DNA from: an uncultured delta proteobacterium
Lineage (GTDB): Bacteria > Desulfobacterota > Binatia > Binatales > Binataceae
Direction of reading: 5' to 3'
Length of the DNA: 64,000 bases
Assembly: GCA_963794325.1 (NCBI GenBank)
Contig: CAWCDG010000007.1
Location: 192,001 to 256,000 of the forward strand
Shown: one piece after another, positions 1 to 64,000 of the stretch
Numbering within the stretch: the first letter of the stretch is position 1
Layout: each line of letters starts with the position of its first letter
The notes under the pieces: generated by a model
The model's database searches: none
Told to the model about the DNA's origin: nothing
The model's input: the letters and a program-made list of their open reading frames with translations, nothing else
Made by a program: the position numbers and the translations under genes

Positions 1-29
1 ACGAATGCAGATCCCACGCCGAACAGGAA

Positions 30-105
30 TGGCTCCCCGGGCCGGATTCGAACCAGCGACATGACGGTTAACAGCCGTCCGCTCTACCGACTGAGCTACC
101 GGGGA
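30..105 (-). tRNA. tRNA-Asn (GTT)
   Basis: Reverse complement TCCCCGGTAGCTCAGTCGGTAGAGC-GGACGGCTGTTAACCGTC-ATGTCGCTGGTTCGAATCCGGCCCGGGGAGCCA: acceptor stem, D arm, GTT anticodon, GTTCGAATC T loop and encoded CCA. Confidence 0.97.
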
Positions 106-221
106 GTACTTATGGTTTGTCTGCGCCGCGCCTGAACTACTCTCGTTATACGCGGATCGCCGTGAGATCAAGAACCGATATTATAACCGTAGATCGGCGG
201 TACGAATCAATCCGAATCGCG

Positions 222-1064
222 TCACTTGCCACCTTGCAGCGTCTTGTCCTGAATCTCGCCCATCTTCCTGACGGTCTCGGCCACGAACTTCGCCGGGAGA
301 ACTCCCGCCAGTCCTGAAAAAACCGGGTCGGTGTTCAGCGAAGTATTAGCCTCAAGAATTCCCCATAGCGCGAAGCGCAGGCCGGCACTGACGAAGACCG
401 GGGCGCCGCTGGAAAATCCGGGCGCGCTGCCGCCGTCCAGATAGCAAAGCTGCTGCAGTCCCGCGCCGATGACCTCGGTGTCAGCCGGCGCGGATACCGA
501 CACGTGGCCGAAGCGGGCGAGCGCCTCGAAGCGATTCTGATTCACGCCGACCGTCGCGGCGGTCAGGTAGTACACCTGCGCGCCGGTTTCGGGGCGGGCG
601 AACGGGTCATCGTTGCCGAGTAGTGAGCCCAGCGCGATTGGCGCGATGCTCGCTCCTTGAGGCGTCAGCGGAATCGCCGCGACGTCGGCCTTTACTTCGT
701 TTGGATCGAGCACCCAACGGTTCTCAGGCGGCAACGGCTCTTCGCGCATCGCTCCAGTCTTCGAGTCCTCGAGCGTGAGCATCAGGCCGCTGCGCGGCTG
801 GCGGTTTTCGTCGAGCAGATTGTGATGCGCCGTCACCAGGTACACGAACGATCGCCCGGGGGCCGCCTTGCTCGGCACGGCGACGAAGAATGCGGTGCCG
901 ACCTGCACCGTGCGGCCTTCGGAGTGAGTCACGATACCGGCGACGTTGCGCAGCGTTCCGGAAGGGACGTTGCCGCTTTCGTCAGAGTAGGTGCTCGGTG
1001 CGATTGCGAGCGTGGACGCGAGTGCGAAGGCGGCCGCCGCAATCGAGAGTGTGGCTTTTCTCAT
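222..1064 (-). CDS. Secreted trypsin-like (S1) serine protease-fold protein
   Basis: Signal peptide; GTAFFV, YLVTAHH (His), ADVAAI (Asp) and GFSSGAPVF (Ser) motifs. Confidence 0.7.
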   Translation of the reverse strand: MRKATLSIAAAAFALASTLAIAPSTYSDESGNVPSGTLRNVAGIVTHSEGRTVQVGTAFFVAVPSKAAPGRSFVYLVTAHHNLLDENRQPRSGLMLTLEDSKTGAMREEPLPPENRWVLDPNEVKADVAAIPLTPQGASIAPIALGSLLGNDDPFARPETGAQVYYLTAATVGVNQNRFEALARFGHVSVSAPADTEVIGAGLQQLCYLDGGSAPGFSSGAPVFVSAGLRFALWGILEANTSLNTDPVFSGLAGVLPAKFVAETVRKMGEIQDKTLQGGK

Positions 1065-1297
1065 TCGATCAGATTCATCCAGAGCTTAATTTTGGGATTG
1101 GCCCGGCTCAGTTTCGGCGCATAACGATAGCAGAAGAGCGCACGGGTGGAAGGAGGCCCGCCCCACTGAATCAGGACACTACCTAGCCGTCGCGGAGGAG
1201 TGACCGAAAGCAAAACGGCGCGGCCCGAGCTTTTCCGCTCCGTCCGCGCCGCCAATCAACTAACTTTTTGGTCAAATCGCAATTTGTTGTGCGGATA

Positions 1298-1660
1298 CTA
1301 CCAGCGGTTGCGATTTCCGCCGCCGCCGCCTTCGCGGCCGCCACCTCCGCCACCGCCGCCACGACGACGATCTCCGCCGCCGCCACCACCGCCACCGCCG
1401 CGCGGGCCGCCGGTGCTGGCGCGAGCCTCGTCAATCTTGATTCGCCGTCCTTTCAGGTCAGTGTCGTTGAGAGTCGAGATGGCCGTGGCCGCGTCGGCCG
1501 CTTCAACCATCTCGACAAAACCGAAGCCGCGCGACTGTCCCGAGAATTTGTCGGAAACCACGACCGCGCTTTCGACTTTCCCAGCCTGCGCAAAGAGCTC
1601 CGCCAGGTCTTCTTGCGTAACCGCGTAGGCGAGGTTGCCTACATACAACTTAGTGGGCAT
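1298..1660 (-). CDS. RRM RNA-binding protein with Gly/Arg-rich tail
   Basis: RNP2 LYVGNL and RNP1 RGFGFVEM; C-terminal poly-Gly; AAGGAG SD upstream. Confidence 0.95.
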   Translation of the reverse strand: MPTKLYVGNLAYAVTQEDLAELFAQAGKVESAVVVSDKFSGQSRGFGFVEMVEAADAATAISTLNDTDLKGRRIKIDEARASTGGPRGGGGGGGGGDRRRGGGGGGGGREGGGGGNRNRW

Positions 1661-1820
1661 AAAAGCCGCTCCTTACTTTTTGCCGGGAAGCTCCTAAACA
1701 GACGACCATCCGGGATGTCCGGGGATCCGAGAGAAAGGCAACGTCCGAGGCATGGTTAGGTCCTAGAGATAAAGATAGGCGCGAGGCAAATCTGAGTAAA
1801 GTCGGAGTCGCGAACGGGTC

Positions 1821-1890
1821 ACTTTATTGAATGTGAAACCCGCGGTGGGTTTCACGCTTCCCTCGGCAGGGGTGACCCCTGCACCCAGTG
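1821..1890. repeat. Repeat family B, copy 1 (double hairpin)
   Basis: ACTTTATTG..GTGAAACCCGCGGTGGGTTTCAC..GCAGGGGTGACCCCTGCACCCAGT; near-identical copies at ~4988 and ~31732. Confidence 0.9.
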
Positions 1891-1940
1891 AAATCGCGAA
1901 ATGTTGAGGACAACCTTTCGCTCTAAGGTTCCTGATTTTA

Positions 1941-2016
1941 GTGGCACAGGCTTTAGCCTGTGATTCTTTCCTGGATTTGCATGGACCAGAAAATCACAGG
2001 CTAAAGCCTGTGCCAC
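1941..2016. repeat. REP doublet (REPIN-like inverted repeat)
   Basis: GTGGCACAGGCTTTAGCCTGTGATT ... AATCACAGGCTAAAGCCTGTGCCAC; each arm is itself a GTGG-headed palindrome. Confidence 0.85.
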
Positions 2017-2066
2017 CAATGCCAGCCGCCGGAAGGTGAGGGTGCTGGGCGCGAGCACAATCTCAA

Positions 2067-2957
2067 TCACACGGGATGCGAATCGAGAAAATCGCGAACG
2101 TACTGGTTCACCAACTCAGGTTTTTCCTGCTGCACCCAATGGCCCGAATCGGGAATGTACTTTATCTCGAACGGGCCGGTGAACAGCGGCTCCATCCCGT
2201 AGGTCAGTTCCTTGCCGAGTGCGAAATCCTGCTCGCCCCAGATGAGCAGCGTCGGCGCCGCGATTTTGCGATCGATCCACGAGTTCGTCCCAGGGCGCGC
2301 CATGAAACCGATGCGGAGGTTGGCGCGATAGTAGTTGATGGCGGCGGTAATCGAGTAAGGATTGCGGAACGCGGCCCGGAAGTAGTCGAGGTCGCTGTCG
2401 GTGAAGACATCTTTTTGAATCGTGCCGTTGCGCAATGCGCTGATCAGCGCTGCGTAGTTGTTGCGGCGAAACGCCCACTCAGGAAGGCGCCGAATCTGGA
2501 AGAACAGCATGTACCAACTGCGCAGCATCTGGCGCGGATTGCGCCGCATCGCGCGACTCATCCGCTCGAAGTGCGGGCAGTTCATCACGATGAGACGATC
2601 GACGACGTCCGGACGCATCAGCGCGGTCGCCCAGGCAACGGCGCCACCCCAGTCGTGACCGATCACCGTCGCGCGCTGATGGCCGAGCGCTTCGATCAAA
2701 TCGGCTACATCGCCGACCAGCTTATCGAGGGTGTAGTTGGCGACGCCGACCGGTGCGTCGGACTCGCCGTAGCCGCGCATCTCGGGCGCGACGCATTCGA
2801 AGCGATCCGACAGCGCGCGGATTTGATAACGCCACGAATACCAGCATTCGGGGAATCCGTGCAGCATGATGATCGGGGGGCCGGAGCCCGCGCGGGCGAC
2901 GCGGAGCGTGAGTCCGCTTTTGAGTTTAATTTTTTCGAAGTGCCAGGGCTCGGGCAT
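2067..2957 (-). CDS. Alpha/beta-fold epoxide hydrolase
   Basis: HGFPE oxyanion motif, GHDWGG nucleophile Asp, SWY and NYYR tyrosines, GHWVQQE His. Confidence 0.9.
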   Translation of the reverse strand: MPEPWHFEKIKLKSGLTLRVARAGSGPPIIMLHGFPECWYSWRYQIRALSDRFECVAPEMRGYGESDAPVGVANYTLDKLVGDVADLIEALGHQRATVIGHDWGGAVAWATALMRPDVVDRLIVMNCPHFERMSRAMRRNPRQMLRSWYMLFFQIRRLPEWAFRRNNYAALISALRNGTIQKDVFTDSDLDYFRAAFRNPYSITAAINYYRANLRIGFMARPGTNSWIDRKIAAPTLLIWGEQDFALGKELTYGMEPLFTGPFEIKYIPDSGHWVQQEKPELVNQYVRDFLDSHPV

Positions 2958-2990
2958 GGGGTTACCGATAAGCGGGAGTGCAGGGCGCGC

Positions 2991-3027
2991 AACCTAACCC
3001 CTAACCCCTTCCCTCGAGGGAAGGGGG
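2991..3027 (+). repeat. Repeat family A (AACCTAACCCCTAA-CCCCTTCCC-loop-GGGAAGGGG)
   Basis: Exact motif with TCGA loop; eight full copies in the window. Confidence 0.92.
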
Positions 3028-3044
3028 ACAATCGCAGACGAAAG

Positions 3045-3801
3045 TTACGCGGCGACTTTCGTCGTTCCCTGCATTGCTGGCAGCTCTGGATTGCAGATGT
3101 ACCGAAGCTTCGGGAGCGTTACGTCGGCGGTGGTGAAGGTCGCCGATATCGGATTGTCGAGGCTCAGATAATTCCCGGCCCCGAACGCGTCGTTGTCCAT
3201 CAGGACAATCCGCGGCTTGCCGCGCTCCGCTTTCGAGAACGTGAACTCGGGATCGACCTGCACCAGGACCAGCTTGCCGTCGTCCTTGTTGCGTGCGAGA
3301 TGCATGCTCGCGATGTATTGAATGTCGCCGCCGGAAATCATGTCGCGGTCGAGCAGCTCGCATTCGAGCACCGGCTTGCCGCCGGCGGTGACGCGCCCGA
3401 CGACGCGGTCGTGACGGATGTCGAGTTTGACGTCGCCGGCGACCGTCGGATAACCCCATCGCGCGGCCATCTCGCGGCGCGCGTCATCATTGTCGCAATA
3501 ACTGCGCAGCACGAAACCGCGCGGACGAACGCCGGTGCGGCCGGAGACGCGAACCTCGGCGATCGAGAACGCGCCGACCGGGCTCTCGGGATAACTCGTC
3601 ACGCAGAAAATCGCGTACTCCGGAATCGACGGATGCATCGTCGCGGGGATCAAGTTGTCGGCCGGGATCGTCGTCGATCTCCATGTTGATGGTGAGAATC
3701 TTCGCGCCCTTCAAAGTCCACGGCTCGGTCTTGTAGCCGTTGATCGTCGGCACCGACTTGGCCCATGCGGACAGATTCAGTTTTCCAAAACGCGGCGGCA
3801 T
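3045..3801 (-). CDS. Acetoacetate decarboxylase-like fold protein (frameshift near 3665, probably a sequencing error)
   Basis: N-terminus MPPRFGKLNL...PWTLKGA is in one frame and LIPATMHP...WGYP in another; removing one base joins them; start overlaps the upstream LLM stop. Confidence 0.7.
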
Positions 3802-4913
3802 CAGCGGCCTCCTGCGGCGGCGGACGCGGTGTCGCTCGCGCCCTGAAAATGAGGCATCACTTCTTTCGCGAACAGGCGCAATGAATCGAGCACCTTTTGC
3901 TGCGGCACCGTTTCGAGCGCGTTCAGCAGGAAGTTGACGCGATCGACGCCGACCGCCTCCCACTTTTTCATCTCACGCGTGATGCGCGCGGGATTTCCCA
4001 TCGCAATACCCTCCGGCGCGCCGGACGCATCGCCGGGACCCGCCGCATCCTGGCGCAGCGACGGCAACAATCCGAGCGACGGATACGACTTGCTCGGATA
4101 CGCCTCGCGCGCGGCCAGCAATTGCGCGGCGAGATAATTGAAAGTGCCGGTGAGGCGCTTGCCGACCTTCACGCCCTCGGCATCGTCCTCATGACAGTAC
4201 AAAAAGTTCACCGTCGAGACGGCTTCGTTGACGACCTCGCCGACCGGAGTGCAGTTCTGGATGATTTTGCGATAGCGCTTGACCTTCTCGTCCTGCTCGG
4301 CGAATCCGCCGAAGGTCAGCCCGAGACTGCCCATCCCACGCTCGGCCGCGTCGATTTCGGTGCCGGGACTGGTGACCGCAACCCACAGCGGCGGATGCGG
4401 TTTCTGATACGGCTTGGGCACGATGGTGCGCTGCGGCATCGACCACGAGCGTCCCTGGTACGAGAAGCGCTCCTGCGTCCACATCTTGGGCAGGCAATGG
4501 ACGAACTCGTCCCAGGTCTTCTTGGTTTCGTCGGGACTCGCGCGGAATCCCGCCAGCTCGGTCCAGGTTGCGGAGCGGCCGGTGCCGACGTCGAGGCGTC
4601 CGCCGGAAAGAATGTCGAGCACGGCGGTGCGCTCGGCGATTTTGATCGGATGATTGAACTCGGGCACGCATACGATGATGCCGTGACCGACGCGCATTTT
4701 CTTGGTCTTCATCGCGCAAGCGGTCAGGAACAACTCGGGCGCGGGGCAATGCGAATATTCTTCGAGGAAGTGATGCTCGACGGCCCACACGGAATCGAAG
4801 CCGAGGGAATCGGCGAGGGCGACCTGCTCGAGGCAGTTGTCGTACACAGTTTTTTCGGTTTCGCGCCCCCATGGTCGCGGTACCGAGATTTCATAGAAGA
4901 GGCCGAATTTCAT
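3801..4913 (-). CDS. LLM-class (luciferase-like) flavin-dependent oxidoreductase
   Basis: MKFGLF, ADSLGFDSVWAVEHHF, AVLDILSGGRLDVGTGRS, PKPYQKPHPPLW; GGAGG SD. Confidence 0.92.
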   Translation of the reverse strand: MKFGLFYEISVPRPWGRETEKTVYDNCLEQVALADSLGFDSVWAVEHHFLEEYSHCPAPELFLTACAMKTKKMRVGHGIIVCVPEFNHPIKIAERTAVLDILSGGRLDVGTGRSATWTELAGFRASPDETKKTWDEFVHCLPKMWTQERFSYQGRSWSMPQRTIVPKPYQKPHPPLWVAVTSPGTEIDAAERGMGSLGLTFGGFAEQDEKVKRYRKIIQNCTPVGEVVNEAVSTVNFLYCHEDDAEGVKVGKRLTGTFNYLAAQLLAAREAYPSKSYPSLGLLPSLRQDAAGPGDASGAPEGIAMGNPARITREMKKWEAVGVDRVNFLLNALETVPQQKVLDSLRLFAKEVMPHFQGASDTASAAAGGR

Positions 4914-4987
4914 GGCAATACCTCCATACCGTTCGTTTAGCGCAATCGCGGAGAGATCGAAAGTCCTGTGAAAGGGAAGGGTAAATC

Positions 4988-5055
4988 ACTTAATTAAAAT
5001 GAAACCCGCGGTGGGTTTCATGCTTCCTTCGGCAGGGGTGACCCCTGCACCCAGT
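4988..5055. repeat. Repeat family B, copy 2
   Basis: ATGAAACCCGCGGTGGGTTTCAT..GGCAGGGGTGACCCCTGCACCCAGT. Confidence 0.9.
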
Positions 5056-5094
5056 ATAAAAAGAGTGCGCGGGCTCGTCCCCAAGAATCCGGTT

Positions 5095-5130
5095 CCCCTT
5101 CCCGCGCGGGAAGGGGTTAGGGGTTAGGTT
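5095..5130 (-). repeat. Repeat family A
   Basis: CCCCTTCCCGCGCGGGAAGGGGTTAGGGGTTAGGTT. Confidence 0.92.
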
Positions 5131-5227
5131 CTTCAGCGCAATCACCATCAATGCATCATAAGTGCCCCTGTATATCGCTTGACATATGTTGATTGATACG
5201 GTTTAGATCGAAGTCGAGGACCTTCCC

Positions 5228-6580
5228 ATGAAACACGAACTGATCGACGTGCCCGAGCCGAACCTCATCCGCGAACAATTCCCCTACGACGCGGTGCCGC
5301 GAATCATCTTCGACGGCGAGTTCGAGAAACCCGACCCGGCGCCCGATTTTTTCATCACCGACACGACCTTCCGCGACGGACAGCAGGCCCGTCCGCCGTA
5401 CACTGCGGGCCAGATCGTCGCGATGTTCGATATGCTGCATCGTCTCGGCGGCCCTAACGGCATCATCCGGCAAACCGAATTTTTCCTGTACTCGAAGACC
5501 GATCGCGAGGCGGTGAATCGATGCCTCGCGCGCGGCTACGAATTTCCCGAAGTCACCGGATGGATTCGCGCGGTGAAAGCGGATTTCAAGATCGTCAAGG
5601 AGATGGGGCTGCGCGAGACCGGGATTCTAACCTCGGCGTCCGACTACCACATTTTCAACAAGCTCAAGAAAACCCGCCGCGCTGCGATGGACGACTACCT
5701 CGAGATCGTCAACGCGGCGCTCGATGCGGGCTTGCGCATCCGATGCCATCTCGAGGACGCGACCCGCGCGGATTTTTACGGCTTCGTCGTGCCGTTCGTG
5801 TCGAAGCTGATGGAACTCGGCGACGCCGCGCGGCTTCCCGTCAAGATTCGCGTCTGCGACACGCTCGGATTCGGGGTGCCGTACCCGGGAGTCGCGCTGC
5901 CGCGCAGCGTGCCGAAGCTGATTCTGGGGCTGCGCCGGGAATGCGGCGTCAAGCCCGATCAACTCGAATGGCACGGGCACAACGACTTCCACAAGGTGCT
6001 CGCCAACGCGACTGCGGCGTGGCTCTACGGATGCATGTACGCCAACGGCACGATTCTCGGTTACGGCGAGCGCACCGGTAATCCTCCGCTGGAGGGGCTG
6101 GTGATGGATTACGTGTCGCTCAAGGGCGGCGCGAACGGAATGGACTTGTCGGTGATCACTGAAATCGCTGAGTACTTCGAGCGCGAAGCCGGTTACCGGA
6201 TTCCCGCCAATTATCCGTTCGTCGGACGCGACTTCAACGTGACGCGCGCGGGGATTCATGCCGACGGACTGCTGAAGGACGAGGAAATCTACAACGTGTT
6301 CGACACGTCGAAAATTCTCGGTCGCCCGCCGCGGGTCGCGGTCGATAAAACTTCCGGCGCCGCGGGGATCGCGTGGTGGATCAATTCGTACTTCGGTCTG
6401 GCCCGTGGCGCGCAGGTCGAAAAGCGCTCGCCCGAGGTGCTCGAGATCGCGAAGTGGGTCGATGCGCAGTACGACGACGGCCGCACCACCTCGATTTCGG
6501 ATCAGGAGATGGAAGCGCAGGTGAGGCGGCATCTGCCGCGATTGTTCGAGAGCGGTGCTACCGAAAGGCTCGCTGGATAG
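5228..6580 (+). CDS. Re-citrate synthase-like DRE-TIM metallolyase (LeuA/homocitrate synthase superfamily)
   Basis: ITDTTFRDGQQ, QTEFFLY, RCHLEDxTRADFYGFVVPF, WHGHNDF, GERTGN and FNVTRAGIHADG match my recollection of the clostridial Re-citrate synthase subfamily; no LeuA regulatory domain. Confidence 0.8.
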   Translation: MKHELIDVPEPNLIREQFPYDAVPRIIFDGEFEKPDPAPDFFITDTTFRDGQQARPPYTAGQIVAMFDMLHRLGGPNGIIRQTEFFLYSKTDREAVNRCLARGYEFPEVTGWIRAVKADFKIVKEMGLRETGILTSASDYHIFNKLKKTRRAAMDDYLEIVNAALDAGLRIRCHLEDATRADFYGFVVPFVSKLMELGDAARLPVKIRVCDTLGFGVPYPGVALPRSVPKLILGLRRECGVKPDQLEWHGHNDFHKVLANATAAWLYGCMYANGTILGYGERTGNPPLEGLVMDYVSLKGGANGMDLSVITEIAEYFEREAGYRIPANYPFVGRDFNVTRAGIHADGLLKDEEIYNVFDTSKILGRPPRVAVDKTSGAAGIAWWINSYFGLARGAQVEKRSPEVLEIAKWVDAQYDDGRTTSISDQEMEAQVRRHLPRLFESGATERLAG

Positions 6581-6586
6581 TCGGGC

Positions 6587-6673
6587 AACCTAACCCCTAA
6601 CCCCTTCCCGAGCGGGAAGGGGAACCGGATTGTTTGGAGTAACCTCTTCCCTTCTGGGGAAAGGGGAACCGGA
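6587..6673 (+). repeat. Repeat family A plus a degenerate tandem second copy
   Basis: AACCTAACCCCTAACCCCTTCCCGAGCGGGAAGGGGAACCGG, then TAACCTCTTCCCTTCTGGGGAAAGGGGAACCGG. Confidence 0.9.
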
Positions 6674-6683
6674 ATATGGTGGA

Positions 6684-7619
6684 TTAGATTCTGATCCAGC
6701 CGGCTGGAATCAGATCCCTGGTGTCAAAGTAGCCTTCGAAGTCGCCGAGGGCACGGCGGTATCGATACGGGACGGATGGATTCCCGTGATCTCCGGAAAA
6801 CCATTGCAAAGGTGCGATCACTTTCTTGTTCGGGTTGGGGTCGAGCCATGCGCCCCACCATGAGAACGTGGAATTCGCGATGATATGCCCTTTGCATCGG
6901 GCCATCAGGAAAAGATCTTCGATCTCCGTGAGCGCTTCGACGAAAAACACAGGATGGCCGCGAAACCGGTCCTTACACCACTCGATATCATCGGAGAAGA
7001 TCACGAAGGTGGTGCCGGGATCGAACTGCGACATCGCGCGCTCGTAATAATCACCCGCCGCCAAATCCGGATGAGTTGGATTACCGATGTAGTCGGTCCG
7101 GCGCACATGGACCGAGCAGGTCTTCGCCGCGAGCAGATCGTCAAATGCCCGTTCGAGAAAATACGACAGCGCGTGATGGGGCGTGAAGTAGCGGCGCACC
7201 TCGTCCGCGCAGTGGGCAAAGTATCGCTCTGATTGGAAATAGCCCCTGAGTTCCGCGGTGCGCTCGATCATGATTTCTTCGTAAGCGTGGGTGCTAGGCA
7301 TACGCCGCTGGAAATGTCGAATCGGGCGGACCTGCGGAATCGGAAATTCAAAATGCCTCGCGTACGGCCACGGAGGAAACACGAACGAACAACCGTTGCG
7401 GCGGGCGATACCGATGGTCGCGGCGATCTGAAAAAGCTGGTTGCCAAGTCGCCCAAGCTCGCCGATCGGAAAGGTGACGAATTTTGTGTCGCTGAACCGC
7501 GAGCGCAGCCTTCGGGCAATTGGCTCCAGGACCGGGAGCTTCGCGGCCTCCGCAATGAGTATCCTCAAGGCTGAGGGCTGCGAGGCTTCAGGTTGCGAAG
7601 AGTTCATTGGAAAATTCAT
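6684..7619 (-). CDS. GT11 alpha-1,2-fucosyltransferase family glycosyltransferase
   Basis: GRLGNQLFQ, GYFQSERYF, HVRRTDY, FSDDIEWC and IIANSTFSWWGAWL; start placed at the ATGA overlap with the MFS stop. Confidence 0.9.
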   Translation of the reverse strand: MNFPMNSSQPEASQPSALRILIAEAAKLPVLEPIARRLRSRFSDTKFVTFPIGELGRLGNQLFQIAATIGIARRNGCSFVFPPWPYARHFEFPIPQVRPIRHFQRRMPSTHAYEEIMIERTAELRGYFQSERYFAHCADEVRRYFTPHHALSYFLERAFDDLLAAKTCSVHVRRTDYIGNPTHPDLAAGDYYERAMSQFDPGTTFVIFSDDIEWCKDRFRGHPVFFVEALTEIEDLFLMARCKGHIIANSTFSWWGAWLDPNPNKKVIAPLQWFSGDHGNPSVPYRYRRALGDFEGYFDTRDLIPAGWIRI

Positions 7620-8854
7620 GCCGCGCCGGAATGGAGATCGCGGCCCATCCGCTCGCGCCCGAGCAAAATGACGACCGCGGCCAGGACCATCACAATTGCC
7701 GCGACGCTCGCGAGCGTCGCCGCATAGCCATATCTCTCCGCCAGCAGCGCCTGGCTGACGGCGGCTCCCGAAGCCATCAGGACGCCGATCTGATACGCAA
7801 GTCCCGAAAAAAGCCCGCGAACTTCCGGCGGTGACAGCTCCGTCAGATGCGCCGGGATTACGCCCCATGCTCCCTGCACCATGAACTGCATCACAAACGC
7901 GCCGAGTGTGAGCATCACCAGCGTCGAGGGATAAATCCACAGCGGGATGACGAAGCCGGCGCAGATCACCGCGGTCGCCATGGTGCGGCGGCGTCCCCAT
8001 CGATCGGAAAAATAGCCGAAGGTCAGCCCGCCGAGCAGCGCCCCTACATTATAGATTACTGCGATCGTGGCGACGGTGCGGGTGTCGAAGCCGCGGGTCT
8101 TTTCGAGAAACGTCGGATACATATCCTGCGTGCCGTGCGAAACGAAATTCATCATCGTCATCAGCGCGCACAGGTACAGGAACAATTTCCAGTTCGCGCG
8201 AATCGCGCCGCGAATCTTCGACATGTCGGGGCGGGTGCGCAGCCATGCTTCCGACTCGGGAACTTTGGTGCGGATGTAAATTGTCAGCAACGCGGGCGCG
8301 CCGCCGAGGAAGAACATCGCGCGCCATCCGAAGTGCGGAAAAACGAAGAAGAACGCGGCCGCCGCGAGCAGGTAGCCGACCGCGTAACCCTCCTGCAACA
8401 GGCCGGAGAAAAATCCGCGCCATCGCGGGGACACCGCTTCCATCGCGAGCGACGCGCCCACGCCCCATTCGCCACCCATCCCGATTCCATACACCGCGCG
8501 CATGAACAGGAACCATCCGTAGCTCGGCGCAAGGCCGCTCAACACTTCGACGACGGAATAGAAAATGACGTCGACCATCAACGGGATGCGGCGGCCGTAG
8601 CGGTCGGCAACCCAGCCGAAGATGATCGCGCCAACCGGACGCAGGGCGAGCGTCGCAGTGATGGTAAATGCGATGTGCGAGATTGGGCGATGGAACTCGC
8701 GCGCCACCGCGGGCATCACGAAAATCAGGATGAAAAAATCGAACGCATCGAGCGCCCAACCAAGAAAGCTCGCGAGCAGAGTATGCGCCGCCTCGGCAGA
8801 CGTAATCGCACGCACCGGTTCAAGCGCGGGGACAGAAGAATCCATGGCGTGCAA
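7616..8854 (-). CDS. MFS transporter, SHS family (NanT/Jen1-like carboxylate transporter)
   Basis: GWALDAFDFF, ADRYGRR, GMGGEWG and SHGTQDMYPTFL; about 12 hydrophobic segments. Confidence 0.9.
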   Translation of the reverse strand: MHAMDSSVPALEPVRAITSAEAAHTLLASFLGWALDAFDFFILIFVMPAVAREFHRPISHIAFTITATLALRPVGAIIFGWVADRYGRRIPLMVDVIFYSVVEVLSGLAPSYGWFLFMRAVYGIGMGGEWGVGASLAMEAVSPRWRGFFSGLLQEGYAVGYLLAAAAFFFVFPHFGWRAMFFLGGAPALLTIYIRTKVPESEAWLRTRPDMSKIRGAIRANWKLFLYLCALMTMMNFVSHGTQDMYPTFLEKTRGFDTRTVATIAVIYNVGALLGGLTFGYFSDRWGRRRTMATAVICAGFVIPLWIYPSTLVMLTLGAFVMQFMVQGAWGVIPAHLTELSPPEVRGLFSGLAYQIGVLMASGAAVSQALLAERYGYAATLASVAAIVMVLAAVVILLGRERMGRDLHSGAA

Positions 8855-8939
8855 TGATTAATCGAACCGCAGCGGTTTGTCATTCTGCCGGCGGTGCTCC
8901 CTTGAGTTAAGCGCATGCGATGCGCGATAAGGGGATCAT

Positions 8940-10070
8940 ATGTTCAAAGGCATCAGAGTCATCGACGCCGACGGGCATGTGATGGAGCCCAACGAGCTCT
9001 ATGACGAATACCTGGATAGTAAGTTCAAACCCGATCTCGATGAATTGAAAAAGGTCGCGTCGGCGCGCGCGTCGAAATATTTCTTCGGCTACTTCCATCA
9101 GTTGAATACAGGACGGCCGCTCGGCATCGCGACGCCCGACAAGCCGCTGATGCGAACCGGGCGCAAGCCGCACGGCGAGCGGCCCGACATGCGCGGCGGC
9201 TTCGATCCTCACGTGCGCATCAAGGACATGGATCGCGAGGGAATCGACGTGGCGGTGCTGTTCGCGACTGTGGTGTCGAGTTTTTGCGCGCTCCCGAGCG
9301 TCGATTTCGAAGTCGCGATGATTCGTGCGTACCATCGATGGCTCGCCGACTACTGCGCGGCGTTTCCGGCTCGCCTGAAGGGCGTCGCGATTGTGCCGAT
9401 GCGTGCACCCGAACAAGCTGCTGACGAAATTCGGCGCGTCGCGAATGAGCCGTGGTGCGTCGGCATCTACCTGTCCGCGCATATGGAGGACAAGCTGCTC
9501 GACCATCCGGCGTTCCATCCGATTTGGAAGGCGTGCGTCGAGACCGACCTGCCCGCGTGCTTCCATGGCGGCACGGCGCGGCCGCCGTACGGGATGGGCA
9601 CGTTCGAGATGGGCAACAATCTTTTCATCCAGCATTCGGCGACGAATCCGTTCGAGGTGATGCGCGGGATCGCGTCGCTGGTCGGAGGCGGCGTGCTCGA
9701 CATTTTCCCGAAGCTGCGGGTTGCGTTTCTCGAAGCGGGCGTTGGATGGCTGCCGTTCTGGATGGAGCGGCTCGACGAGCATTACGAGCTGATGCCTGAG
9801 TACGTGCCGTTTCTGCATCGCAGGCCGTCGGAGGTGATTCGCAGCGAGAATTTTTTTATTTCGTGCGACCCCGACGAGGAGACGCTGCCATATCGTGGTG
9901 AAAGCGTTGGCGCTGAGCATATTCTGTATGCGTCGGACTATCCGCATTTCGATGGGCGGTTCCCGCATACGGTGAGTTTGACGGCGGGAAGGAAGGAGTT
10001 TGATGCGAGCGTGGCGAGGAAGATTTTGGATGAGAATCCGACGCGGTTGTATACGCGGTTGAAGTCGTAG
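8940..10070 (+). CDS. Amidohydrolase_2 family metal-dependent hydrolase/decarboxylase
   Basis: IDADGHVME, MDREGID, FPKLRVAFLEAGVGW, ASDYPHFD. Confidence 0.9.
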   Translation: MFKGIRVIDADGHVMEPNELYDEYLDSKFKPDLDELKKVASARASKYFFGYFHQLNTGRPLGIATPDKPLMRTGRKPHGERPDMRGGFDPHVRIKDMDREGIDVAVLFATVVSSFCALPSVDFEVAMIRAYHRWLADYCAAFPARLKGVAIVPMRAPEQAADEIRRVANEPWCVGIYLSAHMEDKLLDHPAFHPIWKACVETDLPACFHGGTARPPYGMGTFEMGNNLFIQHSATNPFEVMRGIASLVGGGVLDIFPKLRVAFLEAGVGWLPFWMERLDEHYELMPEYVPFLHRRPSEVIRSENFFISCDPDEETLPYRGESVGAEHILYASDYPHFDGRFPHTVSLTAGRKEFDASVARKILDENPTRLYTRLKS

Positions 10071-10071
10071 G

Positions 10072-10113
10072 AACCTAATCTAACCCCTTCCCATGGTGGG
10101 AAGGGGGACCGGA
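10072..10113 (+). repeat. Repeat family A variant
   Basis: AACCTAATCTAACCCCTTCCCATGGTGGGAAGGGGGACCGG. Confidence 0.85.
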
Positions 10114-10137
10114 TTTTTTTGGATTTTGATTTTAGCG

Positions 10138-10596
10138 ATGAAGACCGGAAAGTTTGCGGCGACTTTGATCGTGATTGCACTGGTGGCGGGCGTCGCGCGG
10201 AATGCGAGGGCGCTAACGCCGGAGCAGGAGCAGGCGGCGCAGGATCTGCACGACGCGGAGGCTGCCGGCAAGCGGCATCGCGCTGAGCTGATGAAAATCC
10301 CGCACGTCACGGTCGTCACTGGCGAAGTCGATGGACGCAACGAGGCCGCGATTCTGATCGAGGTGGACGATCAGAAGAATGTCGATGAGGTACTGCGCAA
10401 AGTGCCGTCGCGAATCGAGGGCTTCCCGGTAGAAGTCGATGAGAGCGCTCCCGAGATCGTGAAAGGTGGCTCTATGATCTTTTTGAAGGACGACGCTGCG
10501 ACTCCGACGCCGCCGACCATCGACAAGAATGGCTACTACCATCACACCTGGTCGAAGCCGTCCGCGCCCGCGACGAACTCGACTGCGCAGCCGTGA
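10138..10596 (+). CDS. Hypothetical secreted protein
   Basis: Signal peptide MKTGKFAATLIVIALVAGVARNARA; LMKIPHV...VPSRIEGFPVEV resembles a protease propeptide-like domain. Confidence 0.6.
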   Translation: MKTGKFAATLIVIALVAGVARNARALTPEQEQAAQDLHDAEAAGKRHRAELMKIPHVTVVTGEVDGRNEAAILIEVDDQKNVDEVLRKVPSRIEGFPVEVDESAPEIVKGGSMIFLKDDAATPTPPTIDKNGYYHHTWSKPSAPATNSTAQP

Positions 10597-10603
10597 ACCT
10601 AAC

Positions 10604-10633
10604 TTGACTGCAATTCCGAGGACTCCCTATAGT
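10604..10633 (+). promoter_or_regulatory. Sigma70-type promoter upstream of nuoI-like gene
   Basis: TTGACT-N18-TATAGT. Confidence 0.55.
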
Positions 10634-10710
10634 CTAGTTTCGGAGTCCGGCGAACCTGCGGCTAGCGCAGAAAACCCCGTTCAGACAATCGATTTGGTGC
10701 TGGTTTAGAG

Positions 10711-11416
10711 ATGCAGCGAAGCGAACAAATGACCTTCTGGGAGCGGATTTATATCCCCGAAATCCTGAAAGGTCTTGCGATCACCAACTACCATTTCATG
10801 CGCAACCTCATGCTCCACACCGCGCATCTGTTCGGGATGAAGAAATCAGTCAACGCGACTTCGACCACGCAGTATCCCGAGGAGCGCAAGCACTATCCCG
10901 ACAATTTTCGCGGCAGTCATCGCCTGACGCTGCGCGAGGATTCCAGTGTCCGATGCACCGCGTGTTTTCTGTGCGCGACCGCGTGCCCTGCGCAGTGCAT
11001 ATATATTGAGGCCGGCGAGTCGCCCGATCCGCACGTCGAGAAATTTCCGGTGCGCTACGAAATCGACACTCTGCGATGCATCTACTGCGGGCTTGTGCGT
11101 CGAGGCGTGCCCGTGCGACGCGATTCGGATGGACACCTACGTGCATCCGCGCATCTGGGGTTTCGACCGCAAGGATTTCGTCGAGCAGAAGGAACTGCTG
11201 ATGCATCGATCGCACGTGCTGGCCGAGAAGGGCCGCGACGGCAACATGAACGAGATGCTCGAGTGGTACCGCGAGCAGGACGCGAGGGTTTACGATCCGC
11301 AGCGGCCGGAGATGAAGAACTACACCAACCGTGAAGCGCCCAAGCATTACGCGGAAGCGCCGGACCGTATCGACGACCTCACTGCGATCGACCGGCACGC
11401 GCGCAGCGGCAAGTAA
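10711..11416 (+). CDS. nuoI: NADH-quinone oxidoreductase subunit I-like 2[4Fe-4S] protein (frameshift near 11090)
   Basis: TQYPEE, FRGSHRL, CTACFLCATACP, ID..RCIYCG / LCVEACPCDAI; the second cluster motif is split by one extra base. Confidence 0.85.
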
Positions 11417-11420
11417 CCCG

Positions 11421-11666
11421 ATGACCCGAGTGACTATTGGCCTGACCCTGGCGGGCCTGATTGTTTTGTTTATCGCTTACGCAAAGGGCGTCGGCGTGAT
11501 TCATGGCGGCGACGTGCTCAGCCATATGTACTGGGCGACCGGGGCGCTGACACTCGTTGGGCTGGCCAATTTTATCGCGGTGGCGCACCTGGCGCGCGCC
11601 GAGCGAATGATCCAGGAACTGCGTGCGCTGTGCGAAAAGAACGGCATCGAGTACGGCGACGATTAA
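11421..11666 (+). CDS. Small two-helix membrane protein
   Basis: Two hydrophobic segments; starts 4 nt after the nuoI stop. Confidence 0.6.
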   Translation: MTRVTIGLTLAGLIVLFIAYAKGVGVIHGGDVLSHMYWATGALTLVGLANFIAVAHLARAERMIQELRALCEKNGIEYGDD

Positions 11667-11718
11667 GCTATACTTTTAAATCCAAGGTCGTGCGCTCGAC
11701 GGCCGCGGAGGTGACGCG

Positions 11719-13015
11719 ATGACCCAGATTGAAGCCGCCCGCAAGAACATAATCACCCGGCAGATGACCGAAGTTGCCGAGGATGAAGGATTCACGCCCG
11801 AAGAAATTCGCGCGCTGGTCGCGACCGGCGAGGTCGTCATCCCGCACAACCTCCATCACGATTTCCGGGCAATCGGAATCGGCAAAGGCCTGCGCACCAA
11901 GGTCAATGCCAACATCGGCGCCTCGAACTTCCATCAGCTGATTGAAGAGGAAGTCGAAAAACTTTACACCGCGGTCCGCTACGGCGCCGACTCGGTGATG
12001 GATCTTTCGACCGGCACCGACCTCGATAAAATCCGCGCGGAGATCCTGTCGCGATGCTCGGTGATTCTCGGCACGGTGCCGATTTACCAGCTCGGCTCCG
12101 AGCGCTCGATCATGGAGATGGAAATCGAGTTTTTTCTCGACGTTATCGAGCGGCAGGCGCGTCAGGGTGTCGATTACATGACGCTCCATTGCGGCGTCAC
12201 GCGCGAAAGCGTGAAGCGGTTGCGCGGACATCAGCGAATCGAGGGTATCGTGTCGCGCGGCGGTGCGATGTTGGCGGCGTGGATCGAGCGCACCGGCAAC
12301 GAGAATCCGCTCTACGAGCATTTCGACCAAGTCTGCGCGGTGCTGCGCGAGCATGACGTAACCATTTCGATAGGCGACGGGCTGCGGCCGGGCGCCACCG
12401 GCGACGCTACCGATCGCGGGCAAATCTCCGAGTTGCTGCTGATGGGCGAACTGACCGATCGCGCGCGCGCGATGGGCGTGCAGGTGATGATCGAAGGTCC
12501 CGGCCATGTGCCGCTCGATCAAATCGAAGCCAACGTGAAGCTCGAGAAGCGCGTCTGCGGCGGAGCGCCGTTCTACGTGCTCGGCCCGCTGACCTGCGAC
12601 GTCGCGCCCGGCTACGATCACATCACCGGCGCGATTGGCGGCGCGATCGCGTCGGCGGCGGGCACCGATTTTCTCTGCTACGTAACGCCGGCCGAGCATC
12701 TGCGGCTGCCCGACATCGACGACGTGCGCGAAGGTGTGATCGCGACACGAATCGCGGCGCACTCCGGCGACCTGGTGAAGGGTGTGCGCGCCGCGAAAGT
12801 CTGGAACGATCAGATGTCGCGATATCGAAAGGCGCTCAACTGGGAAGGCATGTACGCGATGGCGATGGACCCCGACAAGGCGCGCCGCTACAAGGAAGAG
12901 AGCGAGGCGGCGGGTTCCAACGTCTGCACGATGTGCGGGTCGCTGTGCTCGATCAATATCGACAACGCGGCGATCAAATTCACCAAGCGGCGATCGATCG
13001 CCGAGGCGGAAGCGC

Positions 13016-13029
<14 letters not shown>
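11719..13029 (+). CDS. thiC: Phosphomethylpyrimidine synthase ThiC (short form)
   Basis: IGKGLRTKVNANIG, MDLSTG, GIVSRGG, GDGLRPG, EGPGH, CYVTPAEHL and CTMCGSLC Fe-S motif. Confidence 0.92.
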
Positions 13030-13501
<472 letters not shown>

Positions 13502-13587
13502 CCGTTAGCCGCGTAGCGTGACTCGCGCGCGTGGTTATAGTTGTATATTGAAACTGAATCCGCCGGCGGATCGGACGGTTAAAACTT

Positions 13588-14823
13588 ATGGCGAAAACCT
13601 CGAAGAATATTCTCGACGAAGCGCGCTCGACGATTAGACAGATCGGTATCGACGAAGCGCGCGCGATGATCGACCAGCCCGGCACCGTGCTGGTCGATGT
13701 GCGCGAAGCGGACGAGTGGCGGCAGGGGCATATTCCGCAGGCGGTCGCGATTCCGCGCGGGTTCCTCGAGCTTCGAGTCGAGGAGAAAATCCCCGACCAC
13801 AAGACTCCCGTGATTTTGCAGTGCGCGTCGGGCACGCGCTCGCTGCTCGCGGCGCGGACCCTGCGCGAGCTCGGCTACGAGAACGTCTTCAACATGACGG
13901 GCGGCTTCAGCGCGTGGAAGGATCGCGGGCTGCCGTGGATTGCGGATCGCGCGTTCACCAGCGAGGAGCTGACCCGCTACTCGCGCCATTTCGTGATTCC
14001 CGAGGTCGGCGAGAAGGGACAGGCGAAACTGCTCGACGCCAAGGTGCTGCTACTCGGCACCGGCGCGCTGGGATCGCCGTCGGCGCTGTACCTGGCCGCG
14101 GCCGGAGTCGGCACGATCGGGCTGGTGGATTTCGACGTGGTCGATATGTCGAATCTCCAGCGGCAGATTATACACACCACCGATCGCGTCGGCATGCCGA
14201 AGACCGAGTCGGCCCAGAAGGCGATCAACGCGCTGAATCCCGGCGTCAAGGTGATTCGCCACGATGTGCGGCTCACCTCCGAGAACGCGATGGATATCGT
14301 CAAGGACTACGACGTGGTCGTGAACTGCGGCGACAATTTTCCGACTCGATATCTGATCAACGACGCATGCGTCTTCGCGAAGAAGCCGTTGGTTGACGGC
14401 GCGATTTTCCGCTTCGAAGGCAACACCACGGTTTTCTACCCGGCCAAGGGCGGCCCGTGTTACCGATGCCTCTATCCGGAGCCGGCCCCGCCGGACATGG
14501 CGCCCTCGTGCGCGGAGGCCGGAGTGCTCGGCGCGATTCCGGGACTCATCGGATCGATCGAAGCGCTCGAGGCGATCAAGCTCATAATCGGCGCGGGCTC
14601 CCCCCTAATCGGCAAGATGGTGTACTTCGACACGCTGTCCGACAAGGACTACGTGCGCGTTTTGAAGATCCGCAAAGATCCGAAATGCCCGGTCTGCAGC
14701 GAGCATCCTACGCAGACCACCTTGATCGACTACGAAGCATTCTGCGGATTCGGCGCGCCCGCGAACGGAACTGCGCACGCGGAACCAACGGCGCATGCGA
14801 GCGCGGCGGCGTCGGCACGCTAA
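13588..14823 (+). CDS. moeZ: MoeZ/MoeB-type E1-like adenylyltransferase with N-terminal rhodanese domain
   Basis: Rhodanese DVRE..EW..GHI and CASGTRS; RYSRH, GTGALG, DFDVVDMSNLQRQ, CYRC, SCAEAG, CPVC. Confidence 0.9.
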   Translation: MAKTSKNILDEARSTIRQIGIDEARAMIDQPGTVLVDVREADEWRQGHIPQAVAIPRGFLELRVEEKIPDHKTPVILQCASGTRSLLAARTLRELGYENVFNMTGGFSAWKDRGLPWIADRAFTSEELTRYSRHFVIPEVGEKGQAKLLDAKVLLLGTGALGSPSALYLAAAGVGTIGLVDFDVVDMSNLQRQIIHTTDRVGMPKTESAQKAINALNPGVKVIRHDVRLTSENAMDIVKDYDVVVNCGDNFPTRYLINDACVFAKKPLVDGAIFRFEGNTTVFYPAKGGPCYRCLYPEPAPPDMAPSCAEAGVLGAIPGLIGSIEALEAIKLIIGAGSPLIGKMVYFDTLSDKDYVRVLKIRKDPKCPVCSEHPTQTTLIDYEAFCGFGAPANGTAHAEPTAHASAAASAR

Positions 14824-14981
14824 GACTCGCGCGCTGGCGCGCGAAGCTTGAAATCTGATTTGATTGCGGCGGGACTCTGAAAAGGGTTCCGCCGTTTCAT
14901 TTTCGAGATCGATCACTGAGGCGAATCGCAATGGCGCTTGGACCGTTCTACGTGGCGGAAAAACTCAAAGGCGAAAAGGGG

Positions 14982-15626
14982 ATGAGAGGAATCGCGCTGT
15001 TCATGCGCCATGGCGAAACCGCGTGGAATCGCGAGGGCAGGGTGATGGGCCGCAACCCGATCGAGCTCGACGCTGATGGCCGCGCGCAGGTGGAAGCCTC
15101 GATTCCGTTCGCGCGCCTGATCAAGCCCGATTTGATCGTCACGAGTCCGCTCGCACGCGCGCGGCAGTCTGCGGAGATAATCGCGGCCGGCGTCGGTGGC
15201 GTCGCCGTCGCCGAAGATCCGCAATTGTCGGAGGTCCAGTACGGGCGATGGGAAGGGATGGTGTACGACGATTTGGTCGAAGATGCCGACTACCTGAACT
15301 ATCGCGAGCATCCGCTGGACACGCCGACGCCCGGCGGTGAGACCATCGCGCAGGTGCAATCGCGAGGCGTCGAGGCGGTGCGGCGCGCGATCACGGACAA
15401 CAGCGGGAAGCGGATCCTGTTCGTTTCGCACGGCGATATCATTCGCACCGTGTTGTGCCATTTTATGCGGCTCGAACTCGCGCACTTCCGGCGAATCCGC
15501 GTTGACAACGCGGCGTTCTCTGGCTTCCAGCTAATCGGCGATTTCGCCGAGATGAAATTCCTGAATCTGTTGCCCGATCCGGATCGCGCGTTCGCTGCGC
15601 CCTTCGTATCGAAAAAGCGCGAGTAA
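14982..15626 (+). CDS. Histidine phosphatase family protein
   Basis: RHGET, SPLARARQSA, GRWEG, PGGET, VSHGD. Confidence 0.9.
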   Translation: MRGIALFMRHGETAWNREGRVMGRNPIELDADGRAQVEASIPFARLIKPDLIVTSPLARARQSAEIIAAGVGGVAVAEDPQLSEVQYGRWEGMVYDDLVEDADYLNYREHPLDTPTPGGETIAQVQSRGVEAVRRAITDNSGKRILFVSHGDIIRTVLCHFMRLELAHFRRIRVDNAAFSGFQLIGDFAEMKFLNLLPDPDRAFAAPFVSKKRE

Positions 15627-15657
15627 CCTGGCGACGACGATCTGAAAACGAAACAGA

Positions 15658-15681
15658 GGCGGGCACGGCGGCCCGCCCCAC
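15658..15681 (-). repeat. GTGG-headed REP-like palindrome between convergent genes
   Basis: Reverse complement GTGG-GGCGGGC-CGCCGT-GCCCGCC; partial match GGCCCGCCCCACTG at ~1155-1168. Confidence 0.55.
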
Positions 15682-15696
15682 TGGAAGAAGAAGAGT

Positions 15697-16890
15697 TCAG
15701 GGGCCGCCGGCGAGCGACGGTGACGATGCGCCGACGTCGATTCCTTTGCGAACGCGGACGTCAGCGCCCGGCTTGCCCGGAACCTCGACCTTCAGGCTGC
15801 GGTAGCCGCCCCGCGACGGATCGGGCGCGAGAAATCCGACGGTGTATTGCTCGCGCAATTCGAGACTGATGTTCTCGCATGCGCGACGCAGCGACTCGCC
15901 GTCTCCCGCCTCGCGGATGATGTAGGTCTTGGCGCCGGTTTCGGTCGAGAGCGAGTGCAGCGTCTCAGAGTCCACGTGTTCCATGTCGTCGCCGCCCAGA
16001 ACGAACGGTCCAATCGACACGGAAACTCCGCTGCTGCCGTTGGGATCGCCGATTCCGATCGAGTACACCAGCACGCCCATTCGCCGCGCCTGCGCGACGA
16101 CGTCATTCACGGTCGCGGCGCTGGTATTGTCCATTCCGTCGGTCACGACGAGCAGCGCTTTCTTGTCGTAGCGCCCGCGCTGCACCATCTGGAGGCCCTG
16201 CATAATCACGTCGAACAGAGCGGTCTGCCCGTAGGCGTGCAGCAACGCGAGCCGGCGCATCACGAGATCGTGATTCATCGTGAACGGTTGGAGCAGGAAT
16301 GGATGGCTCGAGAATGCGAACAGGAACACGTCGTCCTTGTCATTCAGATCGCGCAGGAATTGCGCAATCGCGGCGCGCGCCTGCGGAATCTTCGGCGTCA
16401 TGCTGCCCGAGGTGTCCACCAGGATGCCGACCGAAACCGGAGTGTTCAGGTCCTGCCGAAAAAACTGTATCGGACTCTGCTGCCCGTCCATGTAGAGTTT
16501 GAAGTCGCCCTTCTGAAGCCCGGTAACGTAAGTGCCGCTCGGCTCGGTCACCGTAACAGTCACCTGTTCGTAACCCGGCTGCTGGCGCAATTCGCGCGTC
16601 GGCAGCACCAGTTCCTGGCCGCCCTGCGGAACCTGCGGCGGGATGTTGAGCGACTCGCCGCCCTGTTTCGCCGGCATCGACGGCAACTCGAGCGTCGAGG
16701 TTTCTTTGCCCTGGCTACGCGGAATAATCAGCTGCGGTGCCGGATTCGATGGTGGTGGCGGATTTGCCAAACCCTGCTGCATCTGCGCTGCGGCGGGTGA
16801 GGCTGCGGCAAATATGATCGCCAGCATGATCGCGGCAGCAGCGAATGCGGAAATCAAGCTGCGTCGTAGCACTGGAAGAATTGTTGTCAT
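15697..16890 (-). CDS. Exported VWA-domain protein (Acidobacteria-type VWFA family)
   Basis: Signal peptide, Pro/Gln linker, DTSGSM MIDAS motif, GQTALFD, VVTDGMD, ELREQY. Confidence 0.85.
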   Translation of the reverse strand: MTTILPVLRRSLISAFAAAAIMLAIIFAAASPAAAQMQQGLANPPPPSNPAPQLIIPRSQGKETSTLELPSMPAKQGGESLNIPPQVPQGGQELVLPTRELRQQPGYEQVTVTVTEPSGTYVTGLQKGDFKLYMDGQQSPIQFFRQDLNTPVSVGILVDTSGSMTPKIPQARAAIAQFLRDLNDKDDVFLFAFSSHPFLLQPFTMNHDLVMRRLALLHAYGQTALFDVIMQGLQMVQRGRYDKKALLVVTDGMDNTSAATVNDVVAQARRMGVLVYSIGIGDPNGSSGVSVSIGPFVLGGDDMEHVDSETLHSLSTETGAKTYIIREAGDGESLRRACENISLELREQYTVGFLAPDPSRGGYRSLKVEVPGKPGADVRVRKGIDVGASSPSLAGGP

Positions 16891-17201
16891 CGCAATGCGA
16901 GCGCGCCGCCGAAGCGGCCCATTTTCATGTCTAATGATCCTATTTGCTCCCGCATTGAGCAAGCCGGGTAAAGTTTCCGAGCCTCAATACGCGATCCTCT
17001 CACACGTTGGACGAATTCGCCGAAGCAAAGTTTCAGCGCGCCGACGGCGCAGGCGTCCCTCGGAACCTTAGCAATCGTTAAGCTTGCTGAACGGTCGGTT
17101 CGCGCCGCGATATCGGTTTCTTGTCTCCCATTCTGATTTCGTCGTAACTTGATGAACCGGCCCAAGACCGCCACGTTCAGACCTGCCCGAGCGAAGGAGA
17201 A

Positions 17202-18425
17202 ATGATGAAGTTCGGAATTTTCATGGCCCCGTTCCACCGCGTCGGCGAAAACCCGACGCTCTGCTTCGAGCGCGACATGCAGCTGATCGAATGGCTCGAC
17301 GATCTCGGATACGAAGAGGCCTTCATCGGCGAGCATCATTCCTCGGGATGGGAAATAATCTCGTCGCCGGAGATTTTTATGGCGGTGGCGGCGACGCGCA
17401 CCCGGCATATCATGCTTGGATCCGGCGTGGTCAGCATCCCGTATCATCATCCGTTCCACGTCGCGAATCGGTTCGCATTGCTTGACCATCTCACTCGCGG
17501 ACGCGTGATGCTCGGATGCGGTCCCGGAGCGCTGGCCGCCGACGCTTACATGCAGGGAATCGATTCGACCACGCAGCGCAAGCGGATGATCGAAGGCATT
17601 ACCGCAATCCTTCGGCTGTTCAATGAAGAAGGCAAAATTTCGATCGATGGCTCGTACTTCAAGCTCGTCGATGCGCATCTGCAGGTGAAACCGTTCCAGC
17701 AACCGCATATGCCGGTGTTCGTCGCGAGCACGATTTCGCCGTCAGGGATGGTCGCGGCGGGACAGCTCGGATGCGGCGTGCTGTCGGTCGCGTCGTACGC
17801 GCCCGGCGGCCTGGACGACCTGATGAAACGCTGGGCGATGGCCGAAGAGTCGGCGGCCGAGAACGGCAAGACGGTCGATCGCAAAAACTGGCGGATGGTT
17901 TTCCCGATTCATCTCGCGGAGACGCGCGATCAGGCGATGGCCGATATTCGCGACGGCGCCAACGCGTGGATTCGCGAGTATTTTATCGACACGCTCGGCA
18001 CCCGCATCCAGTTCGAGGAATATCCGAATCAACCGATCGAAGAGATGAACATCGATCGGATGAACGGACGCGGCGGCATTATCGTGGGAACGCCCGACGA
18101 CGCGATCGCGAGGATCAAGGAGCTGCAGCAGGCGACCGGCGGCTTCGGCGGCATCCTGGGACTCGCGCACGAATGGACCACGCGCGAGAAGACCCTCCAC
18201 TCCTACGAGCTGTTCGCGCGATACGTCGCACCGCAATTCCAGGGCCCAGTCGCGCAGCAAGTGAAATATTCGAATGAGTGGGCGCGCGAAAATCGCGACC
18301 TGATGTTCGGCAAGGCGGTCGCGGGAATCCTGACCGCGGTGCAGGACTACGCACAGCACCAAGCCGAAAAGGGCGAACCGGTCCCGGAGATGATGACGCA
18401 GCCGATAACCCGCGTCCGGCCGTAG
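17202..18425 (+). CDS. LLM-class flavin-dependent monooxygenase, limonene 1,2-monooxygenase (LimB)-like
   Basis: FGIFMAPFH, GEHHSSGWE, LDHLTRGRVMLGCGPGAL; AAGGAG SD. Confidence 0.85.
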   Translation: MMKFGIFMAPFHRVGENPTLCFERDMQLIEWLDDLGYEEAFIGEHHSSGWEIISSPEIFMAVAATRTRHIMLGSGVVSIPYHHPFHVANRFALLDHLTRGRVMLGCGPGALAADAYMQGIDSTTQRKRMIEGITAILRLFNEEGKISIDGSYFKLVDAHLQVKPFQQPHMPVFVASTISPSGMVAAGQLGCGVLSVASYAPGGLDDLMKRWAMAEESAAENGKTVDRKNWRMVFPIHLAETRDQAMADIRDGANAWIREYFIDTLGTRIQFEEYPNQPIEEMNIDRMNGRGGIIVGTPDDAIARIKELQQATGGFGGILGLAHEWTTREKTLHSYELFARYVAPQFQGPVAQQVKYSNEWARENRDLMFGKAVAGILTAVQDYAQHQAEKGEPVPEMMTQPITRVRP

Positions 18426-18426
18426 C

Positions 18427-19260
18427 ATGAACGATGATGTTCCGTTTGCGGTGCGTCGTGATGAGTTGATCGCTCGCGCGGTAACTATCCTCTCCACTGA
18501 TTCACGCTTCCCTGCGGGATGGCTCGAAGGGAGCCTTGCTGACGGTTCTGCGGACTCGTATTCGGATATCGATTTGCACCTTTGCGTGGTCGAGAGCGCG
18601 TGGGACGAGGTGTGGAACGGCCGGCGCGGCGTGATCGAACGAATCGCGCCCATATTAGCGTCGCTCGATATCATGGGTGTGTTCGGCGTCGGGTGCTTGA
18701 TGGCGGGTCCGGTGAAGTTTGACGTTTTCTTCGAGCGGGAAAATGGCTTGGGGTCGAGGCCGCGCATCGCGGTGAAGCGTCTTTGGGGCGCGCCGGAGAT
18801 CTACCAGCGGTTCAAAATCGGCGACGACCTGGGAGATGCCATAATCAAGCACGCGCTCGAAACCAACGTGCTTGGATTTCTTCAAGGCGCGACCTGGCCG
18901 GTCAGAATCCTCGCACGCGGGCAAATCAACACTTTTCTCTTCAACGAAATCCTGCTGGTCGAGACGGCGATCGTCCCGCTGATGCTGCTCGAGACGGATC
19001 GCCGCGCGTTCCATCGCAATATGTTCACGCGCGCGAAGCTGCTCCCACCCGCTAAGCGCGAGGAATGCGCCCGGCTCGTCGATCGAATCGTGACGGCGAT
19101 ACGCAATGGCGATCGCGCTGCGATGCGAGACGTGCATATCGAAATGCACCGAATGATTTGTGAGCTTGCGAGGGCAGCATTCGCGCGCTACGGCCTCGAG
19201 TTCCCGCCCCGCGTCGAAGACGCGATGCGCGACTTCTACCAGCGCGAGTGGCCGACTTAG
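18427..19260 (+). CDS. Pol-beta-like nucleotidyltransferase domain protein
   Basis: GSLADGSADSYSDIDL motif followed by a helical C-terminal domain. Confidence 0.75.
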   Translation: MNDDVPFAVRRDELIARAVTILSTDSRFPAGWLEGSLADGSADSYSDIDLHLCVVESAWDEVWNGRRGVIERIAPILASLDIMGVFGVGCLMAGPVKFDVFFERENGLGSRPRIAVKRLWGAPEIYQRFKIGDDLGDAIIKHALETNVLGFLQGATWPVRILARGQINTFLFNEILLVETAIVPLMLLETDRRAFHRNMFTRAKLLPPAKREECARLVDRIVTAIRNGDRAAMRDVHIEMHRMICELARAAFARYGLEFPPRVEDAMRDFYQREWPT

Positions 19261-19341
19261 ATAGTCCGCCAGCGCGCGGTTTGGATAGTCGTCAGCTTCG
19301 GTGCTACTCACAATGCTATCCGCATCGAGAGGAGCACACCG

Positions 19342-20509
19342 ATGGACGCTCACGCCGAGATAGCCCGCGCGATCGATAACTACCGCGACAAGGTCGTCGC
19401 GCTCAGCCATCAGATACACGAGCATCCCGAGCTCAAGTTCGAGGAGCATTTTGCCTCCGACCTGTTGAGCAAGGCCGCCACCGAACTGGGTCTTGAGGTT
19501 GAGCGTAAAGTCGCCGGATTGAAGACCGCGTTTCGTGCCGAGTTCGGCGGCAAGGGGCCCGCGGTTGCGATTCTTGCCGAATACGATGCGCTACCCAATG
19601 GGCATTCGTGCGGGCATAACCTGATTGCCGGCGCTGCGCTCAGCGCGGTCGCGGGTTTGAAGAGCATCGCGAGCCATCTGCCGGGTCGCGTCATTTTTCT
19701 CGGGACACCGGCCGAAGAGGGCGGGGGCGGCAAGATAATCCTGATCGACAACGGTGCGCTGCGCGGCGTCGATGCGGCCATGATGGCGCATCCGACCGAC
19801 GCGGAATTCTGCACGATGCCGGCGCTCGCCACGCAGCATCTCAAGCTGACGTTTCATGGGCACGGCGCGCACGCGGCGCTGGCGCCGTGGGACGGTTCTA
19901 GTGCGCTGGCCGCGGTGATTCAGACATTTCAGAGCGTCGATGCGATGCGGCTGCATCTGCGCGACGGCTCGCGCATCCACGGCATTATCACCGACGGCGG
20001 GCAGGCGGTGAATATCATTCCCGAGCGCACTGAGTGCCTGTTCCTGGCGCGCGCGAAGACCAGCCGCTACGCCAGGGAGATTGGCGCGCGAGTGATCCGA
20101 TGCGCCGAGGCGGCCGCGATGGCGACTGGGACGCGCGTTGAACACGAGGTCGAGGGCGGCTACAAGAACCTGATCAACAATCTCAGCATGGCGCATCGTT
20201 ACGCGGCGCATAGCGAGGCGCTCGGGACGGTATCCCGCGAGGCGCCGGAGAATACGCCGACCGGCAGCACCGACATGGGCGACGTCAGTCACGTGATGCC
20301 CGCGATACATCCGTCGTTCGCGATCTCGCAAGCGCGGCGAGGGCAACTGCCACGAAGATGCGTTCGTCGCGCACGCCGACTCGCAACGCGGCTACGACGC
20401 TATGATTCGAGTGGCGAAAGCAATGGCGATGACGGCGTACGATCTGCTCGCGGAGCCGGAGCTGCTCGCGTCGGCAAGAAAGGAGTTCGAAGCCCGCAAG
20501 GAAAGCTGA
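19342..20509 (+). CDS. M20 (ACY1L2/AbgB-like) amidohydrolase (frameshift near 20328)
   Basis: IHEHPELKFEE, AEYDAL, HSCGHN, GTPAEEGGGGK, GSTDMGDVS; C-terminal CHEDAF...AKAMAMT is in the shifted frame. Confidence 0.88.
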
Positions 20510-20559
20510 ATTGAGGTCTGTCTAGCCTCATCTCTGAACTCGGTCGTCGGCGTGCTTTT

Positions 20560-20628
20560 CCTAACCTCCCCTTGTCCGAGGGGAGGTCGGCGTAAGCCGC
20601 GCGCAGCGCGGTGTCGACGGGAGAGGTA
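20560..20628. repeat. Half copy of the family C/A-related palindromic element
   Basis: CCTAACCTCCCCTTGTCCGAGGGGAGGTCGGCG...GGGAGAGG resembles the left end of family C. Confidence 0.55.
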
Positions 20629-20687
20629 CAACGCAAGGTGTCGCAACACATGGGTTGTGCAATAGTTGTTGCTACTGACGCTGCGTT

Positions 20688-22562
20688 TCACCGCTTCGTG
20701 AAACCGTCTGCGCTCCAATCGTCCGAGCCGATGCCGTTGTGCACGATGAACAACCCGTCGGGATCGTACTTTTTTTTAATTTCGGCGAGCCGCGGGTAGT
20801 TGCTACCCCAGTACGCTTGCTGCCATCCGCTCTCGAAATAATTGCTCTCACTCACGTATGCGCCGCCGTTCGGCACGATCGCCCGAAGCTGATCCATGCA
20901 TTGATGAATGCGGTCTGCGGCTTTGCGGCCGTCGCCGACCGAGGGCTCATGCCCGGGAATCCCCGGATATGCGGGTCCCTGGCCGTTGGCCGAGATGACC
21001 AAGGCGAAAGCGGTCAGTACCGCAGGATTCGTCGATGTATCCTTTGATGCGGCGATTGCTTCGGGCGGGCCTCCGGCAAGTCCCTTGTTGAAGTGAAAGG
21101 AAAGGCCTGAATGCCGCGAGGCTGCGAAAATAGCATCGCTGAGACGTTGCTGCCCGTCCTTGGCAAGCAATGACTCGGGCATCCATAGCGACTCGTACGC
21201 CCAGATGAACCAGTCAACTTCTCCCGTGTTCCCCTCCCACCATGCCTGATTCGGTCCCACGCCGGGCCGGGGATCGGCGACAACGACAGGGTTGGGGATC
21301 AAACGGACGAGCACATCGTCAAGCATCGCATGCAGGAGACTTCCGTTTCGTGGAAGCAGGACTTCCGGCCAATGCTCCTTCCACCACTGCATGTCCCAAA
21401 AGTGCCGCGCCGGTACGCTTCCGATTACTACTCTTCCATCGATCGAGCATCCGTTGGAGGAATCCGCGACCCAATCCAGAAACGGCTGCCAGACCTTTTT
21501 CAGTTGCTCGCCGTCGAGTCCCTGCGAGATCATTTTGATCTCGAGAATGTTGTCGGGCCTGAACTCGGCCTGCTCCCCCCAATGTTGGTTGAAGAGATGC
21601 TGCTGGTAGAAGCTCACGAACTCGCTGATCAGACGTCGATACGCATCGTCGGACGCCGCCTTCACTTTGAAGTTGGCACTCCCGAAGAACTCGGGAAGAT
21701 CGTGAAGCCGCACCGTCAGCTTGCTGACCACGCCGAAGGTGCCGCCTCCGCCGCCCTTGAGGGCCCAGAACAGATCGGGGTTGTTGCAGGCATTGGCGAT
21801 TCGTATCTGCCCGTCTGCGGTGACTACTTCGGCCTCGAGCAGGCTGGCCGCGGCAGAGCCGAAGCCCTTTGAAAGACTGCCAAAGCCGCCGCCCTGAATC
21901 AGACCAGCCAGTCCTACGGTAAGGCATCCTCCACCCTGAATATATTTGCCGCCCTTGGTGGTGACCGCGTCGTAGGCCTGGATATCGATGGTTCCTGCGC
22001 CGAGCGTCGCCGCGGGTTGCGGCTGCAGAGTATGCTCGCACCCATTCGGAACGAACGCGTCATGCATCGTGATCTCGTTCATGTGCCGGGTCCAGATGAG
22101 AAGGGAATCAGGCGCGTTGGACGTTCCCTGATAGCTGTGGCCGCCGCCCTTGACCACCAGGCGCAAGTTGTTCTCGCGGGCAAAGTTCACGGCCGCGGCG
22201 ATGTCGTGGGCATTTTTCGCGACGACGGCGTAGGCGCTGGGCTTAGTCGCCCACGCATCGACCCATCCTAATGTTTCGGTGAGTCCCGGCTGCTCGCCGA
22301 CATAGTACGGATTCTTCAGATTCTTCAGCAGGGTCTTGGCGGCGTCGCTGTCGGGATTGGTTTTGAGTATCGACAGCGGAAACTCTACCGGAATCAGGTT
22401 TCCGCCAACCGTTTCGTTGAGTTGCTTCCATGCGGTCTTCGACGGCCATGCGGCATCGGAGGGCCGCACGCGACTGAAATTTGTACTCGCGAAGAGTCGG
22501 CGCGGCAAAATAGGAATGAGCGCCGCCGATCCGATCGCTTTCAAGAATGATCTTCTGTTCAT
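20688..22562 (-). CDS. Tat-exported FAD-linked oxidase (berberine bridge enzyme-like)
   Basis: MNRRSFLK Tat signal; KGGGHSY (His-FAD), GGCLTVG (Cys-FAD), DLFWALKGGG, YWGSNYPRL..IKKKYDP BBE domain. Confidence 0.9.
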   Translation of the reverse strand: MNRRSFLKAIGSAALIPILPRRLFASTNFSRVRPSDAAWPSKTAWKQLNETVGGNLIPVEFPLSILKTNPDSDAAKTLLKNLKNPYYVGEQPGLTETLGWVDAWATKPSAYAVVAKNAHDIAAAVNFARENNLRLVVKGGGHSYQGTSNAPDSLLIWTRHMNEITMHDAFVPNGCEHTLQPQPAATLGAGTIDIQAYDAVTTKGGKYIQGGGCLTVGLAGLIQGGGFGSLSKGFGSAAASLLEAEVVTADGQIRIANACNNPDLFWALKGGGGGTFGVVSKLTVRLHDLPEFFGSANFKVKAASDDAYRRLISEFVSFYQQHLFNQHWGEQAEFRPDNILEIKMISQGLDGEQLKKVWQPFLDWVADSSNGCSIDGRVVIGSVPARHFWDMQWWKEHWPEVLLPRNGSLLHAMLDDVLVRLIPNPVVVADPRPGVGPNQAWWEGNTGEVDWFIWAYESLWMPESLLAKDGQQRLSDAIFAASRHSGLSFHFNKGLAGGPPEAIAASKDTSTNPAVLTAFALVISANGQGPAYPGIPGHEPSVGDGRKAADRIHQCMDQLRAIVPNGGAYVSESNYFESGWQQAYWGSNYPRLAEIKKKYDPDGLFIVHNGIGSDDWSADGFTKR

Positions 22563-22581
22563 CGAACCCTTTTGTGGCGTA

Positions 22582-24087
22582 TCATGAGATCCTTGCGGAT
22601 GCCCGGATGCTCTCACCATCGAGCACGTTCACCTTTGCGCCGGCCTCTGATTCGGGCTTATCCGCGTTTTCCAGCTGCTCGAGATTTCTTTGATGCGTCG
22701 AGCGGTCGATGTCATAAAAAAGCAGGACCGCAATCGCGATCGCGCTGAAGGTCGCGACTATCGGAACGAAAACCATGCCCAGGTGATGCAAGGTCGCCGG
22801 CGCCACCTGGCCCGGTGTCGCATGCTGCGGAAAGCTGACCCACGCAAGGAGCAGGCCTGCCAGGAAGGTGCCGACTCCGGTGACGCATTTCGATATGAGG
22901 CCGTTGGCGGCGAACAGCAGCCCTTCCGAACGTTGTCCCGTCGTGACTGCCGCATCTTCGACTACGTCCGCCATCATCGAGGTCACAATAATGAATCCGG
23001 TAAGCCCTAGGGTCGCGGCGAAGAAATTGAAGACGAACACGATCGCGAATAATGCGCCGGTGCCGTTGGGCGGCAGCAGTCCCATCAGGCGCATCGCGAT
23101 CGGCGCGACCGATGCGAACAGCGAGACAAAGAAGACACCGATCATCGCCTGCTTCTTTCCGAACGGCCTCGAGATTGCCGGCGCCAGCCCAACCCCGGCA
23201 AAGGCGGCGAACAGCACGGCGGCGGCAAGATACGACATTTGGGCCGGCGTCAGTTCAAAGAAATATGCCGAGATGTAGAAGTCGAGTCCCTGCCTCAGGC
23301 CCGTTGAAACAGCGCCCACTATTCCCGAAATCGTCAACGCGAGAAACGATCGATTGGTCAGCGTGCCGCTTACCTCTTCGAACTTCTCGCGCCATGTGCC
23401 CCGTACTCGCGGCTCATGGACCAGGGCCGCAATAAAGCGATGAGTGCCAATGCACGAAATCATGATCGATAGGAAAATCACGATGGCCGCGGCAAATCCC
23501 GTTTCGCGGTATCCCGCCCGGGACAACAGGCCCAGCGGATGAGTCGCGTCTTTGCGCAGGAAGACCTGCAACGCAAGCACTGATATCCCTGCTCCGCCCA
23601 AGGTTCCGAAAAAGAAGCGCGAACCCATCAGGGTGGTCCGCTGGTCGTAGTCCAGCGTGAGCTCCGGTCCCAGCGCCGAGCTGGGAATTTCATAAAGACT
23701 CAGCAGCACCCGCACCGCCATCAGCATCACCGCCATGTAAATGAGCAGATGGACCTGGGACCATCCGAGCGGCGGATCGAACAGGTAATAGAAAGCGACC
23801 GCGGTGGGAAGGGCGGAGGCGTACATGAACGGATGGCGCCGGCCCCATCGCGATCGCGTGTGATCCGACCATTCCCCGATCAGCGGATCGCAGATCGCAT
23901 CGAAGATCAGCGTCAATGCCATCGCGCCGCCGACCCACGCCGCGGGCAGCCCCACCACCTGGTTGTAGAAAAGCAGCAGGGCGGACGTGAGGACCGTCAG
24001 ATGCACTCCAAAGGCGATCGATCCGATGCCGTACAGGATATTGTTCCACAGGGTGAGCGGCGGGCGGCCTGACGTTGAATCGCTCAT
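22582..24087 (-). CDS. GPH/MelB-like MFS transporter
   Basis: DAICDPLIG.WSD.TRSRWGRRHPF, ELTLDYDQRT, SMMADV, GQRSEG. Confidence 0.9.
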   Translation of the reverse strand: MSDSTSGRPPLTLWNNILYGIGSIAFGVHLTVLTSALLLFYNQVVGLPAAWVGGAMALTLIFDAICDPLIGEWSDHTRSRWGRRHPFMYASALPTAVAFYYLFDPPLGWSQVHLLIYMAVMLMAVRVLLSLYEIPSSALGPELTLDYDQRTTLMGSRFFFGTLGGAGISVLALQVFLRKDATHPLGLLSRAGYRETGFAAAIVIFLSIMISCIGTHRFIAALVHEPRVRGTWREKFEEVSGTLTNRSFLALTISGIVGAVSTGLRQGLDFYISAYFFELTPAQMSYLAAAVLFAAFAGVGLAPAISRPFGKKQAMIGVFFVSLFASVAPIAMRLMGLLPPNGTGALFAIVFVFNFFAATLGLTGFIIVTSMMADVVEDAAVTTGQRSEGLLFAANGLISKCVTGVGTFLAGLLLAWVSFPQHATPGQVAPATLHHLGMVFVPIVATFSAIAIAVLLFYDIDRSTHQRNLEQLENADKPESEAGAKVNVLDGESIRASARIS

Positions 24088-24860
24088 AGCGAGCGCTCCC
24101 CGCGGATCAAACACTCGGCGCCACCATCTACAAAGAGGACTTGTCCAGTCATCAGCGAATTCTCCGCGCTCGCGCACCAGGCCAGAATTGCGGCCATCTG
24201 CTCAGGACGACCGGGATATGCGCCGCGCAACGGCACCATCCGTCCTGCCTGCCCGCTCCTTTCAGGATCTGAGAGAATGTACGCCGCGGCGGGCGTGTCA
24301 ATAAAGCCTGGCGCGATCGCATTCAGCGGGATTCCCGCGCCGGCCCAATCCGGTTTGCTCGCAACTCTTCGGCACCAACAGTTCAACGCATACTTGGCAT
24401 TGCCGTAGAGATCCAAAGGACCTTTTCCCGCCGCGATCGCGTCCCGCCCGGCAACAATTGCTGCGGGTTCGTCCATCTTCAGACAAGCTTCGACGATTCG
24501 TGGATCGGCCGGGCTCATCGACGCTATCGACGATACCATCACGGCCCGAGGTGCGGGACTGGCCTTGAGCAGGGGACGCAATCCTTCAAGCGTCGCCACT
24601 GCGCCGAAGAAGTTCAACGAGAGCATCGTCTCCGGCGGACCGCCGCCCGCATTTGCAACAATCGCGTCGATCCGGCTGTCGGACAAGCGCGTCACACCGG
24701 CGACCAACTCAGCACGGCCTCCGATTGTCGTCAGGTCCGCGATCACATCCGCATTGTGGAGATCGCAAGTAATCACGCGGCCTCCTCGTTCCCGAAGGTA
24801 GCGCGCGGTCGCTGCTCCAATTCCGGACGCGGCGCCTGTGACGACATAGGTTCGATCCAC
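24084..24860 (-). CDS. SDR oxidoreductase (3-alpha-hydroxysteroid dehydrogenase-like)
   Basis: TGAASGIG, NFFG, YGNAK, NAIAPG, TGQVLFVDGG. Confidence 0.88.
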   Translation of the reverse strand: MDRTYVVTGAASGIGAATARYLRERGGRVITCDLHNADVIADLTTIGGRAELVAGVTRLSDSRIDAIVANAGGGPPETMLSLNFFGAVATLEGLRPLLKASPAPRAVMVSSIASMSPADPRIVEACLKMDEPAAIVAGRDAIAAGKGPLDLYGNAKYALNCWCRRVASKPDWAGAGIPLNAIAPGFIDTPAAAYILSDPERSGQAGRMVPLRGAYPGRPEQMAAILAWCASAENSLMTGQVLFVDGGAECLIRGERSL

Positions 24861-24906
24861 CGATAATACTCCGATGCCTTTGGTCTCCAGTCTTGCGGCT
24901 CGACTC

Positions 24907-24924
24907 TTAGAACGGATATTCTAA
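24907..24924. promoter_or_regulatory. Candidate TetR operator
   Basis: Perfect inverted repeat TTAGAA-N6-TTCTAA in the 94-bp gap between divergent SDR and tetR genes. Confidence 0.55.
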
Positions 24925-24954
24925 AACAAGCAGTCTAGTCAAGAGAAGAAAGAA

Positions 24955-25626
24955 ATGGCGTCGGAACAATCCAAACGCGAAACAGTCAAGACTCCGGCGG
25001 TTGGCGTCCGCGGGTACAGAATACGCGATATCGCCAAAGCCAGGGAGCGCCGTCGCGAAATCCTGATGGGCGCGGGACGCGCGTTCGCGCACGGCGGTTA
25101 CGATGCAACCAACATGGACCAGATAGCCCGCGAATGCGGACTGGCCAAAGGGCACATCTATCACTACTTCCGCAGCAAAGAGGAAATCTTCACGGAAATC
25201 CGAACCGACGCGGTGAGCCGGCTGCTTGAAAGACTGACGGCGATCGTGGACGCGGCGCCCGACGATCCGGAACTGGCCCTGCGCAATGCGATCTCAGCCG
25301 TGATCGCCCGAATTTTCGACGAGGAAGAGCGTCACGAGCTGGGACTGCCCGAACCCGTCTCGCTCAGCGCGGAGAATCGAAAGCGCATTCGAATGTTGGG
25401 CAGGCGTTACGAGCGGATGTTCGCAAATATCGTGCGTCGCGGAATCGACAAGCGGATTTTCGTCCCGGGCGATCCGAAGCTGATGACATTCGTGATCTTG
25501 CGCGCTGCCTTTACCGTCGCCAACTGGTATCGCGAGGGCGGCAAGTGGAAGCCGAAATGGATTATCGATCAGGTTACGGAGCAGTTGGTTAGAAGTGTGC
25601 GGCGGACTGGTGTGCGCACACGTTGA
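24955..25626 (+). CDS. TetR family transcriptional regulator
   Basis: HTH GYDATNMDQIARECGLAKGHIYHYFRSKEEI; KstR2-like C-terminus (NWYR..G). Confidence 0.92.
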   Translation: MASEQSKRETVKTPAVGVRGYRIRDIAKARERRREILMGAGRAFAHGGYDATNMDQIARECGLAKGHIYHYFRSKEEIFTEIRTDAVSRLLERLTAIVDAAPDDPELALRNAISAVIARIFDEEERHELGLPEPVSLSAENRKRIRMLGRRYERMFANIVRRGIDKRIFVPGDPKLMTFVILRAAFTVANWYREGGKWKPKWIIDQVTEQLVRSVRRTGVRTR

Positions 25627-25634
25627 GTATCGAG

Positions 25635-25709
25635 AACCTAACCCCTAACCCCTTCCCGAGCGGGAAGGGGAACCGGATGAGAGACCCATCCCGAGCGGAA
25701 AGGGGAACC
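25635..25709 (+). repeat. Repeat family A plus a degenerate second hairpin
   Basis: AACCTAACCCCTAACCCCTTCCCGAGCGGGAAGGGGAACCGG, then CCCATCCCGAGCGGAAAGGGGAACC. Confidence 0.9.
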
Positions 25710-25726
25710 AAAATACAAAGAAGAGT

Positions 25727-25981
25727 TTAGTGGCAGCCGCAGCCGCCGCCGCAACATCCGCCGCCCGTGAAGCCGTCGCCGTTCGATGTGCCGGAGTTGG
25801 CCATCGCTGACGCGACCGCCGATGCGCCGTCGCCGTTGCTGGCGCGGGCCGCGAACGTCGACATTTCGCGCGTCAGCCTGGAGCCATTGCAATGCGGGCA
25901 TTGTGCGCCGTCATCGCCGGGCCTGACGAATGCCTCGAAGGAGCGGTCGCAGTTGACGCATCGGTATTCGTAGATCGGCAT
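25727..25981 (-). CDS. FmdB-family zinc ribbon protein
   Basis: MPIYEYRCxxC...CPHC and Cys-rich tail GGCCGGGCGCH. Confidence 0.9.
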   Translation of the reverse strand: MPIYEYRCVNCDRSFEAFVRPGDDGAQCPHCNGSRLTREMSTFAARASNGDGASAVASAMANSGTSNGDGFTGGGCCGGGCGCH

Positions 25982-25990
25982 GCTTTCCTT

Positions 25991-26395
25991 CTACTCGGCG
26001 ATCGGCTGGGCGTATTCCACGAGCACGCCGCGGGTGGCTTTGGGATGCAGGAAGCAGATCATGCCCGCCAGGCCGTGGCGCGGTTTCTGATCGATCAACT
26101 GGATATTCTTACTACGCGCGGCGGCGAGTTCGCGCTCGACGTCGTCAGTCTCGAAGCATACGTGATGCAGGCCGCCGCCGCGCCGTGCGAGGAATTTGCC
26201 GACCGCATTGTTGAGGTCGAGCGGTTCGAGCAGTTCGATCTCGCTCTCGCCAGCCTTGAGCAAGGCGGCGCGGACGCCCTGATCTTCAATCGTCGCGCTC
26301 TTCGTGAAATGCAGGCCGAGCGTGTCGCGCCAGAACTTCAATCCCGCGTCGAGATTCGGCACGACCACGCCGACGTGATGAATTTTTCTCAGCAT
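25991..26395 (-). CDS. mce: Methylmalonyl-CoA epimerase (VOC family)
   Basis: IHHVGV, QGV, IELLEP, GGLHHVC, FLHPK..GVLVE. Confidence 0.85.
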   Translation of the reverse strand: MLRKIHHVGVVVPNLDAGLKFWRDTLGLHFTKSATIEDQGVRAALLKAGESEIELLEPLDLNNAVGKFLARRGGGLHHVCFETDDVERELAAARSKNIQLIDQKPRHGLAGMICFLHPKATRGVLVEYAQPIAE

Positions 26396-26402
26396 CAGTC
26401 TG

Positions 26403-28805
26403 CTAAGCGTGGTGATCGAGGCACAGCGAGCGCTGCAGCTTGTCCCACCGGACCTTCATCTCGTCCGAGCCCAAAGTAGGATGCTCGGCGCGCGTCTGCG
26501 CCAGCTTGCTGCATGCGCCCTGTACGTTACCCTGTTTCTCGTAAATCACGGCAAGTTGATACTTCGCCTCGTACCAAAGAGGATCGGACTCGGCGGCGGT
26601 GTTCTCGACCGCAGTCCATCGCTCGTTTGCGTCCTTCCAGTCATTCTTGGCCTGCGCCTGACGCGCAAGACCTGCGTTCGCATCGGGCGACGCCGGATCG
26701 GCTTTCACGACCTCTTCGAAGACCTTGTTCGCTTCGTCTTCGTTGCCTATCGCGTGGAGGGCCTGGGCGTAGATCGACAACGTACCAGTCAGGTTCTTGA
26801 CCGGGATCTTGCCTGACGCGGCCATCTCGGCGAAGCCCTTGTAGGACGTCACGGTCAACTTCGCGTTGGCGACATACTTCTTCTGATCGTTGTTATCCTT
26901 GGCCGCTGTTGCGCTCTTCCAGAACTCGATTCCAAGTCCCTTGACGAAATCCTGCTTGGCGGTGTCGCTCTTGCTGCGCTCGACCAGGGCGGCAACGTCG
27001 GTATTAACTTCGTCATACCGGCCGAGATGATCGAGCGCCGTGATGCGCCAATCGACCACGTCCTGGAACTTCGCGCTCATCATCGGGTAGTTCGATTCGT
27101 AGCCGACCAGCAGCGGTGCAACCTGCGCGTAATCGACATGGTCCTGATCTTCTTCGAGGATCGAAGCGAGCATGTAGGTCGCTTCGCCGCGAATTTCGCG
27201 AATGTCTTTCTTGGCAGCGGCGGTGTTGGCGGTGCGCTCCGCCTCGGGACCCATCTTGATCGATTCGTTCAGGTCGGCAAGCGCCAGCTTTCTGAGTTGT
27301 TCGGTATCGACCGCCGGAGCCTTTTTGTCCTTGGATGTCGATTGGGCACCCAGCAGCTGCTTGTAGTAGCTCTCGGCGGCTTTGAACTTTGCGGTGAAGG
27401 TGAATTCGGGGTCGCCCTTGACCTTGGAGTACATCTCACCGGCGCCGACGAGATCGCCCTGCCGCTCCAGACGATCGGCGAGCGCCACTTGCAGCTCGGC
27501 GGCATGGTCACCATTAGGACTCTTCTGCAGATAGTCGTTGGCGTCTTTCACCCACTGACTTTCGAGCGCGGCATCCTTCCCGCCGCTCTTCTGCCATCGG
27601 TCATGATTGAGGCTGTATTTCAAAAACTCGGCCTGTGCCGCGTCGCCGCCGCCACTGGCTGCGATCTTGGTTAGCATCGCCTCGACCAGGTCATAGCGCT
27701 TCTCGCGCTGATAGATCTCGGCAGCGAACCGGCATGCTTTGGGATATTTTCCGGTGTCGCACGCCTCTGAGTAATACTTGGCCGCGCCGGGTTCATCCTT
27801 GCGCGAGAGCAGCACGGCCGCGAGCAGCCATTTTTCGAACGGGTCGCTCGAGCCGCCGAATTCCTCGACGGCGTTGTTCGGGAAATGGGACGCCGCCGAG
27901 ACATCGAGCGCCCAACCTTCCTTGTCGTTCTCCTTGGTCTTCATCGCGTCGATGATCTGCTTGTGATACTGGGCTTTTTTAGTGGGATCGCTGGTCGCTT
28001 TTTCGGCCTGGAACAGCGCCTGTAGCTGAAGCATGAAGTTGCCGCCCGGTTTGCCCCCGCCTACTGGGCCACTACAATACTTGGTCGCTTCTTCAGCTTT
28101 GCCCATCTTTCCCAGTGTTGTGCAGAGGCCCTGCTGAGCGGCCGCATACTGCGACGTGCCGGTGCCGTCTTCCTGGATTTTCTTGAAGTCGGCGATCGCG
28201 TGGTCGTATTCAGCGTGATCGAATTTGCCCAGCTCGCGTTCGCAGTAGGCGCGGCCCAGCGTGTTTTCCCGGATCAGGTTTGGATCGGGCATCGCCAGCA
28301 TGCTGGCGGTGAAACCGTCGATCGATTGATTCAACAGCTTCTTCGACTGTTCGGCATTGTCGTCAAACAAAGTGGTCGCCGCGGTGAACCGCAGCCAGGC
28401 GAGCGGATACGCGGCGCGCAATGCCAACTGCTCGGGCTTGTCGTAGTCACACTGCCCGCCGTTGTCGATCTGCGCGATGCAATCGTCCTTCTTCTTGGAC
28501 CACGCCGTTTGCATCCGATCGAGCATCGATTCGAGCTGATGGTAGATCGGTATCAGCGAGCCCTTGTCCACTTTGCCGCTCGACGTGAGCTTGGCGAAGT
28601 CTCCCTCCGCACTGTCGAGGTGGCTGATCACCTGGTCAGCGCTTGATTCGCTGGACTCGGCCGAGGACATCTGGCCGGAGAGGCTTGATAGCTGACTCTC
28701 GAGTTGTCCAGCGCTCTGCGCGGAGGCGATTGCGGCGGTGAAGGTAAGCGCAAAGATTGCGGCTAGCATCACCGTCAGGCGATGCGAAAAAAGCGAAGGA
28801 TTCAT
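26403..28805 (-). CDS. Large secreted TPR-like alpha-solenoid protein
   Basis: Signal peptide ending ASA; helical repeats; WYEAKYQLA C-terminal repeat; paired cysteines. Confidence 0.75.
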   Translation of the reverse strand: MNPSLFSHRLTVMLAAIFALTFTAAIASAQSAGQLESQLSSLSGQMSSAESSESSADQVISHLDSAEGDFAKLTSSGKVDKGSLIPIYHQLESMLDRMQTAWSKKKDDCIAQIDNGGQCDYDKPEQLALRAAYPLAWLRFTAATTLFDDNAEQSKKLLNQSIDGFTASMLAMPDPNLIRENTLGRAYCERELGKFDHAEYDHAIADFKKIQEDGTGTSQYAAAQQGLCTTLGKMGKAEEATKYCSGPVGGGKPGGNFMLQLQALFQAEKATSDPTKKAQYHKQIIDAMKTKENDKEGWALDVSAASHFPNNAVEEFGGSSDPFEKWLLAAVLLSRKDEPGAAKYYSEACDTGKYPKACRFAAEIYQREKRYDLVEAMLTKIAASGGGDAAQAEFLKYSLNHDRWQKSGGKDAALESQWVKDANDYLQKSPNGDHAAELQVALADRLERQGDLVGAGEMYSKVKGDPEFTFTAKFKAAESYYKQLLGAQSTSKDKKAPAVDTEQLRKLALADLNESIKMGPEAERTANTAAAKKDIREIRGEATYMLASILEEDQDHVDYAQVAPLLVGYESNYPMMSAKFQDVVDWRITALDHLGRYDEVNTDVAALVERSKSDTAKQDFVKGLGIEFWKSATAAKDNNDQKKYVANAKLTVTSYKGFAEMAASGKIPVKNLTGTLSIYAQALHAIGNEDEANKVFEEVVKADPASPDANAGLARQAQAKNDWKDANERWTAVENTAAESDPLWYEAKYQLAVIYEKQGNVQGACSKLAQTRAEHPTLGSDEMKVRWDKLQRSLCLDHHA

Positions 28806-28887
28806 TTGTCTAGTCCCCAAATACTGTTCCCGGCAATTGTGGCCTTAGATAAGGATAACGCAGCGATAACGTCAAGCCAGTGAAAAG

Positions 28888-29604
28888 TCAAAATCCTTGT
28901 GCTACCTCAATGACGCTGGCAAGCGAGCAAATTCGAGCCGTGCGGCCCGCAACCGACAGCGCATCCTGCGGGCTTTCGCGATCGATCAGCACCGCGCCCA
29001 TACCGAGCGCCGCGGCCGGTGCGAAGTCGAGATGTTCCGAGTCGCCGATATGCATCGTCTCATCGGCGGTCACGCCAGCTCGTGCGAGGGCCGCGTCATA
29101 CACCTCGCGCCGCGGCTTGGCGTATCCAGCCTCTGACGAAATTGTAATCGAATCGAAAAATCGGGTCAGGTCCAAGCCGTCGAGAATTCGATAGAGGCGA
29201 AAGTCGAAGTTAGAGATCACGCCTAGTTTGAGTCCACCATTTTTTAGACGTTGCAACACCGGCGCAGCTTCAAGATCGGCAATCCAATGGTCCGGATTGG
29301 CGAAGTAGCCGAAAAGAGCGTCGAAGTAGGCGTCAAAATTGCGGAGTTGGCCCAGCGGCGCAAAGGTCTCGCTGACCCGCTGCCGCCACCATTCACGCTC
29401 GAGGCGCCGAATCTCGTCGGGGCGCAGCCCAAGCCCGAAGGCAAGCCCGGGAGCCGCACCGAACGCGCGGCGAAAACTGGCCGCGACCGCGTCCTCGGGA
29501 GCGTCGAGGCCGAACTCCTGCGCGAGGCGGGCGTAAGTGCGTCCGATCGGCTCGCGGGGCTCGAACAGAGTGCCGGCAGCGTCGAAGAATGCGGCTTTGA
29601 TCAA
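28888..29604 (-). CDS. HAD-IA hydrolase (REG-2-like)
   Basis: FDAAGTL, ISNFD, KP, HIGDS..LD. Confidence 0.9.
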   Translation of the reverse strand: MIKAAFFDAAGTLFEPREPIGRTYARLAQEFGLDAPEDAVAASFRRAFGAAPGLAFGLGLRPDEIRRLEREWWRQRVSETFAPLGQLRNFDAYFDALFGYFANPDHWIADLEAAPVLQRLKNGGLKLGVISNFDFRLYRILDGLDLTRFFDSITISSEAGYAKPRREVYDAALARAGVTADETMHIGDSEHLDFAPAAALGMGAVLIDRESPQDALSVAGRTARICSLASVIEVAQGF

Positions 29605-29834
29605 GAAATGCGAACCGTCACGGAATTTCGCTTTTAGTGGGAATCGGCGCGGGCTCTTCGGCGGGAGGATCCCGGCGCGCCCACCAGAAGACGTCGCACA
29701 GCACGCCGCATGCCGGGATGTAGATTTTCGGCGGCTCCGCGTGAGTCGAAGGAGTCGAACAATCGGTTTTGTTGTCGGCCGGCATCGCGGAAAGATCGTA
29801 GCTCATACTGAGATAGCGGGGAACTTCATGAATT

Positions 29835-29993
29835 GCCTCGCCCCCTGTGGGGGAAGCCCCGCCGACGCTCGTCCTCGAGCGGCGGGTGAGGGACCAAATT
29901 TGCTCAGATTCCGGATGTGCGGCGCAACCAGACAATCGCGCCGCACAAATGTCCCTCACCCTAACCCTCTCCCCGCGTGGGGCGAGGGAACCA
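29835..29993 (+). repeat. Repeat family C (~160 bp composite element), copy 1
   Basis: GCCGACGCTCGTCC.CGAGCGGCGGGTG.GGGACC ... GCGCAAC.AGACAATCGCGC ... CCCTCACCCTAACCCTCTCCCC; inverted copies at ~33038 and ~33918. Confidence 0.85.
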
Positions 29994-30012
29994 GAAAGAG
30001 CGGCGTGGTAAA

Positions 30013-30888
30013 TCACTGCAGGCCGTCCCAGATTTGGATCAGGACGCCGAAGGCTGAACTGGGCGAGATGAAATATTGACGCTCGCCGCGCCAGTTACGC
30101 TTTTCGTCCACCACGCGGATGCCGTCGCGCTTGAGCTTCTCGCGCGTCTCGTCGAAATTTTTGAGATCGATCGACACGTGATGCATCCCCTCGCCGTAGC
30201 GCGCGATGAACTTGCCGACGAAGTCGTGGTCGGGCTTGTGCGTCGGGCTCTGGATGAATTCCAGCTTGAACCCCGCGACTTCAAGATGGCCGAGGTCGAA
30301 GTTGCCTTCGGAATTGCTGGTGTGAATCTCGTGGCTGATTTTCGTGCCCGGGAAGTAGCTCGTGAAGAACTTGTAGGCCGCGCTGATGTCCTTGACGGCG
30401 AGCGACACGTGATCGAAATGCGCCAGGCCGTCGGGCGCCGGCTTCGGATGCGCCTGTTCCCAATTTGGCGTGTGCCAGAACTGGATCAGCGCGCCGAAAG
30501 CCGATCGCGGCGAGATGAACGCGGTCGCCGAACCAGACTCGTACTTCTGCTCGTCCACGACGCGCACTCCACCTGCCTTGAGATTGGCGACGAGTCGGTC
30601 GAGGCCGTCAGTCTCGATCGACAAATGATGCATCCCCTCGCCGTGCCGCTCGATGAATTTCGTCACGAAGCCGGGCTTGCCGACTGGGTCCTCGATCAGC
30701 TCGACGACAAACCCGCCGAGATGGAAATCCTGCCAATAGAACGATCCGCTGACCTGCTCGTCGAGCGATTTGGCGCCGCGCAATTTGATTGGAAAATACT
30801 TTGCGAAGAAATCGTATGCGCGGTCGATGGACTTCACCGCGATCGAAACATGATCGAACCTCAAGCGAACGTCGTCAGTCACAGCCAT
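30013..30888 (-). CDS. Tandem two-domain VOC (methylmalonyl-CoA epimerase-like) protein
   Basis: Two repeats of FDHVS.AVK...EL/FI...FV.KFI.R.GEGMHH.SI...FISP.SAFG.LIQ. Confidence 0.88.
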   Translation of the reverse strand: MAVTDDVRLRFDHVSIAVKSIDRAYDFFAKYFPIKLRGAKSLDEQVSGSFYWQDFHLGGFVVELIEDPVGKPGFVTKFIERHGEGMHHLSIETDGLDRLVANLKAGGVRVVDEQKYESGSATAFISPRSAFGALIQFWHTPNWEQAHPKPAPDGLAHFDHVSLAVKDISAAYKFFTSYFPGTKISHEIHTSNSEGNFDLGHLEVAGFKLEFIQSPTHKPDHDFVGKFIARYGEGMHHVSIDLKNFDETREKLKRDGIRVVDEKRNWRGERQYFISPSSAFGVLIQIWDGLQ

Positions 30889-31056
30889 TCTGAAATGAAT
30901 CTCCTTCGACAAAAATGTGCGCCCTATTTCGATGCGCGTCCCGGGCGGAAGCGCCACAGTAGCCGGAACGAGTTGCGCAAAACCAGCGGCCATCCATTGG
31001 CAATTTTCCCGGCATAAACGCGAACCGACTGGTCGATGTGCGACATCGCCGGCACG

Positions 31057-31719
31057 TCAAAGAAATTCGAGCCTCGCGTCAAGCCGATCGCCGCCGTCAA
31101 TCGTGCGTACAACTATATAGCCGCCGCCCTTGAACGGCCCCGCATTGAAAATCTGCGTCGGACCAATCCGATCTACGCCGGCGGATTCGTGGATGTGCCC
31201 CGAGATGCAAACGTCGGGTTTCACCTCTTCGATAAATTGGCGCGCGGCGGTGCTGCCCACCGGCTGGCCGCTGCGGATTCGATCGCATTTGGTGTCGAAC
31301 GGCGGCGGATGACAAATCATCAGGAGCGGCCGCACGTCGCGGACGGCGTCGTAGCCGGCGCGCAGCGTCGCGTAGATCTCGTCCTCGGTGAACTCCAGCG
31401 GCGTGCCGAACGGCGAAATGTTAGACCCGCCGCATCCGAAGATTCCGACCCCGTCTTTCACGAGCCCCTTGCCATGGAGCGCGATTCCGTCCTCTTCCAG
31501 AAACGGGATCACCTCGCGCTGATCGAGATTGCCAGGCAACGCAAGCACCGCGGGACACGCGCTGCGAACGTCGGTAATCACCTTGCGCGCATCATCGATG
31601 CCGCCGAAGTTGGTGAGGTCTCCCGACAGAATCACCAGATCGCAATCGCGCATCACCTCGCCCATCCGGTCGAGATTGCGAGTCGCCATGTGCACGTCAC
31701 CGAAGGAGATGATCTTCAT
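31057..31719 (-). CDS. Calcineurin-like metallophosphoesterase
   Basis: GDVH, SGDLT, PGNLD, HPPP, GHIHE. Confidence 0.9.
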   Translation of the reverse strand: MKIISFGDVHMATRNLDRMGEVMRDCDLVILSGDLTNFGGIDDARKVITDVRSACPAVLALPGNLDQREVIPFLEEDGIALHGKGLVKDGVGIFGCGGSNISPFGTPLEFTEDEIYATLRAGYDAVRDVRPLLMICHPPPFDTKCDRIRSGQPVGSTAARQFIEEVKPDVCISGHIHESAGVDRIGPTQIFNAGPFKGGGYIVVRTIDGGDRLDARLEFL

Positions 31720-31731
31720 AGGAACTAGTCG

Positions 31732-31800
31732 ACTTTATTGTAATGAAACCCGCGGTGGGTTTCATACTTCCTTCGGCAGGGGTGACCCCTGCACCCGGTG
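31732..31800. repeat. Repeat family B, copy 3
   Basis: ACTTTATTGTAATGAAACCCGCGGTGGGTTTCAT..GGCAGGGGTGACCCCTGCACCCGGT. Confidence 0.9.
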
Positions 31801-31877
31801 ATAAGAGAAAGATGCAGGACTTCGTCCCTGTTAGAAGTTAGTAGGAAAGAGAGCCGCGCCTTTTCTCCGCGATTGTT

Positions 31878-31913
31878 CCCCTTCCCTCGAGGGAAGGGGT
31901 TAGGGGTTAGGTT
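31878..31913 (-). repeat. Repeat family A
   Basis: CCCCTTCCCTCGAGGGAAGGGGTTAGGGGTTAGGTT. Confidence 0.92.
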
Positions 31914-31984
31914 GTTTGCTTCGACCACCACGTTGCTTGCGCGCCGCTCTTCCCTTGCGACGACCGGAACCGCATAACCAGAGG

Positions 31985-32752
31985 ATGTCCTCGCCAGATA
32001 AATTCGCCTTCGTGCTCTATCGCCCTCAATCCGCCGGCAATATCGGCGCGGTGGCGCGGGCGCTCAAGAATATGGGGTTCGACGATCTTCGCCTGGTCGG
32101 ACGCGGTCCATTGAACGATCGCGACGCGGTCAAGATGGCGGTGCATGCCGACGACATCCTCGCCAGCGCGACGGTCTATCCTAATCTCGCCGATGCGCTT
32201 GCGGATTGCTCTCTTGCGGTCGGCACCACCAGCCGCCGCGGCGGTTATCGCAGCCGCGCGACTCCGCTCCGCGCTGCGGCAGCGGAATTCGACCGGCTGG
32301 CAAGCGCGAACAAAATCGCGATCGTCTTTGGCCGCGAAGATCGCGGGCTGACTAATCGCGAACTCAAACTGTGCCATCGCCTGGTCACGATTCCCACCGC
32401 GCCCGAGTATCCATCGCTCAACCTCGCGCAGGCGGTGATGGTCGTCGCATACGAGCTCATGATGGCCGCAAATCCGGCAGGTGAATCCGCCCGCCCGCCC
32501 GAGTTCGTTGCCGCGTTAGTGAGCGATCCGATGCTCGAGCGGCTGGGCGAGGCGTTGGTCTCGATCGGTTTTATTCCCAACGACAACCCGGACCATATCA
32601 TGCTCGCGATCCGCGAGATCTTCGGACGCAGCGGCTTGACCTCGCGCGAGGTCGAGATTCTCAACGGGATGGCGCGGCAGATGCGATGGGTTGCCGAAGG
32701 GGGGCATCGCACAATTGCGGAGAAGCGCCGCGCGGGCAGGAAACTGCGATAA
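31985..32752 (+). CDS. trmJ: SPOUT tRNA methyltransferase TrmJ/LasT family
   Basis: GNIGAVARALKNMG, VFGREDRGLTN.EL, SLNLAQAV, REVEILNG. Confidence 0.9.
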   Translation: MSSPDKFAFVLYRPQSAGNIGAVARALKNMGFDDLRLVGRGPLNDRDAVKMAVHADDILASATVYPNLADALADCSLAVGTTSRRGGYRSRATPLRAAAAEFDRLASANKIAIVFGREDRGLTNRELKLCHRLVTIPTAPEYPSLNLAQAVMVVAYELMMAANPAGESARPPEFVAALVSDPMLERLGEALVSIGFIPNDNPDHIMLAIREIFGRSGLTSREVEILNGMARQMRWVAEGGHRTIAEKRRAGRKLR

Positions 32753-32807
32753 CGGTTTCCACACGCGATGCCGATACGCGATAATCGCGTGAAGACGTGA
32801 ACAGAGA

Positions 32808-33074
32808 ATGGCCGAGATAATCGATTTTGCGGAGATCCAGAAGGCGCGGCGAAAAGCTCGCGCGCGCATCCCCGAGCGCGAAAACCTCGAGCGCGCGGTG
32901 CAATTGATGCGTGAGAATCTCGCGGCAGTTGCCGCGGAGCTTGCCGACGCGCCGCGCGAACAGCAGGCCGAATTGTTGACGCGAGTCGAACGGCTGGCCG
33001 CGATGATTCGCTACGGAATGCGAATGCTCGGCGATTTGGTTCCCTCGCCCCACGAGGGGAGAGGGTTAGGGTGA
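32808..33074 (+). CDS. Small helical hypothetical protein
   Basis: MAEIIDF start and typical codon usage; its last ~12 codons and stop lie inside a family C repeat. Confidence 0.65.
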   Translation: MAEIIDFAEIQKARRKARARIPERENLERAVQLMRENLAAVAAELADAPREQQAELLTRVERLAAMIRYGMRMLGDLVPSPHEGRGLG

Positions 33075-33145
33075 GGGACGATTGTGCGGAGCCGTTGTCT
33101 GTTGCGCCGCACATTAGGAATCTCGGAAAATTTGGTCCCCCACCC
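33038..33145 (-). repeat. Repeat family C, copy 2 (truncated)
   Basis: Reverse complement aligns with 29890-29993 (GGGACCAAATTT...TGTGCGGCGCAAC.AGACAA...CCCTCACCCTAACCCTCTCCCC.CGTGGGGCGAGGGAACC). Confidence 0.85.
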
Positions 33146-33165
33146 AACGTTCAGAAGTGGCAAGA

Positions 33166-33201
33166 AACCTAACCCCTAACCCCTTCCCTCGAGGGAAGGG
33201 G
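33166..33201 (+). repeat. Repeat family A
   Basis: AACCTAACCCCTAACCCCTTCCCTCGAGGGAAGGGG. Confidence 0.92.
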
Positions 33202-33258
33202 AATAATCGCGTTTAGAGTTCAACCGCGGTTGGCGTTCGCTAGAGCTCGAATTCAACG

Positions 33259-33909
33259 ATGGACGAGGGAGTAACTCTCAGAATTACCGGCGTTGAGCCG
33301 GGGGACGAGATCGCGGGGGCGCGCAAGGTCACTATCAACACGACGCGCGGCGCGATTCCGCTCGTGCTGCATTCCGCGGCGGAGAAGGGGCGCGCCGTTT
33401 TGTGCGTCAGCGGCGCGATCGGCGGATTCGACGGTCCCTCGATGCTCTATCCGCGGCTGGGGCTGGAGATGCCCAAGCGCGGACTCACGATCGCACGGCT
33501 CGATTATCGCGCGCCCAACGAGTTCGGCGAATGCCTGGTTGATGCGATGGCGGCGTTGACGTTCCTCGGCGGCATCGGGAATCAGCGAGTCGCGTTGATT
33601 GGGCATTCGTTCGGCGGCGCGGTCGCTATCAATGCGGGCACGCTGAGTCCGATTGTCACGACCGTGATTGCGCTGTCAAGCCAGCTCGCTGGCGCGCATG
33701 TCGCAGGCGAGCTGGCGCCCAAGCCATTGCTGCTGATTCACGGCAGCGCGGACACGATTCTCTCCCATGAAAGTTCGCAGGCGCTTTACGATCGCGCGGG
33801 CGAGCCGAAGACGATCAAGATTTTGCCAGGTGTGGGGCACGGATTAGCGGAGTCGCGAGACGAAGTATTCGCGCTAGTCAGCGACTGGCTGTTGCAGCAA
33901 CTACACTGA
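33259..33909 (+). CDS. Alpha/beta hydrolase
   Basis: GHSFGG, IHGSAD, GVGH catalytic triad motifs. Confidence 0.88.
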   Translation: MDEGVTLRITGVEPGDEIAGARKVTINTTRGAIPLVLHSAAEKGRAVLCVSGAIGGFDGPSMLYPRLGLEMPKRGLTIARLDYRAPNEFGECLVDAMAALTFLGGIGNQRVALIGHSFGGAVAINAGTLSPIVTTVIALSSQLAGAHVAGELAPKPLLLIHGSADTILSHESSQALYDRAGEPKTIKILPGVGHGLAESRDEVFALVSDWLLQQLH

Positions 33910-33917
33910 TTTCTGAT

Positions 33918-34081
33918 TCCCTCCCCCATTGTGGGGGGAGGGTTAGGGTGGGGGACAATATGGCGCGCGATTGTCTGTTGCGCGCCATGCTCCTTTCGCA
34001 ATGAGGAAATTCAGAAGCTAAGGTCCCCCACCCGCCGCTCGCGGACGAGCGTCGGCCTCCACCCACGAACGGGGGAGGCGA
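33918..34081 (-). repeat. Repeat family C, copy 3
   Basis: Reverse complement contains GCCGACGCTCGTCCGCGAGCGGCGGGTGGGGGACC, GCGCAACAGACAATCGCGCGCC and CCCCACCCTAACCCTCCCCCC. Confidence 0.85.
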
Positions 34082-34131
34082 GGAGTAGGAAATGCTTCAC
34101 TCCAGTAGGTGCGTCGCGATACAATCGCCCG

Positions 34132-35136
34132 ATGGCTAATGGACAACGAATTGCGTTGATTGGTGCGACGGGAGCCGTCGGCCAGACCACGCTGAAAATC
34201 CTCGAGCAGCGGAACTTTCCGGTTCGCGAGCTGCGCGCCTACGCGTCGGCGCGGTCGGCGGGCAAGACCGTCACGTTCGCCGGCGAGTCGATACCGGTTG
34301 AGAAACTGGACGCCAACTCGTTCAAGGGAATCGATATCGTCCTGTTCTCGGCGGGATCCGAGCAATCGCGCGAGTTCGCGCCGATCGCGGTCAAGGCCGG
34401 CGCTGTCGTAATCGACAAGTCGAATGCGTTTCGAATGGACCCCGACGTGCCGCTGGTGGTGCCCGAGATCAACTCCGCCGCCGCTAGAAATCATAAGGGT
34501 ATTCTCGCATGCCCGAACTGCACGACAATCATCACCGTGATGCCGCTGAAACCGCTGCATGACCTTGGGCGGCTGAAGCGAGTCGTCGCGACCAGCTTCC
34601 AGGCCGTGTCGGGTGCGGGCGTGAACGGCGTTGCTGAGCTGACCGAGCAGACGATGGCGTGGTCGAAGGACGAGCCAATCAAGGCGAAGTATTTTCAGCA
34701 TCAGATTGCCTTCAACCTCATTCCGCATATCGACAAATTCGTCGAGGGCGGGTACACCGGCGAGGAAATCAAGCTGGTCAACGAAATTCGCAAGATCCTC
34801 GACCAGCCCGACTTGCTTATTTCGCCGACCACGGTGAGGGTGCCGGTCTTCACCGCGCATTCGATTTCCATCAACGCCGAAACCGAGACGAAGATCGCGG
34901 CGGCCGACGCGCGCGAGGCGTTCGCGAATTTCCCGGGAATCCGGCTCTACGACGATCCCGCGCAGAATCGCTATCCGATGCCGATCATCGTCGAGGGCCA
35001 GGACGATTGCTTCGTCGGCCGAATCCGCGAGGACCTGAGCTGTCCCAACGCGCTGAACTTCTGGGTGGTGGGCGACCAGTTGCGCAAGGGCGCCGCGCTC
35101 AACGGCGTCCAGATTGCGGAACTGCTGATCGGCTAG
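34132..35136 (+). CDS. asd: Aspartate-semialdehyde dehydrogenase
   Basis: GATGAVG, FRMDPDVPLVVPEIN, PNCTT, QAVSGAG, RVPVFTAHS, DQLRKGAALN. Confidence 0.96.
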   Translation: MANGQRIALIGATGAVGQTTLKILEQRNFPVRELRAYASARSAGKTVTFAGESIPVEKLDANSFKGIDIVLFSAGSEQSREFAPIAVKAGAVVIDKSNAFRMDPDVPLVVPEINSAAARNHKGILACPNCTTIITVMPLKPLHDLGRLKRVVATSFQAVSGAGVNGVAELTEQTMAWSKDEPIKAKYFQHQIAFNLIPHIDKFVEGGYTGEEIKLVNEIRKILDQPDLLISPTTVRVPVFTAHSISINAETETKIAAADAREAFANFPGIRLYDDPAQNRYPMPIIVEGQDDCFVGRIREDLSCPNALNFWVVGDQLRKGAALNGVQIAELLIG

Positions 35137-35162
35137 CGCGCGATCTCAAAGATCGCCGCCCG

Positions 35163-36536
35163 TCACGGCATCGGGATGGCCGTGCTGACCGGATTCCACT
35201 GCGTGGCGCCGGTCGGACTTCCACCCAGTACGGGCGCTGACAGATCGACGCGAACCAGGAACAGCGGCGGCTGCGGATCATGATCGTTGGCCCACGAATG
35301 ATAGTACGGATCCGTGTCCGCCAGCATGTAGGCCAGATTATTATTCACATCGACTGACAACGTGTTCGGATCGCCGACAATACCCAGTTGGGTCGGCGTG
35401 CCGCTGACGTCTCCCATTGGAATCAGCCCGGCGCAAATCGTAAAGACCGACGCTGCGTCCGGTTGGGTGCCGCTTCCCGGCTGTCCATTGTTGTCGAGCG
35501 CACCTGGCACGCTCGTGGCCGGCAGATGAATCATTTTCAGATTCTGGCCGAATTCGTCGCTGATAACCCCCTGATGGGTGGCTGCGTTGACGACCGTCTG
35601 TCCGCCCGGCCCTTCGCCAGTCGGTGGGAGAACTCCAAGTCCGTTGAATCCGATGCTCAGTGCAGTCGCCGGCGTCACGGCGGTATCCAGCGTTCCGAAG
35701 TTGAACGCGTTGCCGTGGTCCTCGCCGACCTCATCGGATTGCAACAGGATGTTGGTCGTGGGATCGAATCCGACTCCGTCCGCTATAGACTCGGTGCCTT
35801 CGAAGGATTGCACGACCAGCGGAAGCGTCCCGATATTCGTTATCTCGTTCGTTCCGTCAGTCGAGATGAACAAAATGCCGGTCGTTGGGTTCAGCGAGAT
35901 CGAATCGGTACCGGCCACCGAGACCACCGATGCGGCGTTGAAGACCGGCGGTTCCACCGACGTATCCATCAGACCGATCGTTGAGGTTCCGGCCACCACC
36001 AGCAGGTTACGCACGGGATCGGCAATCACTCCGCCGAAGCGGTTCGAGTTGGTGATCCCAGGGCAGGGAATTGTGTTGATGATCGCCTGGGTCGTCGTGT
36101 TGATCTCAAAGATGCTGACTGAGCCGTCAGCGAGGGTTCCTTCCGCATACACGCGGCCGTTCTTCTGATTGAAGGCTCCTCCGGTCGGCACCACCACGTT
36201 CGACAGTTCGAGAAGCTTGATGACCGGATTGGCCGCACCGATCGCCAGGTTGACAACCGCCAACTGCGAACTACCGGGAACCGCGGCAGGATTGATCCGC
36301 GCTCCTCCTCCGCCGCTGAGCGTATAGATCGGCACGTAACCGACATTGTTCGCCGTGTCGATCGCGATAAGACCCTGACCCGTGGCGCTGCTCGGCGGCG
36401 GTGTCGGGGTAGCAGTAGGTCGGTGCTTGGTAGTAGTCGAACAAGACGCGCAGGGATCGCATCCCGCTGTGTAGAGTGACATCCCCGCAATCCCGATTAA
36501 CAAACAGACAACCAGCCCCGCCCATCGAGAGGTCAT
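35163..36536 (-). CDS. Putative lipoprotein / secreted beta-propeller-like protein
   Basis: Hydrophobic signal ending TAGC, CDPCASC cluster, PTATPTPP linker, beta-rich repeats (AID/ADP/LNP/FDP/SVD); AGGAG SD. Confidence 0.65.
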   Translation of the reverse strand: MTSRWAGLVVCLLIGIAGMSLYTAGCDPCASCSTTTKHRPTATPTPPPSSATGQGLIAIDTANNVGYVPIYTLSGGGGARINPAAVPGSSQLAVVNLAIGAANPVIKLLELSNVVVPTGGAFNQKNGRVYAEGTLADGSVSIFEINTTTQAIINTIPCPGITNSNRFGGVIADPVRNLLVVAGTSTIGLMDTSVEPPVFNAASVVSVAGTDSISLNPTTGILFISTDGTNEITNIGTLPLVVQSFEGTESIADGVGFDPTTNILLQSDEVGEDHGNAFNFGTLDTAVTPATALSIGFNGLGVLPPTGEGPGGQTVVNAATHQGVISDEFGQNLKMIHLPATSVPGALDNNGQPGSGTQPDAASVFTICAGLIPMGDVSGTPTQLGIVGDPNTLSVDVNNNLAYMLADTDPYYHSWANDHDPQPPLFLVRVDLSAPVLGGSPTGATQWNPVSTAIPMP

Positions 36537-36691
36537 AGTCGATCTCCTACTGCTTTGTCGCAAAATCCGCAGTACGGCTCTGCGAGATTCGATTTCCCAC
36601 CCGGAACTCCCCCAAAACTGGGGCGACCATAGACAAATGCACGCGCAGTAGCAAGCGAATTCTACATTCGCCTGACCGATTGGTTTGTCGA

Positions 36692-36721
36692 TTGACAACG
36701 CACGCGCTCGCATATTACGCT
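36692..36721 (+). promoter_or_regulatory. Sigma70-type promoter for the riboswitch operon
   Basis: TTGACA-N18-TACGCT about 20 nt upstream of the SAM-I aptamer. Confidence 0.5.
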
Positions 36722-36743
36722 TAGCCAACTGCAAACGATTGCA

Positions 36744-36863
36744 GCCTTATCGAGAGCGGCGGAGGGACATGGCCCGCTGATGCCGCAGCAACCGGCCCGC
36801 GATGGGTGCTGGTGCTAACTCCTGCAGGGAACCTCCGCGTGAGAGTCCCCTGGAAGATAAGGC
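36744..36863 (+). ncRNA. SAM-I (S-box) riboswitch
   Basis: P1 GCCTTATC...GATAAGGC; GAGAG-GGCGGAGGGA-TGGCCC-TGA-GCC-CAGCAACC; GGTGCTAACTCC; CAG...CTG P4; lies upstream of sulfur amino acid genes. Confidence 0.93.
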
Positions 36864-36965
36864 GAGAGTATTAAGCCCTCGTCTCACCGTCCTCGCAGGA
36901 TTTGTCACCGACCACATCGGCCCTGACCGCGTTGCACTCTCGACCGGCGGGAGAATCGCGAGGAA

Positions 36966-37700
36966 GTGGGAAACGATCGAATACTGATTGTTGGCGTCGG
37001 AGGACTTGGCGTCCCCGCATTATGGTCGCTGGCGCGGGCCGGCGCGCAACGCCTGACGCTCGTCGATCCCGACCCGGTCGAAGTTTCGAATCTCGCGCGC
37101 CAGGTGATCTATCACGGTCGCGATATCGGCGCGCCGAAGGTTGAAGCTGCGGCTCGATGGCTCGGCGAGCGGTTCCCAGCCGTTCACGTCGAGACGCGTC
37201 CGGTTGCGCTCGACGAATCCAACGCGGCGTGTCTGGTCGCGGAACACGATTTTGTAATCGACGCGACGGACAGTCCAGTCGCGAAATTTCTCATCAACGA
37301 CACGTGTATCGCGGCGCGGACGTCGTTCGTTTATGGCGGCGTAGTCGGGATGACCGGGCAGGCGATGACGGTGATTCCCACCGCGACGGCTTGCATCCGA
37401 TGCGTGTTCGAGGCTCCGCCTGATGAAAGCGAAATCCAGAGTTGCCGCGAGGCGGGAATCGTCGGTCCGGTCGCGGGCGCGATTGGCGAGATGCAGGCGG
37501 GCGAGGCGATGTGCGCCTTGCGCGCGCAAAGACCGTTACTCTCAGGAAAAATTCTCACATACGACGCGTCCCGGGTAAGCCGGGTGCGTATTACGTCGGT
37601 TAGCCCGCGCCAGGGATGCGACTGCGGCGCGTGGAAACAGAAACGCGAGCATCACGAAATCGCGAGCGGCGGGCAAGTAACAGAATCGAGGACACGATGA
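36966..37700 (+). CDS. ThiF/MoeB-family adenylyltransferase lacking the N-terminal RYSRQ helix (ThiF-A)
   Basis: GVGGLG, DPDPVEVSNLARQ, PKV, DATD, CIRC, SCREAG, CDC; an in-frame stop at 36924 rules out an N-terminal extension. Confidence 0.88.
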   Translation: MGNDRILIVGVGGLGVPALWSLARAGAQRLTLVDPDPVEVSNLARQVIYHGRDIGAPKVEAAARWLGERFPAVHVETRPVALDESNAACLVAEHDFVIDATDSPVAKFLINDTCIAARTSFVYGGVVGMTGQAMTVIPTATACIRCVFEAPPDESEIQSCREAGIVGPVAGAIGEMQAGEAMCALRAQRPLLSGKILTYDASRVSRVRITSVSPRQGCDCGAWKQKREHHEIASGGQVTESRTR

Positions 37701-38965
37701 GCTACATCACAAATCTGAAATGTCGCGAGTGCGGCCAGGAGTATCCGATAAGTCCGCTCCACGTCTGCGAGACCTGCTTCGGTCCGCTCGAAGTGACCTA
37801 CGACTACGCGCGCATTCGCGCGGCGATCTCGCGCTCGATAATCGAGAAACGTCCGCACAATCTGTGGCGCTATCGCGAATTGCTGCCGGTCGATTTCAAC
37901 GAGAACGATGTCGTCGGCCCGAACTCCGGCTTCACTCCGCTTCTGCATTGCAAACGCCTTGGCGCGGAACTCGGCCTCAAGCATCTCTATATAAAAGACG
38001 ACACCGTCAACCATCCGACCCTGTCGTACAAGGACCGCGTCGTGTCGGTGTCGATTACCAAGGCGCGCGAGTTCGGCTTCACCACCGTGTCGTGCGCAAG
38101 CACCGGCAACCTGGCGACGGCGGTCGCGGCACACGCGGCGCGCGCGGGCCTGCAATGCTACATCTTCATGCCCACTGGCGTGGAGGCGGGAAAAGTCGTC
38201 GGCTCGACGATTTACGGCGCCAAGGTGATAACGATTCGCGGCAACTACGACGACGTCAACCGGCTCTGCAGCGAAATCGCGGACAAGTACGGGTGGGCCT
38301 TCGTCAATATCAACCTGCGGCCGTTCTATACCGAAGGCGCGAAGACTTTCGGCTTCGAAGTCGCGGAGCAGCTCGGCTGGCGCCTGCCGGATCATATCGT
38401 TGTACCGACTGCGGGCGGGACGATTCTGCCGAAGATCGCGAAAGCATTTAAGGAGATGAAAGAAGTCGGGTTGATCAAGACCGGCGAGTTCAAAATTCAT
38501 TCCGCGCAGGCCGCCGGCTCCGCGCCCGTAATTCACGCGCTGCACAAGCATACCGACCTGATAACGCCGGTGAAGCCCGACACCATCGCGAAGTCGATCG
38601 CGATCGGAAATCCCGCCGACGGCTTCTACGTGCTCAAGGCGGTGCGTGATTCCGGCGGATGGGGCGACGTCGCCACCGACCCGGAAATCATCGATGCGAT
38701 CAAGCTGCTCGCGCGCACCGAGGGAATCTTCGCCGAGCCCGCCGGCGGCACCACGCTCGCGGTTGCGCTCAAGCTCGTCAAGCAGGGGCGCATCAAGCCC
38801 GACGAAACCGTGGTCGTGTCGATCACCGGCAACGGCTACAAAACACTCGAAGCGGTAGCGAGCGCGATCGAGCAGCCGTCAATAATCGACGCGCGCCTGA
38901 AAGATTTCGACGCGTTGTTCGATCGGCTAACCAATGGAAAACGCACCGCCGACAGCGCCGCATAG
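37697..38965 (+). CDS. Threonine synthase-like PLP enzyme; probable sulfur-carrier-dependent homocysteine synthase (MetM-like)
   Basis: N-terminal CxxC..CxxC, LWRYRELLP, PTLSYKDR (PLP Lys), ASTGN, ITGNGYK; SAM riboswitch and adjacent sulfur carrier support the functional call. Confidence 0.8.
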   Translation: MSYITNLKCRECGQEYPISPLHVCETCFGPLEVTYDYARIRAAISRSIIEKRPHNLWRYRELLPVDFNENDVVGPNSGFTPLLHCKRLGAELGLKHLYIKDDTVNHPTLSYKDRVVSVSITKAREFGFTTVSCASTGNLATAVAAHAARAGLQCYIFMPTGVEAGKVVGSTIYGAKVITIRGNYDDVNRLCSEIADKYGWAFVNINLRPFYTEGAKTFGFEVAEQLGWRLPDHIVVPTAGGTILPKIAKAFKEMKEVGLIKTGEFKIHSAQAAGSAPVIHALHKHTDLITPVKPDTIAKSIAIGNPADGFYVLKAVRDSGGWGDVATDPEIIDAIKLLARTEGIFAEPAGGTTLAVALKLVKQGRIKPDETVVVSITGNGYKTLEAVASAIEQPSIIDARLKDFDALFDRLTNGKRTADSAA

Positions 38966-39035
38966 GCTCTGCGGTTGTCTCGGCTACGAGGCGAGCATAG
39001 TTCTAAAAGTTCAAACAGGAGGTTAGTCCCCCATC

Positions 39036-39314
39036 ATGGCAGTACGCGTCAGAGTTCCAACCCCACTTCGCAGGTTTACTGCCGGCGTCGATGAAGTCCC
39101 GGCCGACGGTGCGTCGATCAAGGCGGTGATCGAAGATCTCGAACGGCGTCATCCCGGGATGCGCGAGCGGCTGCTCGATGAAAAAGGCGACATCCGCCGC
39201 TTCGTAAATATTTATCTCAACGGCGACGACGTCCGCTTTCTCGATGCGATCAACTCCAAGGTAAAGGATGGCGACGACATCTCAATCGTTCCCGCGATTG
39301 CCGGCGGACGCTGA
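39036..39314 (+). CDS. MoaD/ThiS/CysO-like ubiquitin-fold sulfur carrier (ends GG-R)
   Basis: VRVPTPLR, RRFVNIYLNGDDVRF, ISIVPAIAGGR; AGGAGG SD. Confidence 0.93.
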   Translation: MAVRVRVPTPLRRFTAGVDEVPADGASIKAVIEDLERRHPGMRERLLDEKGDIRRFVNIYLNGDDVRFLDAINSKVKDGDDISIVPAIAGGR

Positions 39315-39333
39315 CCTCGGCGCGCCGGTCGAC

Positions 39334-40341
39334 GTGCATGAGCGCGTCGTGCCGCTTCGTGAGGTCGTTCCGGTCGGGCGCGCGAATAACGTGCTCGATC
39401 TCGTCGGCAACACCCCGCTGCTCGAAATAAAGCGGCTCACCGCGGGACTGATTCCCGCGGGCGTGCGGATTTTCGCCAAGCTCGAGGGCTTCAACCCCGG
39501 CGGCTCGGTGAAGGATCGGCCGGCGAAGAAAATGCTCGAGGTCGGAATCGCGCAAGGCAAGCTGAAACCCGGCAAAGTGATCCTCGATTCGACGTCGGGC
39601 AACACCGGAATCGCGCTGGCGATGCTCGGCGCGACGCTCGGCTATCCGGTCGAGCTGGTGATGCCGTCGAACGTGAGCCGCGAGCGCAAGAAAATCGTCG
39701 AAGCTTACGGCGCGAAGATTCATTTCTCCGATCCGATGGAAGGATCCGACGGCGCGATCGTCATGTGCCGCAAACTGCTTGGGCAGAATCCCGATCGCTA
39801 CTTCAAGCCCGACCAGTACAACAACGAGGCCAACTCGATTGCGCATTTCGAGACCACCGGCCCGGAAATCTGGCGTCAGACGCGCGGCGAGGTGACGCAT
39901 TTCGTAGCCGCGATCGGCACCGGCGGCACCATCATGGGCACCGGCAGATTCCTGAAGTCGAAGAGTCGCGCAATCAAGGTGATCGCGGTCGAGCCTGACG
40001 ACGCGATGCACGGACTCGAGGGCCTCAAGCACATGGCGAGCTCGATCGTCCCGGGCATCTATCACGAAAAAGATCTCGACGACAAAATTCAGGTCGGCAC
40101 CGAGGAGGCGTACGAAATGGTGTACGCGCTCGGGCAGACCGAAGGTATCCTGGTCGGCCAATCGTCGGGGGCTGCGATAATCGCGGCTCTCAAGCTGGCG
40201 CGCTCGATTCGCGACGGCACCATCGTCACGATATTCGCCGACTTCGGCGACAAGTATCTCTCGACGAATTTGTGGATCGGATGGCAGGAATGGCGTCCCG
40301 AGCGCCTGCAACAAGTTATCGCCAAGTGGCAGAAGAAGTAA
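39334..40341 (+). CDS. cysM: Cysteine synthase CysM family (start approximate)
   Basis: VGNTPL, AKLEGFNPGGSVKDR, TSGNTG, GTGGT, GQSSG, DKYLST. Confidence 0.9.
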   Translation: MHERVVPLREVVPVGRANNVLDLVGNTPLLEIKRLTAGLIPAGVRIFAKLEGFNPGGSVKDRPAKKMLEVGIAQGKLKPGKVILDSTSGNTGIALAMLGATLGYPVELVMPSNVSRERKKIVEAYGAKIHFSDPMEGSDGAIVMCRKLLGQNPDRYFKPDQYNNEANSIAHFETTGPEIWRQTRGEVTHFVAAIGTGGTIMGTGRFLKSKSRAIKVIAVEPDDAMHGLEGLKHMASSIVPGIYHEKDLDDKIQVGTEEAYEMVYALGQTEGILVGQSSGAAIIAALKLARSIRDGTIVTIFADFGDKYLSTNLWIGWQEWRPERLQQVIAKWQKK

Positions 40342-40349
40342 TCGACAAA

Positions 40350-40595
40350 ATGGAACGTATCCACGAACGCTACTACCTGAGCTATCCGCGCACGCTGATC
40401 AAGGAGCCGATCCTTTATCAGTTGGTGAAGAAGTTCGATCTGGTTTTCAATATTCGCGGCGCCAGCGTGTCCGAGGAGATGGGCCTGGTCGCGGTCGAAT
40501 TCGAAGGCAGCAGTGATCAGATCGAGCGCGCGCTGACCTGGCTGCGCAGCACCGGCGTGACGGTCGAGCCAATCGAAAAGAACGTGATCGAATAG
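40350..40595 (+). CDS. Stand-alone NIL domain protein
   Basis: L.YP..LIKEPILYQLVKKFDLVFNIRGASV...G...VEFEG....IERAL.WL...GV.VE. Confidence 0.85.
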   Translation: MERIHERYYLSYPRTLIKEPILYQLVKKFDLVFNIRGASVSEEMGLVAVEFEGSSDQIERALTWLRSTGVTVEPIEKNVIE

Positions 40596-40611
40596 GTCGC
40601 GCGAGCGCGCG

Positions 40612-41190
40612 ATGACTCTCACGGACGCGCAAATCGATCGATACAGCCGGCAAATAATCGTGCCGCGAGTCGGCGGCCGCGGTCAGGAACGCTTGCTCGC
40701 CGCACGAATACTGCTCGCCGGCGATGCGCGCGACATCGAGGCGCCGCTCGCATACCTGGTCGGCGCGGGCGTCGGATCGATTCTGCTGAGGCCATCTGTT
40801 TATCAAGGAGTATGCGCTGAAAAACGCGAACTCAATCCGGACGTAACCGTGACAGATGAACGAAAGGCGCCAATCGATCTGGCACTGATGATCATCGGAA
40901 GTGAGTCGGCACGCAAAGTTGCAGATGAGATCGCGAACGATCGCGATGTGCAATCATTGGTGATCGCGCGCCTCGACGCGCCAGGAAAAATCGTCGTCAT
41001 CCCCGACGCGCACGGATCGCCAATTCTCGGCGCAGGATTCGGCTCGCGCTCCGAAGCTGCGGATTTTATCGCGATGCTTGCGACGGCGGAGGCATTCAAG
41101 CTGATCGCCGGCTACCAGGAGAATCCGTCGAGCGCGACGATCGAAATCGACTTCGACGGTTACCAGACCACAGTTCGCGTCAATCCGTGA
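40612..41190 (+). CDS. Degenerate ThiF-like protein retaining the RYSRQ helix (ThiF-B)
   Basis: LTDAQIDRYSRQII...GQERL, YL..AGVG, LNPDV and AEAFKL are present; GxGxxG, SNLxRQ and the Zn cysteines are absent. Confidence 0.8.
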   Translation: MTLTDAQIDRYSRQIIVPRVGGRGQERLLAARILLAGDARDIEAPLAYLVGAGVGSILLRPSVYQGVCAEKRELNPDVTVTDERKAPIDLALMIIGSESARKVADEIANDRDVQSLVIARLDAPGKIVVIPDAHGSPILGAGFGSRSEAADFIAMLATAEAFKLIAGYQENPSSATIEIDFDGYQTTVRVNP

Positions 41191-41858
41191 TGTACAAACT
41201 CTGGATGTTCGATTTCGACAACACGCTCGCGCGGCTCGAGCCCGAGGTCGATTGGGCCGGCGGCCGGCTCATCCTCGAACCGTACATGCGATCAGCCGGC
41301 GCGCCCGAGGAACTGTTCACCCGAATCCCGCGCGGCAACCTCCCGCTCTACGACGCGTACCGCTCACTTACTGTGCACGACCCCGATCAGCCGAAAATAA
41401 TCGGAACGCTCCAACACGCTTCTGACATAATCGAGAAACTCGAGTTGGCAGGAGTCGATCGCGCACAACCGCTCGAAGGTGCGATCGAAATACTCGCGAC
41501 ACTGAAGAAGAGCGGCGCTTCGATCGCGATCGTGACGTCCAATTCTTCGAAGACCGTCAAACGCTGGTTCGACAGACGTGCAACCGCGTCGGTCGATGCG
41601 ATCGTCGGGCGTGACACACTGCTCGCACTCAAGCCGGCCCCCGATATGATTCTTCGCGCACTCGAATTATTTTCCGTCGATCGATCCGAGGCCGCCTTCG
41701 TCGGCGACAGCGATGCCGACCTCCGCGCCGCGCAAAATTGTAACGTGCGATTCTACGGAATCGCACCCACCGACATTGCCCGCGATCGATTGCTCAATGC
41801 TGGAGCTAAAGAAATTTTCAGCTCGCCCGCCGCGTTGGCCGTTGCTTTGTCATCCTGA
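41187..41858 (+). CDS. HAD family phosphatase
   Basis: FDFDNTL, VTSN, KPAPD, VGDSDAD; GTGA overlap with ThiF-B. Confidence 0.88.
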   Translation: MMYKLWMFDFDNTLARLEPEVDWAGGRLILEPYMRSAGAPEELFTRIPRGNLPLYDAYRSLTVHDPDQPKIIGTLQHASDIIEKLELAGVDRAQPLEGAIEILATLKKSGASIAIVTSNSSKTVKRWFDRRATASVDAIVGRDTLLALKPAPDMILRALELFSVDRSEAAFVGDSDADLRAAQNCNVRFYGIAPTDIARDRLLNAGAKEIFSSPAALAVALSS

Positions 41859-41928
41859 CGAAGCGAGCAACGCGAGCGCCTCGTGTCATCCTGACGACGG
41901 GAGCACTAGCGACGGGAGGAATGGATCT
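41849..41928. repeat. TGTCATCCTGACG duplicated REP-like element
   Basis: TGTCATCCTGACGA at ~41849 and ~41884, followed by GGATCT. Confidence 0.55.
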
Positions 41929-41950
41929 CGGACAGCTTCGCGCACGCGAA

Positions 41951-42027
41951 GCCGGTTCCGGTTTCCCAAAATCGCGAAGCGCTCCACATTTGCGCCGGTT
42001 CCGGTCTCTGAAATCGCGAAGCGCTCC
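41951..42027. repeat. Imperfect 43-bp tandem duplication
   Basis: GCCGGTTCCGGT....AAATCGCGAAGCGCTCC occurs twice. Confidence 0.75.
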
Positions 42028-42115
42028 TTTTCAAGCCTTGTTTCCTCCGACAATATTAAGTAACTTCTGAGGTTCAGTAAGTAATCTATTCCTAAGGGAG
42101 CGTCAGTTTTAGCAG

Positions 42116-42658
42116 ATGGATCAAGGGTTTACCTTGTGGTTTACAGGCCTGTCCGGGGCGGGAAAATCAACGCTTGCGAATCTGGTCGCCGACGAACTGC
42201 GCAAGCGCGGGCATCGCGTCGAAATCCTCGACGGTGACGAAGTACGCACCAATCTCTCCAAGGGCCTCGGCTTTTCCAAGGAGGATCGCGACATCAACAT
42301 CCGGCGGATCGGCTACGTATGCCATCTGCTGGCGCGCAACGGCGTCATCTCGATCTCGGCGGCGATTTCGCCCTACCGCGAGGTGCGCGACGAGGTGCGG
42401 CGCAATCACGACCGCTTCTTCGAGGTGTACGTGCGATGCACGATCGACAAGCTGGTCGAGCGCGACGTCAAGGGCCTCTACAAGAAGGCGCTGGCCGGCG
42501 AGATCAAATCGTTCACCGGCGTGTCGGACCCTTACGAGGAACCGCTGACGCCGGAACTCGTCGTCGATAGCAGCACCGAGACCGTCGAGCAGAGCCTGGG
42601 CAAGCTGCTCGGACGCCTCGAAGAGCTGAATTACATCAACAAGGGAGCACGGAGATGA
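42116..42658 (+). CDS. cysC: Adenylyl-sulfate kinase
   Basis: [46 protein letters not shown]. Confidence 0.96.
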
Positions 42659-43831
42659 GCGTGCGCGATGACGCAATTTCGGCACACGGCGGCGGCGAGC
42701 TAGTCGATCTGAAAGCGCCGGCCAGTGAGCGCGCTGCACTCGCGGCGCATGCGGCGAAGCTCGCGAGCGTCACGCTCAATGCGCGCGACATCGCCGACCT
42801 CGAGATGCTTGCGACGGGCGCCTTCTCTCCGCTGACCGGCTTCATGGGCGAGGCGGACTACACTCGCGCGCGCGACGAGATGCGCCTCGCGTCGGGCGTG
42901 CCGTGGTCGATTCCAATCACGCTCGGCGTCGATGAGGCCACAGCTAAATCGCTGAAGACCGGAAGCGAGATCGCGCTCGCGACCGACGACGGCAAGCGGC
43001 TGGCGATTCTCAAGCTTGCGGAAATTTACAAGGTCGATCGCAAGAACGAAGCGCAGAACGTGTTCGGCACCTCGGAAGACGCGCATCCGGGCGCGAAGAA
43101 CGTCACCTCGATGCCGCCATACTGCCTCGCCGGAAACGTCACGCTCATTGAAGAGATACCGGGGCGCACCTTCCTGGAATTTCCGCGCGAGCCGCGGCAG
43201 ACGCGCGCGGCGTTTCGCGAGCGTGGATGGAAAAAGATCGTCGCGTTCCAGACGCGCAACCCGACCCATCGCGCGCACGAGTACATCCAGAAAGCGGCGC
43301 TCGAAATCTGCGACGGCCTGATGATTCATCCGCTGGTCGGCGAGACCAAGGGTGACGACGTGCCCGCCGCGGTCCGCATGGAGACTTACAAAGTATTGCT
43401 CGACGCGTACTACCCCAAGGACCGCGCGATGATCGGCGTGTTCCCGGCGCACATGCGCTACGGCGGCCCGCGCGAGGCGATTCTGCACGCGATCGCGCGG
43501 CGCAATTACGGATGCACGCATTTCATCGTCGGGCCGCGATCACGCCGGCGTCGGCAATTACTACGGCAGTTACGATGCGCAGAAAATCTTCGAGCGCTTC
43601 GCGCCGGCCGAACTTGGAATTACGCCGCTGATGTTCGAGAACACTTTCTACTGCAGGCGATGCAACTCGATGGCGTCGTTCAAGACCTGCCCGCATTCAG
43701 ACGCGGACCGGGTGATACTTTCGGGCACGAAAGTTCGCGAGATGCTGCGCGCGGGTGAAGCGCCGCCGCCGGAATTCACCCGCCCCGAGCTGGCAGCGAT
43801 CCTGGTGAAAGCAATGCACGACGCGAAGTAG
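42655..43831 (+). CDS. sat: Sulfate adenylyltransferase (frameshift near 43533)
   Basis: [33 protein letters not shown]; VGRDHAGVG and LSGTKVRE continue in the shifted frame. Confidence 0.92.
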
Positions 43832-43886
43832 GCTCGCGATCGTAAAGCGGGCCGGGCCTACTTAAAGAAATCGCGGGAGAAAAATT

Positions 43887-44867
43887 GTGAGCAAGTGGCA
43901 ATTCACCAAAGGTCTGCACGACCTCGGACGCGGCGCTTACGCATACCTGCAGCCCTCGGGCACCTGGGGTTACAGCAACGCCGGATTGATTACCGACGGC
44001 GATCAATCGCTGCTGGTCGATACGCTTTTCGACGAACGGCTGACCGCCGAGATGCTTGGCGTGATGCGCGACGCGACCGGCTTTGGCGCCGATCGCATCG
44101 GCGTGGTGGTGAACACGCACTCGAACGGCGATCACACCTTTGGCAATCGGCTTGCGAAAAATGCGGTGATCATTGCGTCGGAAGCGGCGGCGCACGAGAT
44201 GCGCGAAGAAGGCAATCCGCAGATGCTCGCGTCGTTGATGAAAAATGCTGACTCAATGGGAGAGGTCGGCGCTTTTTTCAAGAAAATTTTCGGTGCGTTC
44301 GATTTCGCCGGAGTCACATTCCGGCTGCCCGACCGCACCTTCGTCGGAGAGGAAACGCTCAAGGTCGGCGATAAGCAGGTAAGCCTGATCCAGGTCGGCC
44401 CCGCGCACACCGCGGGCGACGTGATTGCCTTTGTCCCCGCCAATCGAGTCGTTTACACCGGCGATATTCTGTTCATCGAAGGGACTCCGATCGCGTGGGC
44501 AGGTCCGGTGAGCAACTGGATCAAAGCATGCGACCGGATTTTGGACTTGGATGCCGACGTCATCGTCCCCGGCCACGGTCCGATCACCGACAAGGCCGGC
44601 GTCAAGCGGATGCAGGACTACCTGGTGTACGTCGACCAGGAAGCGCGCAAGTGTCACGCGGCGGGAATGAATTCATGGGAGGCCGCGCAGAATATCGCGT
44701 TGGGCTCTTTCGGCGCCTGGGAAGATCCCGAGCGGCTGGCGGTCACGGTGGACACGATTTTTCGCGAGATAAATGACGATCACTCGTCGCGCAACATCGG
44801 AGAACTTTTCGGCCGAATGGCGCAGTTGCAGAGCCGCTTTGCCGCTCCTTCAGCGACTCCCCGCTAA
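43887..44867 (+). CDS. Metallo-beta-lactamase fold hydrolase (cyclase-like)
   Basis: SNAG, VNTHSNGDH.FGN, AHTAGD, TGD, VPGHG. Confidence 0.88.
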   Translation: MSKWQFTKGLHDLGRGAYAYLQPSGTWGYSNAGLITDGDQSLLVDTLFDERLTAEMLGVMRDATGFGADRIGVVVNTHSNGDHTFGNRLAKNAVIIASEAAAHEMREEGNPQMLASLMKNADSMGEVGAFFKKIFGAFDFAGVTFRLPDRTFVGEETLKVGDKQVSLIQVGPAHTAGDVIAFVPANRVVYTGDILFIEGTPIAWAGPVSNWIKACDRILDLDADVIVPGHGPITDKAGVKRMQDYLVYVDQEARKCHAAGMNSWEAAQNIALGSFGAWEDPERLAVTVDTIFREINDDHSSRNIGELFGRMAQLQSRFAAPSATPR

Positions 44868-47141
44868 GTTCAGCGATGGCCCCGGGATTTGCGGGAGCCA
44901 TCGGTTCAATTGAGAGAGTAAATATTCGAGGCGGCGCATCGAGTGCAGTTCAGCGAGAATCGCGCGTCGCTGATCGAGCGTCCATGGTGTGATTCGCGCG
45001 AATTCCCGCTCCTCTATCCGTGAACCGAACAGCTCGAGACGCGTTTCCAACTCACTCGTCGAATGCGATCGCGCAATCGCCTGCGCGGCCCGCGGGTCGA
45101 GACTTTCAGCACTGCTGAAGAAATCCAGCCACGACTCGAGTTGCCGGCGGACTGCGTCGATCACCTCGACGCGCGCCGATTCGGTTGAGGCGTCCAGTTG
45201 CGGCGTCGGAGTGACGATCCGCCCGCTCGCAATCGAGGCCATCCGGTTCGCGATACGCCGCAGCGTGCCGGCCGCCTCCACAATAGCGTTATGGTTGACC
45301 GTGCTGGTGCGGCCCTCCATTTGCGCATCATCCGAGACCTCCAGAATTTCCGCCAGCGTCCGCATGCTCTGCGAGTTAGCCTGCTGAATCTCATCCTCAG
45401 TGTTCGAGGCGGAACCACCCGGCGCCAGTGCAAGTGCGTCGCGAATAACTTCACGCAGCCTCGGCAACAACGAATCGCCGGCGTACGCCGGCCACAATAT
45501 TAAAAAGACGGCTGCCGCGACCAACGTCCCGAGCAAAACTCCCCAGATACGCCACAGCGGCGCGTAAACGTCGAGCGCGGGACTCAAGCCGGCAAACGCC
45601 AACGCGAATGTCGTACCGATCTGCTTTCCCGCGTATGAAACACGTCCGCTGCTTAGCGAGGAGTACGACGAGATATAGAAGACTACGAAGAGGGCGATCA
45701 TATAAGCCGGAAGAGTCTCGAAGTTCGGAGTGACGACAATGATTGTCAGCAGAGTTATCGCCCCGCCGATTATCACTCCGACGATCCGCAGAATCATCTT
45801 GCGCAGGGTTGCGCCGTAAGTTGGAAGCGCGGTTATCAGCACCGTCGTCAGGATTGTTGAGAGGTCGGCGCGCTGGGTGACGACTCCGATCACATAGCCG
45901 ATCACCACGCATAAACCGACCTTCATGGAAAAGCGGACCACCGCATGATCCGGCGCGTCGGTCGCTCCTGGAGCCACCGTGGCAGACGGCGTCGCCGCGG
46001 CAGGCTGCGGAGGCTCATCGAGCAGCTGCTCGATATGCGCGGTCAGCGCCGCCAGCGAATCGGTGAAGGATGCGAAATTCTCGATCTCCGCCGAACTCGC
46101 AGTGCCGATATACTTCGGCCTGATCTGTATAACGCGTGCGGCGAGCGCATCGTATGCCGATCGTGCCCGGGTCCGCGAGGCAGGTGGCGGCTTGTCAGCG
46201 CCAACCGGAATGTAGGTCGGAAATTCGCGGGCGATTTCGTCCAACACCGTCGCGATTGCATTCACCGACGCTTGCAGTTCCGGGCGCGCCATTGCGGAAA
46301 TATCTCCGGGTACGTCCTGGCGCGCCGCGAACGTCAGGCGATCGGTTTCGAGACCGATGCGCGCCACGCGCGTGATAGCCGCAAGCAGGATCGCGCGACG
46401 ATGCTGGGAGACTCCTTCGGCTACACTGCGATTCAGAAGCTCCATGTGCGAGGGAAGATCCGAAGTCGGCGGTGGCAGCGGCGGCCGCGGCGCATCATGG
46501 CGATCGAGATAATAATTCGCAGCTTCAAGCAGCCGCGAACGATCGCGAGCGACGGTCGCTCCCAGCGATTCCAGCAGGATTTCTTCACCGCGATCCGGCC
46601 AAATCCAGTTGTCGAACAGGACGATCGTGCCGAATGCGATCAGGCTTCCGCCGAATTCGGCGGCCGCGTTCCAACCGATTTCCCCCGGCGCATACACCAC
46701 GCCGTAAAAGATAAAGAGGCAGGTCACCTGGATGAGCAGAAGTGCCGCGCCAAGGTTGCGAATCGTTCCGAAGTAGCTCGAAATCGAAATCAACCCGAAC
46801 AGAAATGGGAGCATCAGCCACGGCGTCTCGGACAATATACCGGCCAGCACCACTGATGCGGCCAGCGCCACTGCTTCCGCGATCAGAAACCCAACCGCCT
46901 TGCGCGCCGACATCATCGGCCCCGCACCCACCAGCAGCCACACGATGTAAGTGCCTAGCTCGTTGTAGACGTGACAGCTCGCGACCAGGCCGGCGCCGAT
47001 CGTGCCGATCGTGGCGAGGCGAAGGGCAGTTCGGAGTTTTCGGGAATTCGGCGCAAGCTCTCGGGAGAGCAACGCCGTGAGCTGATCGAACCAACCCGGC
47101 GGCTGCGCGAGGCGGATCTCCGGTTTGGCGTAGCCGGCCAT
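44850..47141 (-). CDS. FUSC family (fusaric acid resistance-like) membrane efflux protein
   Basis: Two multi-TM blocks, each followed by WP and a long helical region; LR.VG..IG and R.WG.LLG motifs. Confidence 0.8.
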   Translation of the reverse strand: MAGYAKPEIRLAQPPGWFDQLTALLSRELAPNSRKLRTALRLATIGTIGAGLVASCHVYNELGTYIVWLLVGAGPMMSARKAVGFLIAEAVALAASVVLAGILSETPWLMLPFLFGLISISSYFGTIRNLGAALLLIQVTCLFIFYGVVYAPGEIGWNAAAEFGGSLIAFGTIVLFDNWIWPDRGEEILLESLGATVARDRSRLLEAANYYLDRHDAPRPPLPPPTSDLPSHMELLNRSVAEGVSQHRRAILLAAITRVARIGLETDRLTFAARQDVPGDISAMARPELQASVNAIATVLDEIAREFPTYIPVGADKPPPASRTRARSAYDALAARVIQIRPKYIGTASSAEIENFASFTDSLAALTAHIEQLLDEPPQPAAATPSATVAPGATDAPDHAVVRFSMKVGLCVVIGYVIGVVTQRADLSTILTTVLITALPTYGATLRKMILRIVGVIIGGAITLLTIIVVTPNFETLPAYMIALFVVFYISSYSSLSSGRVSYAGKQIGTTFALAFAGLSPALDVYAPLWRIWGVLLGTLVAAAVFLILWPAYAGDSLLPRLREVIRDALALAPGGSASNTEDEIQQANSQSMRTLAEILEVSDDAQMEGRTSTVNHNAIVEAAGTLRRIANRMASIASGRIVTPTPQLDASTESARVEVIDAVRRQLESWLDFFSSAESLDPRAAQAIARSHSTSELETRLELFGSRIEEREFARITPWTLDQRRAILAELHSMRRLEYLLSQLNRWLPQIPGPSLNLAGSR

Positions 47142-47203
47142 AGCCAGTTTTTTAAGGGTCCCCTTCGATCGTTACAGGTCAGCCCAAAGCGATGATACGG
47201 GTA

Positions 47204-47287
47204 CTCGAGGCTCGCATCCAGAGAGATATTGGCCTCGAGCAGCTTCGACACCGGGCAACCTGCCTTGGCCCTGGCGGCGAGCCGGCG
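47204..47287 (-). pseudogene. Remnant of an OsmC peroxiredoxin C-terminus
   Basis: Translation RRLAARAKAGCPVSKLLEANISLDASLE resembles the OsmC terminal motif AKxGCPVS..L...I.L; the rest of the gene is absent. Confidence 0.6.
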
Positions 47288-47291
47288 ATTC

Positions 47292-47483
47292 TCACGCTGG
47301 TTGTTCCGCGGAGGGCACGGTGGCCAGCTCGCGGACAACCTCGATTCGATCAGCCTCGATAAAAGCCGCAAAATTCGCCGCCCCTTCGAAATTATCAATA
47401 TCTTCGAAGCAATGCGGAATTCCCAAGCGCTTGCCATACCAAACCCGCCAGACTGCTTTATCTACCATCGCAATATCCTCCAT
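47292..47483 (-). CDS. Small hypothetical protein
   Basis: 63-aa ORF; GGAGG SD precedes the internal Met (MVDK). Confidence 0.4.
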   Translation of the reverse strand: MEDIAMVDKAVWRVWYGKRLGIPHCFEDIDNFEGAANFAAFIEADRIEVVRELATVPSAEQPA

Positions 47484-47585
47484 TGCTTCTAATGGAGGGG
47501 CGTGAAAAATCGCCGCACGATGATGCGACGCCCAATCTCGCGCCGTATCCGATGAGTCATTGATTGTCGGATCGGGAGAAAGACC

Positions 47586-47777
47586 ATGAATACAGCGACT
47601 CTTCTAACATCGGTGCGAGACCCACGAAGCGGCGAAGTTCACCGTCCGAGCGAAGAGGTGACGATCATGGGCGTCATACGGAACATGGATCGCACCCTGA
47701 TGAAGGTCCGATGGCAGACTGGCGGCGATTGCGTGCTGTTTCCTGAAGAGCTCGAGGAAGTACGCCCGGGTCTGTGA
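47586..47777 (+). CDS. Small hypothetical protein (SH3-like composition)
   Basis: GGGAG SD; globular-looking 63-aa sequence ending VLFPEELEE. Confidence 0.55.
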   Translation: MNTATLLTSVRDPRSGEVHRPSEEVTIMGVIRNMDRTLMKVRWQTGGDCVLFPEELEEVRPGL

Positions 47778-47958
47778 CGGTAGCGCTCTTCTATCTTCGG
47801 GAGGGTGTCGCTGCGGTCGCCGTGCGCCAGCGAGCGCCCAGCGCTGATGCGGGGATATCGGGTACTCGCGTGAATCGGGCCTACTGTGTTAGTGCCAATC
47901 GCGAAGGCAAACCTTTTCCGGTGATCGGTGCCCCTGGCCTCGAAAGGACAGTACAACT

Positions 47959-50262
47959 ATGAGCCGTAAACCGCGCATCGAACCGTATCGCGAGCCCGGT
48001 GGAGGATGGGGCGCGACCATCGCGACCGGCAAGGTGCTCCTTGAGCAAAAGGTTTTGTTCAAAGGCGCCCGCGCCCTTTATCACATGAACAAGCCCGGCG
48101 GCTTCAAGTGCTCGAGTTGCGCGTGGCCCGATCCGTCGCCCGATAAGGCCGACCCTTTTGTGATTTGCGAGAACGGAGCCAAGGCCGTGGCATGGGAGAT
48201 CTCGGCAAAACGCGCGACTCCGGAATTCTTTGCCCAGCATTCAGTAACCGAACTAAGCCGCCAGTCTGACTACTGGCTCGAGCAGCAAGGCCGCATCACG
48301 CATCCTTTGGTGTACGACCCCGACACGGATCACTATGTACCTATCGAGTGGGATAAGGCCTTCGCCTTGATCGGAAAGGAACTCCGCAATTTGTCCGATC
48401 CCAAGCAGGCGGAGTTCTATACCTCCGGCCGGTCCAGCAACGAAGCTGCGTTCCTATACCAATTGTTCGCTCGAGAGTTCGGAACCAACAACTTTCCCGA
48501 CTGCTCCAACTTTTGCCACGAACCTAGCAGTCAGGGCCTGCCTCAATCGATCGGAGTTGGTAAAGGCACCTGCACTCTAGAGGACTTCAATCACGCCGAT
48601 CTTATTTTTGTTATCGGGCAGAACCCGGGAACCAACAGCCCGCGCATGATGACCGAGCTGCACAATGCGGCGCGCCGTGGCGCACAAATCGTCGTCCTCA
48701 ATCCGCTCCGCGAGCGGGCGCTCGAGCGTTTTCAGCAGCCGCAGAGCGTGCTCGAGATGGCGACGATGCGCTCGACACCTATCGCCACGCACTACTACCA
48801 GGTGAAGATCGGCGGTGATACTGCCGCGCTCAAAGGGATCATGAAGGCCGCCGTCGAGGCCGACGATCGCGCGATGCGCGAGGATCGACCTCGCGTCCTG
48901 GATGTCGAGTTCATCGAAGGTCACACCTACGATTTCGAAGCCTTTGCCGCCGATTTGAGGACCACACCGTGGGCCGCAATCGAGAAGCAGTCGGGACTCA
49001 CTCGCGACCAACTCACTGAGGCGGCCCAGGTGTATCTCAAGGCCAACAATGTAATGGCCTGCTTCGGCATGGGTATCACCCAACACTTTCGCGGAACTCA
49101 GAACGTGCAGCAGGTAGTCAACCTGCTGCTGCTGCGCGGGAACATCGGTAAACCCGGCGCCGGCGTCGTCCCGGTGCGCGGACACTCGAACGTGCAGGGC
49201 GATCGCACGGTAGGCATCACCGAGCGGCCCACCAGGGAATTCCTCGATCAGTTGCAGAAAGTCTTCGGTTTCAATCCGCCGCGTGATCACGGCCACGATG
49301 TAGTGCACGCGCTCGGCGCGATTATGCGTGGCGAGGCTAAGGCCTTCGTCAGCCTCGGCGGCAATTTCGTAGCTGCATCGCCGGATACTCCTTTGACAAT
49401 TGACGCGTTTCGCAAACTCGACCTGACAGTAAGTGTAGCAACGAAGCTGAATAGAACTCACCTTATACACGGTCGGGTCGCTTTGATATTGCCGTGCCTG
49501 GCCCGTTCCGAACTGGATCGTGCACCAGACGGCACGGTGCGCGCGGTCACAATCGAAGATTCGATGTCGGTAGTACAAGCGTCGCGTGGAATGATCGCAC
49601 CCGCTAGCCCTCATCTACGTTCGGAACCCTGGATTGTCGCGAGCATGGCGCGCGCAACGCTCGCCGATAAGTCAGTCGTTCCATGGGAGTGGATGGTCGA
49701 AGATTACTCTCGCATTCGAGACAAGATAGAAGCGGTCTTTCCGATCTTTCAGGCATTCAACGCGCGTATCAAAATACCCGGCGGCTTTCGACTGGCGAAT
49801 CCCGCGAGCGAGAGAATCTGGATGACCCCGACCGGTAAGGCGAACTTCATCGTATTCCCGGGACTCGATGAGGACCTGCATCAAAACAACCCGGACGTCC
49901 TTTGGCTCAGCACTATTCGCAGCCACGATCAGTACAACTCGACCATCTACAGCAATAACGACCGTTATCGCGGCATATACAACCAGCGCGACGTGCTGTT
50001 CCTTAACGACAACGAGATAAAAAGGCGCGGCCTGTCGGCAGAGGCTCGCGTCGATATACACACGATGTCCTCGGACGGAATCGATCGCGTCGTCCACGGT
50101 CTCAAAATAGTTCCCTATAACATCCCCGACGGTAGTTGCGCGGCCTACTACCCCGAGACCAACCCACTGCTCCCGTTGAGTCTCCACGACCCCATCTCCG
50201 GCACCCCAAGCGCAAAAGGAATCCCAGTCGTGCTCAAGCCGGTCTCGGCAACAAAGTCTTAA
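47959..50262 (+). CDS. FdhF/YdeP family molybdopterin oxidoreductase
   Basis: GGWG, NKPGGFKCSSCAWPD, CENGAKA, YTSGR.SNEAA, NNFPDCSN.CHE, RGHSNVQGDRT, RSHDQYN. Confidence 0.93.
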   Translation: MSRKPRIEPYREPGGGWGATIATGKVLLEQKVLFKGARALYHMNKPGGFKCSSCAWPDPSPDKADPFVICENGAKAVAWEISAKRATPEFFAQHSVTELSRQSDYWLEQQGRITHPLVYDPDTDHYVPIEWDKAFALIGKELRNLSDPKQAEFYTSGRSSNEAAFLYQLFAREFGTNNFPDCSNFCHEPSSQGLPQSIGVGKGTCTLEDFNHADLIFVIGQNPGTNSPRMMTELHNAARRGAQIVVLNPLRERALERFQQPQSVLEMATMRSTPIATHYYQVKIGGDTAALKGIMKAAVEADDRAMREDRPRVLDVEFIEGHTYDFEAFAADLRTTPWAAIEKQSGLTRDQLTEAAQVYLKANNVMACFGMGITQHFRGTQNVQQVVNLLLLRGNIGKPGAGVVPVRGHSNVQGDRTVGITERPTREFLDQLQKVFGFNPPRDHGHDVVHALGAIMRGEAKAFVSLGGNFVAASPDTPLTIDAFRKLDLTVSVATKLNRTHLIHGRVALILPCLARSELDRAPDGTVRAVTIEDSMSVVQASRGMIAPASPHLRSEPWIVASMARATLADKSVVPWEWMVEDYSRIRDKIEAVFPIFQAFNARIKIPGGFRLANPASERIWMTPTGKANFIVFPGLDEDLHQNNPDVLWLSTIRSHDQYNSTIYSNNDRYRGIYNQRDVLFLNDNEIKRRGLSAEARVDIHTMSSDGIDRVVHGLKIVPYNIPDGSCAAYYPETNPLLPLSLHDPISGTPSAKGIPVVLKPVSATKS

Positions 50263-50279
50263 GCGTAGGCTGGCTGCTC

Positions 50280-50317
50280 TTCCCCTCTCCCATCGGGAGA
50301 GGATTTAAGGAGAGGGA
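50280..50317 (-). repeat. Degenerate family A/C-type repeat
   Basis: CCTCTCCC-ATC-GGGAGAGG hairpin followed by ATTTAAGGAGAGGG. Confidence 0.65.
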
Positions 50318-50522
50318 CCTTGTCCAGCGCGCTATTTTGCGCGCGATTCAAGATTCTGCTCCCGTCCTGATTCCGACCGCCGTGCGGCTTCCGCGGGCGC
50401 AATTTTCTGGTAGTGTTCAGTTCGCAGTAACACTCAACAAGGCTGGTCGAGCGAGCCCTTCGGTCCAATCGACAGTGACCAAGGGCCGCCGACCTACGAT
50501 GGAGCCTACCAAGGAGGCCACC

Positions 50523-51761
50523 ATGCAAATGAACGTGAAACCAATCCCTACGCTTGACGCCCGGATCAACGATATCCGTGCGCTCACCGCGCAAATCGTC
50601 AACCACGATATTCTGCCCAACGAGCGCAAGCTCTGGGCGGGATGGCGCGAGACGTCGACCAAGGAAGAGCGGGGCGCCTCGCGCGATCTGCGCGACTCGA
50701 TCAAGGCGAAGGTCAAGAAGGCCGGCCTCTGGGCGCCGCATCTTCCGCCCGCCTACGGCGGCAGTGGCCTCGGCTTCCTCGAGCATGCGTACATGAACGA
50801 GGTGCTCGCCTACAGCATGGGAGCGGCGGCGCTGTTCGGCGTGGTCGCGCCCAACTCGGGCAATCAGTCGATCCTCCTCAAGTACGGCACCGAGGAACAG
50901 AAAAAGAAGTGGCTGGTGCCGCTCACCGAGGGCAAGATGGAATCCGGCTTCTCGATGACGGAGCCCGACTCGGCCGGCTCTGATCCGCGCTCGATCAAAA
51001 CCACCGCGGTCCGCGATGGCGACCAGTGGGTGATCAATGGGCACAAATGGTTCACCTCGAACGGTTTTCGCGCCGACTTTTTCATCGTCATGTGCCGCAC
51101 CGGCGGGAGCGGCACCGACAACGGCCGCATGACGCAAATAATCGTGCCCAAGGAGACGCCGGGCCTGCGCATCGTGCGCGGCGTCGAGGTCTGGGGACGG
51201 CCGAGCGATCACTGCGAGATCGTGTACGACGACGTGCGCGTACCGCTCAGTAACCAGCTCGGACAGGCGGGCACCGGCCATCAAGCGGCGCAGGATCGCC
51301 TCGGCGCGGGCCGCGTCTATCACTGCATGAACTCGGTCGGCCAGATGTGGCGGGCCTTCGACCTGATGGTCGAGCGCGCCACGATGCGCGAGGTGCACGG
51401 CGGCAAACTCGAGACCAAGCAGTTCATCCAGGGCTTTATCGCCGACTCTTACATCGACCTCCAGGCCGCGCGCTTGATGACGATCCACTGCGCCGAAAAG
51501 ATGGATGGCGGCGGCGATCCGCGCACGGACATCTCGGCGATCAAGATTTTCGTCCCGGCGGCCTACACCCGAGTCGTGGATCGCGCGATACAAGTGTGGG
51601 GCGCGGCCGGCGTCTCAGGCGACCTGCCGCTGGCCGGCATGTACCAGGGCGCCCGCACGCTGCGCCTCGCCGACGGCCCCGACGAGGTCCACAAAATCCT
51701 GATCGCGAAAAACATCCTGGCCCGCTACCACAACGGCGAAAGCTGGGACTTCGGCAACTGA
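50523..51761 (+). CDS. Acyl-CoA dehydrogenase
   Basis: GLWAP, APNSGN, FSMTEPDSAGSD, INGHKWF, QDRLGAGR..H, DRAIQVWG..G, RLADGPDEVH; AAGGAGG SD. Confidence 0.93.
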   Translation: MQMNVKPIPTLDARINDIRALTAQIVNHDILPNERKLWAGWRETSTKEERGASRDLRDSIKAKVKKAGLWAPHLPPAYGGSGLGFLEHAYMNEVLAYSMGAAALFGVVAPNSGNQSILLKYGTEEQKKKWLVPLTEGKMESGFSMTEPDSAGSDPRSIKTTAVRDGDQWVINGHKWFTSNGFRADFFIVMCRTGGSGTDNGRMTQIIVPKETPGLRIVRGVEVWGRPSDHCEIVYDDVRVPLSNQLGQAGTGHQAAQDRLGAGRVYHCMNSVGQMWRAFDLMVERATMREVHGGKLETKQFIQGFIADSYIDLQAARLMTIHCAEKMDGGGDPRTDISAIKIFVPAAYTRVVDRAIQVWGAAGVSGDLPLAGMYQGARTLRLADGPDEVHKILIAKNILARYHNGESWDFGN

Positions 51762-51776
51762 CCGCGGGCGACGACA

Positions 51777-52238
51777 TTGAAGATCAAAACAAGCGTCGGG
51801 GCAGTCGTAGCATCGGCGGCGCTCTTGTTCATCGTGATGCGCGCGGCAGGAGCCACCAGCGTCCCGGTTCCGGGATGGGATCCAAACGCGTTCAACGATC
51901 AGAGCACGCTACAGATCATGACGACCGCACCCGACGAGGGCGATCATTGGTCAAAGCTCTGGCTGGTCGTAATCGACGGGCAGTTGTACGTGCGGCTGGG
52001 CGACCGATCGTTCGGAAGGATTCAGAAAAATACCTCGAGTCCCTACGTCAAGGTGAAGGTTGCGGACAAGGAGTTCGACAAGGTCCGCTTGGAGCCGGCG
52101 CTTGATATGAAGGACAAGGTCGCGGCCGCGATGGCCGACAAATACTTCATGGACATTCTGATTCGCCACGAGTCGCATCCGATGACGGCGCGCCTCGTCG
52201 CAGAGCCAACCCCAGCGCCAAGCGCAACGAGCAAGTAG
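51777..52238 (+). CDS. Secreted protein, DUF2255-like split-barrel fold
   Basis: Signal peptide; LWLVVIDGQLYVR and AMADKY motifs. Confidence 0.55.
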   Translation: MKIKTSVGAVVASAALLFIVMRAAGATSVPVPGWDPNAFNDQSTLQIMTTAPDEGDHWSKLWLVVIDGQLYVRLGDRSFGRIQKNTSSPYVKVKVADKEFDKVRLEPALDMKDKVAAAMADKYFMDILIRHESHPMTARLVAEPTPAPSATSK

Positions 52239-52281
52239 GTTTGTTGCCACACTCATCTGCGCGACTAGTTCCTCTCCGCCA

Positions 52282-52323
52282 CCGGTTCCCCTTCCCGCGC
52301 GGGAAGGGGTTAGGGGTTAGGTT
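52282..52323 (-). repeat. Repeat family A
   Basis: CCGGTTCCCCTTCCCGCGCGGGAAGGGGTTAGGGGTTAGGTT. Confidence 0.92.
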
Positions 52324-52368
52324 CTTCAATGCCTCACAGTTACTTATTCAGGTTTGTAAACCGAACCA

Positions 52369-53578
52369 GTGCCGGGTGGCCGACTAGTGCACGCTGAAGG
52401 CAAGGTGGAGCCCGGTTTCGAAGCAGTCCGCGACGCATTCGCCGAGGCACAAGCTCAGGACGAAGGCGGCGCGCAGTTGTGCGTCTATCAGCATGGCAAG
52501 CGAGTGATCGATCTGTGGGCGGGAACCGACAAGCTCAATCGCCGTCCCTATACCGCCGATACGATCACGATTTTGATGTCGTGTACCAAGGCGGTCACCG
52601 CCGTTTGCGTGCACATGCTCGCCGAGCGCGGACTGATCGACTATGACGCGCCGGTCGCGCGCTATTGGCCGGAGTTCGCGGCGCAAAGACAAAGGCGCAA
52701 TCACGGTTCGCGATATCCTCGCGCATCGAGCAGGCCTGATGGGCTTCAACGAAGAAGACGAAATATTCGGGCCCAATCTGTTCGACTGGAACCGATGCAC
52801 CGCGGCGCTCGCGAACATGGAGCCGTGGTGGAAGCCTGGTTCGGCCTACTTCTATCACGCGTTGACCTTTGGCTATCTGGCCGGCGAGATCGTGCGCCGC
52901 GTCTCCGGAAAAACCGTCGGCGCATTTGTCGAAGCGGAAATCGCCGGGCCGCTCAAGCTTGACCTGTGGATCGGCCTTCCCGCCGACCGGGAGCATCGCG
53001 TCGCACCGCACATCGTTCCCGCCAAGCAGCTGAGCGACGAGCAACTGCGCGCGGTCTTCTCCGGCTTGGGCTTGGACATGAACTCACGCCCGGCGCGCGC
53101 AGCCTTTGCCATGGCGACAACCACAGCCGAGGGTCTGAATCTAATAAACACGCGCGAGGCTCACGCCGCACAGTTGCCTTTCGGCAACGGCATCGCGAAT
53201 GCGCGCGCTCTCGCGAAGATGTATGCCGCGCTTATCGGTGAGATCGACGGCGTCCGCCTGCTGACCCGCGAGACTATTGAGCGTGTGCGCGAGTCGCAGA
53301 ACGAAAACATCGGAGCGCCCGCCTCGCTGAAGCCGCTGGCGGGTTCGGGGCCGCAGAGATTTGGCCTGGGTTTCGAGTTGCCGCGTGCGATCGAACCGAT
53401 GCTCGGTGCTGGCTGCTTCGGTCACGGAGGTGCGGGCGGCCGGATGGCGTTCGCGCATCCTGAATCCGGCATCGCGGTGGCCTACGTCTGCAACAGCATG
53501 TTGTGGGACGGCTTCAGCGGTCCCGACCAACGATGGCTCGGATGGACCAAGGCATTGCGCGACGTGCTCGGTATCTGA
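52369..53578 (+). CDS. Serine hydrolase, beta-lactamase class C / EstB-like esterase (frameshift near 52684)
   Basis: SCTK, VARYWPEF / LAHRAGL, YHALTFG, FGHGGAGG. Confidence 0.88.
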
Positions 53579-53597
53579 GAAAGCTATCTTCCATTCG

Positions 53598-54708
53598 ATG
53601 TCAAAACTCTCACGAAGACTGATTGTGGCAGCGGCCGCTGTTGCGGCGCTTGTCGCGATTGCGTGGTGGATGATTCATGTGCCGGCGGTGCAGGACGCGA
53701 TTTTCCGCCGCGTGATTGCCCGCACTCTCGCGTCGACTCGCAACGACTTGCTCGAGCCCGACGCGCTCCGAGTCCTGTTGTGCGGCACCGGGAATCCGCT
53801 GGCCGATCGCGAGCGCGCCGCTGCGTGCACCGCAATCTTCGCCGGCGGCAATATCTACCTGGTCGATATCGGCCCGGGCGCGTGGAAGAACCTGGCGCTG
53901 TGGCACATTCCCGCCCCGAAAGTCGCCGCGGTTATGCTCACTCACTTTCATTCCGATCACATCGGCGACCTCGGCGAGCTCAATATCGAGACGTGGGCCA
54001 ATGGACGCGACCATCCACTGCGTGTCTACGGACCGGTCGGCGTCGACCAGGTGGTGAACGGATTCGCGCAGGCCTACTCGCTCGATGAAGGCTATCGCAT
54101 CGCGCATCACGGCACTGCCTTGATGTCCCCCGAGCACTGGCAGATGCAGCCGCTCGCCGTGAAAATCGACACTCCGGCCGGCGCGTCGCCATGCGCAGGC
54201 GGTTCCGCGACTGTGCTCGAAGAGAACGGACTCAAGGTCACCGCATTCACCGTCGATCACGCGCCGGTCGCGCCCGCTTACGGCTATCGATTTGATTACA
54301 AGGGCCGCTCGGTCGTCGTCAGCGGCGACACCAAACCGTGCGCCAATCTGGTCGCGGTCTCCAAGGGCGCTGACGTACTGGTCCACGAAGCGCAGGCCGC
54401 GCATCTGGTCAAGCTGATCCAGGATGAGGCCGAGCGCATCGGCAATGCGCGCGTCGCGAAAATCATGTCCGACATTCGCCGCTACCACACGACGCCGGTC
54501 GAGGCTGCGACTGAGGCGAACGAGGCTGGAGTACAGTTGCTGGTGCTAAGCCACATCGGTCCGCCGACGCCCAACGCGCTCGCGCGAATCGCATTCATGC
54601 GCAGCTGTCGCGGACGTCCGGCCGCGCGGCGTAATCCTCGGCTACGACGGATTGCTGCTAACGATGCCGGCCGGCTCGAAAGAAATCGAAACCTCGACGG
54701 TCCGCTGA
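53598..54708 (+). CDS. Membrane-anchored RNase Z / AtsA-like MBL-fold hydrolase (frameshift near 54600)
   Basis: N-terminal TM helix; LCGTG.P, THFHSDHI, SGDT, LVHEA, YHT, LSH; likely true C-terminus GYDG...STVR* is in the shifted frame. Confidence 0.82.
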
Positions 54709-54718
54709 CAGTTTCAAC

Positions 54719-55996
54719 TCACGCGGGCTTGAGCTTGTACTTTATCGGCATGTGCTTGACGCCGCCGACAAAGCTCGATCGCAGGCGCTCGACCGGTCCC
54801 GCCAATTCCGCGTGCTCGAGTCGTTTCGCCAGCTCTCTGAAGATTACCGCCAGTTCCAGCCGCGCCAGATTCGATCCGAGACAGAAATGCTCCCCGATGC
54901 CGAATGACAGATGAGGATTCGGATTGCGCCCGATGTCGAACTTGAACGGCTCGTCGAATACGTCCTCGTCGCGGCTGGCCGACGGGTAGAACAAACACAC
55001 CGACTCGCCCGCGCGAATCTTCTGTCCGCGCACGACGGTGTCGCTCGTTGCGGTGCGTGCAAACTGTATCACCGGCGAAGTCCAACGCACGATTTCCTCG
55101 ACCGCGGATCTGATCAACGTCGGATCGGACTTGAGCCGCCGGAATTGTTCGGGGTGTTCGATGAACGCGAGCAGACCGCCGCTGGTTGCGTTGCGCGTGG
55201 TCTCGTTGCCCGCCACCACCAGCAGCAACAGGTACGAAAGGAGTTCCAGCGCAGGCAGCGGCTCGCCGTTCACCTTCGCATTCGAGATGATACTGGTGAC
55301 GTCGCCGCGCGGATGCTTGCGGCTCTCCTCGACCAGGTCGGTGAAGTACTGGAACATTTCCAGGCGCGCTTGCGCGAAGGTCTCATTCGCATCCTTGCCG
55401 CGCTGAAATTCAGGATCGCCGCCGCCGATGATTTCATTGGTCCAGCGAAACATGGTCGGCCAGTCCTTGCGCGGCACGCCAAGCATCTCGGCGATGACCG
55501 CGATCGGCACCTTGCACGAAATCTCGGTGACGAAGTCGCATTCTCCGCGATCCATCACGTCGTCGAGCAACTGATTGGTGATATTCGCGATCTCCGGCTC
55601 GAGCGCGCGAATCGATCGCGGCGTGAAGTACTGGCTCAGGATCGATCGGAACTCGCCATGCTCCGGCGGATCCATATTAAGCAGATGCTTGAGCGGCAGC
55701 TCGGGCGGAGGTCCCTCCGCGCCCTCATCGAGCGGGAACACCGCGAGCCGCGGGCCGTTGAGCCACAACCGCGGCTGACAACTGATCTCTCTGAGGTCGG
55801 AGGCCTTGGTAATAGCCCAAAACGGATCGACTCGCGGCCGCTCGACGTAAAACACCGGATGGTGCTTGCGCAGGAACGTCCACTCCGCGTGCGGATACCC
55901 GTTTTTCTGGTAATGGTCGGGACTGATGATATCAATCGTGTCGAGCGGGAATTCGGGCGCGCTCTCGACGCGATCGTTTGCGGCTTGGGGTTCCAT
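54719..55996 (-). CDS. Cytochrome P450 (CYP124/125/142-like)
   Basis: MDPPEH, AGNETT, EEIVR (ExxR), FGIGEHFCLG heme-binding motif. Confidence 0.95.
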   Translation of the reverse strand: MEPQAANDRVESAPEFPLDTIDIISPDHYQKNGYPHAEWTFLRKHHPVFYVERPRVDPFWAITKASDLREISCQPRLWLNGPRLAVFPLDEGAEGPPPELPLKHLLNMDPPEHGEFRSILSQYFTPRSIRALEPEIANITNQLLDDVMDRGECDFVTEISCKVPIAVIAEMLGVPRKDWPTMFRWTNEIIGGGDPEFQRGKDANETFAQARLEMFQYFTDLVEESRKHPRGDVTSIISNAKVNGEPLPALELLSYLLLLVVAGNETTRNATSGGLLAFIEHPEQFRRLKSDPTLIRSAVEEIVRWTSPVIQFARTATSDTVVRGQKIRAGESVCLFYPSASRDEDVFDEPFKFDIGRNPNPHLSFGIGEHFCLGSNLARLELAVIFRELAKRLEHAELAGPVERLRSSFVGGVKHMPIKYKLKPA

Positions 55997-56018
55997 CGAT
56001 CTCTCCTATGTTCGAGAA

Positions 56019-56537
56019 CTAGGCGAACAGCATCTTTCTCAGCGCCGGCAACAGGCGCATTTCCTCACTGTCGATCAAATCGTCCAGCTTGACCGCGAGC
56101 GCACACAGAGCCTTGCCGGCCGCAGAGACAACTTTGTCTGGATCCTCTTCGAACGATACGCCGATCAGCTTGCCAATCAAGGAGCGCATCTCGCGATGGC
56201 TCTTCTTGATTCGGTTCACGACCTCGGGCGACAGGCCGCCCGCCCCCTTCGCCGCCCATGGCAACACGGTCTCATCTTCGCTGAGCAGATGCTGATTGAG
56301 TTGCGGCTTGAGCGTTTCCCAGCAGCGCTGCGCCTGCGCGCGCATCTCGCGATCCGCCGGCTTGAATCCAAGGATAACCCCGGCCACCGCCGCGTCGAGC
56401 AGCGGTATCCCGAGACTGAATTCCTCGCGGCTCAGTTCTTCCGTGATATTCCGGATCTTGCGGTTGTCGGTGCGCTTTGCCGCGCGGATCGACGACGACT
56501 TTTTGACGGCGCTCATATTGGTCTTCATAGTACTCAC
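56019..56537 (-). CDS. Degenerate hemerythrin-like (HHE) four-helix protein
   Basis: HLLSEDETVLP, SHREM and IDSEEMRLLP repeats; first and last canonical His missing. Confidence 0.6.
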   Translation of the reverse strand: MSTMKTNMSAVKKSSSIRAAKRTDNRKIRNITEELSREEFSLGIPLLDAAVAGVILGFKPADREMRAQAQRCWETLKPQLNQHLLSEDETVLPWAAKGAGGLSPEVVNRIKKSHREMRSLIGKLIGVSFEEDPDKVVSAAGKALCALAVKLDDLIDSEEMRLLPALRKMLFA

Positions 56538-56965
56538 CAGTAGTTCGCTTCAATCTTCGATGCGGGGAACGCTGCTTCAACGACGACTCCGCCATTCCAA
56601 TTCATTGTTCGTGCCTGAACCTCGCGAGCGATTTCGCCGCCGAGATCATGTGGAATTAGAGCGGACAATCCAGGATTTGCATCCTTTGGACACAGTTATC
56701 TGATGCCCTTGGCAACACAAGGTCGCAGTTCGAAGCGCCGTACGCGTTACCCGATCTCTGGACCGCAAACCTCCATTTCCGTTCTGCAAGGAACATTTCT
56801 GCTAAATCGTCCTGGATTCAGTCGCGATGGAACTTCCGATGACTTGCCTGTTCTGCGAGAAGTTTCTCGGCAGGCGCCATCGATGGTCGGGGACAGTTTG
56901 TTTCACCAGCAGCGGTAGCGAACGCGAGTCTCGGGCATTGGCAGGCACCAGGGAGTTGGTCCCTA

Positions 56966-56981
56966 GGGCACAAATGTTGCT
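56966..56981 (+). promoter_or_regulatory. Candidate sigma54 (-24/-12) promoter
   Basis: GGGCAC-AAATG-TTGCT with correct GG-N10-GC spacing, ~45 nt before the porin start; long upstream intergenic region. Confidence 0.6.
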
Positions 56982-57026
56982 CTCAGACTAATGCGCCGGA
57001 CGCTTCGGCGCTGATCGGGGGAAGCT

Positions 57027-58586
57027 ATGCGGACAAGACGAATTATCGCGGGGCTGTTCTGTACTCTCGGTATGACATTGACGCTCGCGGGCTTGGCGCG
57101 CGCCGCTGACAGCGACGCCACCGACGCCGCTGCGCTCAAGGAAATCCGGGCCGAGATGCGCCAACTGCGCGAGGAGCGCAAACATGACCGCGCGGAGATT
57201 CGCTCGCTCGAGGGCAAGGTTCAACAACTCGAGTCGAAGGATTCGAAAGTCGAAGCCACCACTCAGCAGCTGCAGAGCACCGACCAGAAGCTCAAAGAGA
57301 CCACGCTCGAGCTTCAGCAGACCAATCAGCAAGTGAAGACCTTGCAGACCAAGGTCGACGCGCCAATCCCGCCGGCGCAGTTCACTAACGTTGTCGATCG
57401 CTACCTCGGATCGCACACCTTCACCGTAACCGGCGCGGCGGGCGGTCAATTCATCTTCGACCAGCAGAGCGGCGCGCTCGACAATCTCCATCACGCGTCG
57501 CAGAACTCGTTCTTCTTCGATTGGGAACCGATGATCCTCTACCGCCCGGCGGACTGGATCCTGTTCCAGGGAGTATTCAGCGCCGGATTTGGAGCGACCG
57601 GGACGGGAACCGATCTGTCAACGGCTGATTTCCAGATTTTTCTCAACGACTACATGACGGTCGAAGCCGGCCTTTTCGATCAGCCCTTCGGCGACTGGTA
57701 CGAGACCCAGAGCCCGATGTGGGTGAATCGGTTTGTCACTGCGCCACTGCCGTTTGGAGTAGAACCGGTTGTCCCACCGGGAGAGCTTGGAATCCAGCTT
57801 CGCGGCGGTATGCAATTCGGAGCGCTCGGCCAGGATTTCGATTGGACGGTCTGGGGCGGCAACGGACCGAATTTCAGCTCGAACGTCCTCGGCGCAGCGA
57901 TGTCGAGTCCGACCGCCGTCGCGTTCAGCCAGACCAACGGCAAGTCGATCGGCGCGCGCTTTCGAGTCTACCCGCTACCGGTTGATACGAAGTGGGGACG
58001 GCTCGAGCTCGGCGCGTCCACCTACAACGGCAAGTGGAACAACGGAGATTGGTTCAACTCGTGGGGCGTGGATTTCAATTACTTCGTCGGCAACCTGCAG
58101 ACCCGCGGCGAGTGGCTGTCATCGTATCGCCAGATGCCGATGGGGCAGGCGTCCGACAATCGACAGGGATGGTACGTGCAGGCCGGTTACTTCCTGAGCG
58201 GGGTTAAAGTCCCCGGCCTTCCCGACGTGATCAACAATTACCTCCGTCGATTCGAGCCGCTGGTGCGTTACTCGGGAGTAAACCAGCGCGGCGTTTCGAC
58301 CGACGACATCCAGGGCGCAACCGGCGTTGGGCTGGGCGGCACCCAGGTGGGACTGGTCCCCGATTTCGGCATCAACGGGTCGCCGGCCACCTACGCGCCG
58401 CACTCGCGCGAGGTGGCATTGGCCCTCGACTACTGGATCGCGCCGTCGATCGTCTGGCAGAACGAATTCGACATCGAGCTGCCACGCGCAGGAGGAGTAT
58501 TCGTCTCCCCAACCGGAGCCCAGACGGCGGTCGGCTCGGTCCCCAACGATCACGCGTTCCTCAGCCAATTCACGATCGGATTCTGA
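57027..58586 (+). CDS. Outer-membrane beta-barrel porin with N-terminal coiled coil
   Basis: Signal peptide (ARA), heptad coiled coil, G.F..PFG, GWYVQAGY, amphipathic strands, terminal QFTIGF beta-signal. Confidence 0.8.
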   Translation: MRTRRIIAGLFCTLGMTLTLAGLARAADSDATDAAALKEIRAEMRQLREERKHDRAEIRSLEGKVQQLESKDSKVEATTQQLQSTDQKLKETTLELQQTNQQVKTLQTKVDAPIPPAQFTNVVDRYLGSHTFTVTGAAGGQFIFDQQSGALDNLHHASQNSFFFDWEPMILYRPADWILFQGVFSAGFGATGTGTDLSTADFQIFLNDYMTVEAGLFDQPFGDWYETQSPMWVNRFVTAPLPFGVEPVVPPGELGIQLRGGMQFGALGQDFDWTVWGGNGPNFSSNVLGAAMSSPTAVAFSQTNGKSIGARFRVYPLPVDTKWGRLELGASTYNGKWNNGDWFNSWGVDFNYFVGNLQTRGEWLSSYRQMPMGQASDNRQGWYVQAGYFLSGVKVPGLPDVINNYLRRFEPLVRYSGVNQRGVSTDDIQGATGVGLGGTQVGLVPDFGINGSPATYAPHSREVALALDYWIAPSIVWQNEFDIELPRAGGVFVSPTGAQTAVGSVPNDHAFLSQFTIGF

Positions 58587-58591
58587 GGGGG

Positions 58592-58882
58592 ATGATCATG
58601 AGAAAAATACTTGCAACAATATTGCTGGCAACAATTGCGATCGGATGGAGTGGGACTTCAGCTCGGGCGCAGCAGGATGAGATGACGCCGGCTGAGCACA
58701 AGCGCCTGTTCCGTGAAGGTGCCAAGCTGTGGCCGGTTTACTGCAACACCTGTCATAACGCGCGGCCGGGCTCCGAGAAGGCGCCTTATGAGTGGGATCA
58801 GATCATGATGCACATGCGGACGCTCGGGAACTTCCCGCCCGAGGACGCCAAAGCGATTTTGGAATACCTCAAGGCCCGCTGA
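58592..58882 (+). CDS. Small periplasmic monoheme c-type cytochrome
   Basis: Signal peptide, CNTCH, W..IMMHM distal-ligand region. Confidence 0.85.
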   Translation: MIMRKILATILLATIAIGWSGTSARAQQDEMTPAEHKRLFREGAKLWPVYCNTCHNARPGSEKAPYEWDQIMMHMRTLGNFPPEDAKAILEYLKAR

Positions 58883-58920
58883 TCAGGCTTGGGTTGCGCA
58901 ACAATGAAACGGAGGACGAT

Positions 58921-59277
58921 GTGAATCGAATCATCTCAATTCTTGGCGCATGCGCGATTGTCGCGTGCGCGTTTGCGCCGGCGAGCGCGGGCGACATGGC
59001 GGCGGCCAAGCAGAACTACGATACGTTTTGCGTGAAATGCCACGGCCCCGGCGGCAAGGGCGACGGTCCCGCCGCGGCGACACTTTCGACCAGCCCGCGC
59101 AATTTCACTGACTGCGCCGCGATGGGCAAGATTTCCGACGAGACGATGTTCAACGTGATCAAAAACGGCGGTGCCGCCGCGGGTCTCAGCAAAGACATGC
59201 AGGCGTGGAGCTCCGGCTTCGAGGACGGCGAAATTCACGACCTCGTCGCTTACGTCAGAACCTTCTGCAAGAAGTAG
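58921..59277 (+). CDS. Periplasmic class I monoheme cytochrome c
   Basis: GGAGG SD with GTG start; signal peptide; CVKCHG..GKGDG, PRNFT, distal Met (DMQAW). Confidence 0.9.
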   Translation: MNRIISILGACAIVACAFAPASAGDMAAAKQNYDTFCVKCHGPGGKGDGPAAATLSTSPRNFTDCAAMGKISDETMFNVIKNGGAAAGLSKDMQAWSSGFEDGEIHDLVAYVRTFCKK

Positions 59278-59290
59278 CAGCGCGACCGCG

Positions 59291-61210
59291 ATGAGCGATC
59301 AAAGATCGATCGACGCGACCCCGCGCGATTTGTGGTGGTTTCGCAAGAACGTGCCGTGCCTCGATGCGTGCCCGGTCAAGACCGACGCGGGCCGCTACGT
59401 CCAGCTGATCGCCGAAGGACGGCTGGCGGAAGCTTACCGCGTCGCTCGCTCGCCCAACCCGATCGCCTCGATATGCGGACGCGCATGCGGCGCGCCGTGC
59501 GAGGATGCGTGCCGCCGCGGCAAGATCGATGCGCCCGTGACGATTCGCGCACTCAAGCGCTTTCTCACCGAGCAGTTCGGCCCCGAAGCACTCTTATCGA
59601 AGGGAGTGCGCGAGATGATCGCGGGACCGTCCGGCGGCGGCAGTACCACTCCCGGCCACATCGACATTCCCGGCGCGCGACCGGATGCGGCCGGGTCGAA
59701 GCGCAAGGTTGCCGTCGTCGGCGCGGGGCCCGCCGGTCTCGCATGCGCTAACGATCTCGCGCTGATGGGCTACAGCGTGACGGTGTTCGAGGCGATGGAG
59801 CACGCGGGCGGCATGCTTCGATATGGAATTCCGGCTTACCGCCTGCCACGCGACGTCATCGACTGCCAGGTGAGCGAGATCGAAGACCTCGGCGTCGAGT
59901 TTCGCTACTCCACACCGCTCAAAGCCGGCTTCGGAGTTCGCGAGCTGAAGGCGCAGGGCTACGAAGCAATCTTTCTCGCCGTCGGCGCGTCGCGCGGGCG
60001 CGCGGTGCCGATCGAGGGCAGCGATGCCGACGGCGTGATCAAGGCGATCGACTATCTGCTCAATATCAATCGCGGCTACCGCGTTCCTCTCGGCGGCAAG
60101 GTCGTCGTCATCGGTGGCGGTCTCGTCGCAATCGATGCGGCGCGAACCGCTGTACGCGCGCTCGTACCCGGACTCGTCATGTCCGACGAGGAAGAGCAGA
60201 GCGTCGAGGCAGGTGCGATGCGCGTTGCGCTGGACGCGGCCCGCGAAGCAGCCCGGCGCGGCGCGCTCGAAGTTACCGTCGCGAGCCTCGAGTCCGATGC
60301 CGAGATGCCGGCGATGAAATCGGCGCAGGGCCGCGAGGAACTGGACATCGCGCGCGAAGAGGGCGTCACCTTCATGCCCGGATGGGGGCCGAAACGAGTC
60401 GTCATCCGCGACGGCCACGCCGTCGGAATCGAGCTGGTGAAATGCGTCAAGGTATTCGACGAGGCCGGCCGCTTCCGCCCGCAGTTCGACGAGACCAATA
60501 AGCGCGTGATTGACGCCGACGCTGTGATCCTCGCGATCGGCCAGGCGCCGGACCTGTCATTCGTCACGCCCGAAGACGGCGTCTCGGTCACGCCGGCGGG
60601 CACGCTGAAGATCGATCCCGTCACGCTCGAAACCGGCATCGCAGGAGTATTCGCAGGTGGCGATGCGGCCTTTCCCCCGAGTCTTCTGATCACATGCGCG
60701 CAGCATGGCAAGGTCGCCGCGCGCGGAATCGACGCATACCTGCGCGGCAAGCCGCTCGGCCAGCCGCGGATGCACGTCACGATCGAGGAACTCCCGACCG
60801 ACACCTACAAGATGGTCGATCAATACGAAAAGAAGCATCGCGATATCCCGCTGGTGCCGCTCTCGCGCCGCACCGGAATCACCGAAGTCGAGAGTACCTT
60901 CACTGCCGACGACGCGCGCGAGCAGGCCGACCGATGCCTCTACTGCCATATCCATCCGATCTACGACGGCGCGAAATGCATCCTGTGCAATCGATGCGTC
61001 GACATCTGTCCCGAGCACTGCCTGCACTTCACCCTCGCCGAAGAAATCGCCGACCAGGAACGCGTCGCCGGCGTGATCCCCGAAGCGCAGATGCGCAGCG
61101 CGTTTCTCTACGACGAAGCCAAATGCATCCGATGCGGCCTGTGTGCGACCCGATGCCCCACCTCGGCAATCACGATGGAGCGCTTCCAGTTCGAAGAGAC
61201 GGCCGGCTGA
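59291..61210 (+). CDS. GltD/NfnB/DsrL-like FAD- and NAD(P)-binding iron-sulfur oxidoreductase with C-terminal 2[4Fe-4S] domain
   Basis: PCLDACP, CGRACGAPCEDAC, GAGPAG, YGIP.YRLP, IGGG.VAID, GGD, ADRCLYC, CILCNRCVDICP, CIRCGLCATRCP; no signal peptide. Confidence 0.9.
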   Translation: MSDQRSIDATPRDLWWFRKNVPCLDACPVKTDAGRYVQLIAEGRLAEAYRVARSPNPIASICGRACGAPCEDACRRGKIDAPVTIRALKRFLTEQFGPEALLSKGVREMIAGPSGGGSTTPGHIDIPGARPDAAGSKRKVAVVGAGPAGLACANDLALMGYSVTVFEAMEHAGGMLRYGIPAYRLPRDVIDCQVSEIEDLGVEFRYSTPLKAGFGVRELKAQGYEAIFLAVGASRGRAVPIEGSDADGVIKAIDYLLNINRGYRVPLGGKVVVIGGGLVAIDAARTAVRALVPGLVMSDEEEQSVEAGAMRVALDAAREAARRGALEVTVASLESDAEMPAMKSAQGREELDIAREEGVTFMPGWGPKRVVIRDGHAVGIELVKCVKVFDEAGRFRPQFDETNKRVIDADAVILAIGQAPDLSFVTPEDGVSVTPAGTLKIDPVTLETGIAGVFAGGDAAFPPSLLITCAQHGKVAARGIDAYLRGKPLGQPRMHVTIEELPTDTYKMVDQYEKKHRDIPLVPLSRRTGITEVESTFTADDAREQADRCLYCHIHPIYDGAKCILCNRCVDICPEHCLHFTLAEEIADQERVAGVIPEAQMRSAFLYDEAKCIRCGLCATRCPTSAITMERFQFEETAG

Positions 61211-61671
61211 TGGACGGCGATCGGCGAAAAATCCTGCGCTTCATCGGCAAGGGCTCGGTGTTGGCGGCGTTCCTCGCGCAGATCGGCGCGGCCGGCCGCG
61301 CGTTTTTCCCCAACGTGCTCTACGAGCCGCCGAACCGCTTCAAACTCAAGAAGCCCGACGATTACCCCGACGGCTACACGCTCGATGCGACGCATCGCCT
61401 TTACGTGATCCGCCAGAAAGATGCGTTCCACGTTATCTCCGCGATATGCACGCATCTCGGATGCAACGTGCAGTGGATGGACACCGAGTTCGACTGCCCG
61501 TGCCACGGCAGCCGCTTCCGTCCCGACGGCACGGTTATCGCGGGACCCGCGCCGCGTCCTCTCGATTGGTTTGCGACTACGGTTTCGCCCGACGGGTATC
61601 TCGAAGTCGATAGCTCAAAAGACGTTGCGCGCGACTTCCAGTTGATAATCGGCGGAAAGGCCAAGGCCTAG
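61210..61671 (+). CDS. Rieske iron-sulfur subunit of a Rieske/cytochrome b complex
   Basis: Twin-arginine leader DRRKIL plus TM segment; CTHLGC, CPCHGS, GPAPRPL. Confidence 0.93.
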   Translation: MDGDRRKILRFIGKGSVLAAFLAQIGAAGRAFFPNVLYEPPNRFKLKKPDDYPDGYTLDATHRLYVIRQKDAFHVISAICTHLGCNVQWMDTEFDCPCHGSRFRPDGTVIAGPAPRPLDWFATTVSPDGYLEVDSSKDVARDFQLIIGGKAKA

Positions 61672-61673
61672 CG

Positions 61674-62975
61674 GTGGGCGACAAAATCAAGGCGCTCTGG
61701 CGCAAGACTTCGTGGGCATGGTCGCCCGAAAGCGATCGCGAATCCTCCGAGGCCATCGTCAAAAATTTCTGGCTGCACTGGTTCCCGGCCAAAGTCGCGC
61801 GCGCCAGCATGGACTGGAACTACTCGTTCTGGCTCGGCACCGCGTCCGCGTCGCTGCTGCTAATCCTCACCGTCACCGGCGTGATGCTGATGTTCTTTTA
61901 CGTGCCCTCTACCGAGCGCGCCTACGGCAGCATCAAGGATTTGCAGTACGCCGTCAGCTTCGGCCGCCTGCTCAGAAACCAGCACCGATGGGCCGCCGAG
62001 GGCATGGTCGCCGTCGTGTACATCCACATGGCGCGAGTATTCTTCACCGGCGCCTACCGTGGCCCCCGCGCAATCAACTGGGTAGCCGGCGTCGTCCTCT
62101 TCCTCGCGACGCTGTTCTTATCGTTCACCGGCTACTTGCTGCCATGGGACCAGCTCGCATTCTGGGCAATCACAGTCGGCACCAGCATCGCAAAGCAGGC
62201 GCCATTCGTCGGACCAACAATTCAGTTCATTCTTCTGGGCGGCCATGAAATCGGACAGCAGACGCTGCTCCGATTTTACGTGCTGCACGTTTTTTTCCTG
62301 CCGGTCTTCGTCTGGATCCTGTTCGCCTATCACATGTGGCGCGTCCGCAAGGACGGCGGCCTCGCGGCGGTCGAGCGCATCCGCAATGACCGCGTGATGG
62401 TGCCGAAGGCGACGCCGAAGACCAAGAGCTACTCGCTGTTTGGAATTACGCCGGGCACGTCGGTGGCTGTGATGAGCTCGACGGGCCTCGAAGAATCCGA
62501 CCAGGTTTTCTCGTCGCCGAACATGTCGCGGCGAATCGCGCTGGTCTTCCTGATCGTGTTCAACCTCACCCTGCTCGCCGCGATCCTGTTCAACGCACCG
62601 CTCGAAGGTCTCGCCAATCCTGCTGTCACACCGAATCCGGCGAAGGCGCCCTGGTACTTCGTCTGGCTGCAGGAGCTGGTCGCGTCGACCACGATTCGCC
62701 TTGGCGATTTCACCGTCAGCGGTGCGCTGCTCGGTGGAATACTGCTGCCGGGATTTCTACTCGCGGTGCTGACGGCGTGGCCGTGGCTCGATCGTTCGCC
62801 ACGTCGCGCGGAAGGGCGATGGCTCGCGCCCGAGCGCAAGCGCCAGAATGCGACCTTCGCCATCGCGACCCTCGCGATCATCATCCTGATCATGGTCGGG
62901 GTTTATCTGCGCGGTCCCTACTGGCGAATCTACTGGCCCGGCCAACCGCGCCCCGAGACGCCGCGGCTCTACTGA
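61674..62975 (+). CDS. Cytochrome b (b6-like domain fused to a subunit IV-like domain)
   Basis: Four heme His (QHRW/IHMAR; LHV/YHM), TGYLLPWDQ..FWA, P.TPNP.KAPWYF (PEWY equivalent). Confidence 0.93.
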   Translation: MGDKIKALWRKTSWAWSPESDRESSEAIVKNFWLHWFPAKVARASMDWNYSFWLGTASASLLLILTVTGVMLMFFYVPSTERAYGSIKDLQYAVSFGRLLRNQHRWAAEGMVAVVYIHMARVFFTGAYRGPRAINWVAGVVLFLATLFLSFTGYLLPWDQLAFWAITVGTSIAKQAPFVGPTIQFILLGGHEIGQQTLLRFYVLHVFFLPVFVWILFAYHMWRVRKDGGLAAVERIRNDRVMVPKATPKTKSYSLFGITPGTSVAVMSSTGLEESDQVFSSPNMSRRIALVFLIVFNLTLLAAILFNAPLEGLANPAVTPNPAKAPWYFVWLQELVASTTIRLGDFTVSGALLGGILLPGFLLAVLTAWPWLDRSPRRAEGRWLAPERKRQNATFAIATLAIIILIMVGVYLRGPYWRIYWPGQPRPETPRLY

Positions 62976-62976
62976 C

Positions 62977-63903
62977 ATGGCCGACAAGCGCGAATCATTC
63001 GAATCGAAGGACTTCGGCTGGATGGTCGCGATGTCGATCCTGTTCCTCGCGCTGGTCGTGGTCTGCTTCTGGATAGAGTTCAGCACCGAGTGGGGAGGCT
63101 ATCAACGAGAGTTTCCGCAGTTGCTCGGTCACTACGGCAAGGTGGAGGACGCGCGCGACTTCCGCCCGGGGATTCAGCAAATCTGGATTCCCAAGATTGG
63201 TGTCACCGATCGATGCATCACGTGTCACCTGGGTTATGAATGGTCGTCGGTGTTGCCGGCTACGATCGCCGAGCCGCTGAAGCCGCATCCGATGAACGAC
63301 TGGATTGCGAAGCATGAGTTCGCGAAGTTCGGATGCACGCCGTGTCACGGCGGTGACGGAGCAGCGACCACTGTCATGGGGGCGCATCAGGGCGGTCGGG
63401 GATGGGAAGATCCGATGCTCTCGCGCGCGCTCGCGGACCAAAATGGGCTCACGATGAACGAGATGATGCAGATGCGATGCAACTTTTGTCATCGCCACGA
63501 TGCCGCTACTCCGGGGATGGACGAGATCAATCTCGCCAAGGTGCTATTCAAGAAGAAAAAATGCCTGCTCTGCCACGTCGTCGAAGGCCGCGGCGGCGCC
63601 ACCGGCCCCGAGCTGACCTACGAAGGCGACCGGAATCCGGAACTGCTGAACTTCGCACACGTAACCGGTGATCACACGATGTTCAACTGGAACGTCCAGC
63701 ATCTGACCAAGGCCAGCGCGGTCTCGCCGAAAACCGCGATGCCTGATTTCAACTTCAAGCCCGACGAGTCGCGAGCGCTAACCCTCCTGCTGCTAAGTTG
63801 GCGCCGCCTCACCTACCCCCCGGAATACATCCCCGACCCCGAAGTAGCCGCATCCGCAACGCAACCATCGCCAACCCCAACCGCAACTCCTGTCGCGCGT
63901 TGA
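62977..63903 (+). CDS. Membrane-anchored tetraheme cytochrome c
   Basis: N-terminal TM helix; CITCH, CTPCH, CNFCH, CLLCH; C-terminal class I domain GPEL...MP. Confidence 0.92.
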   Translation: MADKRESFESKDFGWMVAMSILFLALVVVCFWIEFSTEWGGYQREFPQLLGHYGKVEDARDFRPGIQQIWIPKIGVTDRCITCHLGYEWSSVLPATIAEPLKPHPMNDWIAKHEFAKFGCTPCHGGDGAATTVMGAHQGGRGWEDPMLSRALADQNGLTMNEMMQMRCNFCHRHDAATPGMDEINLAKVLFKKKKCLLCHVVEGRGGATGPELTYEGDRNPELLNFAHVTGDHTMFNWNVQHLTKASAVSPKTAMPDFNFKPDESRALTLLLLSWRRLTYPPEYIPDPEVAASATQPSPTPTATPVAR

Positions 63904-64000
63904 CCCTGCGAATCCGGGGTCAGGTTCCAAGCACGATTGTTCCCGACGCCTTGGCGGCTTTGATGAGGTTCTGATCCAAAGTGGCGAGCGGAAGTTTGCG

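Follow-up and report, generated by a model that had tools for sequence, protein, structure and literature searches.

Two ThiF paralogues, one clipped and one catalytically degenerate, as likely subunits of an asymmetric E1-like enzyme in a riboswitch-controlled sulfur-carrier operon

The stretch of DNA analysed here (the window) comprises 64,000 nucleotides of contig CAWCDG010000007.1, from an uncultured delta proteobacterium, and carries an operon in which the gene for a sulfur-carrier protein lies between two genes of the ThiF family. The following features enter the argument.

13588-14823, + strand: full-length rhodanese-ThiF (MoeZ/MoeB-like); Pfam Rhodanese at residues 22-112, ThiF at 131-369
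36744-36863, + strand: SAM-I riboswitch aptamer, the operon leader; Rfam RF00162, 84.7 bits (gathering score 44.4), full model 1-108
36966-37700, + strand: ThiF-A, proposed active subunit; GTG start, 244 aa; Pfam ThiF 208 bits
37694-38965, + strand: threonine-synthase-like (ThrC-like) PLP enzyme, its N-terminal segment rich in Cys; Pfam PALP 244.8 bits, NCBIfam PRK08197 327.7 bits
39036-39314, + strand: ThiS/MoaD-like sulfur-carrier protein; Pfam ThiS 55.2 bits, NCBIfam SAMP1 60.2 and moaD_arch 52.4 bits
39268-40341, + strand: CysM-type cysteine synthase; start codon in doubt, alignments to relatives beginning near residue 38; Pfam PALP 233.9 bits
40272-40595, + strand: small NIL-domain protein; start in doubt, alignments to relatives beginning near residue 26; Pfam NIL 55.6 bits
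40612-41190, + strand: ThiF-B, proposed inactive subunit; 192 aa, ThiF-model match limited to about 60 N-terminal positions
41187-41858, + strand: HAD-family phosphatase; Pfam HAD_2 85.6 bits
42116-42658, + strand: APS kinase (CysC); Pfam APS_kinase 205.9 bits
42655-43831, + strand: sulfate adenylyltransferase (Sat), frameshifted in the assembly near 43530-43535; Pfam PUA_2 and ATP-sulfurylase

An earlier note on this DNA, made from the sequence, had placed a MoaD-like carrier between the two ThiF genes, and the matches to ThiS, SAMP1 and MoaD models bear this out. The carrier ends in AIAGG followed by one residue (R), and so has the Gly-Gly of its family; among related carriers, 25 end in AIAGGR, 12 end in GG, and the remainder have other single extra residues. 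Because many carriers extend one residue past Gly-Gly, trimming by a JAMM peptidase encoded elsewhere is probably needed first; the genome has one Prok-JAB (JAMM) match (71 bits), on another contig and unlinked to the operon. Clustered with the carrier are two PLP enzymes, with specificities read from sequence: the CysM-type protein scores 370.7 bits against TIGR01138 (cysM, cut-off 394.2) and 349.1 bits against TIGR01136 (cut-off 344.15), and the ThrC-like protein, whose gene adjoins the carrier in most related loci, is inferred to be a MetM-like homocysteine synthase dependent on the carrier thiocarboxylate. The NIL gene stands immediately 5' of ThiF-B in most loci having the ThrC-like gene, and the HAD gene, whose start overlaps the ThiF-B stop by 4 bases, comes next after ThiF-B in 23 of the 24 loci of f1, the family to which the window belongs. 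A SAM-I riboswitch precedes the first ThiF gene in 10 of the 15 related loci scanned. The ATP-sulfurylase match of Sat stops at profile position 121 of 212; here the window has one base more than loci L024 and L034, and the C-terminal part continues in the ORF at 43631-43831. The host is described as a soil bacterium, and the operon is of the cysteine/methionine type. It resembles the CysO-CysM-Mec-MoeZ system of mycobacteria and the MetO-MetM-Mec-MoeZ system of Streptomyces (for the MetM/MetO pathway, table 2 in the available part of PMC13759103) in that carrier, CysM-type and ThrC-like genes are clustered and the genome holds a JAMM peptidase and a rhodanese-ThiF. Those pathways, however, use one full-length rhodanese-fused E1 encoded elsewhere, whereas this operon bears its own candidate split pair, together with NIL, HAD, CysC and Sat genes.

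ThiF-A is clipped at its N-terminus and otherwise catalytically complete, as the earlier note had read it. Its match to Pfam ThiF (PF00899) spans profile positions 20-236 of 238 at 208 bits (cut-off 28.1), and its alignment to the NCBIfam MoeB model PRK05690 begins only at position 33, leaving it without the RYSRQ (RYxRQ) helix that holds the trans-acting arginine. Its translation contains GVGGLG, DPDPVEVSNLARQ, K58, IDATD, CIRC, C160 and CDC, all of which are invariant across 25 orthologues. No variation is seen in these sequences at G10, G12, G15, D34, R45, K58, D99 and D102, which provide the ATP loop, the phosphate-binding Arg and Lys and the catalytic Asp, nor at the four cysteines of the Zn site (C143, C146, C218 and C220). 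The crossover region of this 244-residue protein lacks any insertion of the kind that forms the catalytic-cysteine domain of heterodimeric E1s. The note's further contention, that no N-terminus had been missed or frameshifted away, also holds: an in-frame TGA (36924-36926) and the SAM-I riboswitch lie directly 5' of the start, a profile of the N-terminal helix searched against all six-frame ORFs of at least 60 aa in positions 33001-46000 matches the ThiF-B ORF alone, and the two short other-frame ORFs over 36802-37144 lack the helix motif.

ThiF-B has the complementary anatomy, keeping the N-terminal profile positions that ThiF-A lacks and losing the catalytic residues that ThiF-A keeps. It matches PRK05690 at positions 4-61 of 250 and Pfam ThiF at positions 1-48, the latter at 19.8 bits and thus under the cut-off of 28.1. 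Its N-terminus reads MTLTDAQIDRYSRQIIVPRVGGRGQERLL, and R13, Q14 and I15 of the RYSRQ helix are invariant in 33 sequences; the C-terminal TAEAFKL helix is also retained, as are the helices of the dimer interface. The Gly-loop position is occupied by AGDARD, and no Gly loop, SNLxRQ or CxxC is present in the translation. The protein as a whole nonetheless has a full-length ThiF fold: profile-profile alignment (hhalign) places B residues 24-192 on A residues 1-228 (probability 98%, E 1.6e-13), and an AlphaFold2 model (pLDDT 83.4) finds ThiF 1zud, Uba4 6yuc and MoeB 1jw9 as its top Foldseek matches (TM about 0.67-0.69, E 2e-9 to 7e-9). The same model matches SUMO E1 chains 1y8q_C and 3kyc_A (E about 1e-6), which we take to be the SAE1 subunit. 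A search with a profile of B finds 224 representative clusters at E <= 1e-30, and among the best 150 of them the helix motif is present in 144 and DxDxVxxSNLxRQ is absent from 149. The retention of both terminal helices and the loss of Gly loop and SNLxRQ were thus correctly described at the outset. The loss of the Zn motifs, described likewise, is true of the window's ThiF-B and of most in its genus and fails as a general rule, one or two CxxC being kept in the genus members L030 and L031 and in most other families of the class.

A protein that has lost all its catalytic motifs could be a functionless paralogue decaying after duplication, and two further observations lean that way: in a tree of 79 rows the terminal branches of B are mostly longer than those of A, and B is frameshifted in 3 of the 24 loci of the window's family. 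These frameshifts may have arisen in assembly or may mark real losses; in one assembly (G021) every gene of the locus is shifted, in another (G003) the HAD gene is shifted as well, and in the third (G006) B alone. Selection tells against decay. Over the 78 pairs formed by 13 genus orthologues, ThiF-A has a dN/dS of 0.234 and ThiF-B one of 0.288, and along ThiF-B the value is 0.158 for residues 1-58, 0.427 for residues 59-145 and 0.168 for residues 146-192, so that the check on dN/dS proposed for B returned purifying selection, strongest at both ends. With intact ORFs in 16 families, the invariant R13, Q14 and I15 and the 224 clusters added to this, we regard decay as largely refuted and hardly a tenable account of ThiF-B.

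The two genes also travel together. Our survey covers 78 loci, spread over 19 families of the class (Candidatus Binatia where sources name it), with those outside the window's genus hand-picked for family coverage and the sample accordingly non-random. A clipped A is paired with B in 65 loci, and in 2 the contig ends before the B position; 9 loci (families f3, f14 and f16) have a lone full-length ThiF and no B, and 2 (family f6) have full-length ThiFs at both the A and the B positions. A clipped A without B at a readable position was found in none of the 78, nor was B without A. The earlier note had held that B would prove a mere decaying paralogue if it were not conserved with A across relatives; the co-occurrence check points the other way. 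In the tree, all 33 B proteins form one clade (SH-aLRT 98) with the two intact second copies of f6 at its base (98), and all A proteins group with the f6 first copies (94), beside the single full-length ThiFs. In a subclade that lost the intervening genes (5 loci), A and B are neighbouring genes; the locus there lacks the cognate carrier gene together with those for CysM and the ThrC-like enzyme, and the best carrier match elsewhere in the genome has 33-40% identity in 3 of 4 genomes searched, with only a short marginal match in the fourth (G014). dN/dS in this subclade is somewhat higher (A 0.32, B 0.41; 6 pairs). Finally, B and A occur naturally fused in one chain in two metagenomic protein clusters, P0212 with 448 aa and P0274 with 449 aa; the two are 89% identical, and P0274 has 5 member sequences. 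The fusion matches the B profile over residues 2-204 (probability 99.3%, E 7e-21), and its residues 229-446 align to residues 5-226 of the window's A (36% identity, E 6e-38).

Structure prediction favours direct contact. Complexes predicted from A, B and ATP score 0.90, 0.91 and 0.90, where the highest-scoring of 3 controls has 0.01, with at least 81% contact agreement between runs and a partner pLDDT of at least 82; 58 of 80 solved complexes attain the pass mark, as do 2 of 110 mismatched pairs. The pass may in part reflect the model's memory of the solved MoeB and ThiF homodimers. The predicted interface is the canonical ThiF dimer interface, with the N-terminal helix of B lying on the nucleotide-binding (SNLARQ) segment of A and B residues 9-14, which include the invariant R13, contacting A residues 40-45 (VSNLAR); the tool scores protein contacts only, not the ligand. 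The two constrained segments of ThiF-B (105 of its 192 residues) contain 35 of its 39 predicted interface residues, a selection pattern that matches the interface as modelled.

These results bear on whether ThiF-A needs a partner at all. It retains every residue needed for adenylation and could be a working homodimer that tolerates the loss of its helix, with B a separate accessory protein (perhaps a regulator, a chaperone of the carrier, or a scaffold protein serving CysM, NIL or the ThrC-like enzyme) whose conserved surfaces are used otherwise. The N-terminal arginines at the partner's ATP site in MoeB (Arg14) and ThiF (Arg11) are reported as non-essential arginine fingers in the available text of PMC13139853, and for this reason ThiF-A might work without B. 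We nevertheless think this account unlikely, since constraint in B falls on the segments that make up the ThiF dimer interface, B is confined to loci with a clipped A and absent from those with a single full-length ThiF, A and B stay adjacent after the carrier and PLP enzymes are lost, and natural B-A fusions exist.

The intact MoeZ that the earlier note had seen at 13588 is real, with an N-terminal rhodanese domain and a ThiF domain covering profile positions 1-238 (266 bits), and apart from it and ThiF-A the genome has no ThiF match that passes the cut-off. It is a possible alternative E1 for the operon carrier: according to the available parts of the sources, MoeZ activates CysO in mycobacteria (PMC3227635) and a MoeZ-type enzyme activates MetO in Streptomyces (PMC13759103). 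The rhodanese-ThiF could thus be the true E1 of the carrier, with A and B acting on another substrate, or B could pair with it or with itself. A and B have no rhodanese domain and the adjacent-A-B subclade has no cognate carrier, as this account would have it. Against it, the rhodanese-ThiF needs no partner because it has its own N-terminal helix and full motifs, the presence of B tracks the clipping of A and no feature of the rhodanese-ThiF, and A, carrier and B are encoded together in a single operon throughout the class; we judge it very unlikely.

Motifs, fold, selection, co-occurrence, fusion and predicted interface, all computed, make it likely in our assessment that ThiF-A and ThiF-B are two subunits of one asymmetric, E1-like carrier-activating enzyme, and the computational tests named beforehand as able to refute the pairing all favoured it, which supports it. 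In a ThiF dimer, each N-terminal helix serves the partner's ATP site. ThiF-A would be the active adenylation subunit and ThiF-B a dead paralogue binding it through the ordinary ThiF/MoeB dimer interface, supplying in trans the helix missing from A, with Arg13 of RYSRQ. Because B would be dead and A active, the dimer would have a single active site; and because the site in B is dead, the helix of A would have served nothing, become dispensable and been lost. The enzyme would activate the MoaD-like carrier, which would then be converted to a thiocarboxylate and, under control of the SAM riboswitch, supply cysteine synthesis by the CysM-type enzyme and homocysteine synthesis by the ThrC-like, MetM-like one, with PLP-enzyme substrates and a sulfur donor that we infer.

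The closest structures to the B model are E. coli MoeB-MoaD and ThiF-ThiS (PDB 1jw9/1jwa and 1zud/1zfn), with which A shares its fold and all catalytic motifs and the operon a ThiS/MoaD carrier with Gly-Gly. MoeB and ThiF are homodimers that bind ATP and carrier through both subunits, according to the available part of PMC12355090; the roles carried there by one gene would here be divided between two, and only one subunit could be active. Among ThiF-family heterodimers, the yeast t6A dehydratase Tcd1-Tcd2 likewise consists of two paralogues, one of which lacks a key catalytic arginine and gives an Arg59 finger to the other's site, although an R59A mutant loses only 26% of activity; as far as the available text of PMC13139853 describes it, Tcd1-Tcd2 differs in being eukaryotic, in acting on tRNA and not a carrier protein, and in having the N-terminal region in both subunits. 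BilD, the E1 of the bacterial Bil antiviral systems, has an inactive and an active adenylation domain, with Arg9 coming from the inactive one, and other known bacterial E1-like proteins are homodimers by the account in the available part of PMC10557695. The inactive-then-active order of BilD is that of the fusion P0212; by the same partial account, however, BilD is a single polypeptide that has a mobile cysteine domain and acts alongside an E2 to defend against phage, in contrast to two genes in a biosynthetic, riboswitch-controlled operon.

The pair has the look of eukaryotic ubiquitin-activating enzymes, whose combination of an active and an inactive part would here be spread over two bacterial genes. 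In eukaryotic heterodimeric E1s, the inactive subunit contributes an arginine that completes the active site. SAE1-UBA2 (SUMO) and NAE1-UBA3 (NEDD8) combine an inactive and an active adenylation domain with a single ATP site, as proposed here, and A and B are two paralogous adenylation domains of which one is catalytically dead. Of the earlier suggestion of a eukaryote-like E1 heterodimer, the active/inactive domain pair stands, and pairing in a pseudo-symmetric dimer is predicted, with support from co-occurrence and fusion. The closer likeness does not: A and B lack a catalytic-cysteine domain, a ubiquitin-fold domain and any sign of protein conjugation, and the ORFs inspected or scanned over roughly 33000-45000 include no E2-like gene. 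Unlike the eukaryotic enzymes, moreover, the pair arose independently inside one bacterial class, as the tree indicates, and its product is probably a thiocarboxylate.

We lean, by a modest margin of belief, toward the broader reading that within this class a homodimeric sulfur-carrier E1 independently became an obligate active/inactive heterodimer with one active site, the same solution as that of eukaryotic ubiquitin-family E1s, and that every stage is extant. If so, living genomes would preserve one full-length gene on its own, a pair of full-length copies, a clipped A beside a B still similar to the catalytic core, a clipped A beside a dead B, and a single chain that joins B to A in the order of the eukaryotic domains.

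ThiF-A (A), a catalytic ThiF without the N-terminal RYSRQ helix, and ThiF-B (B), which bears the helix and is catalytically degenerate, belong to a single closely packed row of genes on the + strand of the window that runs from a SAM-I riboswitch to sulfate adenylyltransferase (Sat).

Features of the operon and its surroundings
33259-33909, same strand as the operon and upstream of it: alpha/beta hydrolase
33931-35136, same strand as the operon and upstream of it: aspartate-semialdehyde dehydrogenase (Pfam Semialdhyde_dh and Semialdhyde_dhC)
35163-36734, opposite strand: 523-aa ORF, between the two upstream genes and the riboswitch
36744-36863, + strand: SAM-I riboswitch (84.7 bits)
36966-37700, + strand: ThiF-A
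37694-38965, + strand: threonine-synthase-like PLP enzyme (ThrC-like)
39036-39314, + strand: ThiS/MoaD-like carrier, C-terminus AIAGGR
39268-40341, + strand: CysM-type cysteine synthase
40272-40595, + strand: NIL-domain protein
40612-41190, + strand: ThiF-B
41187-41858, + strand: HAD phosphatase
42116-42658, + strand: APS kinase (CysC)
42655 to 43831, + strand: Sat
43887-44867, after Sat: metallo-beta-lactamase-fold gene

In the whole genome, only two ThiF genes score above the Pfam cut-off, A and a full-length rhodanese-ThiF (13588-14823). A is catalytically complete and yet lacks the N-terminal helix, as the earlier note had read it: the protein spans positions 20-236 of the 238 in the ThiF profile and carries the Gly loop, DPDPVEVSNLARQ, K58, IDATD, two cysteine pairs, and C160, and these catalytic and cysteine motifs are all invariant across 25 orthologues. 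A missed N-terminus is ruled out by a TGA at 36924 that closes the reading frame upstream, by the riboswitch and its expression platform, which occupy the space 5' of the gene, and by the N-terminal helix profile, which has no match in any frame near A.

Searches of family libraries and solved structures match B to ThiF, MoeB, and Uba4 over its first ~58 residues only, so its fold is shown by profile and model instead. In a profile-profile alignment, B residues 24-192 fall on A residues 1-228 (probability 98%, E 1.6e-13, 12% identity), and the AlphaFold2 model of B (pLDDT 83.4, pTM 0.82) has as its top structure matches ThiF (1zud), Uba4 (6yuc), and MoeB (1jw9), with E from 2e-9 to 7e-9 and TM of 0.67-0.69; SUMO E1 chains, which we take to be SAE1, are matched lower in the list. 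B is still a complete ThiF fold. The earlier note had B keeping the helix and losing the Gly loop, SNLxRQ, and the zinc cysteines. The helix and the first two losses stand; B of the window has no Gly loop, SNLxRQ, or CxxC in its sequence, but loss of the zinc cysteines is typical of the genus only, and one or two CxxC are kept in B of two genus members and of most other families. Within RYSRQI, the first arginine, R10, is variable, and R13, Q14, and I15 do not change across 33 B sequences drawn from 10 families. A search of 1.84 billion representatives with the B profile returned 224 clusters at E <= 1e-30; among the best 150 of these, the helix motif is present in 144 and DxDxVxxSNLxRQ is absent from 149. 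The B relatives with a recoverable name or taxon, like the nearest clusters of the ESM Atlas, all belong to Candidatus Binatus, Binatia, or Binatota, and the named close relatives are given as Candidatus Binatus sp.

Selection maintains B. Across 13 genus orthologues (Nei-Gojobori, 78 pairs), dN/dS is 0.288 for B and 0.234 for A, and within B it is 0.158 over residues 1-58, 0.427 over residues 59-145, the former nucleotide site, and 0.168 over residues 146-192. These values, together with the co-occurrence of B with clipped A described below, rule out B as a pseudogene. Frameshifts in B were seen in G003 (where HAD is also shifted), in G006 (B alone), and in G021 (every gene of the locus). Several genes are shifted in the loci of G021 (L056; A, ThrC-like, CysM, NIL, and B) and G112 (L088), and the broken genes of these two assemblies should not be taken for pseudogenes.

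If the two proteins depend on each other, as the earlier note proposed in describing them as a heterodimeric E1-like activase of the operon's carrier, B should be conserved with A across relatives, and it is. We typed each ThiF-like ORF in 78 loci, which represent 19 families of the class, by helix profile, core profile, and SNLxRQ motif, three criteria being used because at class level the B profile failed to separate B from ordinary ThiFs at E of ~1e-20 to 1e-28. A helix-less A and a helix-bearing, motif-less B occur together in 65 of the 78 loci, from 16 families, in a set whose related loci are not independent and in which the genus is represented by a drawn sample of 24 genomes (six of them not fetched) and the other families by loci hand-picked to cover all of them. 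In two loci with a helix-less A, the contig ends before the B position; nine have one full-length ThiF and no B (five in family f3, two each in f14 and f16); and two, both in family f6 (G029 and G124), carry one full-length ThiF in A's place and a second in B's. Among the 78 loci, no clipped A lacks B where the B position is readable, and no B lacks A. Three class genomes have no match to the B profile: one has a divergent B, and the contigs of the other two stop short of where B would lie. The pairing extends to five loci of one genus subclade (L026-L029 and L060, in genomes G005, G008, G014, G002, and G001) that lack the genes for the ThrC-like enzyme, carrier, CysM, and NIL protein; there ~60 bases separate A from B, and HAD, CysC, and Sat come next. 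Estimates for this subclade, from 6 pairs of low divergence, put dN/dS at 0.32 (A) and 0.41 (B), and in neither L026 nor L027 was a SAM riboswitch detected. Four such genomes were searched for carriers elsewhere: three encode only carriers 33-40% identical, and the fourth, G014, gave a short marginal match only; the MoaD-like carrier of G002, the only one whose context was viewed, adjoins an unrelated 471-aa protein.

A SAM riboswitch is present in 10 of 15 related loci scanned, chiefly those with the ThrC-like gene, and fits a methionine branch. Three soil metatranscriptome runs have contigs 85-95% like the riboswitch-to-NIL part, and two RNA-library contigs (records 24 and 32) extend from NIL 37-52 bases into B; the body of B has almost no cover, B being too divergent for the 85% threshold, and the contigs are no proof of transcription, so that we base no conclusion on them. 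Two further features of the locus lie beyond B. Sat is frameshifted within 43500-43660 by one extra base near 43530-43535 (CATCGTCGGGCCGCG versus CATCGT-GGGGCGCG in two relatives), either an assembly error or a genuine break; its Pfam match reaches no further than profile position 121 of 212, and the ORF at 43631-43831 carries the continuation of the true C-terminal part. Between HAD and CysC, a dispersed repeat of ~125 bases (41850-41975) contains two copies of tgtcatcctgacga; the genome to which the window belongs gives 27 matches to it at E <= 0.001, not all of them full-length. Summed contig depth there is very high in one run of soil DNA, at 2343 in bin 41833-42000 versus roughly 20-180 in other bins.

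Structure prediction places the two proteins together. Folded with their alignments and ATP, A and B score 0.90, 0.91, and 0.90, and the best of three controls scores 0.01; of 80 solved complexes, 58 reach the score mark, as do 2 of 110 mismatched pairs. Contact agreement between runs is at least 81%, and partner pLDDT is at least 82. The predicted layout is that of a ThiF-type dimer, in which the helix of B (residues 6-20) lies on A 40-50 (VSNLARQVIYH), B 44-53 on A 43-48, and B 151-181 on A 162-209. Of the 39 B residues in the predicted interface, 35 fall within the two low-dN/dS segments. The score measures likeness, not binding, and solved MoeB and ThiF homodimers may contribute to the pass.

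How such a pair could have arisen is suggested by family f6. In its two double loci (L048 in G029 and L081 in G124), full-length ThiFs flank the operon, and the first copy has a low helix score of 21-22 bits, compared with 34-48 bits for single full-length genes and 59-62 bits for the second copies; in a third f6 genome (G094, L080), A is clipped and B still scores 148 bits against the catalytic-core profile. Judged by these profile scores, f6 preserves probable intermediate stages, with the N-terminal helix of the first copy already degenerate. A tree of 79 rows, computed by a quick IQ-TREE search with SH-aLRT support and with the rhodanese-ThiF of the window as outgroup, has two lineages, each with support of 98. 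In one, all 33 B make up one clade (98), at whose base lie the two intact f6 second copies and, next, the B of G094; in the other, all A and the f6 first copies (94) stand beside the single full-length ThiFs of f3, f14, and f16 (97). On this topology, B derives from a ThiF paralogue that was intact and occupied the same place in the operon, and the tree is consistent with loss of B's catalytic site in one event. The single-copy families may have lost the second copy; alternatively, the root may be misplaced by the long B branches. The two halves have also been joined: two metagenomic protein clusters, P0212 (448 aa) and P0274 (449 aa, 5 member sequences), 89% identical over their full length, are B-A fusions: the B profile aligns to residues 2-204 (probability 99.3%, E 7e-21), and A residues 5-226 of the window align to residues 229-446 (36% identity, E 6e-38), with no second helix. 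A search for longer forms gave no further B-A fusions, only ordinary ThiF fusions (rhodanese, MoaE-like, and other) that match B's helix alone. The order of the domains, dead then live, is that of BilD in the accessible text of PMC10557695 and of Uba1-type E1s as described in the accessible text of PMC12355090.

We propose that A and B would form an E1-like enzyme with one site, in which A would adenylate the terminal glycine of the carrier and B would provide the helix and its arginine in trans. A's own helix would have served the dead site of B, and the reciprocal losses would therefore make sense. In most carriers the tail is AIAGG followed by a single further residue, which is R in 25 and otherwise V, T, L, C, N, A, H, or M, and 12 end at GG; where a residue follows Gly-Gly, it would be trimmed off first. 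A single Prok-JAB (JAMM) peptidase gene is present in the genome; it lies on a different contig (L051, G000:C2:207808-208116), where it adjoins a same-strand gene. Conversion of the carrier to the thiocarboxylate would follow, and the CysM-type and ThrC-like enzymes would draw on this form of it, as in the CysO-CysM (accessible text of PMC3227635) and MetO-MetM (PMC13759103, table 2) routes; the substrates of the PLP enzymes, the sulfur donor, and the roles of NIL and HAD are at most inferred. Arginine fingers may matter less than this scheme supposes: in the accessible text of PMC13139853, MoeB Arg14 and ThiF Arg11 are non-essential, TcdA is without one, and Tcd1 R59A loses only 26% of activity. 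B may thus be more important to the stability of the dimer than to catalysis, or A may be active by itself, without B. The intact rhodanese-ThiF could also serve the operon's carrier.

The component families (ThiF/MoeB, ThiS/MoaD, CysM, and ThrC-like) are already known; the arrangement, a putative two-gene active/inactive ThiF pair within a biosynthetic operon, is not. MoeB and ThiF are homodimers with two active sites (accessible text of PMC12355090), and the accessible text of PMC10557695 describes every known bacterial E1-like protein except BilD as a homodimer. The nearest analogues are the eukaryotic heterodimeric E1s, yeast Tcd1-Tcd2, and BilD, which is itself fused, with a cysteine domain and an E2. 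We found no earlier description of a two-gene bacterial ThiF heterodimer in the open-access literature (supplements excluded), including the accessible text of Iyer et al., 2006 (PMC1779556), and a prior mention is possible. It has long been asked, for the evolution of the ubiquitin system, how symmetric homodimers of the MoeB/ThiF kind gave rise to the asymmetric E1, in which one adenylation domain is dead and the other live. This transition appears to have occurred a second time, in plain sulfur metabolism and without E2 or conjugation, and its intermediate stages appear to survive among related genomes. Small soluble proteins make it possible to test the gain from killing one site, the need for an arginine in trans, and the order of the losses. 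For the organisms themselves, B is mostly annotated as 'hypothetical protein' or 'ThiF' and A resembles a truncated gene, so that pathway tools could misjudge cysteine and methionine synthesis in a widespread soil group.

What the first reader, a model, noticed from the sequence alone, without database searches (positions are those of the whole stretch)
56966..63903. Envelope-spanning redox operon: porin, two cytochromes c, NAD(P)-flavoprotein, Rieske/cytochrome b and tetraheme cytochrome c
Seen: seven tightly packed co-oriented genes (gaps of about 40 nt or less, with one stop/start overlap) whose products would lie in the outer membrane, periplasm, inner membrane and cytoplasm. Known: Rieske/cytb clusters that include an NAD(P) flavo-Fe-S oxidoreductase and multiheme cytochromes occur in anammox bacteria, where a bifurcating or NAD(P)-reducing role has been proposed. 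Porin-cytochrome pairs mediate extracellular electron transfer in other bacteria. Inference: this could be a complete circuit linking an external or periplasmic redox partner to the quinone pool and NAD(P)H/ferredoxin. The porin-plus-monoheme front end on such a bc complex is unfamiliar to me. The operon may continue past the window.
Basis: partly seen in the sequence, partly recalled or inferred. Interest (0 to 1): 0.75.

Follow-up and report, generated by a model that had tools for sequence, protein, structure and literature searches.

The report
Porin-fronted flavoprotein Rieske/cytochrome b operon
A soil bacterium's seven-gene cluster encodes a quinol-oxidising membrane complex wired to an NAD(P)-binding flavoprotein, of the kind known from anammox bacteria and nitrous-oxide reducers, preceded by an outer-membrane pore and two small cytochromes whose role is still open.

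Summary
The seven genes are real and are packed as described. Named hits place the organism in Candidatus Binataceae. Genes 4-7 (GltD/NfnB-like Fe-S flavoprotein, Rieske, fused cytochrome b6/subunit IV, membrane-anchored tetrahaem c) form a module that is not special to anammox. A flavoprotein homologue lies with the Rieske/cyt b genes in 51 of the 74 assessable related loci, from 14 named phyla. On both the cyt b tree and the flavoprotein tree the window is sister to a clade whose 8 assessable members all sit directly upstream of Sec-type (clade II) nosZ. The Rieske's best solved relatives are the two anammox Rieske proteins. The "porin-cytochrome conduit" reading is not supported. The porin has no haem motif and models as a roughly 16-strand diffusion porin with a coiled-coil neck, and both cytochromes are monohaem. 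The porin plus a gene-2-type cytochrome does recur next to the same module in one Verrucomicrobiae MAG. What lies downstream of gene 7 is unknown, because the window ends after 97 non-coding bases. Verdict: a new variant of a known kind, with the direction of electron flow at the flavoprotein unresolved.

The parts
57027..58586 (+). g1: outer-membrane porin-like protein, 519 aa. It has a signal peptide, an N-terminal coiled coil and a barrel of about 16 strands. It has no haem motif.
   Evidence: Porin_O_P 21.9 bits against cut-off 20.9; AF2 model, mean pLDDT 58.8; Foldseek PDB top hits are all 16-strand porins.
58598..58882 (+). g2: small periplasmic monohaem cytochrome c (CNTCH), 94 aa. The alternative start is 58592. 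This is the 'g2-type' that recurs beside the porin in L011.
   Evidence: small HMM of g2 plus the two L011 cytochromes; further hits are L014 at 2.7e-13 and L066 at 1.9e-09; no significant PDB match.
58921..59277 (+). g3: class I monohaem cytochrome c (CVKCH), 118 aa, GTG start. It has a signal peptide with a possible lipobox (LGAC).
   Evidence: (Cytochrome_CBB3 9.7e-11, Cytochrom_C 1.1e-08). The lipobox is my reading of the sequence.
59291..61210 (+). g4: cytoplasmic NAD(P)/FAD Fe-S flavoprotein, 639 aa. It is a GltD/NfnB-like core with an N-terminal Fer4_20 domain and a C-terminal 2x[4Fe-4S] ferredoxin domain. No hydrophobic segment was found.
   Evidence: PRK12771 411.9 bits, below the 516 cut-off; invariant Cys 23, 27, 66, 70, 74, 549, 552, 563, 566, 569, 573, 612, 615, 618, 622.
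61210..61671 (+). g5: Rieske [2Fe-2S] protein, 153 aa. Its start overlaps the g4 stop (TGATG). It has an RR-containing N-terminus and the boxes CTHLGC and CPCHGS.
   Evidence: (the alignments show both boxes).
61674..62975 (+). g6: cytochrome b, 433 aa, a fusion of a b6-like half and a subunit-IV-like half. It carries four haem-ligand His (104, 118, 205, 220) and a further invariant His35. It contains no Cys at all, so no covalent haem cN is possible. The Qo-region motif reads APWYF.
   Evidence: (ExtP 253 bits against cut-off 290; ExtQ 70 against 150).
62977..63903 (+). g7: membrane-anchored tetrahaem cytochrome c, 308 aa, ending in a Pro/Thr-rich tail. It is the c1/f-equivalent of the complex.
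63904..64000 (.). 97 nt after g7 with no evident start codon or RBS, followed by the window end.
56019..56537 (-). Divergent upstream gene for a hemerythrin HHE-domain protein, 172 aa. It is a possible sensor or repair protein, and no link to the operon has been shown.
   Evidence: Hemerythrin 6.4e-07; no NCBIfam hit. For comparison, L034 has ScdA_N plus hemerythrin upstream of its module.

Best explanation
This is a Binataceae operon for a specialised Rieske/cytochrome b complex of the flavoprotein-bearing type. Its subunits are a cytoplasmic NAD(P)/FAD/[4Fe-4S] protein (g4), a Tat-type Rieske protein (g5), a fused cytochrome b6/subunit IV without haem cN (g6) and a membrane-anchored tetrahaem c (g7). 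The operon also encodes two periplasmic monohaem cytochromes c (g2, g3) and a dedicated outer-membrane diffusion porin (g1).

Shown: the gene set, the cofactor motifs, the tight operon packing, the recurrence of g4 with Rieske/cyt b genes in many phyla with congruent trees, and the sister position to nosZ-linked modules.

Inferred mechanism: quinol is oxidised at the Qo site. One electron runs 'downhill' through Rieske, the tetrahaem c, g2/g3 and a high-potential periplasmic terminal enzyme that is not encoded inside the window. In relatives that enzyme is N2O reductase, a cbb3-type oxidase or a molybdoenzyme. The other electron crosses the membrane on the two b haems and, instead of reducing quinone at an N-side site, passes through the four Fe-S clusters of g4 to FAD and reduces NAD(P)+. 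This is the bifurcating scheme proposed for anammox R/b-2 and R/b-3.

The porin most likely lets a small hydrophilic solute, probably an anion, into the periplasm for the terminal reaction. It is unlikely to carry electrons. My odds are about 0.85 that g4-g7 form one complex, about 0.45 that the net direction is NAD(P)+ reduction, and about 0.5 that the porin is a solute channel functionally tied to the operon.
For: Gene content, motifs and spacing.

g4 with Rieske/cyt b elsewhere: it is adjacent in 47 loci, elsewhere in the locus in 4, absent in 23 and unassessable at a contig end in 6, out of 80 loci. The 51 positive loci come from 14 named phyla.

The cyt b tree and the flavoprotein tree recover the same groups. 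Both place the window as sister to the nos-linked clade (SH-aLRT 100 for the 11-row clade; local support 99 for the 8-row clade). The two genes therefore travel as a unit.

The g4 stop overlaps the g5 start.

The Rieske is closest to Kuste4569 and Kustd1480 among solved structures. Like Kustd1480 (+335 mV) it has Ser after box II and Phe where Kuste4569 has Tyr.

g6 has no Cys, so there is no haem cN, which fits a non-canonical N side.

Modules in relatives always sit beside high-potential terminal enzymes: nosZ in 8 of 8 assessable members of the sister clade, and COX1/FixO/FixG or molybdopterin enzymes in other clades.

Hauser et al. argue for NAD(P)H production and report co-migration of the anammox subunits (Discussion read).

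Porin: the fold matches are diffusion porins only, and there are 11 invariant Arg among 38 Binatia homologues. The porin sits on contigs of the same length as flavoprotein homologues for 14 lengths, four of them under 8 kb, down to about 62% porin identity (my reading of the tables).

In L011 a 28%-identical porin (E 1e-24) lies between two g2-type cytochromes directly upstream of g4-g5-g6-multihaem c.
Against: No experiment exists for any non-anammox member, and the direction of electron flow is untested even in anammox.

GltD-family modules usually take electrons from NAD(P)H. This is family knowledge, not something tested here.

Binatia are described as aerobic heterotrophs or methylotrophs with complex I and ACIII (PMC8262859, passages), so the need for quinol-driven NAD(P)H synthesis is not obvious.

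His35, the candidate ligand for the extra b haem proposed in the anammox models, is invariant in 79 of 79 loci whether or not a flavoprotein gene is present. It gives no specific support.

The subunit-IV half has three hydrophobic segments rather than the five of the anammox models, and g7 has 4 haems rather than 6 or 8.

The terminal enzyme is not in the window.

The porin model is of low confidence (pLDDT 58.8). The porin was found in only 1 of 80 related loci. No close Binataceae locus could be fetched, so synteny within the family rests on equal contig lengths only.
Confidence: 0.55

Rival explanations
1. NAD(P)H-input reading. g4 oxidises NAD(P)H and feeds electrons through its Fe-S clusters into the N-side b haem or quinone site. 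The complex would then act as an NAD(P)H:cytochrome c oxidoreductase, a dedicated short route from NAD(P)H to a high-affinity terminal enzyme that bypasses complex I.
For: g4's closest families are NAD(P)H-oxidising modules: GltD, NfnB and DPD-type, with PRK12771 described as an 'NAD(P)-binding protein'. The module occurs in many heterotrophic lineages such as Acidobacteriota, Chlamydiota, Planctomycetota and Verrucomicrobiota. It sits beside clade II nosZ and cbb3-type oxidase genes.
Against: Hauser et al. judge this wasteful for anammox because proton-pumping NADH dehydrogenases exist (Discussion). Binatota also encode complex I. g6 lacks haem cN, which in b6-type complexes is part of the N-side quinone site (as described).
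Confidence: 0.25
2. Front part of a clade II nos cluster. nosZ, nosB and nosDFY lie just beyond the window, and the operon is the electron-supply module for N2O respiration in this Binataceae bacterium.
For: The window is sister to the clade in which 8 of 8 assessable loci carry nosZ downstream of the g7 homologue. NosZ of L004 matches Sec-dependent NosZ TIGR04246 at 888.7 bits. Clade II nos clusters are described as carrying Fe-S, Rieske, cy-b and cy-c genes (PMC11096178, text and Fig. 5 legend). Binatia MAGs are reported to hold denitrification genes.
Against: In the nos-linked loci L003, L004 and L009 nosZ starts 12-28 nt after the g7 homologue. L002 and L010 have other genes in between. 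Here, 97 nt follow g7 without a start. The window's g7 belongs to a derived four-haem clade that has lost the C-terminal fifth haem domain kept by all nos-linked homologues. No nos accessory gene was found among the 43 other ORFs I scanned in the window. The Binatota paper's main text does not mention nosZ (0 occurrences; its supplements were not read).
Confidence: 0.3
3. Envelope-spanning electron circuit. The porin with g2 forms an unfused cytochrome-porin, in the manner of Cyc2 or Mtr/Pcc conduits. It would exchange electrons with an external donor or acceptor and link it to quinone and NAD(P).
For: The porin and a g2-type cytochrome are immediate neighbours both here and in L011. In L011 they follow two multihaem cytochromes and a 667-aa signal-peptide protein ending in ..VVRF, which looks like a true conduit. 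Geobacter's ext cluster joins a porin to a Rieske/cyt b set. The Cyc2 comparison is recalled and was not tested.
Against: g1 has no haem motif. Its fold matches are 16-strand diffusion porins, with no Mtr-type barrel among the 50 listed. g2 and g3 carry one haem each, which is too few to span a membrane. No multihaem or conduit genes lie upstream in the window, where the neighbours are hemerythrin and P450 genes on the other strand.
Confidence: 0.1
4. The porin (with or without g2 and g3) is a general housekeeping porin that merely sits in front of the respiratory genes.
For: Only 1 of 80 related loci has the porin. The sister nos-linked loci lack it. Porin_O_P-like proteins are common outer-membrane proteins.
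Against: The gap to g2 is 5-11 nt on the same strand. The porin co-occurs with the flavoprotein on contigs of equal length for 14 lengths, four of them under 8 kb. The same gene set recurs in a second phylum. The ESM-Atlas neighbours are Binatota and Verrucomicrobiota clusters only.
Confidence: 0.15

Closest known systems
Kuenenia stuttgartiensis Rieske/cyt b complexes R/b-2 (Kuste4569-4574) and R/b-3 (Kustd1480-1485)
   Same: Both have a b6-type cyt b with subunit IV, a Rieske protein, a multihaem c in place of cytochrome f, and a cytoplasmic NAD(P) Fe-S flavoprotein with four Cys-cluster sites. The window's Rieske has these two proteins as its best solved relatives. The flavoprotein has the same structural relatives, 9bp5 and 5t5i.
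   Different: Here cyt b and subunit IV are fused. There is no haem cN, since g6 has no Cys. The subunit-IV half has three hydrophobic segments rather than five. The cytochrome c carries four haems rather than six or eight, and there is no HAO-like octahaem partner. A porin and two monohaem cytochromes are added.
Electron-transfer module of clade II (Sec-type) nos clusters ('Fe-S, Rieske, cy-b, cy-c' genes)
   Same: It has the same four gene types in the same order, and the window is sister to these modules on both the cyt b and flavoprotein trees. The literature description was seen in PMC11096178.
   Different: No nosZ, nosB or nosDFY is seen within the window. g7 lacks the fifth haem domain. 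The nos-linked loci have no porin. That the literature's 'Fe-S protein' is this flavoprotein is my inference from the loci. Sanford et al. 2012 is recalled and could not be read.
Geobacter sulfurreducens extHIJKLMNOPQS cluster (porin ExtI + Rieske ExtO + cyt b ExtP/ExtQ + 4-haem ExtS)
   Same: A porin with weak phosphate-porin similarity is encoded in one cluster with Rieske, b6-type cyt b, a subunit-IV-like protein and a four-haem cytochrome (PMC5877670 passages). g6's best NCBIfam models are ExtP and ExtQ.
   Different: ExtP and ExtQ score below their cut-offs (253 against 290; 70 against 150). There is no rhodanese ExtH, no 5-, 10- or 12-haem cytochromes and no selenoprotein. The ext cluster has no flavoprotein. 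g1 gave no Ext-related NCBIfam hit.
Trimeric 16-strand diffusion porins with a specificity filter or coiled-coil neck (OprP/OprO, DcaP)
   Same: g1 has a weak Porin_O_P profile match, about 16 long strands in the model and an N-terminal coiled coil. Its Foldseek hits include OprP 2o4v (rank 2), OprO 4rjw and DcaP 6eus.
   Different: Sequence identity to these is 10-13% in the structural alignments. The model has low confidence, and the substrate is unknown.

Membership tests
Rieske/cytochrome b complex (b6-type) | Rieske cluster boxes CxH...CxxH | tested here: met
   CTHLGC and CPCHGS are aligned to solved Rieske proteins. Pfam Rieske gives 3.4e-11.
Rieske/cytochrome b complex (b6-type) | Four His ligands for haems bL and bH on helices B and D | tested here: met
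   H104, H118, H205 and H220 are invariant in 17 of 17 sequences, 33 of 33 sequences and 79 of 79 loci.
Rieske/cytochrome b complex (b6-type) | Subunit-IV-like C-terminal part carrying the Qo-loop motif (PEWY family) | tested here: met
   Cytochrom_B_C gives 2e-06 and ExtQ 1.8e-19. The motif reads K-A-P-W-Y-F, invariant at positions 324-329. Naming it a PEWY variant is from recall.
Rieske/cytochrome b complex (b6-type) | Covalent haem cN bound to a Cys near the start of helix A | tested here: not met
   g6 contains no Cys. Trp53 aligns with the Cys of the CLGG/CMGG-type sequences, which are 25 of the 79 loci.
Anammox-type flavoprotein-bearing R/b complex | NAD(P)/FAD Fe-S flavoprotein gene within the Rieske/cyt b cluster | tested here: met
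   g4 lies directly upstream, and its stop overlaps the g5 start.
Anammox-type flavoprotein-bearing R/b complex | Physical association of the flavoprotein with cyt b on the cytoplasmic side | not testable with these tools
The only support is indirect: synteny in 51 of 74 assessable loci and congruent trees.
Anammox-type flavoprotein-bearing R/b complex | Five-helix subunit IV and a hexa- or octahaem cytochrome c | tested here: not met
   The C-terminal half of g6 has three hydrophobic segments, and g7 has four CxxCH.
Anammox-type flavoprotein-bearing R/b complex | High-potential Rieske (above +300 mV) | tested here: inconclusive
   The Ser after box II is present. Phe replaces the Tyr of Kuste4569, as in Kustd1480. 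No potential can be computed from this.
Clade II nos gene cluster | Sec-type nosZ followed by nosB and nosDFY next to the module | not testable with these tools
   The window ends 97 nt after g7.
Clade II nos gene cluster | Module genes group with those of nos-linked clusters | tested here: met
   The window is sister to the nos-linked clade on the cyt b tree (SH-aLRT 100 for the 11-row clade) and on the flavoprotein tree (support 99).
Porin-cytochrome conduit (Mtr/Pcc type) | Large barrel enclosing or docking multihaem cytochromes | tested here: not met
   The barrel has about 16 strands and diffusion-porin fold hits. g2 and g3 are monohaem and g1 has no haem motif.
Geobacter Ext cluster | ExtP/ExtQ equivalogs with ExtH rhodanese and ExtKL/M/N multihaem cytochromes | tested here: not met
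   ExtP scores 253.2 against cut-off 290 and ExtQ 70.3 against 150. No rhodanese or multihaem genes lie in the operon.
Porin_O_P (phosphate-selective porin O/P) family | Profile match at or above the gathering score | tested here: inconclusive
   The whole-protein score is 21.9 bits against 20.9, but no single stretch passes. Porin_O_P is precomputed on 5 of the 120 listed homologues and on 14-35% of members of the three nearest Atlas clusters.
GltD/NfnB-like NAD(P)H Fe-S flavoproteins | Fer4_20 N-terminal Fe-S domain plus two Rossmann folds (FAD, NAD(P)) | tested here: met
   Fer4_20 gives 3.7e-17 and Pyr_redox_2 1.5e-27. PDB matches are 9bov 8e-80, NfnA 9n5u 1e-74 and 4ylf 1e-62. All NCBIfam models score below their cut-offs, so no equivalog name applies.

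The most novel reading that the evidence does not exclude
The porin and the g2-type monohaem cytochrome form a dedicated outer-membrane module. It would be either a redox-active porin-cytochrome pair (an unfused counterpart of fused cytochrome-porins) or a substrate-specific gate. The module is shared by Binatota and Verrucomicrobiota. It would feed a flavoprotein-bearing, electron-bifurcating Rieske/cyt b complex that makes NAD(P)H from quinol at the expense of a high-potential periplasmic reaction. That would put an anammox-style 'NAD(P)H-generating bc complex', with its own outer-membrane entry port, into abundant uncultured soil bacteria.
Probability: 0.12. Interest if true: 0.8.

Novelty: new variant of a known kind. 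Interest (0 to 1): 0.55.

Why it matters
A Rieske/cyt b complex that diverts its low-potential electron to NAD(P) has so far been discussed for anammox bacteria, which are hard to work with. My searches for the anammox gene names found only anammox papers.

The loci collected here show the same flavoprotein joined to Rieske/cyt b genes in 14 named phyla. They sit next to N2O reductase, cbb3-type oxidase or molybdoenzyme genes. If the bifurcation idea is right, it would be a general way to draw reducing power from high-potential respiration. It could then be tested in organisms that carry clade II nos clusters.

For Binatia, whose published respiratory chain lists ACIII only (main text), this adds a second, specialised quinol oxidase. 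The porin and small-cytochrome front end is an unexplained but recurrent addition, and it may point to the substrate.

Tried and rejected

2. Cluster names for cyt b representatives: the database was switched off. Taxonomy was taken from locus record titles instead.

It returned none closer than 57% identity. The only Binatia locus (L070, 37%) is a different, split-b6 complex without a flavoprotein. The gene order downstream of g7 in close relatives therefore stayed unchecked.

4. His35 as a marker of flavoprotein coupling: rejected, because it is invariant in 79 of 79 loci with or without g4.

5. g2 or g3 as the detached fifth haem domain of pentahaem relatives: phmmer found no hit at E <= 10 against six C-terminal domains.

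6. Rfam on 55900-64000: 0 matches at E <= 0.1.

7. Promoter and terminator scans were not above their shuffles.

8. PDB by sequence: nothing for g7 at E <= 0.1 and nothing significant for g2.

9. Sanford et al. 2012 is not held. Literature searches for a flavoprotein named within nos clusters, for Binatia with nosZ and for Binatota complex III found no description of this operon. The supplements of PMC8262859 were not read and may list Rieske/cyt b genes.

Full report
**What is there.** Between 57027 and 63903 the + strand carries seven ORFs.
- g1 57027-58586
- g2 58598 (or 58592)-58882
- g3 58921-59277 (GTG start behind a GGAGG)
- g4 59291-61210
- g5 61210-61671
- g6 61674-62975
- g7 62977-63903

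The gaps are 11 (or 5), 38, 13, -1, 2 and 1 nt. The g4 stop and the g5 start share a base (TGATG).

Pfam and NCBIfam give the following.
- g1: a marginal Porin_O_P match (21.9 bits, cut-off 20.9) plus coiled-coil-type hits over residues 29-111.
- g2, g3: cytochrome c domains.
- g4: Fer4_20 + Pyr_redox_2 + a C-terminal two-cluster ferredoxin domain. The best NCBIfam model is PRK12771 'NAD(P)-binding protein', below its cut-off.
- g5: Rieske.
- g6: Cytochrome_B plus Cytochrom_B_C. The best NCBIfam models are ExtP and ExtQ, both below cut-off.
- g7: weak cytochrome c hits.

A simple hydropathy and motif script shows the following.
- g1, g2 and g3 have N-terminal signal-like segments.
- g4 has no hydrophobic segment.
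- g7 has one N-terminal anchor and four CxxCH.
- g2 and g3 have one CxxCH each.
- g1 has none.
- g6 has no cysteine at all.

After g7 there are 97 nt without a plausible start before the window ends. Rfam finds nothing in 55900-64000. The promoter and terminator scans are no better than shuffles.

**Whose genome.** All named hits among the best 120 homologues of g1 are Candidatus Binatus, Binataceae or Binatia. For g4 one is labelled Acidoferrales and the rest are the same Binatia names. Identities run up to 88-95%. The main text of the Binatota genome survey lists complexes I, II, ACIII and IV and never uses the word Rieske (PMC8262859, passages only). Its supplements were not read.

**The core module is widespread, and its nearest relatives are nos-linked.** I searched 1.84 billion representatives with g6. 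I aligned g6 with 16 full-length hits that I picked from the 150 listed.

phmmer of g1-g7 against all ORFs of these loci gave the distribution of the g4 homologue.
- Within 1.5 kb of the Rieske/cyt b genes: 47 loci.
- Elsewhere in the locus: 4 loci.
- Absent: 23 loci.
- Not assessable because of a contig end: 6 loci.

The 51 positive loci come from 14 named phyla. Acidobacteriota contribute 20, Chloroflexota 10, Chlamydiota 4 and Planctomycetota 4. Single or double loci come from Verrucomicrobiota, Ignavibacteriota, Kryptoniota, Zixiibacteriota, Calditrichota, Omnitrophota, Hydrogenedentota, Actinomycetota, Gemmatimonadota and Armatimonadota.

On an IQ-TREE 'quick' tree of 80 cyt b rows, the window falls in an SH-aLRT-100 clade of 11 with L001-L010. 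Split genes were joined per locus, and L035 was left out because no cyt b ORF was found. The window is sister (support 82) to the other ten. Eight of those ten (L002-L007, L009, L010) have a NosZ homologue downstream of the g7 homologue. The other two contigs end too early to tell. Seven of the eight (all but L004, whose contig ends just after nosZ) also have a homologue of the 210-aa gene that follows nosZ in L003, and NosD.

L004's NosZ is a Sec-dependent NosZ (TIGR04246, 888.7 bits, cut-off 625). It was the only one of the eight put to NCBIfam. A FastTree of 33 flavoproteins gives the same picture: the window is sister to the nos-linked group with support 99, and the same other groups are recovered. 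These 33 were the window plus the 32 loci with one intact g4 and one fused cyt b. Flavoprotein and cyt b thus evolve as one unit.

Other clades place the module next to other terminal enzymes (76 neighbour ORFs scanned).
- COX1, FixO and FixG genes (L015-L017).
- Molybdopterin enzymes of about 1150 aa, with a Fer4_11 partner scanned in L034 and L044, or of about 910-950 aa.
- Giant multihaem cytochromes (Chlamydiota).

He et al. describe clade II nos clusters as carrying Fe-S, Rieske, cy-b and cy-c genes and nosB (PMC11096178, text and Fig. 5 legend). That their 'Fe-S protein' is this flavoprotein is my inference from the loci.

**Link to anammox.** Among solved structures, g5's two best matches (E 6.3e-23 and 6.7e-23; the next is 1.2e-14) are 9rk4 and 9rk3. 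The depositors' paper identifies these as Kuste4569 and Kustd1480. g4's PDB matches are led by 9bov/9bp5 (8e-80) and include 5t5i. Hauser et al. found the same two entries as structural relatives of Kuste4570.

That paper (abstract, Introduction, section 3.3 and Discussion read) sets out the proposal that these complexes use Qo-site bifurcation to reduce NAD(P)+. It reports Rieske potentials above +300 mV. It predicts four Fe-S sites and an extra b haem held by a His of each cyt b monomer.

- In the window, g4 has conserved Cys groups for several clusters.
- g5 has the Ser after box II, and Phe where Kuste4569 has Tyr, as in Kustd1480.
- g6 has an invariant His35 ahead of helix A.
- His35 is equally invariant in the 23 loci without a flavoprotein (79 of 79), so it does not discriminate.

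Differences from the anammox complexes:
- cyt b is fused to subunit IV;
- there are three hydrophobic segments in the subunit-IV half, not five;
- there is no haem cN;
- there are four haems in the c subunit;
- there is no HAO-like partner.

**The cytochrome c subunit has lost a domain.** The nos-linked g7 homologues (400-409 aa) carry a fifth CxxCH in a C-terminal domain. The window's protein stops in the Pro/Thr-rich linker. Of 134 homologues with E <= 1e-10, the 120 listed fall into a class of about 300-334 aa and a class of about 397-416 aa.

A FastTree used 32 of these that I picked across the identity range (88 were left out), 9 locus proteins and the window. It puts five-haem forms, two of them named Candidatus Binatia, at the base of the window's side of the tree. 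All four-haem forms fall in one derived clade (15 rows, support 95). The four-haem state is thus a loss within this lineage. g2 and g3 are not that lost domain (no phmmer hit at E <= 10).

**The porin and the small cytochromes.** An AF2 model of g1 from 38 homologues is of low confidence (mean pLDDT 58.8, pTM 0.53). It shows long N-terminal helices and about 16 long strands. Its 50 listed Foldseek PDB matches are classical diffusion porins, including OmpC, OprP, OmpM1, OmpU, Omp32, OprO and DcaP, with TM-scores of 0.39-0.59 on the target. No Mtr-type barrel appears.

With no haem motif in g1 and single haems in g2 and g3, a trans-outer-membrane haem wire is not encoded here. Eleven Arg are invariant among the 38 porins. 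This is a weak hint of anion selectivity, because these sequences are all at least 60% identical.

Is the porin tied to the module? Three lines of evidence bear on it.
- Spacing: the gap to g2 is 5-11 nt.
- Contig lengths: 14 'longest contig' lengths are shared between the g1 and g4 hit tables, among them 3868, 7217, 7805 and 7957 nt. Nineteen are shared between g4 and g7, among them 4976, 5666, 7094 and 7850 nt. Six are shared between g1 and g7, and three occur in all three tables (my reading of the tables). Equal length is the only link, so this is indirect. Two of the three-way matches (53515 and 503177) carry five-haem g7 forms, so the porin is not confined to the four-haem lineage.
- Other loci: an HMM of the 38 porins hits only 1 of the 80 loci, L011 from a Verrucomicrobiae MAG (E 3e-39). 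There the order is g2-type cytochrome (CNRCH), porin (28% identity over 359 residues, E 1e-24, with a coiled-coil neck), a second g2-type cytochrome (CTQCH), flavoprotein, Rieske, cyt b and six-haem c. The ESM Atlas neighbours of g1 are Binatota clusters and one Verrucomicrobiota cluster.

The same seven gene types thus recur in a second phylum whose cyt b lies in a different clade. This argues for a functional unit. In L011, but not in the window, two multihaem cytochromes and a 667-aa signal-peptide protein without family matches lie just upstream. That looks like a genuine conduit.

**How it most likely works.** Shown:
- the parts and their cofactor motifs;
- operon packing;
- recurrence and co-evolution of g4 with the Rieske/cyt b genes;
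- the neighbourhood of high-potential terminal enzymes in relatives.

Inferred: g4-g7 form one complex. Quinol is oxidised at Qo, and the high-potential electron goes Rieske, then g7, then g2/g3, then a periplasmic terminal enzyme encoded elsewhere. The low-potential electron crosses on the b haems to g4 and NAD(P)+.

I favour this direction (about 0.45) over NAD(P)H input (about 0.25) for three reasons.
- g6 lacks haem cN.
- The Rieske resembles the high-potential anammox proteins.
- The module is always paired with very oxidising acceptors.

None of these is decisive. GltD-type modules classically oxidise NAD(P)H, and Binatia have complex I.

The porin is best read as a solute channel serving the terminal reaction. 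Binatia are reported to express NarG and to encode DNRA and denitrification genes (passages), so an N-oxyanion is a reasonable guess, but it is only a guess. Whether nosZ follows beyond the window is open (my odds are 0.3). For it stands the sister position to the nos-linked clade. Against it stand the 97-nt gap and the lost fifth haem domain.

**Comparison and novelty.** The module is a member of a known kind: the anammox R/b-2 and R/b-3 type, and the clade II nos 'Fe-S/S/cy-b/cy-c' type. It is not a member of the Geobacter Ext cluster, because ExtP and ExtQ score below cut-off and the other Ext genes are absent. That cluster is, however, a published precedent for a phosphate-porin-like gene in front of Rieske/cyt b genes.

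New here:
- the host lineage;
- the four-haem, haem-cN-less fused form;
- the porin plus g2-type cytochrome front end shared with Verrucomicrobiota.

My literature searches found no description of this operon, and none of the flavoprotein's spread beyond anammox. Subscription papers (Kartal 2013, Sanford 2012, Hein 2017, ten Brink 2013) could not be read and may cover part of it.

**Limits.**
- No close Binataceae locus was available.
- The trees are quick or FastTree trees.
- Gene calls in the loci are my own greedy ORF picks.

Noticed in passing
L011 1-5040: Two multihaem cytochromes c (723 aa with an MtrC/MtrF-domain hit; 277 aa with paired CXXCH) are followed by a 667-aa signal-peptide protein ending ..VVRF with no Pfam or NCBIfam match. 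This looks like a porin-cytochrome conduit, and it sits immediately upstream of the porin and flavoprotein-Rieske/cyt b genes of this Verrucomicrobiae MAG.
   Followed up: partly
L015-L017, L023; L026, L031, L034, L037, L039, L042, L044, L059, L062; L021, L024: Flavoprotein-bearing Rieske/cyt b modules sit next to different terminal enzymes depending on the clade. These are cbb3-type oxidase genes (COX1, FixO, FixG), molybdopterin enzymes of about 1150 aa (with a Fer4_11 partner scanned in L034 and L044) or about 910-950 aa, and giant multihaem cytochromes in Chlamydiota.
   Followed up: partly
window 62977-63903 and proteins P0391-P0510: The c subunit family has basal five-haem forms (about 400 aa, some named Binatia) and one derived four-haem clade (about 300-334 aa) that contains the window. 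This indicates loss of the C-terminal haem domain within the lineage.
   Followed up: yes
window 56019-56537 (-); L034 3726-4673; L003 7019-7498; L031 1007-1888; L037 7068-7508; L039 7073-7540: A hemerythrin HHE-domain gene diverges from the operon. One related locus has ScdA_N plus hemerythrin upstream, and four have an Rrf2-family regulator directly upstream of the flavoprotein gene. These are possible NO/O2-responsive control elements, untested.
   Followed up: no
L070 9278-14568: A complete Binatia chromosome carries a different Rieske/cyt b cluster (split b6 plus subunit IV, a roughly 900-aa multihaem c, no flavoprotein) that groups with Nitrospinota and Bacteroidota loci. Binatia can therefore hold more than one type of Rieske/cyt b complex.
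   Followed up: partly
window 52369-53578 (+): A beta-lactamase-family serine hydrolase gene is split over two overlapping reading frames (197 aa and 311 aa ORFs). This is a likely frameshift or assembly error.
   Followed up: no
window 47959-50262 (+): An FdhF/YdeP-family molybdopterin oxidoreductase (TIGR01701, 947.8 bits) lies 7 kb upstream. No link to the operon is shown.
   Followed up: partly
window 58921-59277: g3's best solved relative is 6h5l chain B, 'conserved hypothetical cytochrome protein' (E 5.7e-09), but the match covers only 37 residues around the haem motif.
   Followed up: no
window 26001-28000: AT skew drops to -0.206 in this 2-kb bin, against values between about -0.04 and +0.11 elsewhere. 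The bin overlaps an 805-aa TPR-repeat gene on the minus strand.
   Followed up: no
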